Assembly (NCBI GenBank): GCA_965215185.1 | Contig: OZ244034.1 | Coordinates: 1,184,001-1,248,000, forward strand | DNA from: Acidimicrobiia bacterium | GTDB lineage: Bacteria > Actinomycetota > Acidimicrobiia > Spongiisociales > ZC4RG35 | Length of the DNA: 64,000 nucleotides | Reading direction: 5' to 3' | In this document: positions 1-64,000 of the stretch, in pieces | How the letters are laid out: each line of letters opens with the position of its first letter | How positions within the stretch are numbered: position 1 is the stretch's first letter | Made by a program: the position numbers and the translations under genes | Notes under the pieces: generated by a model | The model's database searches: none | Told to the model about the DNA's origin: nothing | Seen by the model: only the letters and a program-made list of their open reading frames with translations

Positions 1-858
1 GTTCACCGGCCCGGGAACCGCTCCGTCGGAGTCACCATAGTCCACCGTGAACCTCTCCCCTTCAATTGTGACCGTCACCGCCATCCTGATCAAGTCATGG
101 GAGACCCCGTCATCATCCAACCAGTCATAGGCCGACCACTTCCCATCGGGCATGGCTCGCACCGCCTCCCGGGCCGTCTCAGCCCCGTGCTCGATGATCA
201 GATCGACCGCCTCATCAACAGCGCTCAAGCCGAACTTCTCCCAAATCTGATGAAGCCGCCGCTCCCCCACCCGTAGACAGGCGACCTGGGCATTGAAGTC
301 GCCGGTGATATTCACCGGCAACCTGGAGTTGTATCGCAGGATGGCCATCATCTGCGGGTCGACCTCTCCCCGCCGGACCAGCTTAACCGCCGGGAGGATC
401 AGCCCCTCCTGATGTACGGAAGTGGAATCCAACACATAACCGGGATCCTTGGCGCCCAAATCCATCCAATGGGCCCGCACCGCCAGATAAGCATCGGGCG
501 CCTCACTGCCCTCGCAGAACACCGGAGCGAACATCATGGCGTCGGCAGCGTGGGCGCCGCTCCAATAGGGATAGTTGAGGATTACCACGTCACCGGGATG
601 AAGGTTTTCAACACCCACTCTCTCCACACCCTTGACAATTGCGTAGTCGTTGGCGCCCAGGAAGGAAAGGAGCCCCGACGACTCGGCGATCAGCCGATGG
701 TTCCGGTCGTACATGGAGATACCAAAATCCAGCACCTCATAGATGACCGGGTTGAAAGCGGTCCTCACCAGGGTTCGGCGCATCTGCTCAGCCGTGGAGT
801 TGAGATAGTGACGGATCACCTCCACGGTGGCGCCATCCAGAGTGGGACCGGCATTCAT
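1..858 (-). CDS. Hydantoinase B/oxoprolinase-family subunit, third tandem copy (3' end runs off window edge)
   Basis: Not in the ORF track; manual translation from ATG at 858 gives MNAGPTLDGATVEVIRHYLNS...NYPYWSGAHAADAM...RAHWMDLGAKDPG, collinear with the two neighbouring copies. Confidence 0.93.
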   Translation of the reverse strand, partial: MNAGPTLDGATVEVIRHYLNSTAEQMRRTLVRTAFNPVIYEVLDFGISMYDRNHRLIAESSGLLSFLGANDYAIVKGVERVGVENLHPGDVVILNYPYWSGAHAADAMMFAPVFCEGSEAPDAYLAVRAHWMDLGAKDPGYVLDSTSVHQEGLILPAVKLVRRGEVDPQMMAILRYNSRLPVNITGDFNAQVACLRVGERRLHQIWEKFGLSAVDEAVDLIIEHGAETAREAVRAMPDGKWSAYDWLDDDGVSHDLIRMAVTVTIEGERFTVDYGDSDGAVPGPVN

Positions 859-875
859 CTCATTCGCCGCCGGAT

Positions 876-2600
876 TCAGGACAGCGGGCGATCCAGACGC
901 GCCCCGGTAGCGGTGGCGGTCCCATCCTCCTCCAACTTGACCCCATACACTCTTTCCGCCTGTTCCACCGACACATATTCGTCCAGAACGTCCTCTCGCA
1001 CCAACTCGATGGGACGATCCAGAGGATCACCCCATCCTCCCCCACCCGCTGAAAGGTTACGGAACCCCTCTCCCGGCTGCATGGTGAATCTTTCCATCCG
1101 CGCCCGGTGAGCGCGTTCGGTGTCCGGCCACACGATCATGGCATTGGTCTCCGGCTCATGCCCACCCCGCAACGCCCACGGCTTGGTCTTGGTCTTCTTC
1201 TTCATCGACAGCATCTCGCCGGTGGCAAGGAACTTCACCTCCCGGCAGATTCCCAGGCCACCCCTCCATCTGCCCGCCCCGCCCGAATCCTGACGCAACT
1301 CCAATCGCTGGTGAAAGATCGGAGACTTGTGCTCCAAGACCTCCATCGATGTGTTTCGGACCGCGCTGGTGGAGGGATGCTGCAGGGCGTTGGCACCGTC
1401 GTGATTCGGTGTGGCTCCCCATCCGATTCCCTCGTTGTTGCTGACCGCGTACATGTCTTCGGTGTCGGGATGGGTCCCCACGGCCATGAATCCCGGCTCG
1501 TCGGAGCCGGAAGAGGCATGGATCTGAGCCATCCCTTGCGCCAGGGCCTTATTGATCAACTCGAAGGCCGCCATACCGGTCCAGAGGGTGAAGGTGGCCG
1601 CTGGGTATACGGCGTGAAACAGGTTGCCCGGCGGGCAGGATACCGTCAGCGGTGCATAGTGGCCGTGGTTGGCAGGAGTATCGGGGGTGGTGAGGGACTT
1701 GAACACCGTCTTCGCCAGGCTCAAGGTCTTCCCGAAGGGCATGTTTACCGGCCCGGGCACCGCCCCGTCGGAGTCGCGGTAGTCAACCGTGAACTTGTCT
1801 CCTTCGATGGTGACCGTAACCGCCATTCTTATCAGGTCGTGGGAGATCCCGTCATCATCCAGCCAGTCGAAGGCCGACCATTGACCGTCGGGCATGGCCC
1901 GCACAGCTTCGGAGGCGGTCTGCGCGCCGTGCTCGACAATGCGATCGATGGCGGTGTCCACTTTGGCCAGCCCGAACTTTTCCCAAATCTGGTGAAGACG
2001 GCGCTCCCCCACCCGAATGGCGGAAATCTGAGCGTTGAAATCCCCGATGATGGTGTCGGGCATCCGGGAGTTGTATCGGAGGATGTCCATGATCTGGGGA
2101 TCGACCTCTCCCCGGTTGATCAGTTTTATTCCCGCAAAGATCAGACCCTCCTGATGCATGGAGGTGGAATCCAGCACATAGCCGGGGTCCTTGGCGCCCA
2201 AATCCATCCAATGCGCCCTCACCGCCAGATAGGCGTCGGGGAGTTCGCTGCCCCTACAGAACACCGGCGTAAACAACATGGCGTCGGAGACATGAGCACC
2301 GCTCCAATAGGGATAGTTGATCATCACCACATCGCCTGGATGAAGGTTCTCTACTCCCACCTTCTCAACGCCCTTGTGGATGGCATAATCGTTGGCGCCC
2401 AAGAAAGAAAGTATGCCCGACGACTCTGATATCAGCCGACGGTTGCGGTCGTACATGGAGATACCGAAGTCCAGCACCTCATAGATGACCGGGTTGAAAG
2501 CAGTTCTCACCAGGGTGCGGCGCATCTGTTCAGCCGTCGAGTTGAGATAGTGACGGATCACCTCCACGGTGGCGCCATCCAGGGTAGGACCGGTACTCAT
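876..2600 (-). CDS. Hydantoinase B/oxoprolinase-family subunit, second tandem copy
   Basis: ORF 876..2741, start moved to ATG 2600 (MSTGPTLDG) by alignment to paralogs; motifs LVRTAFNPVIYEVLDF, GAHVSD, RAHWMD, DSGGAGRWRGG, GGGGWGDP. Confidence 0.93.
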   Translation of the reverse strand: MSTGPTLDGATVEVIRHYLNSTAEQMRRTLVRTAFNPVIYEVLDFGISMYDRNRRLISESSGILSFLGANDYAIHKGVEKVGVENLHPGDVVMINYPYWSGAHVSDAMLFTPVFCRGSELPDAYLAVRAHWMDLGAKDPGYVLDSTSMHQEGLIFAGIKLINRGEVDPQIMDILRYNSRMPDTIIGDFNAQISAIRVGERRLHQIWEKFGLAKVDTAIDRIVEHGAQTASEAVRAMPDGQWSAFDWLDDDGISHDLIRMAVTVTIEGDKFTVDYRDSDGAVPGPVNMPFGKTLSLAKTVFKSLTTPDTPANHGHYAPLTVSCPPGNLFHAVYPAATFTLWTGMAAFELINKALAQGMAQIHASSGSDEPGFMAVGTHPDTEDMYAVSNNEGIGWGATPNHDGANALQHPSTSAVRNTSMEVLEHKSPIFHQRLELRQDSGGAGRWRGGLGICREVKFLATGEMLSMKKKTKTKPWALRGGHEPETNAMIVWPDTERAHRARMERFTMQPGEGFRNLSAGGGGWGDPLDRPIELVREDVLDEYVSVEQAERVYGVKLEEDGTATATGARLDRPLS

Positions 2601-2617
2601 CTCATCGCCTCGGGGGA

Positions 2618-4345
2618 TCAGGGGGACAAGCGATCCAATCGCGCCTCGGTAGGCATGGCGGTTCCGTCCGCCTTCACCTTGACGCCATACACTCTTTCCG
2701 CCTGTTCCACTGACACATATTCGTCCAGAACGTCTTCCCACACCAACTCGATGGGACGATCCAAAGGATCACCCCACCCTCCCCCACCCGCTGAGAAGTT
2801 GCGGAACCCCTCTCCACGCTGCATGGTGAATCTCTCCATCCGCGCCCGATGGGCCCGGTCGGTGTCCGGCCACACGATCATGGTATTGGTGGTCTCCGGC
2901 TCGTGCCCACCCCGAAGCGCCCATGGCTTGGTCTTGGTCTTCTTCTTCATAGAAAGCAGTTCGCCTGTGGCAAGCCACTTCACCTCACGGCACACACCCA
3001 ACCCTCCCCGCCACCTGCCGGCCCCGCCCGAATCCTGCCGCAACTCCAGCCGCTCATGAAAGATGGGCGACTTGTGTTCCAAGACTTCCAGGGAGGTGTT
3101 TCTGACCGAGGTGGTGGAAAGATGCTGCAGAGCGTTAGAGCCATCGTGAGTCGGGGTGCCCCCCCAGCCGATCCCCTCGTTGTTGCTGACCGAGTACATC
3201 TCCCCAGTGTCGGGATGGGTTCCCACCGACATGAATCCCGGTTCGTCGGAACCGGAAGATGCGGCAATATGGTCCATCCCCTGGGCCAGTGCTTTGTTGA
3301 TCAACTCGAAGGACACCATTGCCGTCCAGAGAGTGTAGGTGGCGGCCGGATACACGGCATGGAACAGATTCCCGGGCGGACAGATCACCGTTAAAGGTTC
3401 ATAGTGGCCATGGTTGGCAGGAGTGTTGGGAGTGCTGAGGGACTTGAAAACGTTCTTGGCCTGACTCAACGTACTCCCGAACGGCATGTTCACCGGCCCG
3501 GGCACCCCGTCATCGGAGTCCCCATAGTCCACCGTGAACTTCTCCCCATCGATAGTGACCGTAACCGCCATCCTGATCAAATCATGGGAGACCCCGTCAT
3601 CATCCAACCAGTCGAAGGCCGACCATTGTCCATCGGGCATGGCCTGCACCGCCTCCCGGGCGGTCTGCGCGCCATGCTCGACTATCAGATCGATCGCCGT
3701 GTCCACATTGGCCAGCCCGAACTTCTCCCAAATCTGGTGAAGACGTCGCTCCCCGACCCGCATGGCGGAGATCTGAGCGTTGAAGTCCCCCATGATGGTC
3801 TCGGGCATCCGGGAGTTGTATTGCAGGATGGCCATGATCTGAGGATCGACCTCTCCCCGATTGATCAACTTCACGCCCGGCAGGATCAAACCCTCCTGAT
3901 GTATGGAGGTGGAGTCCAGCACATAACCGGGGTCCTTGGCGCCTAAATCCATCCAATGCGCCCGCACCGCCACATAGGCATCGGGGAGATCGCTCCCCTC
4001 ACAGAACACCGCGGTGAACATCATGGCATCGGCGGCGTGGGCGCCGCTCCAATAGGGATAATTGATTATCACCACATCGCCTGGGTGGAGGTTCTCAATG
4101 CCCACCTTTTCAATGCCCTTGTGAATGGCGAAGTCGTTGGCGCCCAGGAAAGAGAGTATTCCCGACGACTCCGATATCAGCCGACGGTGCCGGTCATAAA
4201 TGGAGATACCGAAATCCAGCACCTCATAGATAACCGGGTTAAAAGCGGTTCTCACCAGGGTGCGGCGCATCTGTTCAGCCGTCGAGTTGAGATAGTGACG
4301 GATCACCTCCACGGTGGCACCGTCCAGGGTGGGACCGGTACTCAC
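2618..4345 (-). CDS. Hydantoinase B/oxoprolinase-family subunit, first tandem copy
   Basis: 575 aa, GTG start overlapping the stop of the A subunit; same family motifs. Confidence 0.93.
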   Translation of the reverse strand: MSTGPTLDGATVEVIRHYLNSTAEQMRRTLVRTAFNPVIYEVLDFGISIYDRHRRLISESSGILSFLGANDFAIHKGIEKVGIENLHPGDVVIINYPYWSGAHAADAMMFTAVFCEGSDLPDAYVAVRAHWMDLGAKDPGYVLDSTSIHQEGLILPGVKLINRGEVDPQIMAILQYNSRMPETIMGDFNAQISAMRVGERRLHQIWEKFGLANVDTAIDLIVEHGAQTAREAVQAMPDGQWSAFDWLDDDGVSHDLIRMAVTVTIDGEKFTVDYGDSDDGVPGPVNMPFGSTLSQAKNVFKSLSTPNTPANHGHYEPLTVICPPGNLFHAVYPAATYTLWTAMVSFELINKALAQGMDHIAASSGSDEPGFMSVGTHPDTGEMYSVSNNEGIGWGGTPTHDGSNALQHLSTTSVRNTSLEVLEHKSPIFHERLELRQDSGGAGRWRGGLGVCREVKWLATGELLSMKKKTKTKPWALRGGHEPETTNTMIVWPDTDRAHRARMERFTMQRGEGFRNFSAGGGGWGDPLDRPIELVWEDVLDEYVSVEQAERVYGVKVKADGTAMPTEARLDRLSP

Positions 4346-6387
4346 CTCACCACCAGGTTCCCCAAGTGGTCGGGAACCGCCGTTTGGTCGCTATGGATAA
4401 TCGTCACGGAAGTGGGTTCACGAATAATGGCCGGACCCTCAATCTCCACTTCCGGTTGAAGGAGACGGCGCTCGTAGATGGAAAACAGGCGGCGCTCCCG
4501 GGTAGCGAAGTCGAAGGCAAAACGCTCCCCGACGCGACTGACCACCCCGTCACCCCGGGAGGCATTGCCGGTGTCAAGGTGGCCGGAGGGCTTCTCCAAG
4601 AGTCCGATTGCCCTGACCCGGGCGGTCAGGATCTGGATTTCCTCTTTCAGTTTGTGGCCGTAGCGCTCCAAGTGTTTGTCATGAAATTTGGCGGCTACGG
4701 ATTGGGTGTCGTGTGTCTCTTCCAAGTCGACCGACAACGTGTGCTCCTGACCGTTGTAACGCAGATCCAATCTCCTGAGCAACATCCTCATCTCGGGCGG
4801 CACCGACTGCGTGGCAAGCACTCGATCTGCCTCGGCCTCCAGTTGAACGAATAAACTATCCATCTGGGCCAGAGCAGCGTCATCCAGCATGGTCAGCACC
4901 GTCTGCCCCAAGTCGTACTCCAAGTCGGACATCAGCATCCCCCAAGCGGAGAACACCGCCGGAGCGGCGGGAACCACCACTTCGGGCAGTTCCATCTCCC
5001 TGGCCAGAAGGGGCGCCAGCATCGGCCCGGCGCCTCCGAATGCCACCAGCGCAAACTCTCTGGGATCCAGACCTCTCTCCACGGTGATTTCGCGGATGGC
5101 GCCGACGGTGCGGGCTAGCAGCACGTCGAAGACCGAGGCAGCGGCTCGCCCGGTGGACATGCCCAGCGGTTCGGCCAGTTTCTCGGTGACGCCACGCACC
5201 GCCGCGTCCAGGTCGAGACTCATCTCTCCTCCCAGGAACTCGTCTGCCGCCAAGTACCCCAGACACAAGGAAGCGTCGGTGACAGTCGGCTCGGTGTTGC
5301 CCCGGCCGTAGCAGATCGGTCCGGGATCGGCGCCGGCGCTGTGGGGGCCTACTCGAAGGAGCCCCTTGTCCATCCAGGCGATAGATCCACCTCCCGCGCC
5401 GATAGTGCGGATGTCGAACACCGGGATACGGATCGGAAGACTCTCGATCTCTGCTTCATAGACCTCGGTGGGCACCCCATCCACGATCACGCAGGCATCC
5501 AGACTAGTTCCTCCCACATCAAAGGAGATGAGAGCGGAGCGTCCGGTGGCCTCTCCCAAGCTGATCGTCCCGGCGATGCCACCGGCCGGACCGGAAAAAA
5601 CGGTGAGCAGGGGTGACACCCGGGCTATCTCCGAAGTCATCGCCCCGCCCGCCGAACGCATTATCAAGAAGGAGCCGTCGAAGCCCCCCTCACGCAACCG
5701 GTCTTCCAAATCGGTGAGATATCGACCCAAAATAGGCCGGATATAGGCATCGGCGACCGCGGTGGAAGTCCGCTCATATTCGTGATATTCCCTTACCAGA
5801 TCGACCGAGACGGACACCGAAAGGTTGGGAAACGCCTTGGTCAGGATGCTCTTGGCAGTCTCTTCGTGTTCGGTGTTGGCATAGGAATGGAGGAAGCAAA
5901 CCGCCACCGACTCCACTCCCCGCTCGGACAGAAGACGCCCCGCCTCGATCACCGCTTCCTGGTCGAGTTCCTCCACCACCTTGCCACGGTGATCGACACG
6001 CCCGGGCACCCCCACCGTGTGACGGCGGCGCACCAACAGTTGCGGGCGACGGTACTGGAAGTCGTACATTGAACCACTGGGCAGATCTCCCCGGGCTATC
6101 TCGAAGATGTCCCGAAAACCGGCATTGGTGATGATGCCGGTCACCGCCCCCTTGCGTTCCAGGATGGCGTTGACCCCCAAGGTGGTGCCGTGGGTGTAAA
6201 CCGAGGCCTGTTCGAGGGAGGCGTTGGTTGCCCGGGTAGCGGTGATCACTCCGTCGGCTGGAGCGGCGGGGGTGGTGGGAGCCTTTCGCACCGTGATCTT
6301 CCCGCTCTGCTCGTCATAGGCGATGGCGTCGACGAAAGTTCCACCGATGTCCACCGCCAAGCGGTATTTGCGTTTAGTCATGCTCAT
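4342..6387 (-). CDS. Hydantoinase A/oxoprolinase-family ATP-binding subunit
   Basis: AVDIGGTFVD, HGTT, EYERTST, SGPAGG, DVGGTS, IGAGGGS, FGGAGP motifs. Confidence 0.94.
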   Translation of the reverse strand: MSMTKRKYRLAVDIGGTFVDAIAYDEQSGKITVRKAPTTPAAPADGVITATRATNASLEQASVYTHGTTLGVNAILERKGAVTGIITNAGFRDIFEIARGDLPSGSMYDFQYRRPQLLVRRRHTVGVPGRVDHRGKVVEELDQEAVIEAGRLLSERGVESVAVCFLHSYANTEHEETAKSILTKAFPNLSVSVSVDLVREYHEYERTSTAVADAYIRPILGRYLTDLEDRLREGGFDGSFLIMRSAGGAMTSEIARVSPLLTVFSGPAGGIAGTISLGEATGRSALISFDVGGTSLDACVIVDGVPTEVYEAEIESLPIRIPVFDIRTIGAGGGSIAWMDKGLLRVGPHSAGADPGPICYGRGNTEPTVTDASLCLGYLAADEFLGGEMSLDLDAAVRGVTEKLAEPLGMSTGRAAASVFDVLLARTVGAIREITVERGLDPREFALVAFGGAGPMLAPLLAREMELPEVVVPAAPAVFSAWGMLMSDLEYDLGQTVLTMLDDAALAQMDSLFVQLEAEADRVLATQSVPPEMRMLLRRLDLRYNGQEHTLSVDLEETHDTQSVAAKFHDKHLERYGHKLKEEIQILTARVRAIGLLEKPSGHLDTGNASRGDGVVSRVGERFAFDFATRERRLFSIYERRLLQPEVEIEGPAIIREPTSVTIIHSDQTAVPDHLGNLVVR

Positions 6388-6405
6388 TTCTGGGGGGCGT
6401 AGCGG

Positions 6406-7587
6406 TCAGGGGGCCGGTCGGTCGTCCCGCACCACCCGGCCGGACTGCATAACGAAGGAGATATCTCTCATCGCCGCCACATCCGACAACGGGTTTTCTT
6501 CAACGGCGACCAGATCAGCAACTTTACCCTCCTCAACGGTACCGATTTCCGACTCCAATCCCAAGAGCCGAGCGGCGTTGGAAGTGGCCCCCGCCAGCGC
6601 CAGTTGCGGGTGCAGACCGGCGCCTTCCATAAGCCCCATCTCGTGCACCGCCACCGAGGTTCCCCCGATGGGATCACCGGGGGGATAGTCGGTTCCGTTC
6701 ACCATGGTCACCCCGGCCGCCACCGCCCGGCGGATGCTGGCCAGGTGCATGGGACCTACCTGTAGAGAGGTCTCGATCTGGAATTCTTCGAATCCCTTCC
6801 ATCTCATCCACTCTTGTGAGCGGGTGACACATAGGGTGGGAGTAAGGAACACTCCTTTTGCCGCCATCCTCCCAGCCGTCTCCTCGTCCAAGTCGTAAGC
6901 GTGCTCGAAGGAGCGGATTCCGGCATCCAGGGCCCGCTTGATGGCCAGGGAGGATCCAGCATGAGCCACCACATAGGTGTCGCGATCGGAAGCGGCGTCC
7001 ACCGTCGCCTGCATCTCGGCCAGGCTCATCTCCGGATGGTCAAACTTCTCTCCCATATTGGCGATTCCCCCGGTGATGAACACCTTGATGTGTGAACAAC
7101 CCGAATCCAATTCAGCCAGGGCCGCCTCGCGGAAGGCCTCCGGTCCGTCGGCAATAACGCTGCCAATCCCATCGCCATGACCGCCGGTAGTGGAGATCGC
7201 CCGACCGGCCCCCACGATCCTGGGAACATCAGCCCAGCCGGCCCGAGCCGCCTTTGCCAGCAGCAAGTCCGCCTGATTCAACTCATGCACGCAGCGGATG
7301 GTGGTGACTCCCGCCCGCAGGGCATCCTGCGCCCTCTGATAGGAGCGGAGCACGGTGAGCCCCGGATTCTCATTTTCGTCGGTGGCGGAAAAGGGATAGA
7401 CCACCGACAGATGAGTATGCACCGAGATCAGACCGGGAACCAAATAACGCCCATCTAGGCTAATTCGTTCCCCGGCGCCCGGCTGTTTTTGGATAGAGCC
7501 GATCCTTCCTTCGGAGATCTCCACACTCACCCCGTCCCGGATCTCCCCGGTGACAACATCCACCACCCTGGCATCGGTCAGCCACAT
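6406..7587 (-). CDS. Metal-dependent amidohydrolase (prolidase-like subgroup)
   Basis: PGLISVHTH (HxH), IKVF lysine, VAHA, FEHA, GTD, GKVADLV motifs; AGGAGG ahead of ATG 7587. Confidence 0.88.
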   Translation of the reverse strand: MWLTDARVVDVVTGEIRDGVSVEISEGRIGSIQKQPGAGERISLDGRYLVPGLISVHTHLSVVYPFSATDENENPGLTVLRSYQRAQDALRAGVTTIRCVHELNQADLLLAKAARAGWADVPRIVGAGRAISTTGGHGDGIGSVIADGPEAFREAALAELDSGCSHIKVFITGGIANMGEKFDHPEMSLAEMQATVDAASDRDTYVVAHAGSSLAIKRALDAGIRSFEHAYDLDEETAGRMAAKGVFLTPTLCVTRSQEWMRWKGFEEFQIETSLQVGPMHLASIRRAVAAGVTMVNGTDYPPGDPIGGTSVAVHEMGLMEGAGLHPQLALAGATSNAARLLGLESEIGTVEEGKVADLVAVEENPLSDVAAMRDISFVMQSGRVVRDDRPAP

Positions 7588-7589
7588 CT

Positions 7590-10280
7590 TCAACCTCCTT
7601 GTTCTATTTTTTCGGCAACTGTCCGGGCTCTGGCGAGCCAGGAATTTTCTTCCCCGCGCCGTCGCAGACGGTTGCGGAGTTCGGGATCTTTGGAGTCTGC
7701 CAGCGCCAGATCCAGCGCCTTTGACATTCCCTCAGCATCACAATAGGAATGCACTTCCGGAAAAGCCACAACTTCCGGCATCTTGCTACACACCACCGGT
7801 TTTCCTCCCGCGAAGTATTCAAATAGCTTGAGCGGGGATGTAGACACAGTGATCTCGCTGACCACAAACGGGATCATGGCCACATCGAAGGACTGAAGCC
7901 ATCTGGGCAGGTCCTGATAGGGCTGAGCGGTGACCCATTCCACATTAGGCAGGGTGAACACCGGGCGGTTCTTAGCGCTCTGGTCATAGGCGGGTCCAAT
8001 CAGCAGAAAGCTCCAGTCTTTTCGCTTCTCGGCCACCTCGGCCAGCAAGTCGTAATCCATCCAGCGGGCGATGGCGCCGTAGTAGCCGACGATAGGCCGG
8101 CCTTCCTGGAGGAAGCGTTGGAGGGCAGGATGAGCAGGTGAGGATACTTCCCAGTTGGCGAAATGCTCGAACTCCACCGCGTTGGGCAGATATATGGTGT
8201 CCGGGCGGTGTTCGCTTGCCTTTTCCAGCAGACTCCGGGCGCTGGCCGAGGTCATCGCAGCCCCCGAGAGAGCCAGGTCATGAAGTCCGTGCAGTTTATT
8301 CAGGTCGTACCCGTCGAAGACATCAAGTTCATCTATCCAGTCGTAGAGAGTCCGGGTTCCCTCCGGGAAGTCGGCGGCGCGTTCCCAGTTGTAGGTGAGC
8401 GCCCAAACCAGCGGATCGGGCAGGAGATGGAGAACCTCGGGAGGACCGTTGTAAAGGAAAAGTCGGGGCTCGATCTCTTCCCACCCGGGCTTTCCCTGGT
8501 TGGAATTGTCGAAGATCACGGTGTAACCCAGACGGGCAAAGGCTTGGGCAAGTTGCTGTGGTCTTTGAAACAGATGGACATACCAGTCGATGTTGAGCAG
8601 AAAGACCACGACTCCCCGGCTGTCGGCAATCCGGTCGGTGACCACATCAGGAATCGGCGACTGCGGACCGTCAGATGAAGACGGATGTTCGCTCTGCGGC
8701 TTCCCGGCCAGCCTCATGGCCTTCTGGCGGAGCTTGCTGCGGACCCTCCAATATTTGGTCACCATTTGGATGGCGCGGGTTTGACGTAGATCGTCGAGTT
8801 CCAACTGGAGCAAATCGCCTCGTCGCTCCGCAAACTGGTGCTGATCGTATGCCGCCTGCACTTCCTCACGGGCCAGTTGCAACTCCTCACGGGCCAACTG
8901 CAATTCATCCTGAGTAGACCGGAGTGCGTCCTCTTTCCTGATGATGCGGTTCCGAAGATCCAGATTGTCTCCCTTGGTGTTATCCAAATTGGTCTGCGTT
9001 TCGGAAAGATTCCGGGTGAGAGCTAGGGCAATCTCCTTTTGGATGGCCTGAAAACCGCTGGATGGCGTTTCGTCCATCCCCCCGGCCATAGCCTTGTCGA
9101 CCGAAGATCGGAAAGAACGGGCCTTGCCCAGCATCGATTCCGCCTGAACGTACATGAAATGAGAGAGGTCGGGACAATTCCTCCAGACTTCTTCAAGTGA
9201 TTCATTCAAGCGGGCCCAGGAGCCCTCATCATCGGAAAGGCTCCAACGGCCAAGGCCAAGTTCGGTGACCATACGGGTCACTTTGGGATCGTAAGAAACC
9301 GACACCGAAGGGGTTCGGTTCATCGCCGCCAGGATGGTTCCGTGCAATCGCATGTTGAGGGCCAAATCGCACCGCCCAAATACCGTGAGCAGTTGACCGG
9401 GGTTGAGACCGGGTGGGACGACATACACATTGGCAGTCATCTGTTCACTCATGCGGTCACAACAACGGCGGTCGTCGAAGTCCCCGGAGCCCAACTCTTG
9501 CATAGGGACGAAAACCACTGACCCACCGTTCTTCTCACAGAAGATGTCCAGGGCCTCGGCCAACTCTTGCTCCCGCTTGGCCTGAACCCCCGAAGGCCCC
9601 CATGATCGGGGAGCCACTGCAACTAGTGGTCGGACCGCACTCGAGAGCATCTCGTTCACATCCGCGGGCAATTCGTCCGGTTTGATCAGCCAAGCGGGGT
9701 CCCCAACCACCTGGGAATCAACAATGCCAAGCGACTCCAGTTCGGATTGGTCCTCTTGGGTCCGGACCGTGAATACCGAGGAGACCTCGGCCAATGCCTT
9801 CACCCAGCGCCGGGATCTGCCGCTATGAAAGGGACCCACCCCCACTCCCCACACCAGGACCGGACGCCCGACGGCGGCGGCGGCGAAAGCAGGCCCCAGA
9901 TAGCCGGGAATATCCCCCGCCTCTCGGCTAAGAACATGCTCCGGTCGGAAACCCCACTGGTCGGACAGGAGACCCCCTCCCCCCACTATCACCATCCGGG
10001 ACCGATAGGCAGCGGACAACACCGCCGGGATGTCGGCCCGGTCCACAGCAAGAACCCCGTGTCTGACCAAGGTGTCCTCAGGGTCCCCGGACACAACCAC
10101 CCAGCGCCCTGCGGGCGACACCTGCCGAAGGAGCCTCAACATCCCGGCTAGGATGGCTTCATCTCCGAGGTTCTGGAATCCGTAGTGACCAACGATCAAT
10201 GCATCGGGTGAAACAGAAATGTCTGTTACTCCACTTGCGGACGACGAACCGACGCTTGACACGAACTCAAAGGCTATCAC
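7590..10280 (-). CDS. Polysaccharide pyruvyltransferase (CsaB-like) - coiled coil - glycosyltransferase (GT-B, TuaH-like) fusion
   Basis: N-term GHYGFQNLGDEAIL, VGGGGLLSD, GVGVGP, MRLHGTI, SYDPKV; heptad E/Q/L-rich middle; C-term FQRPQQLA, GYYGAIARW, SPLKLFEYFAGGKPVV; start uncertain. Confidence 0.88.
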   Translation of the reverse strand: MIAFEFVSSVGSSSASGVTDISVSPDALIVGHYGFQNLGDEAILAGMLRLLRQVSPAGRWVVVSGDPEDTLVRHGVLAVDRADIPAVLSAAYRSRMVIVGGGGLLSDQWGFRPEHVLSREAGDIPGYLGPAFAAAAVGRPVLVWGVGVGPFHSGRSRRWVKALAEVSSVFTVRTQEDQSELESLGIVDSQVVGDPAWLIKPDELPADVNEMLSSAVRPLVAVAPRSWGPSGVQAKREQELAEALDIFCEKNGGSVVFVPMQELGSGDFDDRRCCDRMSEQMTANVYVVPPGLNPGQLLTVFGRCDLALNMRLHGTILAAMNRTPSVSVSYDPKVTRMVTELGLGRWSLSDDEGSWARLNESLEEVWRNCPDLSHFMYVQAESMLGKARSFRSSVDKAMAGGMDETPSSGFQAIQKEIALALTRNLSETQTNLDNTKGDNLDLRNRIIRKEDALRSTQDELQLAREELQLAREEVQAAYDQHQFAERRGDLLQLELDDLRQTRAIQMVTKYWRVRSKLRQKAMRLAGKPQSEHPSSSDGPQSPIPDVVTDRIADSRGVVVFLLNIDWYVHLFQRPQQLAQAFARLGYTVIFDNSNQGKPGWEEIEPRLFLYNGPPEVLHLLPDPLVWALTYNWERAADFPEGTRTLYDWIDELDVFDGYDLNKLHGLHDLALSGAAMTSASARSLLEKASEHRPDTIYLPNAVEFEHFANWEVSSPAHPALQRFLQEGRPIVGYYGAIARWMDYDLLAEVAEKRKDWSFLLIGPAYDQSAKNRPVFTLPNVEWVTAQPYQDLPRWLQSFDVAMIPFVVSEITVSTSPLKLFEYFAGGKPVVCSKMPEVVAFPEVHSYCDAEGMSKALDLALADSKDPELRNRLRRRGEENSWLARARTVAEKIEQGG

Positions 10281-10301
10281 GCAAAACAGGAGGATGGTTT
10301 A

Positions 10302-11558
10302 ATGCCGTTTGACCTGACCGCCGCCCTAGAGGCCGCCGACAACCTGCGCGGCTACGAAACAGGAATGCTCTCCTCTTTGGTCTCCTGCCTTAGCGTGCGC
10401 GCCGAGGCATCCGATGTGCATGAATTGTGCGCTAAAGAACTGGAGGGGTTGGGAATGGAGGTGGAGTTGGTCGTTCCCCGGGTGGAAGAGTTGGAAAGCC
10501 ACCCCGAGTGGTGTCCCCCAAGTCCGGCCAGCATCGAACCGGGACGGCTGGTAAGCGTGCTGGGATCATATGGTGAAGGTCCGGGCATTTTCTTGTTTGC
10601 CCATACCGATACCGAGCCCCCCGATCCCCGTGGTGCCTGGGATACCGATCCCTACCGGGCGACGGAGGTGGGAAATCGGATCTACGGCGTGGGCGCCGCT
10701 GACGACAAGGCAGGGGTGGTTTCGGTGCTGGCCGCCGCCCGGGCTCTGCTCCCTCACCTGGCGGGAGTGCGGCTGGTGGTAGGGCTTGTGCACAGCAAGC
10801 TGGGGGGCGGTTTGGGGACGCTTCCCACCATTGCACGGGTAGGAAATGTGGATACCTCCATCTACTGTCACCCGGCGGAGACTGGTCAGGGAATGACCCA
10901 CTTCAAGATCGCCACCCGCGGCTTTTTCAACTTTCGCATCGAGACGGTGGGCAGGCGCCCCGACCCGGTGGAGATCCGCACACCCAACTCCGAGGATCCC
11001 CGCCAGGGAGTCAACGCCTTTACACGTCTGCGGCGAGTCCTGGACGAGGTGGACCGATGGGCAGACCGGGAAGGGATGCTGTGCTCGGTGAACTGGATTT
11101 CGGCAGGCATCAATCCGATCACGCTGCCCGAGCATGCTGTGGCAGAGGGGTCCGTCTGGTTCCGCCACGGGACAGTATCCGAAGTCTACGAGGGCCTGAA
11201 CCAATGCGCCCTAGGGGCGGGGGCGCTCTCCACGCAATTGTTCGGCCTCCAATCGAACCCAGCCGAGATTCCTCCCGATCATCCTCTGGTAACAGCCACC
11301 ACCCTCGCGATTGGCGCCGAAACCGGAATCACTCCCGCCGTATACCCGGCCCATGTAGCCAGCGACATCCGCTTTCCGATCCGCTGCCTGAACGCCGCCA
11401 CGGTGGGATTCGGCGCCAAGGCCGGAAACTTCTATGGCCCCAACGAGTGGGTGGATGCCGAGGACATGCACCGCGCCACCCGAGTGATAGTGCGGATCGT
11501 TTCTGCCTGGGCCGACCAGGCGACCAGCGGTAGTCCCTGGCCGCGTTTGGGTAGTTAG
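10302..11558 (+). CDS. M20/ArgE-like metallo-hydrolase with atypical ligand set
   Basis: AHTDT, IYGVGAADDKAG, GVNA, SDIR, PNEWV motifs; GGAGG-like SD upstream. Confidence 0.8.
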   Translation: MPFDLTAALEAADNLRGYETGMLSSLVSCLSVRAEASDVHELCAKELEGLGMEVELVVPRVEELESHPEWCPPSPASIEPGRLVSVLGSYGEGPGIFLFAHTDTEPPDPRGAWDTDPYRATEVGNRIYGVGAADDKAGVVSVLAAARALLPHLAGVRLVVGLVHSKLGGGLGTLPTIARVGNVDTSIYCHPAETGQGMTHFKIATRGFFNFRIETVGRRPDPVEIRTPNSEDPRQGVNAFTRLRRVLDEVDRWADREGMLCSVNWISAGINPITLPEHAVAEGSVWFRHGTVSEVYEGLNQCALGAGALSTQLFGLQSNPAEIPPDHPLVTATTLAIGAETGITPAVYPAHVASDIRFPIRCLNAATVGFGAKAGNFYGPNEWVDAEDMHRATRVIVRIVSAWADQATSGSPWPRLGS

Positions 11559-11839
11559 TGCTTTCGGCTGTGGCGTTGGTCGGGTGACGATTGCCGACAG
11601 TAACCGGCCAAAAGCTCAGTCGCTATTAAGGGCCTGAGATTGCCGATTCGGAACCAAGCTTCTCTCCGATAGGACCTTGGAGCATCCCGTATCCCCACGG
11701 GACGCACACCCACCCAAACCTGGACAACTCGCGAAAACAACGGCAAGGAGACGGCGGGGGAGGGAACCCAACAGGAAACAAACCACCCACCCCGAAATTC
11801 GCGACTTAGCGTCGCCGTGAATGACTCTCTACTTGAAGG

Positions 11840-12595
11840 TTAAGAAATGGATTGGCCGCCGTCGAGGTAGATGGTGGAGCCGGTGGCCATTCTTGAGTCT
11901 TCGCAGGCTAGGAATACTGCGGCGCCGACTATGTCTTCGGGTACGCCGATGATGCCTAGGGGAATCCTGGTCAATCGGTATTTGCGAAAACTCGGCTCGG
12001 AGAGGTCAGATCGGTTCAAGTCGGTCTCGATCAGTCCGGGGCCGATGGCGTTGGTGCGGATTCCGTACTGAGCGAGCTCGAACGCAAGTTGGCGGGTGAG
12101 CATCTGTACGCCTCCCTTGGCCACGCAGTAGTGGGTTAGGTCCTTTCCAGCTATCTTGTCTCCTGCCGACGACATGTTGATGATCACCCCGCCATCTCCC
12201 TGACGGACCATCTGTTTGGCAGCGGCCTGCGAACACAGGAAAAAACCTTTCAGGTTCACCGCCAGGATCCGATCCCACTCTGACTCCTCGATCTGGAGGA
12301 AAGGGGTCCGGATCAGGATGCCGGCGTTATTCACCAATATGTCTATCCGCCCGAAGTTGTCAACGGCAGCCGCAATTAGAGCGGCCACGTCTGATGATGA
12401 GGAGGTATCGGCTCTCACCGCGATGGCCTCCGAGCCCATTTGTTCGATTTCGGCCACCGCCGAGTGGGCAGCTTCCGCATCGCTGTGATAGTTGACCACT
12501 ACTTTCGCCCCTTCTCGCCCGTACCCGAGGGCGATGGCCCTCCCGATAGAACGGGAGGACCCAGTGACGATCGCTACTTTGTCTCTTAACCGCAT
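11840..12595 (-). CDS. Short-chain dehydrogenase/reductase
   Basis: VTGSSRSIG, NNAG, YCVAK catalytic motif, PGLIET; start set at MRLRDKVAIV. Confidence 0.92.
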   Translation of the reverse strand: MRLRDKVAIVTGSSRSIGRAIALGYGREGAKVVVNYHSDAEAAHSAVAEIEQMGSEAIAVRADTSSSSDVAALIAAAVDNFGRIDILVNNAGILIRTPFLQIEESEWDRILAVNLKGFFLCSQAAAKQMVRQGDGGVIINMSSAGDKIAGKDLTHYCVAKGGVQMLTRQLAFELAQYGIRTNAIGPGLIETDLNRSDLSEPSFRKYRLTRIPLGIIGVPEDIVGAAVFLACEDSRMATGSTIYLDGGQSIS

Positions 12596-12614
12596 GGTTG
12601 GTTTCCGATCCCGA

Positions 12615-13655
12615 CTATTCCAGCTCGAAACCGGGAACCACGAATTTACCCCGATCGATGATCTGAGTGTCCCCGATGGCAATCGAGTGGTTGCGGGTGG
12701 GGATGTCATAGTGGAAGTTCACCCGGTTTTCACCGCCAAGCTTGCGGAAAAAGTTGGCACCGAAGGCGATGAGCATGTTGCCGTAATAGCTTTCGGTGTC
12801 CATCACTCCCCCACCTTCCCAGAAGCGCAGCCCCAACGCGTTCCAGTTGGCCCGGTGCTCGTAACCCCAGCCAATGTGGGAAACACCGTAGGCCCGCTTG
12901 TCCTTGGGAAGCTCGAAGAAGTCCTTGAGAAGCCGGGCATCGGCGCCACCATCGATGGAAACGACGCTTCCTTCCCGCAACTCCATACGGATCGGGTCGT
13001 TGACGTATCGTCCCATCGGCAACAGCGCGTCACCTGCGTCTACCACCAAGGTGCCTTCCGCTGAATCCTCCAGCGGCGCAACGCCACACTGCCCCGACGG
13101 CCAATGATCCCACCGTCCGGGCTCATCGGTGTAGCCGTACTGCGATCCGAGCGGACGACCCGTGTAACGAACTGTCAGATCGGTCCCGGCATCCGACCAG
13201 ACCCGCATGATGTCCGACGTCGCCATGTACTTCACGCTCGCCTCGCCGCGCTTGCGAATAATGGGAATCGGAAACAGGCGGCGCAAGTGGTCTTCGGGCT
13301 CTTCAATCATCAAGCTGCGAACGCCGGCCTCCAAGGCCTCGTTGTGGGCGTCGGAATAGATCCAGTGCGATCCCATGCTGGCCAAAAAGCCCACTACCAA
13401 GTCCGACCCCTTCCAGGCGTCGACGATGGTGCGCGATTTCATCCAGGAATCATCGGAGGCCACCATGATCTGAAAAAAGTCGCCATCCAGCACCGCCACC
13501 GCTCCCATCAGGGCGGTCACATAGGCCGGGTTACTCTGGGTGTTGGTGAAAGCCATAACAGTTTGTCCGGGGCCAACCCCGCACAACTCCATATGGTCTC
13601 TGAACATCGGCACCAATTCGGCGCCGGCTGCGGCTGTGGTAGGAACTCTACGCAA
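12615..13655 (-). CDS. 2,5-dihydroxypyridine dioxygenase (NicX)-like / M29 aminopeptidase-fold protein
   Basis: GTDLTV, PGRWDHWPSG, SHIGWG, GNMLIAFGAN, HYDIP motifs resembling NicX. Confidence 0.7.
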   Translation of the reverse strand: MRRVPTTAAAGAELVPMFRDHMELCGVGPGQTVMAFTNTQSNPAYVTALMGAVAVLDGDFFQIMVASDDSWMKSRTIVDAWKGSDLVVGFLASMGSHWIYSDAHNEALEAGVRSLMIEEPEDHLRRLFPIPIIRKRGEASVKYMATSDIMRVWSDAGTDLTVRYTGRPLGSQYGYTDEPGRWDHWPSGQCGVAPLEDSAEGTLVVDAGDALLPMGRYVNDPIRMELREGSVVSIDGGADARLLKDFFELPKDKRAYGVSHIGWGYEHRANWNALGLRFWEGGGVMDTESYYGNMLIAFGANFFRKLGGENRVNFHYDIPTRNHSIAIGDTQIIDRGKFVVPGFELE

Positions 13656-13833
13656 CGGTCTTCTCCTTTAGGGCTCTGGGCCTATCGTACCCCGTCTCAC
13701 CCCCCGGTGCCCAGCTAAGACAACCACGAACTTCCCAACCAGCCATGGTTGGCGTCGCACTATCCACCCACCCCCCGTGCCAAAGCCCCAGGCGTAGGGA
13801 TCAGCTTTGAAAGGTCACAACTGTCGAGGTCAC

Positions 13834-16125
13834 TCACTTGATCACGATAAGGCTGAACCCGGAGCCATATATCACGATGCCCAAGTCATCAATCCCGTCA
13901 ACTTGCTCTTCCCACACTTCCTCGAACGTCTCGACCTTGACAAACTCCTCGTTCACCTGGAACTTGTGGCTGGCGTGATAACTCCACAAGGTGAAGAAGG
14001 TACGGAACTTTCGGCCGGGAGCGTATAACTCGACTTCCTCAAGACTTAGACCCGGAGTGGTGGCGAACTCGCGATTCCGGAGTTCCTCAAGTTCCTTCTC
14101 ATCCTGGGCGTCCTTCACGATCCAGACAATTAAACGAGAATCCACATAACTGATCTCGTTCGAGTCCAAGGCGTCGTCCCTATCTCTGTCACTGAAAATC
14201 TCAGCATCGATGCTGACAAGGAACTCATAACTATTCCTGAAACCAGAGGGGACTTCAATCTCAATATCGGCAGTCACGCCCCTCCGGTTGACAATGATGC
14301 TCGGGGTCCCCGAAGCGCCGGGGGTTGCTTCCACTGTGTAAGTACCGTCACCAAAAGGAGTCAGGGCATGGTATAGCTGGTAACTCAGGGTGGCAGACAG
14401 GTCAGTATTGGACCTTCCCGTGTAGCGAGAGTCCGTACCCCGCAGGGTCGCTCCGTATTGGTCGAGCAACTCGTATTCAACGGTGAATTCAATCCTGTCG
14501 CCGTCCCGCTCTTGGTACAACTCGAAGTCGGGCTGGGCGGCCACTAAGACGGAGCCACCATCACTCCAGGCAATCTGATGACTTTGCTTTGTGCAACAAT
14601 CTGCCTCGAAAGTCACCGTGTCCAAGCGTTCGTCACTGGTCGGACCCCTCAAGTTGAACGTGGCCTTGCCCGTGCTGTCCGTTAGCACCGGCGTGTCTTC
14701 ACTGGTGTTACGTCCCATGCTGACAAAGCCGGGATCTGGCAGACCACCGGTCACATCCGCAGCTTCCACCCTTATCCGGCGGCTCTCAACTTCGATATCT
14801 ATTGGCACTCCCTCCCTCTCCAAGCGAGTGCCATCTTCATCGAGGAGTTGGATGGCGAATGCCACAGATGAACGTCGATCCAGGTCAACTATGAATGCCC
14901 CGTCACCGCCTATCCGGGCAGCGTTGGCAGGCACGTCGTGCTTCACAAAGAGGCTGTCTGCATCCTTTTCAGACTTTGCTTGGGCCATCGAGAAATCCGA
15001 AATGTCGTCATCGAATTCTTCTCCGTCCCGGCGGCCGACCCAGCCATAGCTGCTCATGGTTGCACCCGGTGTTGCATCAAAATAGGTAAAAACGTTCCCA
15101 TCCAGATCGGTGACCTCGTCTTCGTCATCGTCCCAGACGCAGTCACCCTTTCCCAGGATCACCCCCTCATCACAAGTGCCGTCTCTCTGCAGCCCGCCAC
15201 CGGGATCATCGGTGTAGAACCAGTCCACCGCCCCATCCTCGACAGGAGCGAAGCTGTCGTCGCGAACGGAAACCATCATCACGATTTCGAAATCTTCCAC
15301 ACCCTCAGTGGGTGTCACCTGCACCAGCACGCCTCTTGGGCGCAGATTGGAATGGTCCAGAATCGCCGCCATGAACTCCGCCATCACCGCCCGGGACATG
15401 TCTGTGTTCGGACCATACGTAACGTTGGACAATCCGCTCGCCACCCCCAGTTCGTATAGTTCGATCACCGCTTCGTTGACGGTGTGGGAAACCCTTTCCA
15501 GGTCCTGGAAAGGAGAAGCAACGTCAAAGTTTCCGTCGTTGTCATTGACATCATCGGGTATGAATCCAAATGCCCGTCGCCCGTCTGCCACTGGAACCAT
15601 TCGGTCCATAAGCCGCTGCAAGAAGAGCGCCATCTCGCCGCGGCTGACATTCCGGGCTGGCGCATAGGTAGTGGCGCTTGCGCCGACCGTAATCCCCAAT
15701 TGGTATATCTGGCTGATGGCCTCCCGGGACAATGGCTTCAAATCCGCCACGTCTTCGAAGGGAGTCTCTCCAGCCGGGGGGAGGTTGATGCCCACCAGCC
15801 TGGCAAATCGGACCAATAAAAGCGCCATGTGCTCGCGGATGACCGGCCGGTCCGGCGAAAATGTAGTGGCAGAGGTGCCATTGGTTATCCCGTAGTAAGC
15901 AATGCAATCGATGTCGCCGGCGCTGGGGTGGCCGGCAGACACATCGACAAACCCGGTGCTGGGGATGATGTTCTCCGGGCAAGCCTCCAAAGAGGCACCA
16001 TAGTCGGGCGCCGGGTCGGCGGCCTTGAGAGGTGTCGGGAAGATCACTAACGCGCTGATAAGCAACGATGAAGCGGCCAGCAACCCAACTGAGCGATTCA
16101 AGTTTATGGAGAAGCGAGTTGCCAC
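13834..16125 (-). CDS. Secreted SLH-domain cell-surface protein, acidic
   Basis: Signal peptide ending LKA-A; three SLH-like repeats (FVDV..VIREHMALLL, FEDV..VSRGEMALFL, FQDL..MSRAVMAEFM); long beta-rich C-terminal region; start 16125 or 16131. Confidence 0.82.
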   Translation of the reverse strand: MATRFSINLNRSVGLLAASSLLISALVIFPTPLKAADPAPDYGASLEACPENIIPSTGFVDVSAGHPSAGDIDCIAYYGITNGTSATTFSPDRPVIREHMALLLVRFARLVGINLPPAGETPFEDVADLKPLSREAISQIYQLGITVGASATTYAPARNVSRGEMALFLQRLMDRMVPVADGRRAFGFIPDDVNDNDGNFDVASPFQDLERVSHTVNEAVIELYELGVASGLSNVTYGPNTDMSRAVMAEFMAAILDHSNLRPRGVLVQVTPTEGVEDFEIVMMVSVRDDSFAPVEDGAVDWFYTDDPGGGLQRDGTCDEGVILGKGDCVWDDDEDEVTDLDGNVFTYFDATPGATMSSYGWVGRRDGEEFDDDISDFSMAQAKSEKDADSLFVKHDVPANAARIGGDGAFIVDLDRRSSVAFAIQLLDEDGTRLEREGVPIDIEVESRRIRVEAADVTGGLPDPGFVSMGRNTSEDTPVLTDSTGKATFNLRGPTSDERLDTVTFEADCCTKQSHQIAWSDGGSVLVAAQPDFELYQERDGDRIEFTVEYELLDQYGATLRGTDSRYTGRSNTDLSATLSYQLYHALTPFGDGTYTVEATPGASGTPSIIVNRRGVTADIEIEVPSGFRNSYEFLVSIDAEIFSDRDRDDALDSNEISYVDSRLIVWIVKDAQDEKELEELRNREFATTPGLSLEEVELYAPGRKFRTFFTLWSYHASHKFQVNEEFVKVETFEEVWEEQVDGIDDLGIVIYGSGFSLIVIK

Positions 16126-16197
16126 AAACACCTCACGGCACTGGCGAAGGGACTTATCGTACCGAGTCCAACCCGCGTCCCTCCCGCCGTCACCCTT

Positions 16198-17148
16198 CTA
16201 AGCTGACCACACCCTCTTGAATAGATCAATCCAGTTATGACCGAGAATGCCCGCCATGGCATCGCAGGGATAGCCCCGTTTGATGAGCTCATTGGTGATG
16301 TTGGGAATCTGAGCAGGTGTCTCCAGACCGATCGGATAAGTGCCTGAATCGTCGGGATAGTCCTCGATGCTCCACTCGCCTGAAGCGATCATCTCTGCAT
16401 GGACCGCCGGGCTGGTTTCGCAGAAATCCAGCCCCAACCCGACCTGGTGAGGTCCGATCAGGTCGACCAGGTAGTCGATGTGATCCACCAGGTCGGCCGC
16501 TGTAGCGCCTTTGCCTCCCTGTTTGAGGAAGGCCGGATAGGCGTTGACCCCCACCAATCCGCCCAAGTCCGCCACCGCCCTGATCTGCTCGTCGTCTATA
16601 TTGCGGCGATTGGCACAGAGCGCCAGTGGGTTGGAGTGCGAAAAGACCGGAGGGGAGGACGAGACCCGCATGGCGTCCATGGTGGTGCGCCGACCGGTGT
16701 GGGACAGATCCACCACCATACCAAGACGGTTCATCTCCCCAATGACCTCCCGGCCGAACGAGGTGAGGGGGCCATCACCGGGTTCCAGACACCCGTCTCC
16801 CACCAGGTTGGTCCGGTTGTAGCAGATCTGGACCATCCGCAGGCCCTGGCGGTAGAACCGCTCGTAGTTAGCCAGGTCGTCGCCTAGCGGGAGGGTGTTC
16901 TGGAAGTGGATGATCACACCCAGCTTCCCGGCCACGGGGAACTGGTCGAAGTCCGAAGGCTCATCGATTCCGATCAGGCGGTCGTCCTCGGTCAACCACC
17001 GGTCCCACTGGTCAAGCAAATCCTGGGTCTCGGCAGGAGTCTCCCAGTTGGCCGCGGTGGGCACCGCGATATCCACCTCTCCCTCGATCCAACTGTCCCA
17101 AGAGTCGGGGTCGGTCATCAAGGGGCAGACCCCGTCAACAACAGTCAT
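16198..17148 (-). CDS. Membrane dipeptidase (M19) family protein
   Basis: MNRLGMVVDLSH, FSHSN, RNIDDEQI, VDHIDY, VGLGLDF motifs. Confidence 0.88.
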   Translation of the reverse strand: MTVVDGVCPLMTDPDSWDSWIEGEVDIAVPTAANWETPAETQDLLDQWDRWLTEDDRLIGIDEPSDFDQFPVAGKLGVIIHFQNTLPLGDDLANYERFYRQGLRMVQICYNRTNLVGDGCLEPGDGPLTSFGREVIGEMNRLGMVVDLSHTGRRTTMDAMRVSSSPPVFSHSNPLALCANRRNIDDEQIRAVADLGGLVGVNAYPAFLKQGGKGATAADLVDHIDYLVDLIGPHQVGLGLDFCETSPAVHAEMIASGEWSIEDYPDDSGTYPIGLETPAQIPNITNELIKRGYPCDAMAGILGHNWIDLFKRVWSA

Positions 17149-17169
17149 AGCTGTCCCTCAGATTACCTG

Positions 17170-19532
17170 TTAGGGAAGTCTGAAAACACTGAGCCCCGAG
17201 CGGCGGCTGGAATATAAGGATATTGTCAGATCAGCCAGAGAGGCACCGGACTGGGAAGCAAAGGTAGCCAAGCTTTCCTCGAACTCCCCGATACCGACCT
17301 CCTCACCCCCGACGAAGAACCGGTCGTTGGTCTGATCGTAACTCCAGAGAGTAAAGCAAGTACGGAATTCGTTTCGATCTGGATAGACAGCTACGGGGGG
17401 ATATTCAACGTCTGCAGGACCGGTTAGAACACATGCTGTCGGCTTGTCTCCATCGTCAGTGGCTTCCTCGACGATCCACACCACCACTTCATCCTCTGCA
17501 TACCTGACTTCGAGGGGTCGTCCAAGAGACCCGTCATCACCTGTATCACATTGGAGTCACTAAAGATGCTAGGCTTCAGCACCACCAAGAACCCTTCGTC
17601 GTTTTTAGCTGGGGTATTTCTGCAGTCAATACGCTGCTCGTGTATCGCCCACGACTGAACGTCATGGTTTCGGGAGGGTCAGCCCCCGAGGTTACGCTTC
17701 AGACCTTCAGTGGTCACTACTTCCCGCTCCGTTGCCGTCAATGTTTGCAACACTGTACAACTCGTAAGCCAATTGACCTTTGAGGGTCGTCCCTTCCCTC
17801 CCGGTACGGCTGTCCGCAGTGCTGGAAACAGAATCGCCGTATTGGTCGTACAGGCCATACTCAACCGGGATACTGACTCTGAAACTGCTGGACTTCCGGA
17901 CATACAGGTCGAACTGGGGCCGGGCGCTCATCAGCACGGGTGGTCCATCGGTCCAGGCGATCTCGATCGTCACCGGCTCGCAATCCTGGCAATCGGGGTC
18001 GAAAGTAACTACGTCGAGCCGGTGATCCCGGCGAGGGGCGTCGAGTTCGAACACCGCCTCTCCATCGCATCGGTAACCACCGTCTCGTCGTCTTGATCAT
18101 CGTCTGGAAGCAGGTCATAGGACGGAGCTGGTTCATCGTCGGTCATTCACTTCACTTGCGAACAGCAAGATGTCGTCGCTGTCGACCTGAACCTCTATCT
18201 CCACACCCTCTCCAAGGCCTGCTGCTCGTCATCCAGTAGCTGGATCGTGAACTCAATCGAATCGATATCAAGATCGACAATGTATATTTCGTCATCCATT
18301 CTGAACGCATTGGCGGGAATGTCTCGGTCGTCCCACGTCACGCTGATACTGTCGGCACCCTTCGCCGAATGCGCCTCCGCCTTCGAAAAGTTCACCGTGT
18401 CCTCGTCGAATTCGTCTCCGTCCGTGCGACCCACCCAGGCGTAGAAGGTCATCGTCTCTCCGGGCGTAGCTTCGATCCTGTCGTTGAAGATGTTCCCGTC
18501 CTGATCGGTTTCATCATCATCGTCTTCGTCCCACACGCAATCAGCATCACTAGGTTCAATGAAGTCCTCGTCACACTCACCCCTGTCCAGACCGCCGTCG
18601 GGATCGTCGGTGTAGAACCAATCCACTGGCTGGTCCTCAACTGGAGCAAAGCTCGAGTCTCGAACCGAGATCATCATGTCGATGTCGAAGTTGTCCAAGC
18701 CGGAGGTGGGTGACAATTGCACCACCACCCCCGCGGGACGCAGATTGGAGTGATCCAGAATCGCGGCCATGAACTCCGCCATAACCGCTCGGGACATATC
18801 CTCACGCGGGCTGTAGAACCTGTCGGAGCCCAAGTAGCCGCTCGCTATCCCCAGTTCATAAAGATGGGTAACGGCGTCGAATACCATGACAGATTCATCC
18901 TCCAGGTCCCTGAACGGAGACTCCACATCGACGTTGTTGATGTTGTCGTCAACATCATCGGGGATGTACCCGTATTCAGTTGAGCCGTCTGTTAGCGGAT
19001 CCATGAGGTCCATCAGCCGCTGGAGAAACAGCGCCATCTCACCACGGCTGACATGGCGGGCCGGGGCGTAGGTTGTGAGGGTCGCCCCTTGAGTTATCCC
19101 TAACAGAGCCAACTGGCTGATGGCGTCCCGGGACCCTTGTGACAAATCGGCCACATCCGTAAAAGAAGTGGTGCTGCGGGGGGCGGGAACCCGTATCCCC
19201 ACCCGTTTGGCCAGCCTGATCAGAAAGAGTGCCATGTGCTCGCGGATCACCGGGTCATCGGGTGAATATGTGGTGGCTGAAGTGCCCTTGGTGATTCCGT
19301 AGTAGGCGATGCAGTCGATGTCACCGGCGTTGTCATGGCGGGCCGAGACATCGGAGAAGTCGGCGTCGGGGATGACATCTTCGGGGCAGGCTTCGAAGGT
19401 GGCCAGGTAGTCGGGCGCCGGGTCGGCCGCTTTGATGGGAGGGGGGGCTATCGCAAACAGGCTGACCAGCAGGGAGATGCCGGCCAGCAATCCGACCGAC
19501 CGAGAGAACGGTCTGGATGAGTGAGTTGCCAT
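17170..19532 (-). pseudogene. SLH-domain protein paralog broken by multiple frameshifts (pseudogene or assembly errors)
   Basis: Fragments 18195..19532, 17707..18054 and 17170..17487 each align in order with the 13834..16125 protein (AADPAPDY, DIDCIAYYGIT, VEYxLxDQYG, FRTxFTLWSY). Confidence 0.8.
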
Positions 19533-19791
19533 GAAACACCGTCGATTCTTTTGCGAGATGCCCAGCGCCCGCCCAGGCACCTACCTATTCCTTAACTTGT
19601 CCGAAATTATAGGCATGGGCAGAAACAACCGTGGTCTTAACCCCCCGTCTGAATGCCCCCGGTCGGCAAGGCCATGTTAGGATACCGTCGGGTAGGGCTT
19701 CATAAAGGCGGGCTGGCCTGGCAGGCTATCTCGACTGATGGCCGTACCAAGCAACCCGAATCAAACCAAACCCCAAGAAAAGGAAGGAAAG

Positions 19792-21735
19792 ATGAACAAA
19801 TTTCGCGTATGGATAACCATGTTCTTAGCTCTGGCGCTGATCGCCGCGGCCTGTGGCGGGGATGACGGCGACACCGCCCCCGCTACGCCGGTAACCACTG
19901 CCGCAGCTGGGACCTCGGACACCACCGCCGCCATGGACGACGACACCATGGACGACGAAGACACCACCGAAGACACCACCGCCGCCATGGACGACGACAC
20001 CATGGACGACGAAGACACCACCGAAGACACCATGCCCATAGAAGAGGATGAGGTGACCACCACCGCGGCGGTGACCGGCGAGGACCTCGCCGGCGGCGCA
20101 GGAGTCTGCGCTCCCCCATCGGAGGCTGCGCCTCCGCGAGGCGTGGAGCCGGTCGATGGGTTGACCATCATCAAGGCCTACTCAGGCGATGTCCCCAATA
20201 TTGACCCCAGACTCAACTTCGAAGCTCGGGGATCAGAGTTGGCGGCAAACATGTATGACCAGCTCATCACCTTCCACTTCGACGAGAACGCAGACGGAGT
20301 GCTGATTGCTGATTCCACCCGTCCCCAAGGATTGCTGGCAGAAAGTTGGGAGTTCGACAACGAGTGCACCTCGGTGACCTTCACCCTGCGTCAGGGCGTG
20401 AAATTCAATCATTCCGGGAATGAGATGACGGCCACAGACGTGAAGTGGAGTTTCCGGAGAGCAGCCTTGCACCAGGACAGGGTAGGCGGCTGGTTCGATC
20501 ATGCGGTCATAGCCCTATATGACTACGGTGACGAAGAAAGCATTGATGATGTGATCACCGTCATCGACGACTACACCATCCGCTTTGATTTCCTTTACCC
20601 CACCCCGTTCCCCCTGCATGTGCTCTCCAACGCCGGCGTCACTGTTTACGACTCCAGGATCCTAAGCACGAAGGGCACCACCGACGACCCATGGGCGAGG
20701 GGCTTCCTGCAGACCACCGACACGGGCACCGGGCCCTTCTATCTGGAATCCATAGAACCAGGTGTTCAGGTCACGCTCAGGCGCAACGAGGACTACTTCC
20801 TCGGGGCCGCCCAAGCGGAGCGGGTCATCCTGCGGGTGATTCCCGACAAGTCACAGCAGGCCACCCTGCTGGCCGCCGGTGAGATCGACTTCGCTGAGGC
20901 AGTCCCTGTCACAGCTATTCCCGAGCTTGTGGCTCAGGGCGTGAAAGTCACCACGGTGGGAGGCAACAACCAGGCGGTCATGTACATGAACCCCACCAGG
21001 CCCCCATTTGACGATGTGCGCGTCCGCCAGGCGATCTCCTATTCCTTTCCCTACGACGACATCCTGGAAGGCGTTTATTTCGGTGCCGCCAGCCGAGGCA
21101 CGGGGCCGATTCCCTCGACCACTCCGACCTTCAATCCTGATGGTTCGTTCTACAGTTACGACTTGGACAAAGCCCGTGAGTTGCTGGCTGCGTCGGCATA
21201 TCCTGATGGTTTCAGCACCCAGCTATACATAGACAGCACACTGGATTTCGCTCCCGAGTTGGCTATTGTGGTGCAGGCTTCTCTCGCCCAGATTGGGATT
21301 GACGTCGAGATCGTCAGGCTCAGTTCAGGCGACTTCCAAGAAAACGTGTTCAACGAGGACCCCACGAAGACAGACGCCATGGAAGCAAGGATCAACCCGA
21401 TGGACTTCTTCCTGTTCTACTTCGGGTCCGGTTCGTGGGTGAACGAGCCCCAGTACCACATGGAACTGTTCTGGGAACGGGATGCCTACGCTATGCGGAG
21501 CAACTATGAGAACACAGTGGTAACCGAGAAGTTGGAAGCTGCCAAGCTCTTGAGTCCGGCCGAGCCGGCGAGGACACAGCTCTATCACGACGTGCAGGCC
21601 TTGATGCTGGTCGACGCTCCCGCCGTGTGGCTGGCCGAACCTCATCTGATCGTGGCTTCCTCGACAGCCATTCAGGGGTTCATGTGGCGACCCGACCAAA
21701 TCAACCGTTACTACTACGTGACCAAGTCATCCTGA
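19792..21735 (+). CDS. Peptide/nickel-type ABC transporter substrate-binding lipoprotein
   Basis: Lipobox LIAAAC, acidic linker, LAESWE, FTLRQGVKF, TGTGPF, PFDDVRVRQA; ATG 19792 after AAGGAAGG. Confidence 0.92.
   Translation: MNKFRVWITMFLALALIAAACGGDDGDTAPATPVTTAAAGTSDTTAAMDDDTMDDEDTTEDTTAAMDDDTMDDEDTTEDTMPIEEDEVTTTAAVTGEDLAGGAGVCAPPSEAAPPRGVEPVDGLTIIKAYSGDVPNIDPRLNFEARGSELAANMYDQLITFHFDENADGVLIADSTRPQGLLAESWEFDNECTSVTFTLRQGVKFNHSGNEMTATDVKWSFRRAALHQDRVGGWFDHAVIALYDYGDEESIDDVITVIDDYTIRFDFLYPTPFPLHVLSNAGVTVYDSRILSTKGTTDDPWARGFLQTTDTGTGPFYLESIEPGVQVTLRRNEDYFLGAAQAERVILRVIPDKSQQATLLAAGEIDFAEAVPVTAIPELVAQGVKVTTVGGNNQAVMYMNPTRPPFDDVRVRQAISYSFPYDDILEGVYFGAASRGTGPIPSTTPTFNPDGSFYSYDLDKARELLAASAYPDGFSTQLYIDSTLDFAPELAIVVQASLAQIGIDVEIVRLSSGDFQENVFNEDPTKTDAMEARINPMDFFLFYFGSGSWVNEPQYHMELFWERDAYAMRSNYENTVVTEKLEAAKLLSPAEPARTQLYHDVQALMLVDAPAVWLAEPHLIVASSTAIQGFMWRPDQINRYYYVTKSS
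19918..20032 (+). repeat. Exact 54-bp tandem duplication encoding DTTAAMDDDTMDDEDTTE x2 in the lipoprotein linker
   Basis: Units 19918-19971 and 19972-20025 are identical, plus a partial third unit. Confidence 0.92.
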
Positions 21736-21762
21736 TCATCCGGTAGTACTTTGAGAAAAGCT

Positions 21763-21805
21763 GGACAAGCCGCCGTGTCAGATCTTCTGGTACGGCGGCT
21801 TGTCC
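21763..21805 (+). terminator. Stem-loop after the substrate-binding gene (partial terminator or mRNA stabiliser)
   Basis: GGACAAGCCGCCGT ... ACGGCGGCTTGTCC 14-bp inverted repeat followed by TTT. Confidence 0.75.
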
Positions 21806-21827
21806 TTTCCAGGGCCAGACCACGCTG

Positions 21828-22838
21828 ATGGCCCCATACATAGCACGACGTGTTGTAGCCCTCATCCCGATTCTTATTGGGGTCACCTTGCTTGCTTTCC
21901 TGGTATCGCGAGGATTGCCTGGAGACCCGGCCCGGTTATACGCCGGAATGATGACATCTGAGGGTGAGGTGGAAGCAATCCGAGTTAGTTTGGGGCTGGA
22001 CAAACCTCTCTATCACCAGTACTGGGTTTACATGCAGGGACTGGCCCAAGGTGACCTGGGAGAATCACCGCGCACGGGATTCTCCGTCGCTGAAGACATT
22101 CGTAATCGCCTCCCGGCTACGGTGGAGATCGTGGTCGCCGGCTTGATATTCGCCCTGGTGGTGGCGCTCCCACTGGGGGTGTGGGCCGCAGTACGCAGGG
22201 GTAAGCTGATCGACAGATTCTGCAGGTTCATCTCCACCTTAGGGGTAGCCATCCCCGACTTTTGGGCGGCCCTTATTTTGGTGATGATTTTCTTTGTATT
22301 CCTGGGGTGGGCGCCTCCACCGGTCGGTCGTTTGGATCTCGGTGCAGTCCCTCCTGACGGCCCCACCGGCTTCTACATATTTGATTCCCTGGTGAGGGGG
22401 CAGTGGGAAACCTTCCGAAACGCGGTGGCACACGTCATCCTGCCAATGGTGTCCCTGGGCTTTCCGGCCATGGCCCCTATCCTGCGGCTCACCCGCAACG
22501 CCACACTGTCCGTACTCAACTCTGACTACATCGCTTTTGGAAGAGCCTCAGGTCTACGTGGCGCTCCACTATACCTGAAGTACGTTCTTCGCAACTCCCT
22601 ACCGGGCGCCATAACCATGACCGGCCTAATCTCCGGGTACATGATCGGAGGAGCGGTACTAATCGAAAGAGTCTTCTCTTGGCCGGGAGTGGGTCTGTAT
22701 GCCTTTAACTCCCTGCAAAGGACCGATCATGCCGCTATCCAAGGCGTTGTCCTCCTGTCGGCTTTCACCTATCTACTGGTGTTTCTGGTAGTAGACCTGC
22801 TCCAATCAATTGTCGATCCGCGGGTGAGGTTGAAATGA
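21828..22838 (+). CDS. ABC transporter permease (DppB/OppB-like)
   Basis: PGDPA, LGLDKPL, RLPATVE, EAA-like loop, IERVFSWPG. Confidence 0.93.
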   Translation: MAPYIARRVVALIPILIGVTLLAFLVSRGLPGDPARLYAGMMTSEGEVEAIRVSLGLDKPLYHQYWVYMQGLAQGDLGESPRTGFSVAEDIRNRLPATVEIVVAGLIFALVVALPLGVWAAVRRGKLIDRFCRFISTLGVAIPDFWAALILVMIFFVFLGWAPPPVGRLDLGAVPPDGPTGFYIFDSLVRGQWETFRNAVAHVILPMVSLGFPAMAPILRLTRNATLSVLNSDYIAFGRASGLRGAPLYLKYVLRNSLPGAITMTGLISGYMIGGAVLIERVFSWPGVGLYAFNSLQRTDHAAIQGVVLLSAFTYLLVFLVVDLLQSIVDPRVRLK

Positions 22839-23677
22839 CAGCCAGATCTGCCCAGAGAAGACTAGACAGCCGTCTTGTGGTAGGGATGATTCTGTTCGGC
22901 GGCATGATAGGAGTAGCAATATTTGCGCCACTGATCGCCCGCAACGATCCCTTGGCAATTGACTTCGGAACCCAATTTCTGTCTCCTTCCACCGAGCACT
23001 GGTTCGGTACCGGTAAGTTGGGCTTTGACATCTTCGCCCGGGTCGTCTATGCCACCCGGTACGACCTGGTAATCGCCATTTCGGCGGTGGCGTTCTCCAT
23101 TGTTATTGGCCATCCCATCGGGCTGATCGTCGGGTATGTGGGAGGGCGTGCCGACTCGCTCACCATGAGAGGCCTTGATGTCATTCAGTCCTTCCCGGCT
23201 TTCGTATTGGCAGTGGGAGTGCTGTCGGCGTTAGGTGAAGGCGTGTGGAACCTAATCTTGGTGGTTGGCGTGGTCGGCGTTCCCACCTTCGTTCGGTTGG
23301 TGAGGGCCGAGGTTCGCTCTATTCGTGAGCACTCCTATGTGGAAGCGGGACGGGCGGTGGGCAATTCAAAGCGTCAAATAATGCTTCGCTACATCGCACC
23401 GGGAACGGTCGGCACAATGGCCACCCAAGCGGCGATCAGTTGCGGCTGGGCGATCCTACTCACCGCCGCTCTGGGCTTCATCGGCCTAGGAGTGCCGCTT
23501 CCCGAACCGGAATGGGGAGCGATGATTTCAGAGGGCGTGCAAGAAATGGTGGTGGGCGGTCGCTGGTGGATCTCGGTGTTTCCCGGCATGGCCATCGCTA
23601 TCACGATCTTCTCCCTGAGCCTGATCGGTGAATCGATCGCCGATCTGGTGGAACCCACCCGGAGAAAATCGCGATGA
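22835..23677 (+). CDS. ABC transporter permease (DppC/OppC-like)
   Basis: HWFGT..GFDIF, YVEAGRAVG, PEWGAMI, WWISVFPG. Confidence 0.93.
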   Translation: MTARSAQRRLDSRLVVGMILFGGMIGVAIFAPLIARNDPLAIDFGTQFLSPSTEHWFGTGKLGFDIFARVVYATRYDLVIAISAVAFSIVIGHPIGLIVGYVGGRADSLTMRGLDVIQSFPAFVLAVGVLSALGEGVWNLILVVGVVGVPTFVRLVRAEVRSIREHSYVEAGRAVGNSKRQIMLRYIAPGTVGTMATQAAISCGWAILLTAALGFIGLGVPLPEPEWGAMISEGVQEMVVGGRWWISVFPGMAIAITIFSLSLIGESIADLVEPTRRKSR

Positions 23678-24633
23678 GCGCGCTTTTGGACATCACCGGA
23701 CTCGAGGTGGAAATCAGCGGCCTTCCCATTCTCCGGGGGGTGGATTTGCAGGTCAGACAAGGCGAGATACTGGGTGTGGTTGGCGAAACCGGGGCAGGAA
23801 AGTCAATGACCGCCCGCGCCATCCTCGATCTGCTACCCAGCGGGGCGACGGTCTCCTTCCAGAACTGCACTCTAGATGGACAGGACTTCACGCCCGCGAA
23901 AGCCCGTCAGCAAGCGCGGGGGCACAGAATCGGTTTCGTGCCCCAACATCCCCGGGGAAGTCTCAACCCGGTGTTCCGGGTTGGGACCCAACTCGCAGAC
24001 ACTCTTCGTCGCCTGCGGAACATGGGCCGCAGAGAAGCCAAGAACGAGGCGCTCGCTCTGCTCCACTCGGTTCGGATCTCCGATCCGCAACGGGTTTACC
24101 GGTCCTTTCCACACGAATTATCGGGAGGGATGTGTCAGCGGGTGTGCATCGCCATTGCCTTGGCCGGGGAACCCGAACTGATCATCGCCGATGAACCAAC
24201 CACCGGTCTAGACGTCACCATTCAGGCCGAGATACTAAGACTGTTAGGTGACTTGATTTCAGAACACAATGCGGCAGGGATGCTGATAACCCACGATCTG
24301 GGAGTGGTGGCCGATGTCTGTGATCGGGTGGCGGTTATGTACGCCGGCCGGGTGATCAACTTGGGCACCACCGCCGAAATTTATCGCCAAGCCCTTCATC
24401 CGTACGCCAATCAACTGGTCTCCATCGCCACCTCTCTCGATTCAGGGGGCACTCCCCAGGAAATCCCCGGACGGGTCCCCAACCCGGGTGAAGACCTCGC
24501 CCCCTGCGCGTTCGCCCCCCGCTGTTTCCGGGCGGAAGCCGACTGCTTCGAGACAGAACCCCCGCTGTTTGGCATGGAGGGACAGCTGGCCTTCTGCCAT
24601 CATCCCGTCGTCGGCGAAACGGTTTCTCCATGA
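23674..24633 (+). CDS. ABC transporter ATP-binding protein (DppD-like)
   Basis: GETGAGKS, FPHELSGGM, IIADEPTT, C-terminal Cys cluster. Confidence 0.94.
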   Translation: MSALLDITGLEVEISGLPILRGVDLQVRQGEILGVVGETGAGKSMTARAILDLLPSGATVSFQNCTLDGQDFTPAKARQQARGHRIGFVPQHPRGSLNPVFRVGTQLADTLRRLRNMGRREAKNEALALLHSVRISDPQRVYRSFPHELSGGMCQRVCIAIALAGEPELIIADEPTTGLDVTIQAEILRLLGDLISEHNAAGMLITHDLGVVADVCDRVAVMYAGRVINLGTTAEIYRQALHPYANQLVSIATSLDSGGTPQEIPGRVPNPGEDLAPCAFAPRCFRAEADCFETEPPLFGMEGQLAFCHHPVVGETVSP

Positions 24634-25598
24634 CCGGTACCGTCGACACCCTTCAAGTCCAAGATCTCACCAAGATCTTCAAGATCAAGACCGGCAGCTT
24701 CCAACATGCCGATTTGAAGGCTGTTGACGAGGTCAACATCTCCATCCCTGCCGGCAGAACCCTGGCAGTGGTCGGCGAGTCGGGATCGGGGAAGACCACC
24801 CTGGCCCGCCTGATTCTGCGCCTCCTGGAACCCACCCAAGGAACGGTGCTCTTGGAGAACACCGACATCACCGGGATGGAAGGCGCCAAGTTGGAAGACA
24901 TGCGAGCTCGGATGCAGATCGTCTTTCAGGATCCCTACGACTCGCTTTCACCCTGGCAGACCGTGGGACGGACCGTGGCCGAGCCATTGCTGCTGCACCA
25001 GAATCTGAGCATGCAGCAAGCCATCGAACCGGTGGCCAACATGCTGGAGCGGGTGGGTCTCAGCCCCGAACACGCCCAACGCTACCCCCATGAACTCTCA
25101 GGAGGGCAGGCCCAGCGAGTGGGCATCGCCCGGGCGATGATCACCAACCCCGCCCTGGTGGTGCTGGACGAGCCCACCTCCTCGCTGGACATGTCGGTTC
25201 AATCCCAGATACTGCTTCTGCTCCAGTCACTCCAAGAGGAACTGAACATCTCCTACATGTTCATTTCCCACGACTTGACCGTGGTCCGCTATATCGCCCA
25301 TGACCTGGCTGTCATGTACCTGGGCAAAGTGGTCGAGTCCGGACCGGCCGCCCAGATCTTTGCTTCACCCCGCCATCCCTACACAGAGGCTTTGCTCAAG
25401 GCAGCCCCCCGTCCTGATCCTTCCCACAAAACCGAACATGTTTATCTGGTGGGTGAGCAGCCCTCCGCCCTCGACCGGGCCCCGGGATGCCCCCTGTACG
25501 GAAGGTGCCCCATCGACGAAGATGTGTGCGCCGACATGCCGCAAAGGCTTGTGGAAGTGGAGTTCCGACACAAAGTGGCCTGTTGGAAACGAACCTAG
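24630..25598 (+). CDS. ABC transporter ATP-binding protein (DppF-like)
   Basis: GESGSGKT, YPHELSGGQ, LDEPTS, HPYT, C-terminal Cys cluster. Confidence 0.94.
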   Translation: MTGTVDTLQVQDLTKIFKIKTGSFQHADLKAVDEVNISIPAGRTLAVVGESGSGKTTLARLILRLLEPTQGTVLLENTDITGMEGAKLEDMRARMQIVFQDPYDSLSPWQTVGRTVAEPLLLHQNLSMQQAIEPVANMLERVGLSPEHAQRYPHELSGGQAQRVGIARAMITNPALVVLDEPTSSLDMSVQSQILLLLQSLQEELNISYMFISHDLTVVRYIAHDLAVMYLGKVVESGPAAQIFASPRHPYTEALLKAAPRPDPSHKTEHVYLVGEQPSALDRAPGCPLYGRCPIDEDVCADMPQRLVEVEFRHKVACWKRT

Positions 25599-27634
25599 CG
25601 CTTCGGGTCGCCACCGATATAGGGGGAACATTCACCGATGTGGTGGTGTACGACCCCCGTAGCCGCCGGTACACCACCGCCAAGGCGCCCAGTAAGGGGG
25701 ATGACTTGGCTTCCGGGGTGATGGATGCCTTGGGACTGGTGGTGGACGACCCCGCGCAGGTCGAATCATTTGTCCATGGCTCCACAGTGGGACTCAACGC
25801 CTTCTTGCAGAGACGAGGGGAAAGGGCGATCCTGTTGGCCACCGCCGGGGCCAGCGACGTGTACCACATCGCCCGCGGTAACCGCCTCGACATGTACAAC
25901 ATCCGGTACCGCAAACCCGCTCCTCTCATCCCCCGTCGGGACATCATCCCCATCGGGGGAAGGCTCGATTTCGAGGGCAATGAGTTGGCGCCTTTGGACC
26001 ATGACGATCTCCGGCGGGCGGCCGAAAGGATTCGCTGCGAAGGGGTGCGGTCCGTGGCCATCGCCTTTCTGTTCTCCTACCAGAACCCTGACCACGAACT
26101 CGCCGCGGCCGCCGTCCTCAGCGAGATGGCGCCCGGAGTATCTCTATCCCTCTCCCATCAGGTGGCGACCGAGTGGCGGGAATACGAACGAACCGCTTCC
26201 ACAGTGATGGATTCCTACATTGCCCCCTCGGTCTCCCGTTACATGGCCGATCTTTCGAATCGGCTGAGAAACCAGGGCATGGCAACCCCATTGCGGGTGA
26301 TGCAGTCAAACGGAGGCATCATCTCCGCCAAGGCCGCCTCTGAGCGACCCCTGCAGACCCTCCTGTCCGGTCCGGTGGGTGGAGCAGCGGGCGGCGTAGC
26401 CCTCTCCGAAGTCCTGAACCGACCCAATCTGATTTGCATCGATCTGGGAGGAACCAGCTTCGACGTCAGTTTGATCACCGCCGGTCAGGCCGACAGTTCC
26501 CCTTCGGCTCTGCTGGAGGGCCTGCCGGTGCTGATGCCAGTGGTTGATATTCACACCATCGGCGCGGGTGGGGGTTCACTGGCCTACCTGGAGGCGGGAG
26601 GATTGAGAGTAGGGCCGGAAAGCGCCGGCGCTCATCCCGGGCCGGCCTGCTACGGACGAGGAGGAACCCAACCCACCGTGACCGACGCCAACCTGGCGCT
26701 GGGCCGCATCGATCCCAGCTATTTCTTGGGAGGCAATCTCACCCTCAACACCCAAGCGGCGGACAACGCCTTGGAGAACCTGGGGCAAAAGCTTGGCCTC
26801 GACCGCGAGAGGCTGGCGCTGGGAATCATCGAAGTGCTCAATGCCAAGATGTCCCAAGCCATACGAACCCTCACCGTGGAACGCGGGATCGAACCCCGGG
26901 AATTCAGTTTGGTGGCCTTTGGAGGGGCCGGTCCCATGCACGCGGTGGCCCTGGCCCAGGAACTGGGAATCACCGAAGTGATCGTTCCTCCCGATCCGGG
27001 CGGCTTCTCGGCTTGGGGAATGCTGCAATCAGCGGTCCGCCAAGACTTCAGCGAGGCGTTCTTCCGAGACTTCGCCGACTTGGACGTGGAGGATCTGGAA
27101 AGCCGATTCACCCGACTGGGCGATCGGGCTTTCTCCAGTTTGCTGGGAGAGGGAGTGGATGCCCACCGCATATCACTAATCCAACGTCTGGACATGCGCT
27201 ACCAGGGACAGGAGCACACTCTTACTGTCACCCTTCCCAATGGCGTCTCCCCGACAGGCGATGGCCGATTTGCCGGGGTTCGCCAACGCTTCGAGGACAC
27301 GTACCGTGCCAGATACGGTCACTCCAATCCGGAAGCATCCCTTGAGACCGTCAACCTCAGACTCACCGCCCTGGGAGATGTGGGGCGCCCTCTGCTCCAG
27401 GACAATTACCGGCCTAATCGGCCCTCCGATCGGCCTTCCAAGATATCCCCGGTTCTGTTCACCACCGGCTCTTACCGCACCGCCCGTTTCAATCGAGAGG
27501 CTCTGCCGCCGGGCTGCTCCATCGATGGCCCGGCGATCTTGGAAGAAGCCACCGCCACCACCGTGATTCCACCCGAAGGGACGGCCACCATCGACGACTA
27601 CGGCTGTCTGATAATCAAGGCCACTCCGGTATGA
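25583..27634 (+). CDS. Hydantoinase A/oxoprolinase-family ATP-binding subunit (second)
   Basis: ATDIGGTFTD, EYERT, SGPVGG, DLGGTS, IGAGGGS, FGGAGP; start approximate (TTG 25583). Confidence 0.92.
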   Translation: METNLALRVATDIGGTFTDVVVYDPRSRRYTTAKAPSKGDDLASGVMDALGLVVDDPAQVESFVHGSTVGLNAFLQRRGERAILLATAGASDVYHIARGNRLDMYNIRYRKPAPLIPRRDIIPIGGRLDFEGNELAPLDHDDLRRAAERIRCEGVRSVAIAFLFSYQNPDHELAAAAVLSEMAPGVSLSLSHQVATEWREYERTASTVMDSYIAPSVSRYMADLSNRLRNQGMATPLRVMQSNGGIISAKAASERPLQTLLSGPVGGAAGGVALSEVLNRPNLICIDLGGTSFDVSLITAGQADSSPSALLEGLPVLMPVVDIHTIGAGGGSLAYLEAGGLRVGPESAGAHPGPACYGRGGTQPTVTDANLALGRIDPSYFLGGNLTLNTQAADNALENLGQKLGLDRERLALGIIEVLNAKMSQAIRTLTVERGIEPREFSLVAFGGAGPMHAVALAQELGITEVIVPPDPGGFSAWGMLQSAVRQDFSEAFFRDFADLDVEDLESRFTRLGDRAFSSLLGEGVDAHRISLIQRLDMRYQGQEHTLTVTLPNGVSPTGDGRFAGVRQRFEDTYRARYGHSNPEASLETVNLRLTALGDVGRPLLQDNYRPNRPSDRPSKISPVLFTTGSYRTARFNREALPPGCSIDGPAILEEATATTVIPPEGTATIDDYGCLIIKATPV

Positions 27635-29310
27635 GCCCCGATCCAATCACCATCGAGATCCTGCGCAACGCCTTCATAATGGCAGCCGAAGAGATGAACG
27701 CCGCTTTGATCCGCTCCGCCTACACCCCGGTGATCTATGAATCCAAGGACTGTGCAGTGGCTCTGATCGACAGTCAGCATCGGGTGTTGGGGCAGTCCTC
27801 GGGAGTCCCTTTGTTCCTGGGAAATCTGGAAGCCTGCACCTTGGCCACAGAGGAGATGTTCGGCAGGTCGGTATGGGGGGAGGGCGACATTTGGATCATG
27901 AACGACCCTTATCTGACCGGCACTCACATGCACGACGTAACCGTGTTTGCTCCCATCTTCTACCGGGGAGACCTGGCGGGGTTCGCCGCCTCGCGTGCTC
28001 ATTGGCTGGATATCGGCGCCAAGGACCCGGGAGTTCCGATGGACGCCACCGAAATCTTTCAAGAGGGAGTCCGTTTGCCGCCCACTCAGGTCGTGCGCGG
28101 TGGGGAACCCGTGGCAGACATCGTTTCGATCATCGAAAGCAATGTGCGGTTCCCGAAGTCGGCGATCGGCGACATGAAGGCACAGTTCGCAGTGTCCGCC
28201 ATCGGATCCCACCGTCTCGGAGCGCTGTTCGACCGCTATGGGCGGGATACCGTGGAGGCAGCGGCCGAGGAGATTTTCCGTCAAAGCGAGAGGTTGGACC
28301 GAGAAGCCATCAGGGCTATCCCCGACGGTCTCTACGCTGCCGAAGGCTTCCTGGATTCGGATGGAGTGGGAGATGAACCAGTATGGATTCGGGTAAAGGT
28401 CGTTGTGGAGGGAGAACGGCTACTCTTCGATCTCACTGGTACCGACGGCCCGGGAAAGGGCCCGATCAACTGTGGTGCAGTACAGACATTGTCGGCCTGC
28501 CGCTTGGCCTTCAAATACCTGTTCAACTCCCATCAGGCCGTAAACGGCGGCACCTTCCGACCATTGGAGGTACGAACCCGGCCGGGGTCGATACTGGCAG
28601 CCCGCCCACCGGCGGCTTGTCAGTTCTATTTCACGCCCCTGGGGTTGATGATCGACCTGATCGCCTCTGCTCTCTCCCCCGTCCTTCCCAACACCGTCCC
28701 GGCCGCCCATTACGGGGACGGGATGGTATTCCAGTTCACCGGGATCAACCCCCGCACTAACGAATTATTCTTAGAAAACGAGCCGCATGTGGGAGGATGG
28801 GGAGCGTCGGTGGGCCGGGACGGTGAGGACGGGATGATCTGGACCCTGTCCGGAAATTTCCACGACATGCCCATCGAAGTTTTCGAATCCAAATTCCCCG
28901 CCCGGGTCACCAACTACGGTTTTCGTCAGGACTCGGCAGGTCCCGGCCGGTGGCGGGGAGGGAGTGGGATCATCAGGGTATATCAAATGACCACCGACAC
29001 CGAAGTGAGCTTATGGTTCGAACGTTCCGGCCACCCGGCCTGGGGGCTCTTTGGCGGCGAGGGCGGAGCGCCCCCGATGGTGATCACTAATCCTGACACC
29101 CCTCGGGAGGTGCGCCGGCTTAAGGCCAATCGGATGCCTCTATGTACAGGAGACATCGTGAGGTGTTACACCGGCGGTGGAGGTGGGTACGGCGATCCTC
29201 TCGACCGTGATCCCCAAGCGGTTCTCGCCGACTTGGCCGACGGCCACATCTCCCCCGAATACGCAGAGAGGCATCACCAGCTGAACGCTCAGGAGCCTTC
29301 CAGCAACTAG
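27631..29310 (+). CDS. Hydantoinase B/oxoprolinase-family subunit (fourth, divergent)
   Basis: IRSAYTPVIYESKD, NDPYLTGTHMHD, RAHWLD, DSAGPGRWRGG, GGGGYGDP; ATGA overlap with A subunit. Confidence 0.93.
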   Translation: MSPDPITIEILRNAFIMAAEEMNAALIRSAYTPVIYESKDCAVALIDSQHRVLGQSSGVPLFLGNLEACTLATEEMFGRSVWGEGDIWIMNDPYLTGTHMHDVTVFAPIFYRGDLAGFAASRAHWLDIGAKDPGVPMDATEIFQEGVRLPPTQVVRGGEPVADIVSIIESNVRFPKSAIGDMKAQFAVSAIGSHRLGALFDRYGRDTVEAAAEEIFRQSERLDREAIRAIPDGLYAAEGFLDSDGVGDEPVWIRVKVVVEGERLLFDLTGTDGPGKGPINCGAVQTLSACRLAFKYLFNSHQAVNGGTFRPLEVRTRPGSILAARPPAACQFYFTPLGLMIDLIASALSPVLPNTVPAAHYGDGMVFQFTGINPRTNELFLENEPHVGGWGASVGRDGEDGMIWTLSGNFHDMPIEVFESKFPARVTNYGFRQDSAGPGRWRGGSGIIRVYQMTTDTEVSLWFERSGHPAWGLFGGEGGAPPMVITNPDTPREVRRLKANRMPLCTGDIVRCYTGGGGGYGDPLDRDPQAVLADLADGHISPEYAERHHQLNAQEPSSN

Positions 29311-29432
29311 CCCGCGTCACGCGATGGGGCAGCATCAGGCCCGTGGGACAGGTGGCTGGGTATTCTGAGGTAGTTTGAGCGATGGTCAAAACTGGCGCGG
29401 CTCAAGAGCTCAGCCGGGCGTGGTAAGCAAAG

Positions 29433-29484
29433 TGATCTGCGTCGTTTGAGTTTTTCCTAGTTCAGACTCAAACGACGCAGATCA
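29433..29484. terminator. 19-bp perfect inverted repeat between convergent genes
   Basis: TGATCTGCGTCGTTTGAGT (29433-29451) / ACTCAAACGACGCAGATCA (29466-29484). Confidence 0.8.
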
Positions 29485-31389
29485 AGTATCGTCCTTATTC
29501 TTCCGGGGTCTCGGGAGCCTCTTCGGAGTCTCGGGAGCCTCTTCCGGGGTCTCCTCCGGAGGGTTGTCCAAGAGCGACTTCACCCATTCCATTAGACCTT
29601 GGAGAGTTGTATTGGGAAACCCGGTTTCTATATCGAGGGGCACACCGCTATCCCCTATGTCGATCCCACCGGGGGTCGTCCATTTGATAGTGGTCAGTCT
29701 GAAGACCCCTTCATTGGAAAGATCGAACAAACTCTGCCCTGTGTTCTTCTTGTAGGTCGTCTCCCCAACTACCACCGCCCGGCCAGTCTCCTGCAGTACG
29801 CCAGCCAGCACTTCGGAGGCCGACGCGGAGTTGCCATTGACCAAAATCGCGATGCGGGGAGTCTCCACCCCCACCAGGGGTGAGCCTTCGCCGTCCACGT
29901 CATAAGAAGATTCCAGAGTGTGGAAGGTCATCACCGGAACCTCGCCCAGGAAAGCCCCAGCAATACCCTGCAGAACCCTCACCGACCCTCCTCCATTGTT
30001 GCGCAGGTCCAGAACAATCAGTTCCGAATCCATAGCATCGGTCAATCTCTCTCGGAAATCCTCCACCGCCCCGCCAGGAAATGAACTAAAGCTGGTCAAA
30101 TGAATGTAGGCAATCGATTCTGAGTTGTGGAAGTCCGCGCTCGTGTATGGCACCACTATCTCTTGGCGGGTCAAAGTGAGCACATGCTCCTGACTACTCC
30201 GTTCAATGGTGATGTCCACCTGGGTGTCCACTTCGCCCCGGATCAATCCTGCAGCTTGTCCAAGGGTCAGATCGTGGAGACGTTCGCCATCTACGGCAAC
30301 TATGAAGTCTCCCCGTTGTATGCCGGCGTTGTATGCCGGTCCCCCCTCGAAAACAGTTATGACGAAGATCCGGCAAGTGTCAGACAGCGGTGAACAAGAT
30401 GGTTGCCATTGATCATTTACAGTGACCACTCTCACCCCGATACCCACGTACCGCCCTGATTCTTCGATCATTGCCCACTCTTCTGGATCGTGATAAGCGC
30501 TGTTGGGGTCCAATGCCTTGACCACTTCCCGCACTGCCGACTCCGCCACCTCATACAGCGAAGGGCCGGCATCTTCCGATGCCCAGGCACAGACCGGCTC
30601 AAACAATGGGTCGGGTATTGAACAGTCGAAGCGTGAACGCTTCGACGCCGATTCATCCAACTGCTCCGCGGCCAACATGGCCACTTCACTGATCGGCGCG
30701 GCCAGTTCCTCATCGGTGACCCCCAGGACGTACTCCGTGTCGATCAACTCATAGACATCACACAGCAGCCACCACTGATTGGGATCCTCACAATCGGAAA
30801 CCACATAAGGGACCGCCAAAGCCCTGGCAATGAAGGTCTCCGCCTGCCATACGGTGAGATCACTTTCGCCGCAGAACTGCAACGGCTTAGCGGAACACCC
30901 CACCGTGACCCCCTCGGCGTACAAACTGTGCACTGCATCTGCATAGGGCGCGTCCTCGGGAACATCCGTAAAGGGCGCCAGATCCGGTTCGACCGCTTTA
31001 AGGAAAAACGCCCTATCTATCCAGATTGCGAACTCGCCGCGAGAAATCGCCTCGTCCGGTCGGAAGGATCCATCCTGGAATCCGGGAGCCACCCCCGCCA
31101 AGGCCAACGCTTCAATGGTCCCCGCCATTTCGGTACTCTCCCCCACATCCGAGAACAATCCCTGCCAAGTCTGGTCCGAAAGATCCAATGCTTCGGCCAA
31201 CAACACCGCCGCTGCCCGGTTGGTCAACATCCGACCCGAATCTTCAACGGTAGTGACGGTGGGCGTCGCTGCATTGTCCGCAAGGGTGGGCGATGCTTGG
31301 GCAAGGACCGGACCTGAGGTCAACAGTCCCAAAGCCAAAACGGCGATCAAAAGCCGTCGGCTGTTTAGGCGGGGTTTAAGGTAATCCAT
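29482..31389 (-). CDS. S41 carboxy-terminal protease with N-terminal SLH domains and PDZ domain
   Basis: Signal peptide; SLH motifs GSFRPDEAISRGEFA, FTDV; YVGIG/PAYNAGI PDZ; LDLRNNGGG, SASASE, TYKK. Confidence 0.88.
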   Translation of the reverse strand: MDYLKPRLNSRRLLIAVLALGLLTSGPVLAQASPTLADNAATPTVTTVEDSGRMLTNRAAAVLLAEALDLSDQTWQGLFSDVGESTEMAGTIEALALAGVAPGFQDGSFRPDEAISRGEFAIWIDRAFFLKAVEPDLAPFTDVPEDAPYADAVHSLYAEGVTVGCSAKPLQFCGESDLTVWQAETFIARALAVPYVVSDCEDPNQWWLLCDVYELIDTEYVLGVTDEELAAPISEVAMLAAEQLDESASKRSRFDCSIPDPLFEPVCAWASEDAGPSLYEVAESAVREVVKALDPNSAYHDPEEWAMIEESGRYVGIGVRVVTVNDQWQPSCSPLSDTCRIFVITVFEGGPAYNAGIQRGDFIVAVDGERLHDLTLGQAAGLIRGEVDTQVDITIERSSQEHVLTLTRQEIVVPYTSADFHNSESIAYIHLTSFSSFPGGAVEDFRERLTDAMDSELIVLDLRNNGGGSVRVLQGIAGAFLGEVPVMTFHTLESSYDVDGEGSPLVGVETPRIAILVNGNSASASEVLAGVLQETGRAVVVGETTYKKNTGQSLFDLSNEGVFRLTTIKWTTPGGIDIGDSGVPLDIETGFPNTTLQGLMEWVKSLLDNPPEETPEEAPETPKRLPRPRKNKDDT

Positions 31390-31421
31390 TCGCCCCCAGT
31401 TTAATACCTTGAAAAAGGTTG

Positions 31422-31538
31422 TCCGGCAGTGACCTACTCTCCCGGGGTTTTGCAACCCAAGTACCATCGGCGCTGTCAGGTTTCACTTCCGTGTTCGGAA
31501 TGGGAACGGGTGGTTCCCCAACGCTATCGCCACCGGAC
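31422..31538 (-). rRNA. rrf: 5S rRNA
   Basis: Reverse complement has ACCCGTTCCCATTCCGAACACGGAAGTGAA and GATGGTACT...GGGAGAGTAGGTC; terminal helix TCCGG/CCGGA. Confidence 0.95.
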
Positions 31539-31576
31539 AACCAAACTCACAACAAGCAAATCATCTGGGATTCTCT

Positions 31577-34635
<3,059 letters not shown>

Positions 34636-34665
34636 AGAGAATCCAAGACAATTTGCTTGTTATGA

Positions 34666-34679
34666 AACTTTCAAGGTGC
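34666..34679 (-). promoter_or_regulatory. BoxA-like antitermination element in the 16S-23S spacer (no spacer tRNA)
   Basis: GCACCTTGAAAGTT just upstream of the 23S processing stem. Confidence 0.5.
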
Positions 34680-34801
34680 CTATGAGGTGACCCGCCCCAA
34701 GAAATGGGGCACGGGCTCCCTCACAGCTGAATAGTGTGCCCGAACCACGTAAAGTGGCCCGAGTAACCGGTGACCAAGTGAGAGCATTTTTATTGCTCCT
34801 T

Positions 34802-36318
<1,517 letters not shown>

Positions 36319-36490
36319 ACACTTTTGGGAGCGGGTTGCCCCGCTCGGTTTGTGTCATTATTTTGAGTTCGCATCCTTGTTAAGGGGTCCCGGGCCACCT
36401 TGTGGCCCGAGCTCTTCGTTTGGATGCCACCGACTCGGCTCCGCAGGCTAAAATAGCTTGTGGAATCCGTGCCGGCGCATACCGGCTTTT

Positions 36491-36516
36491 GGCACACTAT
36501 TCAGTTGTCAAGAAGC
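36491..36516 (-). promoter_or_regulatory. rrn leader BoxA and 16S processing-stem arm
   Basis: GCTTCTTGACAACTGA BoxA-like; 36491-36508 complementary to 34723-34740 with one mismatch. Confidence 0.7.
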
Positions 36517-36549
36517 CCGCAGGGGTCTCCCGAGTGATCGGGCTTTCGA

Positions 36550-36579
36550 ATCTTATACACGCTCAGTGAGAAAGTGCAA
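36550..36579 (-). promoter_or_regulatory. Putative rrn sigma-70-type promoter
   Basis: TTGCAC-N18-TAAGAT immediately after the tyrS stop. Confidence 0.6.
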
Positions 36580-36580
36580 A

Positions 36581-37771
36581 TCAGTTTCGAAGGGAGATCG
36601 ATTTGCGTTTCCCCACGGCTAATACCTTCCCCAATAGTCGCTTCCGCTCCATCTCATATTCCGCCACCGGGGTCCCATCCACCCTCACTGCGCCCGCATC
36701 TATGAGGCGACGAGCCTGGCTCGCCGAAGTGACCAACTCCGCGGAACGCATGAGTCCCGGCAGGTAAACCGGGTCGCCGGCGGGGAGCGAAAATGCAGGA
36801 CCATCTTGGGGAACTTCCCGGTACTTGAACTTCCGATCGAATTCAGCCTCGGCGCCGTCTGCCTCCTCCTCCCCCCAGTACAGAGCGACGATCCGCCGAG
36901 CCAAGAGCCGCTTAGCCTGTCCGGGGTGCAGGTCCCCTCCGGTGATCTGCACCATGATCCGGTCTATCTCTTCGGCTGGTCGGTCGGCCGCCAACCGGAA
37001 CCACTCCCCCAGCAGGTGGTCAGGGATGGACATGGTCTTGCCGAACATCTCAGAAGCCGGTTCGTTGACTCCGATGTAGTTGCCCAGCGACTGGGACATC
37101 TTCTTGCGGCCGTCGGTACCGGTCAGCAGCGGCATGGTTAAGACAACTTGTGGCTCTTGGCCGTATCGGGTCTGGATTATTCGACCCATCATCAGGTTCC
37201 ATAATTGATCAGACCCACCCAACTCCACATCGGCTCTGGTCGCCACCGAGTCGTAACCCTGGAGCAGCGGATACAAAAACTCCATGATCGAGATGGGCGT
37301 TCTTTCCGCGTAGCGATTGGCAAAGTCAGACCGCTCCAACATCTGAGCCACCGTCACAGTGGAGGTGAGTTCCAGGATTTCAGTCATGTCCAAAGATTCC
37401 AGCCACTCGGAATTCCAGCGGATTTCCAGCGGTTCCGGCAGCAGCACCCGACGGAACTGATCCAAGAGGGGCTCGGCGTATGACCGCACCTCATCAGCAG
37501 TCAGCCGAAGCCGAGTTTGGCTCTTTCCGCTGGGGTCTCCCACGCGGGCGGTGAAGTCGCCCACAATCAGGACAGCAGTGTGGCCCAACTCCTGGAAGTG
37601 GCGGAGCTTGCGTAGCACCACCGCCCAACCCAACGTGACCATCGGAGCGGTGGGGTCGAGTCCGAGCTTGACACGAAGAGGACGACCGCCCTCCAAGAGT
37701 TCCTCCAGGCGTCCGGGGGGCAAAATGGTGTCGGCGCCGCGCGCCGCCAGTGTTATGTCACGAGTCGTCAT
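36581..37771 (-). CDS. tyrS: Tyrosine--tRNA ligase
   Basis: VKLGLDPTAP, GDPSGKS, YPLLQGYD, GGSDQ, KMSQS, C-terminal S4 domain. Confidence 0.96.
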   Translation of the reverse strand: MTTRDITLAARGADTILPPGRLEELLEGGRPLRVKLGLDPTAPMVTLGWAVVLRKLRHFQELGHTAVLIVGDFTARVGDPSGKSQTRLRLTADEVRSYAEPLLDQFRRVLLPEPLEIRWNSEWLESLDMTEILELTSTVTVAQMLERSDFANRYAERTPISIMEFLYPLLQGYDSVATRADVELGGSDQLWNLMMGRIIQTRYGQEPQVVLTMPLLTGTDGRKKMSQSLGNYIGVNEPASEMFGKTMSIPDHLLGEWFRLAADRPAEEIDRIMVQITGGDLHPGQAKRLLARRIVALYWGEEEADGAEAEFDRKFKYREVPQDGPAFSLPAGDPVYLPGLMRSAELVTSASQARRLIDAGAVRVDGTPVAEYEMERKRLLGKVLAVGKRKSISLRN

Positions 37772-37806
37772 GGTTAATCTGGAAATCTAACGGAGGCAAG
37801 AGCCAG

Positions 37807-38195
37807 GCCATAACACAGGTGGTTGAGAGCATCACCATCAAAGCTCCACCCGTGACGGTGTGGGAGGCCCTGACCGACTTGGAAGGGCGAGTGCGGTGGA
37901 ACGACCGCCTTCTGGAGATGTCCGTGATAAATGGAGACGATTTGGCCATCGACAGCCAGATGCGGATTAGAGTGGACAGGAGCAAGGTCAAAGTAAACGT
38001 CACGCAGTTCGACCCTCCCGCCATCATGGTGATCGGCGCCACAAATCCGGTTATGACCTTCTCTCACGCCTACCGAATCAACGCGGTGTCGGCGGGTTTC
38101 ACCGTACTCTCCCTGACCGGCTCCCTTGGTGGGATTCTGGGAGTGGTTATGGGCGCCCTCACCAAATAGCGTATGAGAAGTGATCTGGTTGCCCG
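37807..38195 (+). pseudogene. SRPBCC/START-fold protein, probably damaged
   Basis: ESITIKAPPVTVWEALTD..W motif; no good start after GGAGG (37792-37796); TAG at 38167-38169 followed in frame by RMRSDL helix-like text. Confidence 0.55.
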
Positions 38196-38204
38196 CAGGC
38201 GTCA

Positions 38205-38500
38205 ACGTCAGGCCGTTGCTCTGCGGCTCGTACCAGCCGTTTGATCAACTGGCGCCAAATGATCATATGGGGAGCCAGGAAGGCCCACCAGTACAGGCGT
38301 CCGACGATGCCGCGGGGTGGAATCTGGCTCGCTGGCCAAGCGTCGTCGTGCCGTTGGTTGACCGGTCCAGTGAGACTCGCCATTCCAGCCACGCCTGGCC
38401 CCGGCAACTTCATCCCCGCCCGCAGGCGCAGCAGCCGCAAACAAAACCCTGTTCCGGTTGCCCTCCTCCATCGCCGAAGTCCGTCCCCGAAGGCTGTTCC
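38205..38500 (-). pseudogene. Remnant of a DUF2867/YbjT-like C-terminal domain
   Basis: RLLRLRAGMKLPG and PRGIVGRLYWWAFLAPHMIIW motifs separated by scrambled sequence; N-terminal domain absent. Confidence 0.6.
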
Positions 38501-38534
38501 GGAGGCACCATTAATGTCGTTAACCTTGGGGGCT

Positions 38535-40151
38535 ATGCCACACATGATGGACGACTTCCAACTGCTTCTCTCCACCCTGTACGACCGGGCCGTACGCCTC
38601 TTTCCCGACCAGCAGATCGTGTCAATCGAATCGGACCGGTCCCTGACTCGCGCCACCTACCGGGAAACCGATGAGAGGGTCCGGCGCCTGGCTACTGCCC
38701 TGGACAAGAAACTAGGGGTGACCCAAGGCCAGGCCGTCGGCACTTTCGCTTGGAACAACCGGCGGCACCATGAGATCTACTGGGCCACCGCCAACACCGG
38801 CCGGATTTGCCATACCCTCAACATCCGGCTGTTCGCCGACCAACTGGTTTACATAATCAATCACGGGGAAGATCAAGTGATCTTCGTCGATCCTGATCTG
38901 GTCGGACTGCTGGCGCCGCTCATCAGCCAACTCAAGACAGTGCATGCCTATGTCGTAATGGGTGATGATGCTTCCGGCTCGGGGCTCCCCAATGCCATCT
39001 CATACGAAGAACTGATCGCAGATGTGGAACCCCACGGCGCTTGGCCGGAGCTTTCGGAGCGGTCACCGCTCATGTACTGCTATACCTCCGGCACCACGGG
39101 GGACCCTAAAGGGGTCGCATACACGCAGCGTTCCACTTATTTGCATGTAATCTCCAATCTGGCCACCGTACATATGGGCCCCGATGACAACGTGATGCCG
39201 ATCGTGCCCATGTTCCACGCCTCCGCTTGGGGGTACCCGTTCATGGCCACCACCCAGGGCGCCAGGTTGACCTATCCAGGACCCGACCTGAGCGCCGATG
39301 CCTTGATCCCGTTGATCGAGTCGGAACAGGTCACCTTCTCCGCCGGAGTCCCCACCGTGATGCTGGGCATGAAACATTACCTGGAAAGTCATCCCGAGGC
39401 GGATATCTCCTCACTCCGTGCGTTTCTGTGCGGCGGGTCGGCTGTGCCCCGTTCCCTCATCGAGTGGTTCTGGAAGGCCCGCGGGGTGCGGATCCTGCAG
39501 GGCTGGGGCATGACTGAGACCAACCCCGTGGCCAGTGTGGCCCTTCTGAAGCCACACATGATGGAGTGGGATTTCGAACGTCAGCTCGACGTCATGGAAA
39601 CCGCCGGCTTACCCACCGCCGGTCTGCAGATCAAGATTGTGGACGATGAAGGCAACCAACTTCCCGAGGATGGGGAGGCCTTTGGCGAGCTTTTGATCCG
39701 CGGACCCTGGGTAGCCGCCGAGTATTACAAAGATCCTCGCACCCCACAGTCCTTCCAGGACGGATGGCTGCGCACCGGAGACGTCTGCAAGATAACTCCC
39801 GAAGGGTATGTCCGTATCACCGACCGGGCCAAGGACTTGATCAAGTCGGGCGGGGAATGGATCTCCTCGGTCGATCTGGAAAACCAACTCATGGCGCATC
39901 CCCAAGTGGCCGAGGCTGCGGTGGTGGGCGCCCGGCACGACAAGTGGCAGGAGCGACCGGTGGCGCTGGTGGTCCGCAAAGAAGGCTCGACGGTAACCGA
40001 GGAGGAGGTGCTGGAGTTCCTGCGACCGCATGTGGTGGGTTGGTGGCTCCCTGATCGGGTGATCTTCATCGACGCCATTCCCAAGACCGGAACCGGCAAA
40101 TTTGACAAGAAGGTATTGCGCGACCGCCATTGGGAAGTGCTGTCGGAGTGA
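38535..40151 (+). CDS. Long/medium-chain fatty-acid--CoA ligase
   Basis: YTSGTTGDPKG, QGWGMTE, WLRTGD, DRAKDLIKSGGEWISS, GKFDKK; start 38535 or 38544. Confidence 0.93.
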   Translation: MPHMMDDFQLLLSTLYDRAVRLFPDQQIVSIESDRSLTRATYRETDERVRRLATALDKKLGVTQGQAVGTFAWNNRRHHEIYWATANTGRICHTLNIRLFADQLVYIINHGEDQVIFVDPDLVGLLAPLISQLKTVHAYVVMGDDASGSGLPNAISYEELIADVEPHGAWPELSERSPLMYCYTSGTTGDPKGVAYTQRSTYLHVISNLATVHMGPDDNVMPIVPMFHASAWGYPFMATTQGARLTYPGPDLSADALIPLIESEQVTFSAGVPTVMLGMKHYLESHPEADISSLRAFLCGGSAVPRSLIEWFWKARGVRILQGWGMTETNPVASVALLKPHMMEWDFERQLDVMETAGLPTAGLQIKIVDDEGNQLPEDGEAFGELLIRGPWVAAEYYKDPRTPQSFQDGWLRTGDVCKITPEGYVRITDRAKDLIKSGGEWISSVDLENQLMAHPQVAEAAVVGARHDKWQERPVALVVRKEGSTVTEEEVLEFLRPHVVGWWLPDRVIFIDAIPKTGTGKFDKKVLRDRHWEVLSE

Positions 40152-40157
40152 CAATCG

Positions 40158-40535
40158 GTGTCTGCTCTAGTCCAATTGCACGTCTCGCTCGGTTGGTGGG
40201 CGGCCGGCTTCACCGGCCTGGTGGGATTGTGGGGACTGACTCTGGCCATCGTCCGCCGCCCACCTGGCCGGCTCTTCAACCAGGCGGTGGGTGTGGCGGT
40301 GATCGTTATGACCGCCCAAGTGGGGCTCGGTTTGGTGGCTCTCAATCTGACCACCACCCGCCTGCCCGGCAGCCAGCACATTTTCTATGGGGTGCTGGTG
40401 CTCTTCACCTTTGCCTTCGCCTACATCTATCGGGGAACATTCCGGCGTCGGCCCGCTCTGTACATTGGACTATTGCTTTTGTTCGTGATGGGACTGGGCA
40501 TCCGGGGAATCTCCACTTTCGGAGGTTCATTCTGA
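40158..40535 (+). CDS. Small four-helix membrane protein, unknown function
   Basis: Four hydrophobic segments, HIFYG motif, operon-like spacing. Confidence 0.7.
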   Translation: MSALVQLHVSLGWWAAGFTGLVGLWGLTLAIVRRPPGRLFNQAVGVAVIVMTAQVGLGLVALNLTTTRLPGSQHIFYGVLVLFTFAFAYIYRGTFRRRPALYIGLLLLFVMGLGIRGISTFGGSF

Positions 40536-40548
40536 GACATTTGGAGGT

Positions 40549-41373
40549 GTGACCATGCTTCTGGAAGGCAAACGACTGCTCATTACCGGAGTGCTCACCT
40601 CCGATTCCATCGCCTGGCATGTGGCTCGGATAGCCCAGGAGCAGGGTGCGGAGATCGTTGCCACCGGCTTCGGGAGGGGCATGAGAATCACCCAACGCTC
40701 AGTCAGGCGGCTCCCCCGCGCCTGCCCGGTGTATGAACTCGACATCAACGAACCATCCCATCTGGAAGCGCTTCGAGAAGAATTGGAGGCTCGGTGGGGA
40801 GCTGTGGATGGGGCCCTGCATGCCATCGCCTTCGCTCCGGCCGATGCTTTGGGTGGAAACTTTTTGACCGCTCCTGCCGAAAGCGCTGGGATTGCGTTTC
40901 AAACCTCCGCCTTCTCGTACAAGGCCCTGGCGGTGGGCCTGCTCCCTCTGCTCCAAGCCGCGGGAAGAGGATCGTTGGTCACTCTCGATTTCGACAACTC
41001 CCAGGCTTGGCCTTCTTATGACTGGATGGGAGTGGCCAAAGCGGCACTGGAGGCGGTCACCAGGTATCTGGCCCGCGATCTGGGGCCTTACCGAGTGCGG
41101 GTCAACGCTGTCTCCGCCGGACCGCTGGGCACGGTGGCGGCCAAGTCGATCCCCGGATTCTCGCTGTTCCAGGAGGTTTGGAACGACCGTTCCCCCCTCC
41201 GTTGGGACACAGCCGATCCCGATCCGGTGGCCCGGATGGTGTGTCTGCTGCTCTCCGACTGGACTCCTATGACCACCGGCGAGATTATCCATGTCGACGG
41301 GGGTTTCCATGCGGTGGCCGTGGGCGCCGCAAAGCCGTCTATCGAACCCGGAGCAGACGGGGAGCCCGAGTGA
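40549..41373 (+). CDS. fabI: Enoyl-ACP reductase (InhA type)
   Basis: LLEGKRLLITG..SIA, HAIAFAP, YDWMGVAKAALE, VSAGP, TTGEIIHVDGG. Confidence 0.93.
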   Translation: MTMLLEGKRLLITGVLTSDSIAWHVARIAQEQGAEIVATGFGRGMRITQRSVRRLPRACPVYELDINEPSHLEALREELEARWGAVDGALHAIAFAPADALGGNFLTAPAESAGIAFQTSAFSYKALAVGLLPLLQAAGRGSLVTLDFDNSQAWPSYDWMGVAKAALEAVTRYLARDLGPYRVRVNAVSAGPLGTVAAKSIPGFSLFQEVWNDRSPLRWDTADPDPVARMVCLLLSDWTPMTTGEIIHVDGGFHAVAVGAAKPSIEPGADGEPE

Positions 41374-42131
41374 GAGCCGCGCCCCTCCGGGCGCTGGCGG
41401 GCGGCGCCCTGATGGCCCGCTTTTTCGGAACCTCGCCTCCCAGGGTCTTGGCCCTCCACGGCTGGGGAAGGGACGGCGCCGACTTTGGCGAGGCTCTTCA
41501 GGATGTGGCGGCGATCGCCCCCGACCTACCCGGCTTCGGGTACTCCCCTCCACCCACCCGTGTGTGGGGCGCAGACGACTACGCCCGCCAGCTTGTGCCG
41601 ATCCTGGAACAGATGCAGACGCCGGCGGTGGTGGTCGGACACTCCTTCGGAGGTCGGGTGGCGGTGTGCCTGGCCACTCAGCGCCCCGACCTGGTGGGCG
41701 GACTGATCCTGTCGGGTGCGCCGTTGATAACGACCCCACGCCGGACCCGACCGCGCCTCTCCTACCGGCTGATCCGGTGGGGGCATCGTTGCGGGCTGGT
41801 ATCGGACGAGCGTCTGGAAGGAATGCGCCGCCGACATGGGTCGAGCGACTACCAGACCGCTCGTGGAGTGATGCGGGATGTGCTGGTCAAGGTCGTGAAT
41901 GAATCCTACGAGCAACAACTCGATACCCTGGCGCTTCCGGTTGATCTGATTTGGGGAGCCGAAGACCGCGAAGTTCCGCTGGCAAGTGCGCGATCCGCCC
42001 TCCGGCGCTTGGAGGAAACCGACTGTCAAGTCCGTCTTGAGACGATTCCGCAAGTTGGCCACAATCTGCCCCTCAGCCGACCGGAAGTTTTGGTAGATGC
42101 CATCCGGCGAATGTTGCAAGAGGTGGCCTGA
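41370..42131 (+). CDS. Alpha/beta-fold hydrolase
   Basis: LHGWG, DLPGFG, GHSFG nucleophile, WGAED, VGH; GTGA overlap with fabI. Confidence 0.9.
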   Translation: MRAAPLRALAGGALMARFFGTSPPRVLALHGWGRDGADFGEALQDVAAIAPDLPGFGYSPPPTRVWGADDYARQLVPILEQMQTPAVVVGHSFGGRVAVCLATQRPDLVGGLILSGAPLITTPRRTRPRLSYRLIRWGHRCGLVSDERLEGMRRRHGSSDYQTARGVMRDVLVKVVNESYEQQLDTLALPVDLIWGAEDREVPLASARSALRRLEETDCQVRLETIPQVGHNLPLSRPEVLVDAIRRMLQEVA

Positions 42132-43651
42132 TGAGTATTTGGGGGTGGTCGATAATCGTCGCCTGCGGCCTGGCTGCCATCCCGGCCGGGTTGCCGTGGC
42201 TACGGATCGCTCAGCGGGAGCATTATCTTCCGCTTTCCGTTACCCGCTTTTCGTTGCGTTGGGGGAGGGCGAGGGCCGCCAATTTGGGACTGGGAACCTT
42301 GGCGGCGGCGGCCGCCGCCGGAGAGTGGTTTTGGGTGGGACCCGGGTTGCTTACCGCCGCCATCAAAGCTGTGGGGCCGATCGGGCTCGGAATGCGGGGA
42401 TCAACCAGCCCCCTCATCTGGACCAAACGCTTGATCCGGATGGCGGTCACCACTTCCGTGCTGATGGGCGGAGCCCTGGTCCTGGCGGCGATCACCGGCC
42501 AAACGGTTATAGCGGCGGGGTCCCTGATGATCATTCCGATGCTGGTGGACCTTGCTCTGGCAATCAACTCTCCTCTCGAAAGAGCCCTGGGCGAAAAGTG
42601 GGTGAAAAAGGCCGCCCGGCGGCTTGCCGAGGTGTCCCCCCGGGTGGTAGCTATCACCGGATCCTATGGAAAGACCTCTACCAAGCTCTACCTGGCCCAC
42701 CTGTTGGCGGGAAGCCGGCGAGTGGTGGCCAGTCCGGCCAGTTTCAACAACCGAATGGGCCTGGCCCGGGCCATCAACGAGCGGCTCACCCCCGGCGCCG
42801 AGGTCTTTGTGGCGGAGATGGGAACCTACGGACCGGGTGAGATAGCCGAACTGTGCAGTTGGATCCCCCCTGACGTAGCGGTAATAACCGCCATCGGCCC
42901 GGTTCACTTGGAACGCATGAGGACCGAAGAGCGGATCATTGCCTGCAAAAGCGAGATACTCACCGACAGCGCAACCGCCGTGATCGGAGTCGACCACCCG
43001 GGACTTTCCAGGTTGGCTGAGACCGAGGAGCAGGCCGGACGGAAGGTGAAGCGGTGCTCCGGCCAGGGGGCGCCCTGTGAGGTGGGGGTGAACCCCCGAA
43101 GCGGCGAGGTGACCGTGGAAGGCAAGCTGATTGGGAAGGTGGATCTGCAATTTCACCACCCTTTGAATGTAGCCGCAGCTCTGGGTGCGGTCATCGCACT
43201 GGGGATAGACGCGAATGAGGTGGCCGACCGTTTGGACTCTCTTCCCTTCCCCAACCACCGATTGGCAACCATCGTGAACGAACGGGGGGTGACCATTTTG
43301 GACGACACCTTCAATGCCAATCCAGCGGGCGCCCGGGCGGCACTGCAGCGCCTGGCCCAGCACTCTTCCCCGGGTGGCAAGAAAGTCGTAGTCACCCCCG
43401 GGCTGGTGGAGATGGGCCCGCGTCGCCGTCTCGAAAACCGGGCATTGGGGGAAGCGGCGGCCGAGGCCGCCACCCATCTGCTGGTGGTGGGGCGGACCAA
43501 CCGACAGGCTCTGCTGGAAGGTACCAAAGGAAAGAATGCCCACGTGTTAGTGTTGGAAAACCGGCAACAGGCGGTTCGCTGGGCGCGTGCCAATCTCGAC
43601 CGGGGCGACACGATCCTCTATGAAAACGACCTCCCCGACCATTATCCATAG
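42131..43651 (+). CDS. murF: MurF-like ligase with N-terminal membrane segments
   Basis: AITGSYGKTSTK, SFNN, AEMG, GPVHLE, DDTFNANP, ENDLPDHY. Confidence 0.82.
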   Translation: MSIWGWSIIVACGLAAIPAGLPWLRIAQREHYLPLSVTRFSLRWGRARAANLGLGTLAAAAAAGEWFWVGPGLLTAAIKAVGPIGLGMRGSTSPLIWTKRLIRMAVTTSVLMGGALVLAAITGQTVIAAGSLMIIPMLVDLALAINSPLERALGEKWVKKAARRLAEVSPRVVAITGSYGKTSTKLYLAHLLAGSRRVVASPASFNNRMGLARAINERLTPGAEVFVAEMGTYGPGEIAELCSWIPPDVAVITAIGPVHLERMRTEERIIACKSEILTDSATAVIGVDHPGLSRLAETEEQAGRKVKRCSGQGAPCEVGVNPRSGEVTVEGKLIGKVDLQFHHPLNVAAALGAVIALGIDANEVADRLDSLPFPNHRLATIVNERGVTILDDTFNANPAGARAALQRLAQHSSPGGKKVVVTPGLVEMGPRRRLENRALGEAAAEAATHLLVVGRTNRQALLEGTKGKNAHVLVLENRQQAVRWARANLDRGDTILYENDLPDHYP

Positions 43652-43678
43652 CCTGGGCGCTCTTTCGAAAGGCGTCGC

Positions 43679-44749
43679 ATGACCAGAATTGCCACGGTTT
43701 TCGGAGGGCCCTCCCCCGAGCACGATGTCAGCGTCTCAACCGGACTGCAAGCTGCCCGAGTGCTTCCAGAATCGGATTGTCTGTACTGGTCGCTAACCGG
43801 CGAGTGGTACCTCACACCGCCCAACCAGGAACTCTCCGACTTCGCCGACGGGGTTCCCCGAAAGTCCCGACGCCTCGATTTGCTGGTGGGCCCGGGAGGG
43901 GGTTATCGGATGGGACGCAAGCGGCTCATTTACGACGTGCTGGTCAATTGCTTCCACGGGGGGCCGGGTGAAGACGGAACAGTGCAGGGAATGTGGGACA
44001 TGGCCGGTATTTGCTACACCGGACCCGGGCAAGGCGCATCCAGTCTGGGTATGGACAAATTGATCTTCTCGGCGGCGATCCGCGCCGGGGGAATGCCCAC
44101 ATTGGAACGGATGCTCATTACTTCTCACTTTGCTCCCGACTTCGGTCCTCCCTACATAGTCAAGCCCCGCAGCGGTGGGTCGTCGATCGGCATTGCCGTA
44201 GTCGATGATTACCAAACTGCCTTGGCCCTTTCCCGGTCCTCCCCCCATCTGATGGATGGAGCGGTCATCGAGCCCTTTCTGGAGGGCGCCAGAGATCTCC
44301 AGATCGCGGTGCGCCGCTATCCCGAGGTCGAGTTGTCGGTGATTGAAGAGCCCAACCGTTCAGACAGCAAGGAGATCCTCAGCTACCGCGAAAAGTACCT
44401 GGCCTGGGGAGATTCGCAAACGGAAGTCCGTCGCCTCCCCGCCGAACTTCCCCGCCTTTTGGAGACGCAAGTCCGCACCCAGGCGGTGGCGGTGGCGGAA
44501 CTGGTGGGAATACGGGGCATCTCCAGAGTGGACTTCCTGGTCCATGAGGGCAACATCTATGTCAACGAGATCAACACCCTTCCCGGAAGTTTGGCCTCAT
44601 ATCTATGGATAGACCCTCCCCGTAGCAGGGAGCAGTTGCTGAGGGATATGATCTGCGAAGCCTTGGCCAACCCGCGGATACTGAACACCGCCGGGGCGGA
44701 CGGTACAGCCCTTCGGGGCGGTGGAGCCATCGCCGCCAAACTGGCCTAG
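43679..44749 (+). CDS. ddl: D-alanine--D-alanine ligase family protein
   Basis: FGGPSPEHDVS, HGGPGEDG, MDK, GSSIGI, YREKY, RVDF, NEINTLPG. Confidence 0.87.
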   Translation: MTRIATVFGGPSPEHDVSVSTGLQAARVLPESDCLYWSLTGEWYLTPPNQELSDFADGVPRKSRRLDLLVGPGGGYRMGRKRLIYDVLVNCFHGGPGEDGTVQGMWDMAGICYTGPGQGASSLGMDKLIFSAAIRAGGMPTLERMLITSHFAPDFGPPYIVKPRSGGSSIGIAVVDDYQTALALSRSSPHLMDGAVIEPFLEGARDLQIAVRRYPEVELSVIEEPNRSDSKEILSYREKYLAWGDSQTEVRRLPAELPRLLETQVRTQAVAVAELVGIRGISRVDFLVHEGNIYVNEINTLPGSLASYLWIDPPRSREQLLRDMICEALANPRILNTAGADGTALRGGGAIAAKLA

Positions 44750-44979
44750 TTGTTTTCCCGAAACAGAGGGTGTTGAGAACGGGGAGAGCCACATTGGGGT
44801 TGCCTGCGATTAGTCCCAAACCGAAGGGAAAGGGGCTCAGAGGAGGAGAACATTTCTTCGCCGCAGGGTTGGCTCGGCTGACGCCATCTCTCCATCCTCC
44901 AATTTCAGTACCTGACCGGTAACAAGGCACAACTATCTGTTCTGCCCAGCCCTATTCGCCGCAACTGCGATTCGCCCTT

Positions 44980-45016
44980 AAAACGGGGCGACCCCGGTGA
45001 AAGCCCGGGGTCGCCC
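44980..45016 (-). terminator. Intrinsic terminator downstream of amt
   Basis: GGGCGACCCCGG/CCGGGGTCGCCC 12-bp stem followed by CGTTTT on the minus strand. Confidence 0.78.
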
Positions 45017-45044
45017 TTCCAGTAAGACGGATTGACGGGTGCGG

Positions 45045-46454
45045 TCAGTCCTCCTCGCCAAATTCTTCGGGAACCAGCAGGAACTCGGGATAAGACTCGA
45101 TCCCCAATTCCCCGGCGTCCTGGCCAAGTCTTTCGATGTCGGGCTCCACCCGCAGGCCCATCGCCCGGTCCAGAATCTTCCAGACTGCAAACGATACGAC
45201 GAACACGAAGATCCCCACGGAGACCACGCCCAGCAACTGGACTCCAAACGGGGCCCCTCCGCTGATTCCGACCACCAGAGTTCCCCAGATGCCGCACATC
45301 AAGTGGGCGGGGATGGCGCCGACTACATCGTCCAGTTTGAGGTATTCAAGTAATCTGATTCCGGCGGTACAGATCAAACCGCCGACCGCACCAATGAGGA
45401 TCGACCACTCGTGATCCACCAGGTCCGGCCCGGCGGTGATGGCCACCAGCCCGGCGATTGCTCCGTTCAGACCGGCGAAGAGGTCAACGCGTCCCAACAG
45501 AGGCCTGGAGACGAGAAGGGCGGTCATGACCCCGGCCGCAGCAGCCAAGTTGGTGTTCACCAACACGTTGCTCATTGCCACTGCGTCAAAAGCGCTTCCC
45601 AGAGCGAGTTGGGAACCGCCGTTGAATCCGAACCAACCCATCCACAGTACGAATACTCCCAAGGTAACCAACAAGACATTGGAGGGTGGCGTGCTCTTGA
45701 TGCTGCCGTCTTTTCGGAACTTGCCGAGACGGGGGCCTATTACCAAAATCCCTGCCAAGGCGGCCCATCCACCTGTCCCGTGCACAATGGTGGAACCGGC
45801 AAAGTCCGAAAACCCCAGTTCGGCGAGCCAGCCGCCGCCCCAGGTCCATGCGCCCACGATCGGATAGATGACCGCGGTCAGTATCAATGTAAAGGCGAAG
45901 AAGGACCACATCTTGATCCGTTCGGCGATGGCGCCGGAAACAATTGAGGCTGCGGTCGCCACGAACACCATCTGGAAGAACCAGTCCGACATGACGGAAT
46001 ATCCGTTTGCAACCACTTCCGCCACTGCATCTGTTGCGCCCTCCAAGAGGGCGATCTCACTGGCGGATGATTTGTAAAACAGTTGGAAGGATCCGATCAC
46101 ACTTCCCACATCGACGTACATCAGGTTGTATCCGATGGCGAAGTAGGCGAGACCGGCGATCGAGTAAATGCCGATGTTCTTCAAACAGATCATGGAGGAG
46201 TTCTTACTGCGCACGGCCCCGGCCTCCAGCATTGTGAACCCAGCGGACATCCACATCACCAAGGCTCCCCACATCAGGAAGGCGAAGGTGTTGAATATGA
46301 AGGCCGTTTCCGCGCTTACTCCCACCAACTCCTGAGCGTTGACTAGACCGGGTCGCAGCAGAATAAACCCGAATACCAGAAGAGCAATGGCAGCCATGAT
46401 GGCATATGGTCGCCTACTCACAAGCCCTATCGATTTGCTGTGAACAAGATTCAT
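45045..46454 (-). CDS. amt: Ammonium transporter
   Basis: FFQMVF, SGAIAER, WGGGWL, DFAGSTIVH, GWFGFNGGS, DDVVGAIPAH. Confidence 0.95.
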   Translation of the reverse strand: MNLVHSKSIGLVSRRPYAIMAAIALLVFGFILLRPGLVNAQELVGVSAETAFIFNTFAFLMWGALVMWMSAGFTMLEAGAVRSKNSSMICLKNIGIYSIAGLAYFAIGYNLMYVDVGSVIGSFQLFYKSSASEIALLEGATDAVAEVVANGYSVMSDWFFQMVFVATAASIVSGAIAERIKMWSFFAFTLILTAVIYPIVGAWTWGGGWLAELGFSDFAGSTIVHGTGGWAALAGILVIGPRLGKFRKDGSIKSTPPSNVLLVTLGVFVLWMGWFGFNGGSQLALGSAFDAVAMSNVLVNTNLAAAAGVMTALLVSRPLLGRVDLFAGLNGAIAGLVAITAGPDLVDHEWSILIGAVGGLICTAGIRLLEYLKLDDVVGAIPAHLMCGIWGTLVVGISGGAPFGVQLLGVVSVGIFVFVVSFAVWKILDRAMGLRVEPDIERLGQDAGELGIESYPEFLLVPEEFGEED

Positions 46455-46656
46455 GGATGTTCCCCCTATTTACCGATTCGCACCCTTTGCAAGGCCCGCT
46501 TTCAGGTACAGAGGGTAACACTTTTGCTAAGAATGGGCGGTAAAACGCGGACCATTTTGAAGACAGCTAAAGTCCAGTTGACTGCCTTGCTATTGCTCTG
46601 CCGCTCCCTAACCGCCCGTAGATGCGAGCTACCCCAAGCCTCCCGCGGTTACACTG

Positions 46657-47484
46657 TTGACAATGAGTCGCATAGGCAATTCCATAGCGTTGGCTAAGGC
46701 ATCTTGGGAGGTGCTTAAGGCCGACAAAGAACTGATGTTGCTCCCAGTCATCTCAATGGTCACCACGGCTGTCACCCTCGCCTTGTTCTTTATCCCGGTG
46801 GTGATAAACGGGTTCAGTGGCATCAGTTTTTTGCTACTGGTGGTGATGTATTTTGTTCTAGCCTACATAACCATATTTTTCAATGCCGCATTGATCAGCG
46901 CCGCGCACGAACGCCTGACGGGAGGAGACCCCACCGTGGGAAGCGCGTTGCGAGGCGCCGCATCACGGGCGGGTCGGATTCTGCCCTGGGCTCTGATTTC
47001 GGCCCTGGTTTCGGCAATTCTGAAGACCATAGAGGAGCGCGCCGGTCTCCTGGGCAGTTTCGTGATCAGATTGGTGGGAATGGCGTGGAGCGTTGTCACC
47101 TTCCTGGTGCTACCACTCATCGTAATTGAGGGGACAGGCGCGATAGACGCAGTCAAGGGCTCTGTCGCCCTCTTCCGCAGGACCTGGGGAGAGAATCTCG
47201 GCGCCCACGTGGGCTTGAGCCTGGTCGGTTTCCTCGCCTCACTACCAGGCGTGGGGCTGATCATCATAGGTGTAGTGTTGCAGGGAGGAGCGGCAACCGG
47301 CGCCGCGATGGGCTTAGGCGCTTTGTGGATGCTCCTGGTAGTCGTTGTTATGTCCGCGCTTTCGGGGATCTTCCAGACTGCCCTATATCATTTCGCTGTG
47401 GACGGACACGCCCCCTCAGGGTATTTCGATAATCAGATCATGGCCAAGGCTTTCGCTCCCCGGCGTCGCCGCTTCAGGAGGTAA
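46657..47484 (+). CDS. Conserved membrane protein (DUF6159-like)
   Basis: SWEVLKADKEL, FFNAALI, LFRRTWGE, FQTALY pattern. Confidence 0.7.
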   Translation: MTMSRIGNSIALAKASWEVLKADKELMLLPVISMVTTAVTLALFFIPVVINGFSGISFLLLVVMYFVLAYITIFFNAALISAAHERLTGGDPTVGSALRGAASRAGRILPWALISALVSAILKTIEERAGLLGSFVIRLVGMAWSVVTFLVLPLIVIEGTGAIDAVKGSVALFRRTWGENLGAHVGLSLVGFLASLPGVGLIIIGVVLQGGAATGAAMGLGALWMLLVVVVMSALSGIFQTALYHFAVDGHAPSGYFDNQIMAKAFAPRRRRFRR

Positions 47485-47490
47485 ACCGAC

Positions 47491-48108
47491 TTAGCTGCCC
47501 GGCTGGCTTTGGGCGACAGCCAGTCCCCGGGGTGAACGGTAGCCAGTCCCGGTGGCAACCAACCGCCAGTGACGATTGGTTGCTTTGTTAATCCCCACCC
47601 GAGGGGTCCTCGTCACTACCAGGGCGCCCATCCCGCTCTCCTCGAGCCACACCCCCCGCCCCCCAGACAACTGCAGTCCGTCATGGCACCCGTCCATTCC
47701 CAAAGCCTGGGTGAGCTTTCCCGGCCCGTCGCACAGGTGGTCTTCCCGGCCGCGGCGGGAAATCATGGTTTCCACTCCCCATTCCGGGAGCCCGCCCCGC
47801 AGCAGCACCGCTCGACCCTCCCCCTCGAGGCCCGCGACCACATTGGCGCACCAGTGGATTCCATAAGACCGGTAGACGTACAGCATTCCCGCCCTGGCGA
47901 ACATGGTGCGGTTGCGTCGCCCGGGACCCGAGAAGGCGTGGCTGGCCGGATCATCAGCCCCACCGTAGGCTTCCACCTCGCAAATCACCACCGAAGTAGT
48001 AACCCCCTCAATCTGGGTCACCAGCCTCTTACCCAATAGACGAGCAGCCACTTCCAGCACCGGACCAGTAAAGAAGCTCCGGCACAGCGGGCGGGGCGAA
48101 TCTTTCAA
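47491..48108 (-). CDS. mpg: DNA-3-methyladenine glycosylase
   Basis: VAARLLG, EVEAY, DPASH, YVYRSYGIHWCAN, GPGKL, RVGI; TTGA overlap with argF stop. Confidence 0.92.
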   Translation of the reverse strand: MKDSPRPLCRSFFTGPVLEVAARLLGKRLVTQIEGVTTSVVICEVEAYGGADDPASHAFSGPGRRNRTMFARAGMLYVYRSYGIHWCANVVAGLEGEGRAVLLRGGLPEWGVETMISRRGREDHLCDGPGKLTQALGMDGCHDGLQLSGGRGVWLEESGMGALVVTRTPRVGINKATNRHWRLVATGTGYRSPRGLAVAQSQPGS

Positions 48109-48995
48109 GTCAAAAGGTGTAGAAGTAGGGCTCCGAAAGAGTGGAGGCGGTTCTCTGCTTGGTCGAACACCACCGAACGGGGCGACTCCAACACTTCGGC
48201 CGTTACTTCTTCGCCACGGTGGGCGGGGAGGCAATGCAGGAACACCGCCTCCGGGTCAGCCTTCTCCATTAACGCCGAGTCCACCGTGAATCCTTTGAAA
48301 GCCAGGTCGCGTTCGGCAGTCTCCTTTTCTTGTCCCATCGAGGTCCATACGTCTGTGTATACGGCGTGGGCGCCTTCCACCGCCGGGATCGGATGGTCGA
48401 ATACCGAGACTTTTCCCCACTCTCGCGCCTGTGCCAACACTTGCCCGTCCGGTCGGTACCCCCGAGGACACCCCACCCGCACCTCCATGCCCGCCATGGT
48501 CCCGGCCAACATCAGCGAATGACAGACGTTGTTGCCGTCACCCAGGTAGGCAAGGACTGTTCCGGGAAGACGGCGCCGCTCGGAGATGGTCATCAGATCG
48601 GCCACCGCCTGACAGGGGTGTTCCCAATCCGACAGCAAGTTGATCACCGGCGCCTTCATCAGGCCCGACATCTCCTCCAGGAGTGAATGCTCGAAAACCC
48701 GCATGCCAAGAGCATCCAGGTAGCGGTCGAGTACCCGAGCCACATCGGCCGGGTCTTCCCTTTGGCCCACCCCGGACACTTCCTGATGGATAGCGATCGG
48801 GTGAGCCCCCAAAAGGGCAGTGGCAGCCGTGGAAGATACCCAGGTTCGCAAGGAGGGTTTCTCAAAAAACAGCCCCACCGTCTTCCCGGAGAGAGCGCTT
48901 TGGTACCGTTCGGGGCTTCGTTTGAAGTCCATGCTCGCCTCCAACAGCCTCCCCAGGCCCTCGGCGCCGACATCAGCCACGGATAGAAAGCTCAC
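48105..48995 (-). CDS. argF: Ornithine carbamoyltransferase
   Basis: FEKPSLRT, HPCQ, GDGNNV, TDVWTSMG, HCLP, QAENR. Confidence 0.95.
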   Translation of the reverse strand: MSFLSVADVGAEGLGRLLEASMDFKRSPERYQSALSGKTVGLFFEKPSLRTWVSSTAATALLGAHPIAIHQEVSGVGQREDPADVARVLDRYLDALGMRVFEHSLLEEMSGLMKAPVINLLSDWEHPCQAVADLMTISERRRLPGTVLAYLGDGNNVCHSLMLAGTMAGMEVRVGCPRGYRPDGQVLAQAREWGKVSVFDHPIPAVEGAHAVYTDVWTSMGQEKETAERDLAFKGFTVDSALMEKADPEAVFLHCLPAHRGEEVTAEVLESPRSVVFDQAENRLHSFGALLLHLLT

Positions 48996-51397
48996 AGCTC
49001 ACCTCGCAAGTCCGCCCCCAAACGCCGAGCCGCCTCGGCCATGGAGCGCAGAGCCGCCCCGGTCTCCTCACTGGAGAGGGTGCGATCGGGGGCCCTAAGG
49101 GTGTAGTTGATCGCCAAGCTCTTGCGACCCTCTCCCAACGGTTCGCCCCGAAACTCGTCGAACACTTGAGCAGACTCCAGCAAGTCGCTGGCCGCCTCTG
49201 CGGTGGCGGCCAGTATTTCGTCGGCTGCCAACTCTTCGGGCGCCTCGAAAGCCATGTCGAAGGTGTAAGGCGGAAAAACGCTGGGCGCCCGAAACTGCCA
49301 ATGCTCTCGGTCGGCGACCAGAGGATCGAGTTCCAACTCCATGGCGATGACCCGTCCCGAGAGGTCCGCCCGTCGCACCACCGCCGGGTGAACTTCCCCC
49401 ATCATTCCCACCGGTTCTCCTTCCAATAACAGCCGCGCCGTCCGGGTAGGATGCCACCCCGGCGCCTCTACCGGCTCAAGACGCCAGTGCCCCAGTCCCA
49501 GATGATTGGCGACCCTTCGCCACACCGCGGAGACCGTGTAAAAGTCCACCGGGCGGCGGGACATCCCCAGACCCGAACCTCCAATGTGACCCGCCGCCAG
49601 CAGGCCTACGCGTTCGGGCTGATCGGGAACTTTGGGAAGAACAGGATGGGGCCGATCAAAAAATACTCGGCCTAATTCGAAAATGGCCGAATCGTCCAGC
49701 CCATGGGAGTGGTTGTAACGGGCTACCCGCAAGAGGCCCGGCAACAGTGTGGTCCGCAGAATGGACTCTTCCTCTCGGAGGGGGTTTTTAAGATGAATCT
49801 GCCGCGCCCGTTCGTCCTCTTCATCCCAACCCCAAATCTCCATCTCCGAAGAACGCATGAAACTGAGGGTCACCGACTCGGAGAATCCCAGCCCGCAGAG
49901 AGTCTGACGCAGCTGGCGGGTGCGGCGCTGCCGGATCGAGCGTCTCCCGCCCGGACCGCGGGGTACCCGTTCCGGAAAGTTGTTGTATCCCCATAACCTG
50001 GCCAGCTCCTCCACCAGGTCGATGGGGCGAGTCAGGTCGGGTCGGAAGGTAGGAACCTCCACCGTGATGGGGTCCTCACCCTCCACCGCCAAATGTAGTC
50101 TTGACAACAGATCGACCACCCGGGGAGTATCGAAACCTGGACCCAGGATGCGTTCGGCCTCTCTGAGTTCGAAGCTGATCGTGACCGGATGCAGGCGGTC
50201 TTCCCGCGCTATTACATCGGTCACCTGAGCCAGCGCCTCTCCCCCGGCCAGGTGGGTTACCAACTGGGCGGCTCGAGCCGCCGCTACCGGCGGTAGGGCG
50301 GGATCCACTCCGCGTTCGAAACGGGCCGAAGCCTCGGTGCGCAGGGCATGCCGCTTGGACATATGCAAGACGGTAGGGGGATCCCAGGATGCTGCTTCGA
50401 TCAGCACCGCAGAAGTGTCGTCGGTCACCTCTGAGGCGCCACCGCCCATTGTGCCCGCTAAGGCCGAAGCTCGATGACGGTCGGCCACTACCAAGTCGGA
50501 ATTGGTCAACACCCGATCCACCCCGTCCAAGGTGATGAGCCTCTCTCCCGGATGCGCTCTTCTCACCACTATGTCCGCCCCTCCCAGTTCGTCGAGATCG
50601 AAGGCATGGATGGGTTGCCCCAATTCCAAGAGGACGTAATTGGTGATGTCCACCACATTGGAGAGGGGACGCTGCCCCGAAGCCCGCAACCGGGTCTGCA
50701 TCCAAAACGGAGAAGGGGAGATTCGACAGCCCCGTACTTCTCGGGCCACAAAGCGGTAACACCCGGTTGGATCTTCGATGGTTATGTCGATCTCGGGGCG
50801 CCCATTTACCTGAGGAAAGTCGAGGTCGGGGAGACGGTAATCGATGCGGAAATAGGCGGCGAGTTCCCTGGCCACCCCCACATACGACATCACATCGGGC
50901 CGATTGGGGGTGATGCTCAGATCCAGCACCGTGTCGGTGAGGGGCTCGAATCCAGCCAGATCCTCACCCAAAGGCACATCGGAGTCCAAAACCAGGATTC
51001 CCTCCGCGTTCTCCCCCAATCCCAACTCTTTTTCCGAACAGATCATCCCATGGGACTCCACACCCCTTATGGACCGGCGTCCGATCTCCATACCGCCGCT
51101 CAGCCTCGACCCGGGAATTGCCCAGGCCACCGTGGCGCCCGCCTCGAAATTCCACGCCCCGCACACCACGGTGATCGGCTCATCTCCGGTTGTCACCCGG
51201 CACACTCTGATCCGGTCGGCCCGGGGGTGGGGTTCGACCTCCAGCACCCGGGCGGTTATAACCCGCGTGAAGTCGGGAGCGATTTGCTCAATCTTCTCCA
51301 CCTCGTGACCGAGCGACTCCAAAACCTGGGCGAGTTCTGCCGGTTGAGAAGACGGAACGTCGAGGTAATCGGCCAGCCAGTTGAATGAGACTCTCAT
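48992..51397 (-). CDS. pheT: Phenylalanine--tRNA ligase beta subunit
   Basis: VVCGA, ITPNRPD, ASARFERG, RPDL..DLVEE, LRTTLLPGL, GRKSLA. Confidence 0.97.
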   Translation of the reverse strand: MRVSFNWLADYLDVPSSQPAELAQVLESLGHEVEKIEQIAPDFTRVITARVLEVEPHPRADRIRVCRVTTGDEPITVVCGAWNFEAGATVAWAIPGSRLSGGMEIGRRSIRGVESHGMICSEKELGLGENAEGILVLDSDVPLGEDLAGFEPLTDTVLDLSITPNRPDVMSYVGVARELAAYFRIDYRLPDLDFPQVNGRPEIDITIEDPTGCYRFVAREVRGCRISPSPFWMQTRLRASGQRPLSNVVDITNYVLLELGQPIHAFDLDELGGADIVVRRAHPGERLITLDGVDRVLTNSDLVVADRHRASALAGTMGGGASEVTDDTSAVLIEAASWDPPTVLHMSKRHALRTEASARFERGVDPALPPVAAARAAQLVTHLAGGEALAQVTDVIAREDRLHPVTISFELREAERILGPGFDTPRVVDLLSRLHLAVEGEDPITVEVPTFRPDLTRPIDLVEELARLWGYNNFPERVPRGPGGRRSIRQRRTRQLRQTLCGLGFSESVTLSFMRSSEMEIWGWDEEDERARQIHLKNPLREEESILRTTLLPGLLRVARYNHSHGLDDSAIFELGRVFFDRPHPVLPKVPDQPERVGLLAAGHIGGSGLGMSRRPVDFYTVSAVWRRVANHLGLGHWRLEPVEAPGWHPTRTARLLLEGEPVGMMGEVHPAVVRRADLSGRVIAMELELDPLVADREHWQFRAPSVFPPYTFDMAFEAPEELAADEILAATAEAASDLLESAQVFDEFRGEPLGEGRKSLAINYTLRAPDRTLSSEETGAALRSMAEAARRLGADLRGEL

Positions 51398-52431
51398 CGA
51401 AACTGGGAAAGTGCTCGGAGGTCGTTGTCAAAGAAGTGCCGCAACGGCGAGACGCCGTGGCGCACCTGCGCGATGCGCTCCACTCCCATGCCAAAAGCGA
51501 AACCGCTCACCTTGGAAGGGTCGTACCCCACCCACTCGAATACGTTGGGATCCACCATGCCGCAACCCAGAAGTTCTATCCATCCCACCCCGCCGCACAC
51601 CCGGCACTCTCCTCCCCCCTCACAGGAGAAACAGGAAGCATGCATCTCCGCCGATGGCTCGGTGAAGGGAAAGAAGTTGGGAAGTAGACGAATACGGCGT
51701 TCCGAGCCGAAAAATTCGCGGGCGAAATAGGCAAGGGTGCCGCGCAGGTCGGAGAAGGTCAGGTTTTCATCCACTGCCAGCCCTTCGATCTGGTGAAATA
51801 CCGGCGAGTGGGTGGCGTCGGGAGTGTCCGCCCTGAATACCTTGCCCGGTACCACCACGTAGACGGGCGGATCGTGGCTTTCCATGTAGCGGGCCTGCAC
51901 TGGCGAGGTGTGGGTACGCAGCAGGACCTCGTCAGCAGGGTCTCCCCAGTCGAGATAGAGGGTATCGGACTCCAGCCTGCTGGGATGGGTAGGAGGGGTG
52001 TTCAGGGCGTCGAAGTTGTAGATACCGGATTCGGCCTCCGGTCCTCCTACCACCTCATAGCCCAATCCGATGAAAATTTCGCACACCTCTTCAATGGTGG
52101 AGGTGATGAGATGGGTGTATCCCTCCGGATACTCAAGGGCCGGCAGAGTGACATCCACCCGGTCCGAAACCAGCATGAGGCGCTCGCTTTGGGCCTCGAG
52201 ATACTCCCTCCGAGTTCTTACCAACTCTTTGACAACCCGCTGCGCCTCCTGAATCGCCCTACCCAACCCAGGACGCTCGGAGGGCGGGAGCTTTCCTATC
52301 CCCCGCTGCAACTCGGCGACCAGCGAGCGTCTGCCCAAGAGATCGGCTTCAACCGCCGCCAACTCGTCCAGGTTGACAGTCCCTTCCACCAAGGCCGGAG
52401 CGTTCTTCACTGCAGTGACAAGTTTTTCCAT
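51394..52431 (-). CDS. pheS: Phenylalanine--tRNA ligase alpha subunit
   Basis: NFDALN, LRTHTSPVQ, FHQIEG, FPFTEPS, GFAFGMGVER. Confidence 0.97.
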   Translation of the reverse strand: MEKLVTAVKNAPALVEGTVNLDELAAVEADLLGRRSLVAELQRGIGKLPPSERPGLGRAIQEAQRVVKELVRTRREYLEAQSERLMLVSDRVDVTLPALEYPEGYTHLITSTIEEVCEIFIGLGYEVVGGPEAESGIYNFDALNTPPTHPSRLESDTLYLDWGDPADEVLLRTHTSPVQARYMESHDPPVYVVVPGKVFRADTPDATHSPVFHQIEGLAVDENLTFSDLRGTLAYFAREFFGSERRIRLLPNFFPFTEPSAEMHASCFSCEGGGECRVCGGVGWIELLGCGMVDPNVFEWVGYDPSKVSGFAFGMGVERIAQVRHGVSPLRHFFDNDLRALSQFR

Positions 52432-52485
52432 TCCGGCTCTATGAGTTTAGAAAGCCCCGCAGGTCGATTCGAAGAGCTTGTTGTC

Positions 52486-53226
52486 CTACTCCGAACGCAA
52501 CCGTGAGAGATGCTGGCAGATGATGCCACCCGCCACAGCCGCATTGAGACTTTCCGTCCCGTTCGACATGGGGATCGAACACCATAGATCGATCTGGGCG
52601 GCGTAGGAAGGGACAATCCCTTCAGATTCGTCGCCGATCATCAGCCACCACCTCCGATCATGATGGAGATGCCCACCCAACTCGGGAAGGAGAACGCCGC
52701 CCCGAGGAACCGCAGCAATCACGAGCGCTTCGTCGGGCGCCTCTTCGGTCTCCCCAATTCCTACCTTGAAATGACCGCCTGCCCCGGCTCGAAGCACCTT
52801 TGGTGCCCAGGGATCAACCGCTTCTGTTCCCATGGCCACATCCCATCCGAAAGCAGCGGCGGTACGGATCAAGGTTCCCCCGTTGCCCGGCTGGGAAACC
52901 AGCAGCCACAGAGTATCCCTGGCTCCCATTTCGGAGCGGGGAATGGTCAACACCGCTATCGGACCCCGGGGGTTCTTGGTGTCGGCGATCCGGGACAGCG
53001 CCTCCTCGCTCAGCAGGGTGAGGGGTACTCCCCGCTCCTCACAGAGTCGGCGGGTGGGCTCGTCTTCGGGCAACGCCAATACCTCCGACACATCACCGCC
53101 GGCGGCCAGCGCTTCGGAGAGAAGGTGGGGACCTTCGAGCAGTGTCTTTCCGGTCTGTTTGCGATGACGGGCCCGATACAACCGGGCCAAATCGGCGATC
53201 CGGGGATTGCGCCGAGAACTAATCAA
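52486..53226 (-). CDS. TrmH/SpoU-family RNA methyltransferase
   Basis: ISSRRNP, PGNGGTLIRTA, GDESEG, IPM..TESLNAAVA. Confidence 0.92.
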   Translation of the reverse strand: MISSRRNPRIADLARLYRARHRKQTGKTLLEGPHLLSEALAAGGDVSEVLALPEDEPTRRLCEERGVPLTLLSEEALSRIADTKNPRGPIAVLTIPRSEMGARDTLWLLVSQPGNGGTLIRTAAAFGWDVAMGTEAVDPWAPKVLRAGAGGHFKVGIGETEEAPDEALVIAAVPRGGVLLPELGGHLHHDRRWWLMIGDESEGIVPSYAAQIDLWCSIPMSNGTESLNAAVAGGIICQHLSRLRSE

Positions 53227-53573
53227 GCCTGTTGGGCGATCTTTACCAACTGCGAGAAGGCGTCCGGATCGTTGACCGCCATTTCAGCCAACATCTTGCG
53301 GTTTATCTCCACTCCGGCCTCGTTCAAACCCGCTACAAACCGCGAGTAGGTCATGCCGTTTTGGCGGGCCGCGGCGTTGATGCGAGTAATCCACAAGCGC
53401 CGAAAGTCGCCTTTGCGGGCGCGACGGTGACTGTAAGAGTCGGCCATGGCATGCATGACCTGCTCATTAGCGGCCTTGAAGGTGCGGCTCTTCGCTCCCC
53501 GATAGCCCTTGGCCCGGGCGACCACTTTGCGGCGGGCGCGATGGGCGGAGGCTGCGTTTGTTGCTCTTGCCAT
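53223..53573 (-). CDS. rplT: 50S ribosomal protein L20
   Basis: AKGYRG, RKGDFRRLWITRINAA, INRKMLA. Confidence 0.98.
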   Translation of the reverse strand: MARATNAASAHRARRKVVARAKGYRGAKSRTFKAANEQVMHAMADSYSHRRARKGDFRRLWITRINAAARQNGMTYSRFVAGLNEAGVEINRKMLAEMAVNDPDAFSQLVKIAQQA

Positions 53574-53585
53574 GATTACCGCCTC

Positions 53586-53780
53586 CTAATTCTTGATCAC
53601 GCGGCGAACGTTTTTCTCGTCACCGGGCGCCAGGGAGCTGGTCCCATCCAGCCGGCGAAAGCGCCTCTTACCCTTGGCCAGCCGGTAATGACCCCTGCCG
53701 GCCTGTCGGCGCATCAGCTTCCCCGAGCCGGTCTTTTTTATTCGTTTGCTGAGACCCCGATGGCTCTTCTGTTTAGGCAC
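53586..53780 (-). CDS. rpmI: 50S ribosomal protein L35
   Basis: MPKQKSHRG..KRIKKTGSGK. Confidence 0.97.
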   Translation of the reverse strand: MPKQKSHRGLSKRIKKTGSGKLMRRQAGRGHYRLAKGKRRFRRLDGTSSLAPGDEKNVRRVIKN

Positions 53781-53824
53781 TGGGTCCTCCTAGGTTGCAT
53801 TCTGACCGAGAGCGACTAGCTCTT

Positions 53825-54370
53825 CTATCTGTGTTTTGTGTTGGGGCTTTGGCTACCCGACCCGTAGTGGACCGGAGCCAGCATCATGGTCATGTTGCGG
53901 CCCTCCATCTTGGGGGCCTGTTCCATAACCCCGTCCTCGCTTACGGCCTCGGCCAGCCGGGACAGTAGTTTTTGGCCGTACTCCGGCCTTTCCCGCTCCC
54001 TTCCACGAAAGCGAACGGTCAGTTTCACCTTGTCTCCACCCGTGAGAAACGAAACGACCTTGCGAGTTTGCATGTTAAAGTCGTGGTCTTCAATCCTGGG
54101 CCGCAGCCGTAGCTCTTTGATTACGGTCCGAGTCTGGCTCTTTCGAGCCGCCCTTTCCTTTATCGAGCGCTCGTACTTGAACCGTCCGTAATCCATCAGC
54201 CGACATACCGGAGGATCCGCCATGGGAGCGACTTCCACCAAATCCATATCCAACTGCTCAGCCAGCCACATGGCCTCTTCTAGCTTCTTTACGCCGATTT
54301 GCGCCCCATCCGGCGCTACCAAACGTACTACAGCAGCCCTGATTGCATCATTTACTCGAAGTTCTGCGAT
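53825..54370 (-). CDS. infC: Translation initiation factor IF-3, non-canonical AUC start
   Basis: DLVEVAP..PPVCRLMDYG, GDKVK..FRGRE; frame extends to ATC at 54370 (IAELRVNDAIR), 6 nt after GGAGGAG. Confidence 0.93.
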   Translation of the reverse strand: MAELRVNDAIRAAVVRLVAPDGAQIGVKKLEEAMWLAEQLDMDLVEVAPMADPPVCRLMDYGRFKYERSIKERAARKSQTRTVIKELRLRPRIEDHDFNMQTRKVVSFLTGGDKVKLTVRFRGRERERPEYGQKLLSRLAEAVSEDGVMEQAPKMEGRNMTMMLAPVHYGSGSQSPNTKHR

Positions 54371-54404
54371 TGTTTTCTCCTCCTGTTCATCAGGTTTTCA
54401 GCCA

Positions 54405-54479
54405 GCAGAAGAGTCCGCTCCCAAGAAACCACAGCGCACCAATAACCGGTGGCCGGGTGGGAAGCAAATCAGCCTCCGC
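54405..54479 (-). ncRNA. Structured leader of infC-rpmI-rplT, possible L20-responsive element
   Basis: GCGGAGG..TTGCTTCCCACC ... TGGGAGCGGA-CTCTTCTGC long hairpin downstream of a TATACT -10 (54499-54504). Confidence 0.45.
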
Positions 54480-54531
54480 TTCGTAATAGCTAGCAACAAG
54501 TATACCTCACCTCAGTGAATCTGCCCAAAGT

Positions 54532-55248
54532 TCACCTGATGTCCGACCGGAGAGCGTCCACCACTGCTCGGGCAGCCTGCGAGCCGGCATTGGATCCCTG
54601 TTTGCTACGTGCCACGGCCTGTTCCCATTCGGAGACTGCCAGCACTGAGTTGCCCACCGGGACACCGGTGTCGACCTGCAATTGGATCAGCCCCTGGACT
54701 GCTCCATCCACCACGGACTGGAAGTGATGGGTTTCTCCTTGCAGAACCACCGCGGTTGCCACCACTCCCTGGCACCCTGCCTGGATCAGCCGGCTAGCAC
54801 CCCAGGGAAGCTCCCAGGCTCCTGCGACATCCAATTGAACGATGTTTTTGGACAAAATCCCCATCTCCTCAAGGGTCTCACGGGCCCCCTGTCCCAAACG
54901 TTCTGCGACCGGGACGCCACCCACTTTGTCATATCTGGCAATCACCAATCCCACTTTTGGTTCTTTTCGAGCCCAGGGCAATACGATCAGCCAACCCAAA
55001 CCGATCAACGAACTGACGAACACCCCCAAGGCCGCCAACACAAACACCAAAAAAAAGCTCCAGCCCAGATTGTCTCTGATGTAGAGCAAGCCCACCAGCC
55101 CGATCGCCGATGTTCCCAGCCAGATGACGGTGATAGAAATAGCAACTCGGCGATAGAGTTCGAAGTTAGGTGATCGTCGATGACCGAAGTTGCTCAGACG
55201 TCTGTAGAGATCAGGATTCGGGGGGAACACGGCCAGAAATGTTAGCAA
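54532..55248 (-). CDS. Lumazine synthase (RibH)-like domain fused to two N-terminal transmembrane helices
   Basis: KVGLVIARY, VAGAWELP, VLQGETHHF, QVDTGVPVGNSVL, QAVARS; preceded in frame by two hydrophobic stretches; true start may be 55261. Confidence 0.8.
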   Translation of the reverse strand: MLTFLAVFPPNPDLYRRLSNFGHRRSPNFELYRRVAISITVIWLGTSAIGLVGLLYIRDNLGWSFFLVFVLAALGVFVSSLIGLGWLIVLPWARKEPKVGLVIARYDKVGGVPVAERLGQGARETLEEMGILSKNIVQLDVAGAWELPWGASRLIQAGCQGVVATAVVLQGETHHFQSVVDGAVQGLIQLQVDTGVPVGNSVLAVSEWEQAVARSKQGSNAGSQAARAVVDALRSDIR

Positions 55249-55268
55249 GATCCTTGCCCATCAGGCTC

Positions 55269-56051
55269 CTAGAGCTTGTGCCACTGCCCCAAAAATCTAT
55301 GTACCCCTTCGGCGTGCTCGGGGCCGGAGGTCAACTCCGTCCAGATCCGCTCGGTCTGCTCACTGTCGGTGACTTGGCCTCCCGCCACCATCCTCATCAT
55401 TTTCTTCATCGCTTGAAGCGACGCCTGCGACATATCGCACACTCGGGCCAAGAGGGCGTCGAACTGCGAATCGAAAGAGTCGGATTCGTAAAGTGCAGAC
55501 AGGAACCCGATGCTCAATGCCCTCTCCGCCCCGAAGACCTCTCCGGTGAACAGCAACCATTTGGCATGGGATTCACCAACCGCGGCCACCAGACTGCGCA
55601 GGGCCGCGTAGGGAAACGCCAGCCCCACCCGTGCGGGAGGGAGACTAAAGCGGGCGCCAGGATCCGCCACCCGTAGATCACAAACCATGGCGAGGGCCGC
55701 GCCCCCACCCATGCAGGCCCCGCGAATGGCAGCCACCGTGGGTTTCTTCATGCGGGACACCGCCGAAATCCCTGCTGACACGGACGCACCATTCTCCACC
55801 CCCGTCCCCCCTTGGGAAAGTCGCTCCGCCCATTCCGACACATCGGCGCCGGCGCAGAAGACCGTGGGACTTTCACCCCTGATGACCATCACCTTGCTGC
55901 GGTCGTCCTGATCCGCCTCTTTGGCCAGATCCGCAAGAACCGACCACATCCCATCGCTGAAAGCGTTCCGTCTCTGCGGGCGGTCGATTATCAGATGGGC
56001 AACCTCACCTTGACGCTTCAGATAGAGGGGTCGGGAACTGCTCACCGCCAA
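55269..56051 (-). CDS. Enoyl-CoA hydratase/isomerase family protein
   Basis: FCAGAD, KPTVAAIRGACMGGG, CDLRVA. Confidence 0.92.
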   Translation of the reverse strand: MAVSSSRPLYLKRQGEVAHLIIDRPQRRNAFSDGMWSVLADLAKEADQDDRSKVMVIRGESPTVFCAGADVSEWAERLSQGGTGVENGASVSAGISAVSRMKKPTVAAIRGACMGGGAALAMVCDLRVADPGARFSLPPARVGLAFPYAALRSLVAAVGESHAKWLLFTGEVFGAERALSIGFLSALYESDSFDSQFDALLARVCDMSQASLQAMKKMMRMVAGGQVTDSEQTERIWTELTSGPEHAEGVHRFLGQWHKL

Positions 56052-56058
56052 TCGATAG

Positions 56059-56634
56059 TCACTGGCGGGGCACTCGGCCCAACAAATAGAACTCGGGGTT
56101 GGGCATCATATGGCCAAGGTGGGCCAGCCGGTTGGACATCGCGAAGAAAGCGGTGATTGCACCCATGTCCCAGATGTCGTCGTCGGCGAAACCTTCCTGA
56201 TACAGCGGATCGTAGTCGGCGTCTTCTATCTCTTCTGGCGTGCGAGCCAGCTTGACGGTGAACCGGAGCATGGCGCGTTGTCGACGCGAAACGGGCGCCG
56301 TCCTCCAGTTAGCGGCGATCTGATCGGCCAGTAACGGATCGCCAGAACGAATGCGGAGAATCGCCCCGTGAGCCACTATGCAATAGGGGCACTGGTTGAC
56401 GGCGCTGGTGGCCACCACGATCATCTCCCGTTCCGCCTTCGACAACCCACTTTCGCCCTCCATCAGGGCGTCGTGATAGGAGAAAAAAGCCCTGGCTTCA
56501 TCCGGCCTGTGTCCCAAAGCCAGCATCACATTGGGTGTGAAACCCAACTTAGAGTAAACAAATTCCGCTCGTTGGCGGAGATCATCCGGCAACTCTGAGA
56601 TCGTGGACATTGGGAACCGGGAATTGTCAGTCAT
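56059..56634 (-). CDS. Peroxidase-related AhpD/CMD-family protein
   Basis: GFTPNV, EREMIVVATSAVNQCPYCIVAHGA, MSNR, PNPEFY. Confidence 0.92.
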   Translation of the reverse strand: MTDNSRFPMSTISELPDDLRQRAEFVYSKLGFTPNVMLALGHRPDEARAFFSYHDALMEGESGLSKAEREMIVVATSAVNQCPYCIVAHGAILRIRSGDPLLADQIAANWRTAPVSRRQRAMLRFTVKLARTPEEIEDADYDPLYQEGFADDDIWDMGAITAFFAMSNRLAHLGHMMPNPEFYLLGRVPRQ

Positions 56635-56738
56635 TACGGCCCCTTTGAGTGCGCTCAACTCTGTGGCCAGTTTTTAACACCGACCCCTGATTATCTATTC
56701 TATGCCCCGTAGGCAACCCCCAACTCAAGGAAAGTCAT

Positions 56739-58163
56739 ATGACCACTCCAGCAGAGGTGTCAGCACTCGCCGAGAAGTACGAGTTCGTTGATCTTCGTTT
56801 TCCGGATCTCCCGGGAAAGATGCATCATTTCACAATGCCGTCCAGCGCCCTCACCGAGGCCTCCTTTGAGGAAGGATTCGGGTTCGATGGCTCGTCCATC
56901 CGAGGATTTCAATCTATTGATGAGTCGGACATGCTGCTCATCCCGGACCCTACCACCGCCTATGAAGATCCTTTCTTCGTACGCCCCACCCTCAATCTGA
57001 ACTGTTTCATCAAAGATCCCATCACCGGTGATTGGTACCACAAGGATCCGCGGCGCGTGGCCCGCAACGCCGAGGAATACCTGCTCTCCACTGGGATAGC
57101 CGACGATTCCTACTGGGGACCGGAAGCCGAGTTCTTTATCTTTGACTCCGCCCGGTTCTCCCAAGTGGGCCACCACACCAACATGTCTTTTTACGAGGTG
57201 GATTCCGGCGAAGCCGCGTGGAACTCGGCGAGGCATGAAGATGGAGGCAACCTCGGCCACAAGATGCGCCTCAAGGAGGGCTACTACCCGGTTCCCCCCA
57301 ACGACACTCTGCAGGACATCCGTTCGGAGATGGTTGCCCAGATGCTCAGGGTGGGGATCCCCGTCGAGATCCATCACCACGAGGTAGGAACCGCCGGACA
57401 GGCGGAGATCGACATCCGCTATGCGCCCCTTCTCCTGCAAGCGGATCGCGTGATGACCTACAAGTACATCTGCAAGAACGTGGCCAAGCAGGCCGGCAAG
57501 ACCGTGACCTTTATGCCCAAGCCGATCTTCGCTGACAACGGCTCCGGGATGCACACCCACCAGAGCCTTTGGAAGGACGGCAAGCCGCTCTTTTTCGAAG
57601 AGGGCAAATATGCTAATCTATCCGATATGGCCCGCTGGTATGCCGGGGGCCTGATCGCCCACGCTGCGGCCATTTTGGCCTTCGCTGCGCCAGGAACCAA
57701 CTCCTATCGGAGATTGGTGCCCGGATTCGAGGCGCCGGTCAATCTCGTCTACAGCCAGCGCAATCGCTCGGCAGCGATTCGCATTCCCACCTATTCGGAA
57801 GCCCCCTCCGCCAAGCGGCTGGAGTTCCGGTGCCCCGATCCGTCCTGCAACCCCTACTACGCCTTCGCTGCCATGCTGATGGCGGGACTGGACGGGATTC
57901 GTAATCGCACCGAACCGGGCGATCCAGTGGATGTGGACCTATACGAGTTGAGCCCTGAGGAGGCGGCCGGTCTGAACACCGTTCCCTCCAGTCTGGAGGA
58001 GGCTTTGGATGCCCTGGAGGCGGACCACGACTTCCTCACCGAGGGAAACGTGTTCTCCGATGAGTTGATCCACACCTGGATCTCCTACAAGCGGGATAAC
58101 GAGGCCAGCCTGGTCCGGCGTCACCCCACCCCTGTGGAGTACGAGCTCTACTACGACATCTAA
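56739..58163 (+). CDS. glnA: Glutamine synthetase type I
   Basis: FDGSSI, GPEAEFF, HHHEV, FMPKP..DNGSGMH, NSYRRL, RNRSA, DLY adenylylation-loop tyrosine. Confidence 0.97.
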
Positions 58164-58182
58164 ACCGCCCACCCTCCTAACG

Positions 58183-58222
58183 AAAAAGGACGCCTCTCCC
58201 CAAGTGGGAGGGTGTCCTTTTT
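58183..58222. terminator. Bidirectional intrinsic terminator between glnA and tRNA-Arg
   Basis: AAAAAGGACGCCTCTCCC-loop-GGGAGGGTGTCCTTTTT. Confidence 0.8.
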
Positions 58223-58269
58223 CTTCCACCACCCAACAGCGCGGCTCCCATCAGCCGGTCGGACCGCAG

Positions 58270-58341
58270 CGCCCTCGGCAGGACTCGAACCTGCGCACCC
58301 GGTTCCGGAAACCGGTGCTCTGTCCCCTGAGCTACGAGGGC
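58270..58341 (-). tRNA. tRNA-Arg(CCG)
   Basis: GCCCTCG acceptor stem, TAGCTCAG, CCGGT-TTCCGGA-ACCGG anticodon arm, GGTTCGAGTCC. Confidence 0.95.
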
Positions 58342-58412
58342 AAAATGAAGGTTCCCCCAAGGCTAGCCCCGAGAAACACCCACCCGATCCGAAAAACAAT
58401 CCCCGCAAATGG

Positions 58413-58441
58413 TTGACAAATTGATTCGCGCACCCTAGTCT
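58413..58441 (+). promoter_or_regulatory. Putative sigma-70-type promoter of whiB
   Basis: TTGACA-N17-TAGTCT. Confidence 0.7.
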
Positions 58442-58476
58442 TTTTTTTCAATGGCCTTTTGGCTATGGCAGTATTT

Positions 58477-58492
58477 TGTGAAAGTGTTCACA
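58477..58492. promoter_or_regulatory. Consensus CRP-family binding box
   Basis: TGTGA-AAGTGT-TCACA in AT-rich flanks. Confidence 0.75.
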
Positions 58493-58515
58493 ATCGTAAA
58501 CCCGGAGAAGATTTC

Positions 58516-58794
58516 TTGATCACCACCACCATCATCGACTGGAGAGACTTGGCCGCTTGCCTCGACTCCGATCCCCTCCTATTTTTCCCGGTCGGCAGCA
58601 CCGGCCCCGCCGTTGAGCAGATCGCCATGGCGACTTCCATCTGCACCTCGTGCCAGGTAAAGGAAGAATGCCTGCAATACGCTCTGGAGACGAACCAAGA
58701 GTCAGGTGTCTGGGGTGGCCACTCGGAAGAGGATCGTCGCAGACTGCGCAAGCGTTGGCTGGCCAAGCGCCGCCGTCGTTATTTGGCGGGTTAA
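58516..58794 (+). CDS. whiB: WhiB-family Fe-S transcriptional regulator (WhiB1-like)
   Basis: DWRDLAAC..DP..FFP, CTSCQVKEECL, GVWGG, basic tail; TTG start after GGAG. Confidence 0.93.
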   Translation: MITTTIIDWRDLAACLDSDPLLFFPVGSTGPAVEQIAMATSICTSCQVKEECLQYALETNQESGVWGGHSEEDRRRLRKRWLAKRRRRYLAG

Positions 58795-59021
58795 CTCCCC
58801 GCAGCGAAACCCACTCCCGAACGACCCCCGGAGCTTTCAAACTCTACGAAGGCCAACATGTCGCGCGGGATGCCGATCTGGGTTCCGTCGGCATCTTCTA
58901 ACCACACGATGGGCCGCGCGTTCAGAAACATCTCCTCAATGGCCGAACGCACCTGCTCGATGTCGCGACTCTCGATCTCTACCACCCGGTTGGTGTGGGC
59001 AATTGCGATCTTGACTTTCAT
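58791..59021 (-). CDS. DUF3107-family small protein
   Basis: MKVKIAI..RVVEIE, LEDADG, LAFVE, VGF tail. Confidence 0.8.
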   Translation of the reverse strand: MKVKIAIAHTNRVVEIESRDIEQVRSAIEEMFLNARPIVWLEDADGTQIGIPRDMLAFVEFESSGGRSGVGFAAGS

Positions 59022-59142
59022 CCTTGGGGCTCCCCGCTGTCAGCGCCCGTCCGATGCTACCAGTTGAAAAACCATTGTGAGTCGCGAAATCTCTCGCCCG
59101 CTGAGAGTAGACAGGCCATGGCGAACCGGAACATGCTGAGAC

Positions 59143-59968
59143 ATGATCAATAAGCTCTCCCCCGCTGCCAGGCTCTTCGGACTCCTGGCACTTTCCAGCG
59201 CCATCACGCTTGCTCTGCATCGGATGGAAGATGCGCCTTGGCTCTCGGTCGACTGGTCCAACCTCCGATAGTGGCTCGACACCACTCCGCCCCTTGAACC
59301 TGGGCTCTTGTCGGCAGTCCGGGTGGTGGGCCTGGGCTGTGGGTGGTGGATTATCCTCTCCACCTGCCTGTATCTGACCGCCCGGCTGTCCCGACAGGCT
59401 TCTGCCCTGCGGCTGGCCACTCCTTTCACGCTTCCGTTCGTCCGCAGGCTTGGGGCTCGGGTGGTGGTGGGGGCCGTAGCGTTCTCGACCCTGGGTGGCT
59501 CCCTTCCGACCTTGGCCGCCAGCGATCAACCGCTTGTTGACGGACAATTGGATTCCTACCCTGTACCCCTGGTTGTCCCACACTTTTCTTTGGTCGCGTC
59601 CCAAGACAAAAGGCACCCATCTGATAGCGTTTTCCTCCCCATCTCGGGTGTCAAACTGCAGGATCAGACCCGTCTGGCGGCGGGGAACCCCGCCCACCCA
59701 GCCGAGCCGAGCGGGGGTGGCGTCGGCCTGGCACTCAGCAGTCCGATCAGGCCTGGGGAGGAATATCGCATCCTAAATGGCGACCATCTGTGGAGTATCG
59801 CTGACCGGAGCCTCTCTCAATCCATGCCGCATCCCCCCACCCCTCAACAGACCGCTTCCTACTGGATGGACCTGATCGACACCAACCGGGAAGCGATCCG
59901 TTCCCAAGACCCTAACCTACGTATACCCAGATGAGATCATCCTCCTCCCCGAAATCAGAGAAGTCTGA
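59143..59968 (+). pseudogene. Membrane-anchored LysM-like protein with in-frame stop and frameshift
   Basis: ATG 59143; TAG 59269-59271 in frame; YRILNGDHLWSIA..N...DPNL then +1 shift to VYPDEIILLP, stop 59968. Confidence 0.72.
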
Positions 59969-60042
59969 TCAGAAACTGGAGGCAAACCAAGCAATATGTC
60001 GTCAAAGTGGCCGACGGCCACATGATTACATCGGGACTCTGG

Positions 60043-60447
60043 CTAGCCCGGAATGTAGCTCAACCTCACCCTTCTCACCGGATTCTCCCGGTTGGGATCA
60101 ACCAATACAATCGACTGCCAGACACCCAACGCCGGACGTCCATCCAACACCGGGAGTACCAGGCTGGGAGAGACCAAAGCCGGCATGACATGATCTGCAC
60201 CGTGGCCAGGCAATCCATGCCGGTGAACCCAGTCGCCATGACGTGGAAGTATCCCTTCCATCGCGGCAATCAAATCCCGGTCACTGCCCGACCCCACCTC
60301 GATCAACGCAAGGCCGCAGGTGGAATGAGGGGTGAACACCGATACCAGACCATCTCCCCTCGACCGGCAGAAGTCCAGCACCTGCGAAGTCACGTCGGCC
60401 ACCGCCGACCGCCTGCCGGTGTGGATTTCTATCAGTCGAGTGTCCAC
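60043..60447 (-). CDS. YjbQ/UPF0047 family protein
   Basis: PHSTCGL, HRHG..GHGADH, LGVWQSI. Confidence 0.9.
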   Translation of the reverse strand: MDTRLIEIHTGRRSAVADVTSQVLDFCRSRGDGLVSVFTPHSTCGLALIEVGSGSDRDLIAAMEGILPRHGDWVHRHGLPGHGADHVMPALVSPSLVLPVLDGRPALGVWQSIVLVDPNRENPVRRVRLSYIPG

Positions 60448-60455
60448 AACCGGAT

Positions 60456-61427
60456 TCAGGCGTTTTCGCCCAGGAATATATTGCTCACCGAATCGTCGGT
60501 GAAGATGGCCTGCACCGATTTGGCGACTATGGAAGCGATCGAGAGCACCTTGAGATTCCCCATCTGGTAGGCGCTGTCGGAAACCGGCAGGGTGTTGGTA
60601 ACCACCACCTCATCGATCCCAGCCCGGGCGATGCTGTCCATGGCCTGCTCGGAAAGCACGGCGTGGGTCGCTGCGATTCGTACCGAAGCAGCGCCCATCT
60701 TCCGGATCAGTTCGGCGGCGTTGCACACCGTGCCTCCGGTATCGATGATGTCGTCCACGATCACCGCATGCCGACCCTCCACCACCCCGGTGACCGCCAG
60801 CGCCTCGGAAAAATTGTGCCGGTGGGCGTCCCTTCGCTTATAGACCAAAGCCACATCGGCGTTCAGATGTCTCGCATATCTCTCGGCTCGTTTACCACCA
60901 CCCGCATCGGGAGAGACGATGGTCACATCTCCACTGGTCACAGTGGACAGATACTCGCAGATTATGGGAATCGCAGTGAGATGATCGAAGGGCTTGGTGA
61001 TGAACCCCTGCAACTGCCCGGTGTGCAGGTCTACGGAGACCAAGCGGTCGGCGCCAGCCACCATGAAGAGGTCACCCACCAGTCGGGAGGTGATCGGCTC
61101 CCGGGGAAGAACCTTCTTGTCCTGCCGACAGTACCCGTAGTAGGGCATCACGGCGGTAATCTGCCGGGCAGAGGCCCGGCGAAGGGCGTCTATGATGATC
61201 AACTGCTCCATGATGGCGTCGTTGATGGGAGCCGAGTGGCTCTGCAAAACGAAACAGTCGGTGCCTCGTACGCTTTCTTCCGCACGCGCATATGTCTCCC
61301 CGCTGGAGAAAGTGGACCTCTGCAGTCTGCCTAGTGATACTCCCAGCAGATCGGCCACCTCCTGGGCCAGCTCAAGATTGTGGCTGCCGGAAAAGATCCG
61401 CATTTGCTTGAAGTGGGCTATGTCCAT
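60456..61427 (-). CDS. prs: Ribose-phosphate pyrophosphokinase
   Basis: FSSGE, YCRQDKK, VDLH, VSPDAGG, VDDIIDTGGT. Confidence 0.96.
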   Translation of the reverse strand: MDIAHFKQMRIFSGSHNLELAQEVADLLGVSLGRLQRSTFSSGETYARAEESVRGTDCFVLQSHSAPINDAIMEQLIIIDALRRASARQITAVMPYYGYCRQDKKVLPREPITSRLVGDLFMVAGADRLVSVDLHTGQLQGFITKPFDHLTAIPIICEYLSTVTSGDVTIVSPDAGGGKRAERYARHLNADVALVYKRRDAHRHNFSEALAVTGVVEGRHAVIVDDIIDTGGTVCNAAELIRKMGAASVRIAATHAVLSEQAMDSIARAGIDEVVVTNTLPVSDSAYQMGNLKVLSIASIVAKSVQAIFTDDSVSNIFLGENA

Positions 61428-61440
61428 CTGAGTATCTCCA

Positions 61441-62871
61441 TTAGCTGCCGCTGCTCGTAACGGAAGGATCAGAAATGGTTTTCCTTTCGCTTTCCTGACG
61501 GTAGCGGGCCGCCCGTCTGGCCGCATAACCACGGATCGCCTTCTGGGTGGACCGCTCCACCGCCAACGCCCCGGGCGGCACTGGCCGGGTGATGGTTGAC
61601 CCTGCTCCGGTCCATCCCTCTTCTCCTACCTCCACCGGCGCTACCAACACGGTATTGGAACCGATCTGGGATCCCGCTCCAATCCTGGTGCGATGCTTTT
61701 GATACCCGTCGTAGTTGGCGGTTATAGTGCCCGCACCGATGTTGGCCCCTTCCCCAACATCGGAATCGCCCAGATAGGAGAGGTGGGGCACCTTGGCGCC
61801 CTTCCCCAACCGACTGTTCTTTATCTCCACGAAAGTACCGGCCTTGGCGCCACCCTCGATCCTAGTTCCCGGACGCAGCGAGGCGTAGGGCCCGACCTGA
61901 ACATCAGGCCCTATCACGGATTCACGTACCACCGAGTACCACACCCTGGAACCGGCGCCGATCCGGCTATCTCGGACATAGGCATCAGGACCCACTGTCG
62001 CCCCCTCCTCCACCTCTACCTCACCCTCCAGATGCACCCCCGCGTAGAGTTTCACCCCCGCTGCCAATTTGACATCCGCCTCCACATAGATTCGCCCCGG
62101 ATCTTCCATCCACACGCCAGCCAGCATATGGCGACGGAGGATCCGCCTTCTCATCAAACTCGCCACCTCCGCCAACTGAGCCTGGTTGTTCACTCCCAGG
62201 GCATTCCGAAAAGGAATCAGCGTTGCCACCACCTTGCGACCGTCGCCCACCATCAGACCGATCACATCCGGCAGGTAATACTCACCCTGCCGGTTCCCAG
62301 CCCCGATCCGCCCCAGCGCAAAGCGCAGGTCCCCGGCCGAGAAGACATAGATGCTGGTGTTTATCTCCCTTATTTCCCGTTGGGCGGGGTCGGCGTCGAC
62401 ATGCTCCACCACTCCCCGCACCCGCCCGGCAGAGTCCCGCACCACTCTCCCGTAGCCGGTGGGATCTTCCACCTCAGCGGTGAGCATGGTGGCCACCGCC
62501 CCTTGGGAGCGGTGAGAAGCTAATGCTTCGCTGATCGACTCGGCTGTGATTAGCGGAACATCTCCGGGCAGCACCACCACGGGTGTTCCCTCGGGCAGTT
62601 CTTCCAACGCCTCCATCCCCAGGGATACGGCTTGTCCGGTCCCTCGACGCTCGGCCTGAAAACAGGTCTCCACCCCGGCAGGCAGAATGGATCTGACCCG
62701 GCGAGCCCCTGCTCCCACCACCACCATGATCCGTCCCGGGCGGGTCACCGAAGCTGCCTCCACGATCCAGGATAGGATCGGTCGACCCGCCAGAGAGTGA
62801 AGCACTTTCGGTACATCGGAGTGCATCCGCACGCCTTCGCCGGCGGCCATGATTATCACTGCATGGCTCAT
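61441..62871 (-). CDS. glmU: Bifunctional UDP-GlcNAc pyrophosphorylase/acetyltransferase
   Basis: MAAGEGVRM..PKVLH, GDVP, GEYYL, hexapeptide repeats, HLSYLGD; start at MSHAVII. Confidence 0.96.
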   Translation of the reverse strand: MSHAVIIMAAGEGVRMHSDVPKVLHSLAGRPILSWIVEAASVTRPGRIMVVVGAGARRVRSILPAGVETCFQAERRGTGQAVSLGMEALEELPEGTPVVVLPGDVPLITAESISEALASHRSQGAVATMLTAEVEDPTGYGRVVRDSAGRVRGVVEHVDADPAQREIREINTSIYVFSAGDLRFALGRIGAGNRQGEYYLPDVIGLMVGDGRKVVATLIPFRNALGVNNQAQLAEVASLMRRRILRRHMLAGVWMEDPGRIYVEADVKLAAGVKLYAGVHLEGEVEVEEGATVGPDAYVRDSRIGAGSRVWYSVVRESVIGPDVQVGPYASLRPGTRIEGGAKAGTFVEIKNSRLGKGAKVPHLSYLGDSDVGEGANIGAGTITANYDGYQKHRTRIGAGSQIGSNTVLVAPVEVGEEGWTGAGSTITRPVPPGALAVERSTQKAIRGYAARRAARYRQESERKTISDPSVTSSGS

Positions 62872-62907
62872 AGTCTTCTCCAAATCACGTAGCGGGAAAC
62901 CCGGCAC

Positions 62908-62982
62908 TGGCTGGGGGGATAGGACTTGAACCCATACCGGCGGGACCAAAACCCGCTGTGCTGCCGGTTACACCACCCCCCA
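62908..62982 (-). tRNA. tRNA-Gln(TTG)
   Basis: TGGGGGG/CCCCCCA acceptor stem, GCGGG-TTTTGGT-CCCGC anticodon arm, GGTTCAAGTCC, encoded CCA. Confidence 0.94.
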
Positions 62983-63013
62983 TTGGGGAAAGAAGGGCAC
63001 ATCGCCCCCTAGG

Positions 63014-63868
63014 TTACCCGGTCATCTCACGGGCGCCGCCGGGAAACAGAGCCGCTCCCACCGTGGCTGCGAACCATTTCTCCACGGCTTGAGATGCGAA
63101 GATGGCTTCCTCTGCGTCCATGAAGAAAGAGAACAACGATGGCCCACTACCTGACATGGCCACCGGCCTCCCCCACTCCCGGGACAGAAGCTGCATCATG
63201 TCACCCAATTCAGGGAGAAGGCTTACCGCGGCGGGATGAAGGTCGTTTCGGATGGGTGCCGAACGGCGAAGACCGGGAGGCAGAGCGTCGGAAGGAAACT
63301 GCGCGCCCCGCGGTCCCTCCAGATCGTCCCACATCCGGTAGACATCAGCGGTGAGCAGGGGAAAATCCGGCACCGCTAACCCCAAGGCGAAACCTGACAA
63401 AGCAGGCATGGAATACACCTTTTCTCCAAAGCCTTCCACCCACAGGCTTCCACCCTGTAGCGCAGCCGGAACGTCCGAACCGACCCGAGGCGCCGCGGTG
63501 CGCAGTTGGTCCGAATCGAGGTTGAGCATCCTGCCCAAGGCCACCAACACCGCTGCCGCGTCCGCGCTTCCTCCCCCCAACCCGGCCGCCACCGGAATGC
63601 GTTTCTCCAAGAACACCTCCAGCGGCGGACGATCAACACCGGTCTCCCTTTCCAACGCCTCCACCGCTTTCCACACCAGATTTTCCTCCCCGGTGGGAAG
63701 GTCGGCGCCCTGTATTTGCAGCCGATCCTCGTCGCCTTCGGTAACCGTGACCCGATCACACCAATCCACTGTTTGCATCAGCGACTGAATGGGATGAAGC
63801 CCCGAAGCCGATCTCGGTCCCACCATCAAGGTGAGGTTTACTTTGGCGGGCGCCAGCCAGGTGCTCAT
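63014..63868 (-). CDS. ispE: 4-(CDP)-2-C-methyl-D-erythritol kinase
   Basis: APAKVNL, KRIPVAAGLGGGSADAA, GSDVP, MSGSGPS. Confidence 0.96.
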   Translation of the reverse strand: MSTWLAPAKVNLTLMVGPRSASGLHPIQSLMQTVDWCDRVTVTEGDEDRLQIQGADLPTGEENLVWKAVEALERETGVDRPPLEVFLEKRIPVAAGLGGGSADAAAVLVALGRMLNLDSDQLRTAAPRVGSDVPAALQGGSLWVEGFGEKVYSMPALSGFALGLAVPDFPLLTADVYRMWDDLEGPRGAQFPSDALPPGLRRSAPIRNDLHPAAVSLLPELGDMMQLLSREWGRPVAMSGSGPSLFSFFMDAEEAIFASQAVEKWFAATVGAALFPGGAREMTG

Positions 63869-64000
63869 GGGTGGGACTCCCAGCCGCGCACCACAGTGGC
63901 CAGTCGCAGGAAATCACTGGGAGAAAGAGACTCGGGCCGCCGGTCCGCAGAGATTCCCGCCGCCGACAGCATCGGCTCGACAGCCGCCAACTCCGACTCC
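63865..64000 (-). CDS. rsmA: 16S rRNA dimethyltransferase, 3' end only
   Basis: ...AAGISADRRPESLSPSDFLRLA...stop overlapping ispE ATG; conserved rsmA-ispE order. Confidence 0.72.
   Translation of the reverse strand, partial: ESELAAVEPMLSAAGISADRRPESLSPSDFLRLATVVRGWESHP

Follow-up and report, generated by a model that had tools for sequence, protein, structure and literature searches.

One ATP-binding subunit gene followed by three tandem hydrolytic subunit genes in a lactamase-type operon of an uncultured Acidimicrobiia bacterium

ATP-dependent lactamases are sought as biocatalysts to open very stable rings, caprolactam and valerolactams among them (PMC8453981, PMC11033972). CapAB, the caprolactamase of Pseudomonas jessenii (PDB 6YRA), is encoded by one A and one B gene. 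According to its description (PMC8453981), it forms an (alpha-beta)2 tetramer with CapB as the dimeric core, and the model proposed there has the lactam activated at the ATP site of the A subunit, whose residues D11 and D295 were mutated, before it reaches the B subunit through a tunnel of about 40 Å. In N-methylhydantoinase (PDB 7HK5-7HKA and 9H03), a fused A-B protein of 1288 aa, both parts belong to one polypeptide and the ratio is thus fixed at 1:1; our literature search found no paper on this structure. Acetophenone carboxylase (5L9W) and acetone carboxylase (5M45, 5SVB) belong to the same superfamily and share the fold, but they are carboxylases and have small additional subunits. As for tandem B genes, or an operon in which an amidohydrolase-superfamily gene (AH) and an A gene precede three B genes, a full-text literature search, outside which most subscription journals lie, returned no paper; PMC8546597 mentions only PxpA, which is unrelated.

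The chromosomal operon described here comes from an uncultured Acidimicrobiia bacterium and has a single A gene followed by three B genes arranged head to tail. It lies on the minus strand at one end of the window, the 64,000-nt stretch of DNA that we analysed. The AH gene (6406..7593; Pfam Amidohydro_1, 3e-36) is immediately 5' of A (4342..6387), which encodes an ATP-binding, ASKHA-type subunit of 681 aa with two domains that exceed the Pfam cut-offs (Hydant_A_N, 6.5e-45; Hydantoinase_A, 3e-91). The hydrolytic, metal-binding subunits B1 (2618..4345; Hydantoinase_B, 8e-148) and B2 (876..2600; 4.5e-149) both span positions 1-519 of the 519-position profile. B3 (1..858; 1.1e-84) is cut by the window edge, and its N-terminal 286 codons, which contain no stop, correspond to profile positions 1-273 of 519. 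The A stop codon and the GTG start of B1 overlap by 4 nt (GTGA). A 17-nt spacer with an internal GAGG and a terminal ATGAG separates B1 from B2 (2601..2617), and another of 17 nt, also ending in ATGAG, separates B2 from B3 (859..875). The B genes start at 4345, 2600 and 858, which gives start-to-start periods of 1745 and 1742 bp. The earlier note had read the arrangement, periods and spacers in this way, and the list of open reading frames and the sequence bear it out; the Pfam matches confirm its gene identities, and the four motif pairs that it quoted for B1 and B2 are found exactly as given. Promoter-like and terminator-like sites within the operon show no excess over shuffled sequence, which together with the overlap and the short spacers fits a single transcript. 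Upstream, a gene encoding a fusion of a CsaB-type pyruvyl transferase with a glycosyltransferase (7590..10280, minus strand; Pfam PS_pyruv_trans and Glyco_trans_1_4) has a stop that overlaps the listed AH start, and a gene of this type is also found 5' of AH in two related loci, L002 and L016. It may or may not be a member of the operon, and a role unconnected with the AH-A-B module is probable. The window also contains a complete 5S-23S-16S operon. The records of related genomes carry the names Candidatus Spongiisocius or Spongiisociaceae.

These proteins show the following features of the hydantoinase/oxoprolinase superfamily, to which CapAB and N-methylhydantoinase belong: the A domains, the ATP-site aspartates, the Hydantoinase_B domain, the metal tetrad and the fold. 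The top PDB match by sequence is N-methylhydantoinase (405.9 bits for A; 231.1 bits for B with a single sequence and 379.4 bits with a profile). It is also the top structural match, as the AF2 model of B1 (pLDDT 84.6) superposes on 9h03_A with a TMq of 0.91, at 27% identity. The values are 0.87 for 6yra_B and 0.85-0.87 for the carboxylases 5l9w_A and 5m45_A, i.e. 0.85-0.91 over the four chains with the CapB-like fold. CapAB shares with our locus the two-gene A/B organization, the ATP-site aspartates (D13 and D290 of A align to D11 and D295 of CapA), the metal tetrad Asp-His-Asp-His (D44, H103, D106 and H130 of B1 align to D41, H99, D102 and H124 of CapB) and the fold, but the B proteins are only about 26% identical. 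All 30 of the B proteins aligned have the tetrad unchanged, and it is also present in the B3 fragment, so every copy keeps it, as the earlier note had claimed. Scores against the described equivalogs are well below their cut-offs: 493.5 bits for A, 233.4 for B1 and 238.6 for B2 against 1000 for CapA and CapB (NF050156, NF050157), and 280.6 and 211.9 bits for A and 91.5-97.8 for B against 1250-1500 for acetophenone carboxylase (NF042975, NF042960, NF042976). The gene complement differs as well. CapAB has one B per A, whereas here there are three B genes, with an AH gene built into the module. Unlike in N-methylhydantoinase, A and B are separate genes, at 1:3. In acetophenone carboxylase two paralogous subunits of the same type, ApcA and ApcC, coexist, but there the A type is doubled, whereas here the B type is multiplied. 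Among solved structures, AH comes closest to 9kov, the L-Arg carboxypeptidase Cc2672 (3mtw, 149 bits), 2qs8 (an Xaa-Pro dipeptidase) and ochratoxinase (4c5y); its score of 230.7 bits against the NCBIfam Xaa-Pro dipeptidase NF051886, below the cut-off of 500, indicates a related protein but not an equivalog.

We compared 71 related loci, the best of which is 90% identical to the window. Of these, 63 have the order AH-A-B, and AH is a conserved companion of the A and B genes; six loci lack an AH match (L056, L059, L060, L062, L070 and L071), and in L010 and L011 AH is located about 2.2 kb upstream of A. AH is duplicated in L015, L018, L024 and L028. Outside two marine lineages, all 29 informative loci have a single B, which agrees, as does the tetramer described for CapAB (PMC8453981), with the view of the earlier note that A and B normally occur one to one in this family. 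Soil Actinomycetota (Actinomadura, Nonomuraea, Streptosporangium, Curtobacterium and others) have the same AH-A-B order, at 57-65% identity and with one B. This module is evidently of the same enzyme family and displays the ancestral layout. It is accompanied by genes for a LacI regulator, a DHDPS-family protein, FAD oxidoreductases, a Dpp-type ABC transporter and a second amidohydrolase, none of which stands beside the window operon.

Among the Acidimicrobiia loci, three full B genes occur in 12, two in two and one in 15; a further locus has at least two, and contig ends truncate another four. All of these loci have one A, whatever the number of B genes. The earlier note surmised that the array might run beyond three copies. 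This is not borne out by the relatives, on which our reading of the array end rests: none of the 12 related three-copy loci has a fourth full-length tandem copy, and in L016 and L019, the closest to B3, the third copy is directly followed by uvrA. The array thus probably comprises three copies and no more. L002 and L004 offer no fourth full tandem copy either: next to an inserted CitMHS transporter gene they contain only fragments of B; in L004, copies 2 and 3 are split by the transporter gene and the fragments. In the other marine lineage, Ca. Marinacidobacterales (Acidobacteriota), one A is followed by two or three tandem B genes that form clades of their own. The sequences indicate that this B triplication is independent of that in Acidimicrobiia. 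Ca. Marinacidobacterales also have three orphan B genes, around which a search at E<=1e-3 shows no A within 10 kb.

The three B genes arose by tandem duplication long ago, and each has intact positional orthologues in a dozen or more species. They are 81-85% identical in nucleotides, thus 15-19% apart, and 84-87% identical in amino acids, with dS of 0.59-0.88 and omega of 0.11-0.14; for B1 and B2 the values are 86.9% amino acid identity, dS 0.59 and omega 0.117. In a careful tree, the position-1 copies, including B1, make up a single 16-row clade (support 100/98), the position-3 copies, including B3, one of 13 rows (100/99), and the B proteins of single-copy genomes one of 15 rows (95/93); a quick tree of 100 rows is consistent with these clades. 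B2 clusters with its counterparts from L001 and L002 outside the main position-2 clade and is the nearest of the three to the ancestral single-copy type. B3 is 94% identical to the third copy of L016, with omega 0.046. The pairwise dN/dS analysis proposed in the earlier note indicates purifying selection on every positional lineage, with median omega between orthologues of 0.08-0.11 (position 1, 0.081 for 120 pairs; position 2, 0.106 for 105; position 3, 0.100 for 78). The origin of the copies by unit duplication, as stated in the earlier note, is supported, and the retention of positional orthologues in 13-16 species-level genomes under purifying selection rules out both a chimera and decaying copies. 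We also considered gene conversion as the cause of the near-alike 5' ends, and we rejected it as the signal is weak: within-genome paralogs are 0.910 identical over codons 5-47 vs 0.895 for the same position between genomes, the corresponding values for codons 48-286 being 0.836 and 0.850.

Paralog-specific sites, defined as at least 80% conserved inside each lineage and different between lineages, number 24 of 575. Three (368, 410 and 411) are exact equivalents of CapB pocket positions vs 0.79 expected (P=0.04), and seven lie at most one residue from a pocket or metal position vs 2.17 expected (P=0.0034; P=1.2e-4 when restricted to the 229 variable sites), with a one-residue tolerance set after the sites had been seen and proximity measured along the alignment. 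Two of these seven, 104 and 105, are inside the H-x-x-D metal motif. Residues 337, 344 and 385 are also paralog-specific. The mapping relies on HMMER alignments at about 26-27% identity, with a one-residue disagreement between the single-sequence and profile alignments in the 407-414 loop. In the pocket, C410-C411 of CapB are replaced by S/A and T/M here; B2 of the window does not have the A410/M411 state typical of the main position-2 clade. The earlier note had seen clustered differences between B1 and B2. The motifs are real, but the 76 raw differences show no enrichment around the pocket (8 vs 6.9 expected, P=0.38); only the lineage-conserved subset does. As for contacts with A, residues 4-47 are identical in B1, B2 and B3 and include the first long helix, placed at 9-33 in the model, whose CapB counterpart touches CapA. 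Sites 180, 182, 183 and 193 are at or in helix 181-209, a CapA-interface helix in CapB, and docking to A may therefore also vary among the paralogs.

The most likely reading, to which we give an even chance, is that one A serves three diverged B subunits with different pockets, with AH finishing the reaction. Each B would then pair with the same A in the manner of the A-B-B-A tetramer of CapAB, so that up to three isoenzymes might be formed. A would spend ATP to activate a cyclic amide, the paralog-specific pockets of the B subunits would open different members of one ring family, and AH, related to solved enzymes that cut N-acyl amino acids and dipeptides, would split the ring-opened product. 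Hydantoins and cyclic dipeptides are our leading guesses for the substrates, because of AH and the transporter context. A point against this reading is that if, as in the CapAB model, the substrate is first activated in A, specificity could not lie with B only, and the single A would need to accommodate every substrate. That the B proteins are swappable specificity subunits is plausible but unproven; the concentration of paralog-specific residues at or beside pocket positions, the occurrence of genomes with one, two or three copies, and the orphan B genes in another phylum speak for it. The interpretation of the earlier note, one A with several B subunits, is partly supported overall.

It is conceivable, though rather unlikely, that the paralogs are instead partners within one enzyme, with mixed B-B' dimer cores or in a larger hetero-oligomer. 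This idea draws on an analogy with the two diverged A-type subunits in each acetophenone carboxylase complex (ApcA and ApcC, both A-like according to NCBIfam). The dimeric core of CapB described in PMC8453981 suggests that paralogs could heterodimerise. A re-specified B-B interface (CapB 129-174) was looked for and rejected, as it holds two of the 24 paralog-specific sites vs 1.9 expected, so that cross-dimerisation does not appear to be blocked; the tight coupling of the three genes in one operon is also in line with a partnership. However, obligate partners would not be expected in genomes that have the same AH-A-B module with one, two or three copies, every copy has a complete metal tetrad, orphan B genes exist in Marinacidobacterales, and three paralogs do not match a symmetric dimer core. 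Alternatively, the copies might be redundant, with the same specificity, and kept through dosage or drift. Their overall amino acid identity and the raw B1/B2 differences, which are not concentrated at the pocket, would be compatible with this, but we consider it improbable. Dosage amplification usually yields near-identical, unstable copies, whereas the dS values and the position-specific clades speak of long separate retention, the lineage-specific residues are conserved and enriched beside pocket positions, and a surplus of B over A would have no obvious use in an A2B2 enzyme.

The window harbours a second A gene (25487-27634), 19 kb away, which is a counterpoint to the reading with one A. 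It is only 40% identical to the operon A, and an overlap couples it to the start of a B gene of its own (33% identity to B1). The earlier note had named additional A genes just outside the window as an observation that would speak against it, and this proves half true, as there is such a gene, within the window, but it has a B of its own. Some of the operon B proteins might thus be independent of the operon A, either as lone metal hydrolases, as the orphan genes of Marinacidobacterales could suggest, or served by this second A. We regard this as improbable, given the low identity of the second A, its coupling to its own B and the identical N-terminal helix of B1, B2 and B3; family members active without an A part are not reported in the accessible text of PMC8453981, and none is known otherwise. 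As for an assembly artefact, in which strain alleles or a collapsed repeat would have been joined in tandem, its probability is close to negligible. A chimera, which the earlier note had raised against its own reading, is ruled out by the nucleotide divergence of the copies, by the A-B-B-B order in 12 independently assembled genomes, several of them titled whole chromosomes, and by the orthologues proper to each copy. In addition, the contig crosses the complete rRNA operon, which we infer to be rare for short-read contigs.

How ATP-dependent lactamases choose their substrates is poorly understood. With a constant A and three B subunits, the operon represents a natural experiment on specificity, in which evolution has already marked 24 candidate residues. 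That the 1:3 arrangement originated repeatedly, once in each of two phyla, suggests that some class of cyclic amides matters in the habitat they share. It is tempting to speculate, at this stage tentatively, that one shared ATP engine with three exchangeable heads has evolved independently in Acidimicrobiia and Marinacidobacterales to open a family of cyclic amides. If the reading of one A shared by three B subunits is true, these marine bacteria could open stable cyclic amides across an entire family, such as hydantoins or cyclic dipeptides, with AH paralogs completing the breakdown.

Five co-oriented genes occupy the first part of the window (1-7593) on the minus strand in the order AH-A-B1-B2-B3. 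An amidohydrolase gene (AH, 6406-7593) precedes the gene for the ATP-binding subunit (A, 4342-6387; 681 aa, Pfam Hydant_A_N and Hydantoinase_A) and three genes for the metal-binding, hydrolytic subunit, all with Pfam Hydantoinase_B: B1 (2618-4345, 575 aa) and B2 (876-2600, 574 aa) are full length, and B3 (1-858, 286 codons) is open at the window edge. The stop codon of A is overlapped by the GTG start of B1 in GTGA. An earlier note had described tandem B genes with start-to-start distances of 1745 and 1742 bp and 17-nt spacers, B1/B2 and B2/B3, both with ATGAG directly before ATG; reading the sequence bore this out in every detail, and the four motif pairs quoted for the B copies are all present. 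As promoter-like and terminator-like sites in the operon were no commoner than in shuffled sequence in our scan, the simplest reading is that the five genes would form one transcript.

Among solved structures, A and B alike come closest to a fused chain named N-methylhydantoinase (7HK5, 9H03) and to the caprolactamase CapAB (6YRA). The AlphaFold model of B1 (pLDDT 84.6) superposes with TMq 0.91 on the fused chain (9H03) and 0.85-0.87 on acetophenone and acetone carboxylase subunits; the superposition on CapAB proposed earlier, run for B1 alone, gave TMq 0.87. The best structural neighbour, 9h03_A, is titled 'NMHase, dihydrouridine', which hints that relatives in the hydantoinase family may bind dihydropyrimidine-type rings; full-text searches gave no publication on this PDB entry. 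The CapAB study describes the enzyme as an A-B-B-A tetramer built around a CapB dimer, with an ATP site in A, a metal site in B (Asp41-His99-Asp102-His124) and a tunnel of ~40 Å that takes the activated lactam from A to B (PMC8453981). D44, H103, D106 and H130 of B align to this tetrad and occur without exception in the 30 aligned B proteins, in agreement with the earlier claim that all copies keep D/H/D/H, and D13 and D290 of A align as equivalents of CapA D11 and D295. Since their scores fall far short of the NCBIfam equivalog cut-offs set for CapA/CapB and the acetophenone carboxylase (Apc) subunits, A and B belong to the superfamily without being any of the enzymes characterised in it.

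A single scan of the species representatives in GTDB yielded 71 loci (L001-L071; best match to the window 90% identical), on all of which A, B and AH were mapped by tblastn (E<=1e-20). In the 34 Acidimicrobiia loci, some titled Candidatus Spongiisocius or Spongiisociaceae, this map shows a single A throughout, with three full B genes in 12, two in 2 and one in 15; one more has at least two before its contig ends, and in four the contig stops too soon for a count. Another 31 loci come from other Actinomycetota, apart from one of Chloroflexota and one of Acidobacteriaceae. L063 and L064 run out at a contig edge, and each of the 29 informative loci has a single B, so that outside Acidimicrobiia and Marinacidobacterales one A to one B is indeed the norm, as the note had stated. 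The single B of L030 was matched in two overlapping pieces (10001-11269 and 11260-11703), which suggests a frameshift or sequencing error within 10001-11703. The remaining six loci are from Candidatus Marinacidobacterales (Acidobacteriota): L054, L065 and L066 have one A and then two or three tandem B genes, and in L056, L062 and L071 B stands alone, a search relaxed to E<=1e-3 giving no A homologue within 10 kb of it. In the 100-protein B tree the tandem genes of this group form position-specific clades of their own, and by this criterion their amplification is independent of that in Acidimicrobiia.

The suggestion that the array might exceed three copies found no support: no fourth full tandem copy appears in the tblastn map of any of the 71 loci, and uvrA lies within about 13 nt of the third B in L016 and L019, which hold the closest relatives of B3 (uvrC comes after uvrA in L016). 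From this synteny, the window array most likely has exactly three B copies. In L002 (13688-16712) and L004 (13526-16762), B fragments lie beside a CitMHS/TrkA_C transporter gene inserted in or after the array. The L004 insertion separates copy 2 from copy 3. The fragments resemble remnants of an additional B copy.

A quick tree of 100 B proteins (matches of >500 query residues without stops plus the three window copies, excluding fragments, the split L030 gene and contig-end pieces) and a more careful one with 64 rows (59 copies from Acidimicrobiia and 5 outgroups) were concordant. Copies at position 1 group in a single clade (16 rows, bootstrap/SH-aLRT 100/98), those at position 3 in another (13 rows, 100/99) that includes window B3, 94% identical to the third B of L016, and those of single-copy genomes in a further one (15 rows, 95/93); position 2 is not monophyletic (two changes needed), and its copies lie near the single-copy type. 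Identity among the window copies is 81-85% in nucleotides and 84-87% in protein, with pairwise dS of 0.59-0.88 and dN/dS of 0.11-0.14; the orthologues at positions 1, 2 and 3 have median dN/dS values of 0.081, 0.106 and 0.100. The duplications are therefore older than at least a dozen species, and all copies have been retained functional since. Decay of duplicates is ruled out by the low dN/dS at all three positions. The first ~47 codons of each B (4205-4345, 2460-2600 and 718-858) are far more alike than the remainder (B1 vs B2, 95-96% nucleotide identity against about 82% elsewhere); a gene-conversion test on these ends gave a weak signal, 0.910 within vs 0.895 between genomes.

At 24 of 575 B positions (B1 numbering), conservation reaches 80% or more inside every one of the three positional lineages, but the residue differs between lineages. 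With CapB pocket and metal residues placed by hand from a sequence alignment at ~26% identity, three sites fall exactly on pocket equivalents (368, 410 and 411; 0.79 expected, P=0.04). Allowing an offset of one residue, a tolerance set post hoc with the sites already seen, brings to seven the number at pocket or metal positions (104, 105, 344, 368, 385, 410 and 411; 2.17 expected, P=0.0034, and P=1.2e-4 among 229 variable sites). Two of these, 104 and 105, fall within the H-x-x-D metal motif. Position 2 mostly has the single-copy states at the discriminating sites; positions 1 and 3 are derived. Besides the low identity and the post hoc tolerance, three results speak against pocket divergence: the 407-414 loop shifts by one residue between single-sequence and profile alignments, the 76 raw B1/B2 differences show no pocket enrichment (P=0.38), and window B2 is without the A410/M411 state typical of the main position-2 clade. 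Residues 4-47, identical in all three window copies, span the first helix, which in CapB contacts CapA according to the CapAB study (PMC8453981); discriminating sites 180, 182, 183 and 193 lie in or at the other helix that contacts CapA.

In 63 of the 71 loci, AH comes before A. Because its solved relatives (Cc2672, Xaa-Pro dipeptidase and ochratoxinase) are carboxypeptidase-/dipeptidase-like amidohydrolases, the ring-opened product is probably an N-acyl or N-carbamoyl amino acid, or a dipeptide. AH is tandemly duplicated in four three-B genomes (L015 3672-6177, L018 5425-7932, L024 3679-6182 and L028 4070-6465), and partially in L023. In soil actinomycetes the module occurs with a LacI regulator, a DHDPS-family gene, FAD oxidoreductases, a Dpp-type ABC transporter and another amidohydrolase, a combination that we take to resemble hydroxyproline or opine catabolic clusters, as a lead only. 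In Marinacidobacterales, a GntR regulator and an NCS1 permease lie upstream of AH; the NCS1 family includes hydantoin and allantoin carriers. Judging from the AH relatives and this lineage context, hydantoins and cyclic dipeptides would be reasonable candidate substrates, nothing more.

Near the locus, further amide- or peptide-cleaving enzymes are an M20 (ArgE/DapE-type) deacylase (10302-11558, +), divergent from the operon and also found in L002, and an M19 membrane dipeptidase (16198-17148, -). A CsaB pyruvyl-transferase/glycosyltransferase fusion (7590-10280, -) and three SLH-domain proteins (13834-16131, 18195-19580 and 29482-31467, -), one of which is an S41 peptidase carrying PDZ domains, suggest that this bacterium has a cell-surface layer anchored through SLH domains. 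The window holds a complete 5S-23S-16S rRNA operon (31421-36318, -), adjoined by tyrS, and core genes, and is therefore ordinary chromosome; two tRNAs are at 58270-58341 and 62911-62982.

We see about an even chance that the three diverged B subunits share the one A and form alternative A2B2 isoenzymes with it. The single A, the intact and separately conserved B lineages, the pocket-adjacent lineage-specific residues, the variable copy number, the orphan B genes and the independent repeat of the layout in another phylum all favour this reading. The main conceptual objection to specificity borne by B would be that the substrate is activated first in A, as the CapAB model has it (PMC8453981). 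The dimer interface has not diverged between paralogs (2 discriminating sites in the B-B segment vs 1.9 expected, no excess), which would suit mixed B-B' cores in one enzyme, a doubtful though conceivable alternative.

That the copies are redundant, or kept for dosage, fits poorly with their long separate retention and seems improbable. We give a similarly small chance to some B subunits using another A, or none. The window does encode a second pair (A 25487-27634, B 27631-29310, +) in the usual 1:1 layout, with A stop and B start overlapping, but it is only 40% (A) and 33% (B) identical and is coupled to its own transporter, lying directly behind a Dpp/Opp-type ABC system (SBP_bac_5, two permeases and two ATPases; whole region 19738-29310, +). 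An assembly chimera is ruled out by duplications shared across a dozen or more species, and that the array is an artefact is scarcely credible.

The hydantoinase/oxoprolinase family itself is already known. Full-text searches of main articles, in a collection with few subscription journals, gave no account of a conserved 1:3 A:B layout that arose twice and shows lineage-specific changes at the pocket.

Follow-up and report, generated by a model that had tools for sequence, protein, structure and literature searches.

Lumazine synthase (RibH) is a textbook soluble enzyme and is among the most used protein-cage scaffolds. The available portion of PMC2935281 describes the M. tuberculosis lumazine synthase as pentameric, with active sites between adjacent subunits of the pentamer and an N-terminus that normally adds a strand to the sheet of the neighboring subunit. 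According to the accessible text of PMC2639381, Rv1417 (RibX in C. ammoniagenes) is a two-helix membrane protein that is co-transcribed with ribH in M. tuberculosis, has predicted helices near its N-terminus (22-44 and 51-72) and was found in the membrane fraction.

Here, we examine a ribH gene in the window (the whole stretch of 64,000 nucleotides analyzed, from an Acidimicrobiia bacterium). Its product departs from the usual soluble cytosolic RibH of about 150-170 aa in being 232 aa long and in having two predicted membrane helices. An earlier note on this DNA, made from its letters and open reading frames, had not recognized this architecture as one already described. Our search of the full-text literature within reach, with subscription journals outside its scope, likewise found no description of a natural membrane-anchored RibH and only engineered constructs. 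We could find no natural precedent, and the gene apparently specifies a known enzyme in a membrane-anchored form that is the sole RibH of its genus and is undescribed in nature.

The ribH reading frame and its N-terminal anchor

The mechanically called ORF on the minus strand runs from 54532 to 55248 and begins with TTG (238 aa); residue numbers for the window RibH refer to this 238-aa frame (TTG at 55248). The nearest upstream in-frame stop is at 55264-55266, and the end at 55261 given in the earlier note does lie within the open frame but is upstream of any usable start. At the 'FP' position, the start codon is GTG in 10 of the 11 same-genus loci and ATG in the remaining one; in the window it is the GTG at 55230, which is the same start as that of database protein P0001. 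Since this start is conserved across the genus loci, the GTG at 55230 is the likely start in the window, and the coding sequence of the membrane-anchored RibH would then extend over 54532..55230 (minus strand; 232 aa, with the stop codon at 54532-54534).

Upstream of this GTG, by 8 nt, is a TAACAT sequence (55239..55244, minus strand) that resembles a -10 box of the form TAnnnT. A TAnnnT box is found 7-8 nt before the start in all 11 genus loci, and the other upstream DNA is variable; a simple consensus promoter scan did not list the box before ribH. Because leaderless mRNAs are common in Actinobacteria, a box at this distance suggests that ribH may be transcribed from its own promoter as a leaderless or nearly leaderless mRNA, and such a message would explain the absence of a Shine-Dalgarno site at ribH. 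The consensus scan found one promoter-like site, compared to 0.3 expected in shuffled sequences. The promoter-like site TGGGCA-17-TATACT (54499..54527, minus strand) is located after the ribH stop and upstream of infC, and belongs to the neighboring gene, not to ribH. A search for an FMN riboswitch gave no match in the whole genome, nor in loci L007 and L021. Contigs of two RNA libraries cover 55032-55214, within the anchor codons, and 54533-54763, with most of the gene uncovered; as DNA carry-over is possible, these contigs give a weak hint of ribH expression.

An apparent fusion of this kind could arise if a frameshift, a misassembly or a gene-calling error had joined a small membrane-protein gene to ribH, and one database protein, P0028, is garbled mid-domain in a manner that looks like a local frameshift. 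However, a word-indexed database search returned 38 proteins, 30 of which align over 84-100% of the query with 66-98% identity; the other eight are ordinary RibH proteins of 133-166 aa with a match to the domain only. Moreover, the frame is unbroken through the anchor and the RibH domain in 11 of 11 loci from independent genomes of the same genus, several of which are assembled in 1-5 contigs, and DNA contigs from other studies bridge the entire gene. We therefore regard the probability of an artefact as negligible, and the arrangement that the earlier note envisaged in that case, in which a membrane peptide and ribH are separate genes, was found at none of the 11 genus loci. Both parts of the protein are also constrained: pairwise comparison of the 11 genus loci gave a median dN/dS of 0.137 in the anchor, from 53 usable pairs out of 55, and of 0.087 in the RibH domain, where all 55 pairs could be used. 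These comparisons indicate that the anchor-RibH fusion is translated, conserved and under purifying selection, and that the transmembrane and RibH parts do occur in one protein, as had been proposed.

It is very unlikely, in our estimate, that the anchor lies outside the working enzyme, either because translation begins at an internal start near residue 99 or because the hairpin is cleaved off, such that the fusion would matter for expression only. The codon before GLVIARY (codon 99) is GTG in nine genus loci, the window and eight others, as such an internal start would need. However, L024 has ATA and L029 has GTC at this codon, and there is no Shine-Dalgarno-like run ahead of codon 99 before GLV, in line with the earlier remark that no internal start of this type is obvious. 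Initiation at this codon would also remove about 10-15 residues that ordinary RibH has before its first strand, and the purifying selection on the anchor codons argues that the anchor is part of the functional product. A translation start just before KVGLVIARY, the other case raised against the fusion, is thus unlikely.

The N-terminal part of the protein begins with an Arg-rich segment that is predicted to be cytoplasmic (residues 7-34; 55147..55230, minus strand). Both copies of the duplicated PNxxLYRR motif noticed earlier are present in this segment, 17 residues apart, as PNPDLYRR (residues 10-17; 55198-55221, minus strand) and PNFELYRR (residues 27-34; 55147-55170, minus strand). The pair is kept in 10 of the 11 genus loci, and the basal member, G004, has a single copy. 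The AlphaFold2 pLDDT is <50 for residues 1-26. Two transmembrane helices are predicted by hydropathy and AlphaFold2, the first at about residues 35-57 (55078..55146, minus strand) and the second, after a short RDN/RDD loop, at about residues 62-92 (54973..55065, minus strand). Kyte-Doolittle 19-residue windows with values >1.6 define hydrophobic spans at residues 34-57 and 59-94, and AlphaFold2 places helices at residues 27-56 and 61-95, ahead of the alpha/beta fold of RibH; the two methods agree with the original prediction of two transmembrane helices ahead of the RibH domain. The linker from helix 2 to the first RibH strand is only about 3 residues (EPK).

The distribution of charge bears on the topology of the protein. 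Six Arg residues precede helix 1, the RDN loop is neutral and R/K/K follow helix 2. From the positive-inside rule, with an Arg-rich front and R/K/K after helix 2 versus a neutral loop, we infer that both ends of the protein are cytoplasmic and that the enzyme domain would lie on the inner face of the membrane. The helices themselves are conserved at particular positions. In an alignment of the window protein with 25 of the 30 full-cover database proteins (P0013, P0015, P0018, P0019 and P0020, on contigs of ≤2 kb, were left out), S47, L54, S64, G75, V76 and G83 of the membrane part are invariant. The conserved small residues of helix 2 (G75, V76, S80 and G83) suggest specific helix packing.

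Genomic position, distribution and origin

The genome that contains the window (G000) is 3.12 Mb in a single contig and has one PF00885 match only. A check for a separate canonical ribH, which had been recommended, found none: the window gene is the sole PF00885 match in this genome. Similarly, each of the 17 genomes of the genus has exactly one PF00885 match, at 111.7-126.1 bits, compared to 135.5-161.4 bits in the 21 genomes from other genera that matched (38 matching genomes out of 41). In a phylum sample of 61 genomes, the window protein has the lowest PF00885 score of 55 matches, at 112 bits, and the next lowest is 154.5 bits.

The other riboflavin genes are found elsewhere in the genome. 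The ribD-ribE-ribBA operon is at 708.9-711.2 kb and ribH is at 1238.5 kb, about 530 kb apart, as expected from the earlier finding of no rib genes nearby. The operon ends without ribH, facing a convergent gene. The ribE gene is present in 17 of 17 genus genomes and ribBA in 16 of 17; the single miss is in G010, which is 89% complete and has ribE at a contig end. In sister genera, the gene order is ribBA-ribH-infC-(rpmI)-rplT (L010 and L015). The genes infC and rpmI come after ribH in 16 of 19 further loci of the family and in all 11 genus loci. Because the order ribH-infC-rpmI is common to the genus and its relatives, the window gene is, by its position, the orthologue of the ordinary ribH that precedes infC. 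On the upstream side, an AhpD-like gene is found in 11 of 11 genus loci; between it and ribH, an enoyl-CoA hydratase gene is full-length in four loci, fragmentary in one and missing in six. Given the sole PF00885 copy, the retention of the rest of the riboflavin pathway and the orthologous position, the window protein is most likely the organism's working lumazine synthase rather than an extra RibH-like protein.

To place the anchor among relatives, we used a family sample of 151 genomes from 38 genera. A match was found in 147 of these, and the 11 same-genus genomes were the only ones in which it extended over the N-terminal part of the window protein; the remaining 136 family matches start at residue 85 or later. 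A phmmer search with residues 1-97 against 1.84 billion representative proteins found no relatives of the anchor outside its own family. Three matches had E ≤0.001, one of which is P0018 from the same family. The other two, P0039 and P0040, were rejected as long repetitive proteins with 6-11 matched stretches; P0039 proved on inspection to be a repeat protein. Searches for the origin of the anchor gave similar results. The best Pfam match to the anchor alone had an E of 0.02 (DUF3054), below every cut-off, and when the anchor DNA was translated in six frames and compared with 49 other loci, the lowest E was 0.014, for a frame that is non-coding. The gene adjoining the AhpD-like homologue in genus g47 provided no clue to where the anchor came from, and the ESM Atlas returned ordinary RibH clusters only (132-162 aa, scores up to 0.76).

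The genus is a single clade, with 100/100 support, in a tree built from 37 RibH domains. The stem of this clade measures about 1.9 changes per site, compared to at most 0.66 for the other inner branches and at most 0.26 within the genus. (The tree left out L050, which is partial, and four loci without an ORF by the motif filter.) The basal member G004 (P0030) has the hairpin and the loop insertion described below, a single motif copy and a retained RFN. Thus, the motif duplication and the change of Asn to Asp arose later. Some of the genomes used here are unpublished: G064, G139, G163 and G172 are among the 136 non-genus family matches; G027, G038 and G172 provide three of the other rows in the tree and in the active-site comparison below; and G173, G189 and G218 are within the phylum samples. 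No claim depends on any unpublished genome alone.

The probable history begins with a rearrangement in the ancestor of one Acidimicrobiia genus, which would have cut ribH off from ribD-ribE-ribBA. The gene would have remained upstream of infC and come under a promoter and start of its own, with about 90 new codons added at its 5' end; these codons specify the Arg-rich cytoplasmic segment and a two-helix membrane hairpin. The tether may be of benefit in the supply of membrane flavoproteins or an exporter; alternatively, the rearrangement may have produced it as a neutral side effect that was fixed later.

Active site and assembly of the RibH domain

The earlier note had described the RibH-like domain as complete, and the profile searches bear this out. 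The lumazine synthase (DMRL synthase) domain occupies residues 98-233 (54550..54957, minus strand), where PF00885 matches at 110.8 bits versus a cut-off of 26.7. TIGR00114 is passed narrowly (88.5 bits versus a cut-off of 84.6), and the NF000814 profile misses its threshold (62.1 bits versus 174). The AlphaFold2 model, from an alignment of 26 rows, has a mean pLDDT of 78.6, with 81-93 over the RibH domain, and Foldseek aligns the predicted fold with solved lumazine synthases (target TM-score 0.72-0.86, rmsd 1.7-3.0 Å).

The active site has both retained and changed positions, based on a comparison of its columns in 11 genus rows and 27 other rows. No row compared lacks the phosphate-binding Arg (R214), the Thr (T173), the His (H175) or the Glu (E146); for the Arg and Thr the counts are 11 of 11 in the genus and 27 of 27 in the others, and for the His and Glu they are 11 of 11 in the genus. 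The His of GxTxHF and the Glu of G-A-x-E-L-P have roles in lumazine synthase. The GETxHF motif, reported as kept, reads GETHHF in the window, and the phosphate-binding Arg had likewise been recognized. The stacking aromatic is Phe in eight genus rows and Tyr in three, including Y106 in the window. In the available text of PMC2935281, Arg126 and Thr85 are described as strictly conserved in lumazine synthase, with uncharged replacements of the Arg inactivating the enzyme; the stacking position is given as Phe or Tyr, and catalysis is said to be driven mainly by proximity and activation entropy.

Other positions are changed. First, the RFN loop reads RYD or RFD, with Asp in 10 of 11 genus rows compared to Asn in 27 of 27 others. 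Second, in the substrate-binding loop after Y106 and D107 there is a 4-residue insertion, GGVP (residues 110-113; 54910..54921, minus strand), which all 11 genus rows have and all 27 others lack. Third, NKG is replaced by NAG in 10 genus rows and NLG in one, whereas the others have Lys (26 rows) or Arg (one row), and the Glu three residues past the NKG Lys is Gln in all 11 genus rows. The NKG Lys is also absent from yeast enzymes, based on an alignment with S. pombe, and thus is not universal. The loop substitution, the insertion and the change of NKG to NAG had been noticed at the outset. The description of the active site as altered holds for the lost Lys and Asn and the longer loop, but not for the Arg, Thr, His, Glu and aromatic residues, which are kept. 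The changes of Lys, Glu and Asn, together with the insertion, would fit a functional change as well as they fit adaptation to the membrane.

If the function has changed, the protein might be a membrane-bound binder of lumazine or flavin, a sensor or a scaffold derived from RibH, and the lumazine step would then be non-enzymatic or done by something unrecognized; the lumazine-forming condensation proceeds slowly without an enzyme. Several observations are in accord with a new function: a very long stem branch that gave way to strong constraint, a PF00885 score below all others in the phylum sample, membrane helices that are conserved at specific small residues, and, in the active site, the loss of the Lys and the downstream Glu, the replacement of Asn by Asp and the insertion beside the stacking aromatic. 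We nevertheless consider this reading unlikely. The gene is the only PF00885 member in 17 of 17 genus genomes, which keep ribE (17 of 17) and ribBA (16 of 17), and an intact flanking pathway without an enzyme for its middle step is unlikely. Furthermore, the Arg, Thr, His, ribityl-binding Glu and aromatic are kept, and a mere binder need not keep them. For the more specific proposal of a flavin- or lumazine-sensing membrane protein we found nothing in support. The reading that we consider probable is that the protein is a working lumazine synthase that is held at the membrane on its cytoplasmic side, probably as a pentamer, with its activity, topology and oligomeric state each inferred from the comparisons described here.

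In a four-copy model of residues 27-238, the ipSAE was 0.78, compared to 0.00 for the best control, although this score may simply reflect the pentamers already solved. Among solved pairs, 20 of 30 attain the ipSAE mark, as does 1 of 23 single chains. The four-copy runs share at least 59% of contacts, with a partner pLDDT of at least 72, and the confident contacts are confined to residues 137-238 and involve two different faces, as in a ring. There were no confident contacts between the membrane helices in the four-copy model, a result that does not argue against packing of the helices.

The assembly state of lumazine synthase may be decided by the loop that joins its last two helices, and a short loop of the GTKAGNKG type goes with the icosahedral form. 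In the window protein this loop reads ARSKQGSNAGSQ, two residues longer than in 3mk3, and a longer loop is the kind seen in pentameric-type actinobacterial relatives. Moreover, in the AlphaFold2 model the stretch before strand 1 is membrane helix 2, not the free N-terminal strand of the icosahedral type. The RibH subunits would thus be expected to join through their usual interfaces into a pentamer with ten membrane helices, not a closed 60-mer. With a linker of only about 3 residues between the membrane and each RibH domain, closure into a 60-mer shell is implausible; such a shell would be unable to place all 60 N-termini in one bilayer. Of the two assemblies suggested in the earlier note, a membrane-anchored pentamer or a cage, the pentamer is therefore probable and the closed cage is not. 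The decameric type II enzymes (RibH2) are more distant: NF009084, which we take to be the model for type II lumazine synthase, gives 46.5 bits and misses its cut-off of 160, and Brucella RibH2 chains match the window protein weakly (E about 1e-5).

Comparison with soluble, operon-linked and engineered lumazine synthases

The RibH proteins of sister genera in the same family (for example, L010, L015 and L032) are encoded at the same position upstream of infC-rpmI-rplT and belong to the same fold family. They have the same Thr, His, Arg, Glu and aromatic residues, and some share VAGAWELP and PVGNAVLA with the window protein. However, they are about 145-160 aa long and lack membrane helices, unlike the 232-aa window protein; they have RFN/WN and NKG, without the 4-residue insertion, and are 35-48% identical to the window domain. 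In the loci read for this feature (L010 and L015), the ribH start overlaps the ribBA stop. Compared to such relatives, the window gene presents a case in which an essential gene outlived the break-up of its operon, with an orphan 5' region and a burst of change followed by strong constraint.

Among enzymes with solved structures, the pentameric type I lumazine synthases of M. tuberculosis (1w19), S. pombe (1kyv) and other yeasts (1ejb, 4kq6 and 2jfb) match the window protein both in sequence (E 1e-11 to 1e-13) and in fold. All of these are soluble and have no membrane segment, whereas in the window protein the free N-terminal stretch is swapped for a membrane helix. The icosahedral 60-mers of B. 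subtilis (1rvv), A. aeolicus (1hqk) and Salmonella (3mk3) have the same subunit fold and a different loop, GTKAGNKG; the best sequence match among solved structures is to 3mk3 (E 2.2e-15). A natural anchored sole copy would show that a pentamer of this family can work while pinned to a bilayer.

Rv1417/RibX of mycobacteria and corynebacteria, which we compared by its description in the available text, is likewise linked to ribH and has two membrane helices near its N-terminus; however, it is encoded by a separate gene downstream of ribH, with no N-terminal fusion. RibX/Rv1417 might be a bPH_2 (PF03703) protein. We found no PF03703 match in G000, and no PF03703 matches adjoining the listed ribH genes in the 61-genome phylum sample; nor was there a two-helix ORF after ribH in the 21 of 30 phylum loci where the motif filter found ribH. 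Thus, either the assignment to PF03703 is wrong, or the phylum sample has no RibX-type operon.

The anchor appears to be conserved beyond the needs of a plain greasy tether, which points to a specific interaction, and the active, tethered pentamer that we favor leaves this conservation unexplained. Since the helices are conserved at small residues and have a dN/dS of 0.14, more than a passive tether needs, one might suppose that the five hairpins form a specific ten-helix module, which could attach the last riboflavin steps to a partner in the membrane, or pass lumazine or riboflavin on to the membrane or across it. We consider such a module quite unlikely. If it did exist, the fusion would be a natural 'Rosetta stone' for the pairing of ribH with RibX/Rv1417 that is seen in other actinobacteria, implying that work at the membrane is a more general property of lumazine synthase. 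The window gene itself provides a testable lead on why actinobacterial rib operons carry a small membrane protein.

Finally, engineered lumazine synthase nanoparticles that are membrane-anchored or display antigens are, like the window protein, fused to a membrane segment or a displayed domain. In the accessible descriptions, these constructs are man-made vaccines that are based on the 60-mer and expressed in eukaryotes, and they are not natural enzymes. In comparison, the anchored RibH of this genus would offer a natural, ready-made design for membrane display.

Promoter-like box ahead of the ribH start

A TAnnnT box lies 7-8 nt 5' of the GTG or ATG start of ribH in all 11 loci of the genus, at 55239-55244 on the minus strand in the window and at the equivalent place in the loci of its congeners (L022-L031), and TGC often stands ahead of it. 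Some gene callers translate an in-frame 'LLKF' here; part of this stretch is probably a promoter element rather than coding sequence.

Genes flanking ribH

Between an AhpD-like gene and ribH, the window carries an enoyl-CoA hydratase gene (55269-56051, minus strand). Comparison of the genus loci finds this gene at full length in 4 of the 11 and absent from 6; in L022 (genome G002) it is split over several frames. The gene is apparently undergoing loss within the genus, its state having been noted for the window and for L022, L023 and L026-L030.

Downstream of ribH, a gap of 209 nt (54323-54531) precedes infC (53825-54322, minus strand), and this gap contains the one sigma-70-like site that the scan turned up (54527-54499). 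Unusual start codons are frequent among IF3 genes, and the true start of infC may thus differ from the listed TTG.

RibH and other riboflavin genes in the window's genome and its relatives

Profile searches for the RibH domain (PF00885) returned zero matches in two nearly complete related genomes: G060, from the same family (99% complete, in 2 contigs), and G033, from the same order (97% complete); riboflavin synthesis may be absent from both, or carried out by something else. GTP cyclohydrolase II and RibD_C each have a second match elsewhere in the window's own genome (G000), both on contig C1: the GTP cyclohydrolase II-like one is weak (46.6 bits; 1430459-1430890, lying in a frame of 423 aa), and the RibD_C-like one scores 55.5 bits (2169671-2170246).

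Two irregularities were noted among the RibH sequences themselves. In the family alignment, the database protein P0028 (241 aa) has a garbled run of ∼40 residues midway through its RibH domain, which looks like a local frameshift in its metagenome contig. Open frames of 350-615 aa span ribH in the loci of several relatives, L017 (G025), L049 (G021), L086, L087 and L080, where ribBA probably overlaps ribH or forms an in-frame fusion with it.
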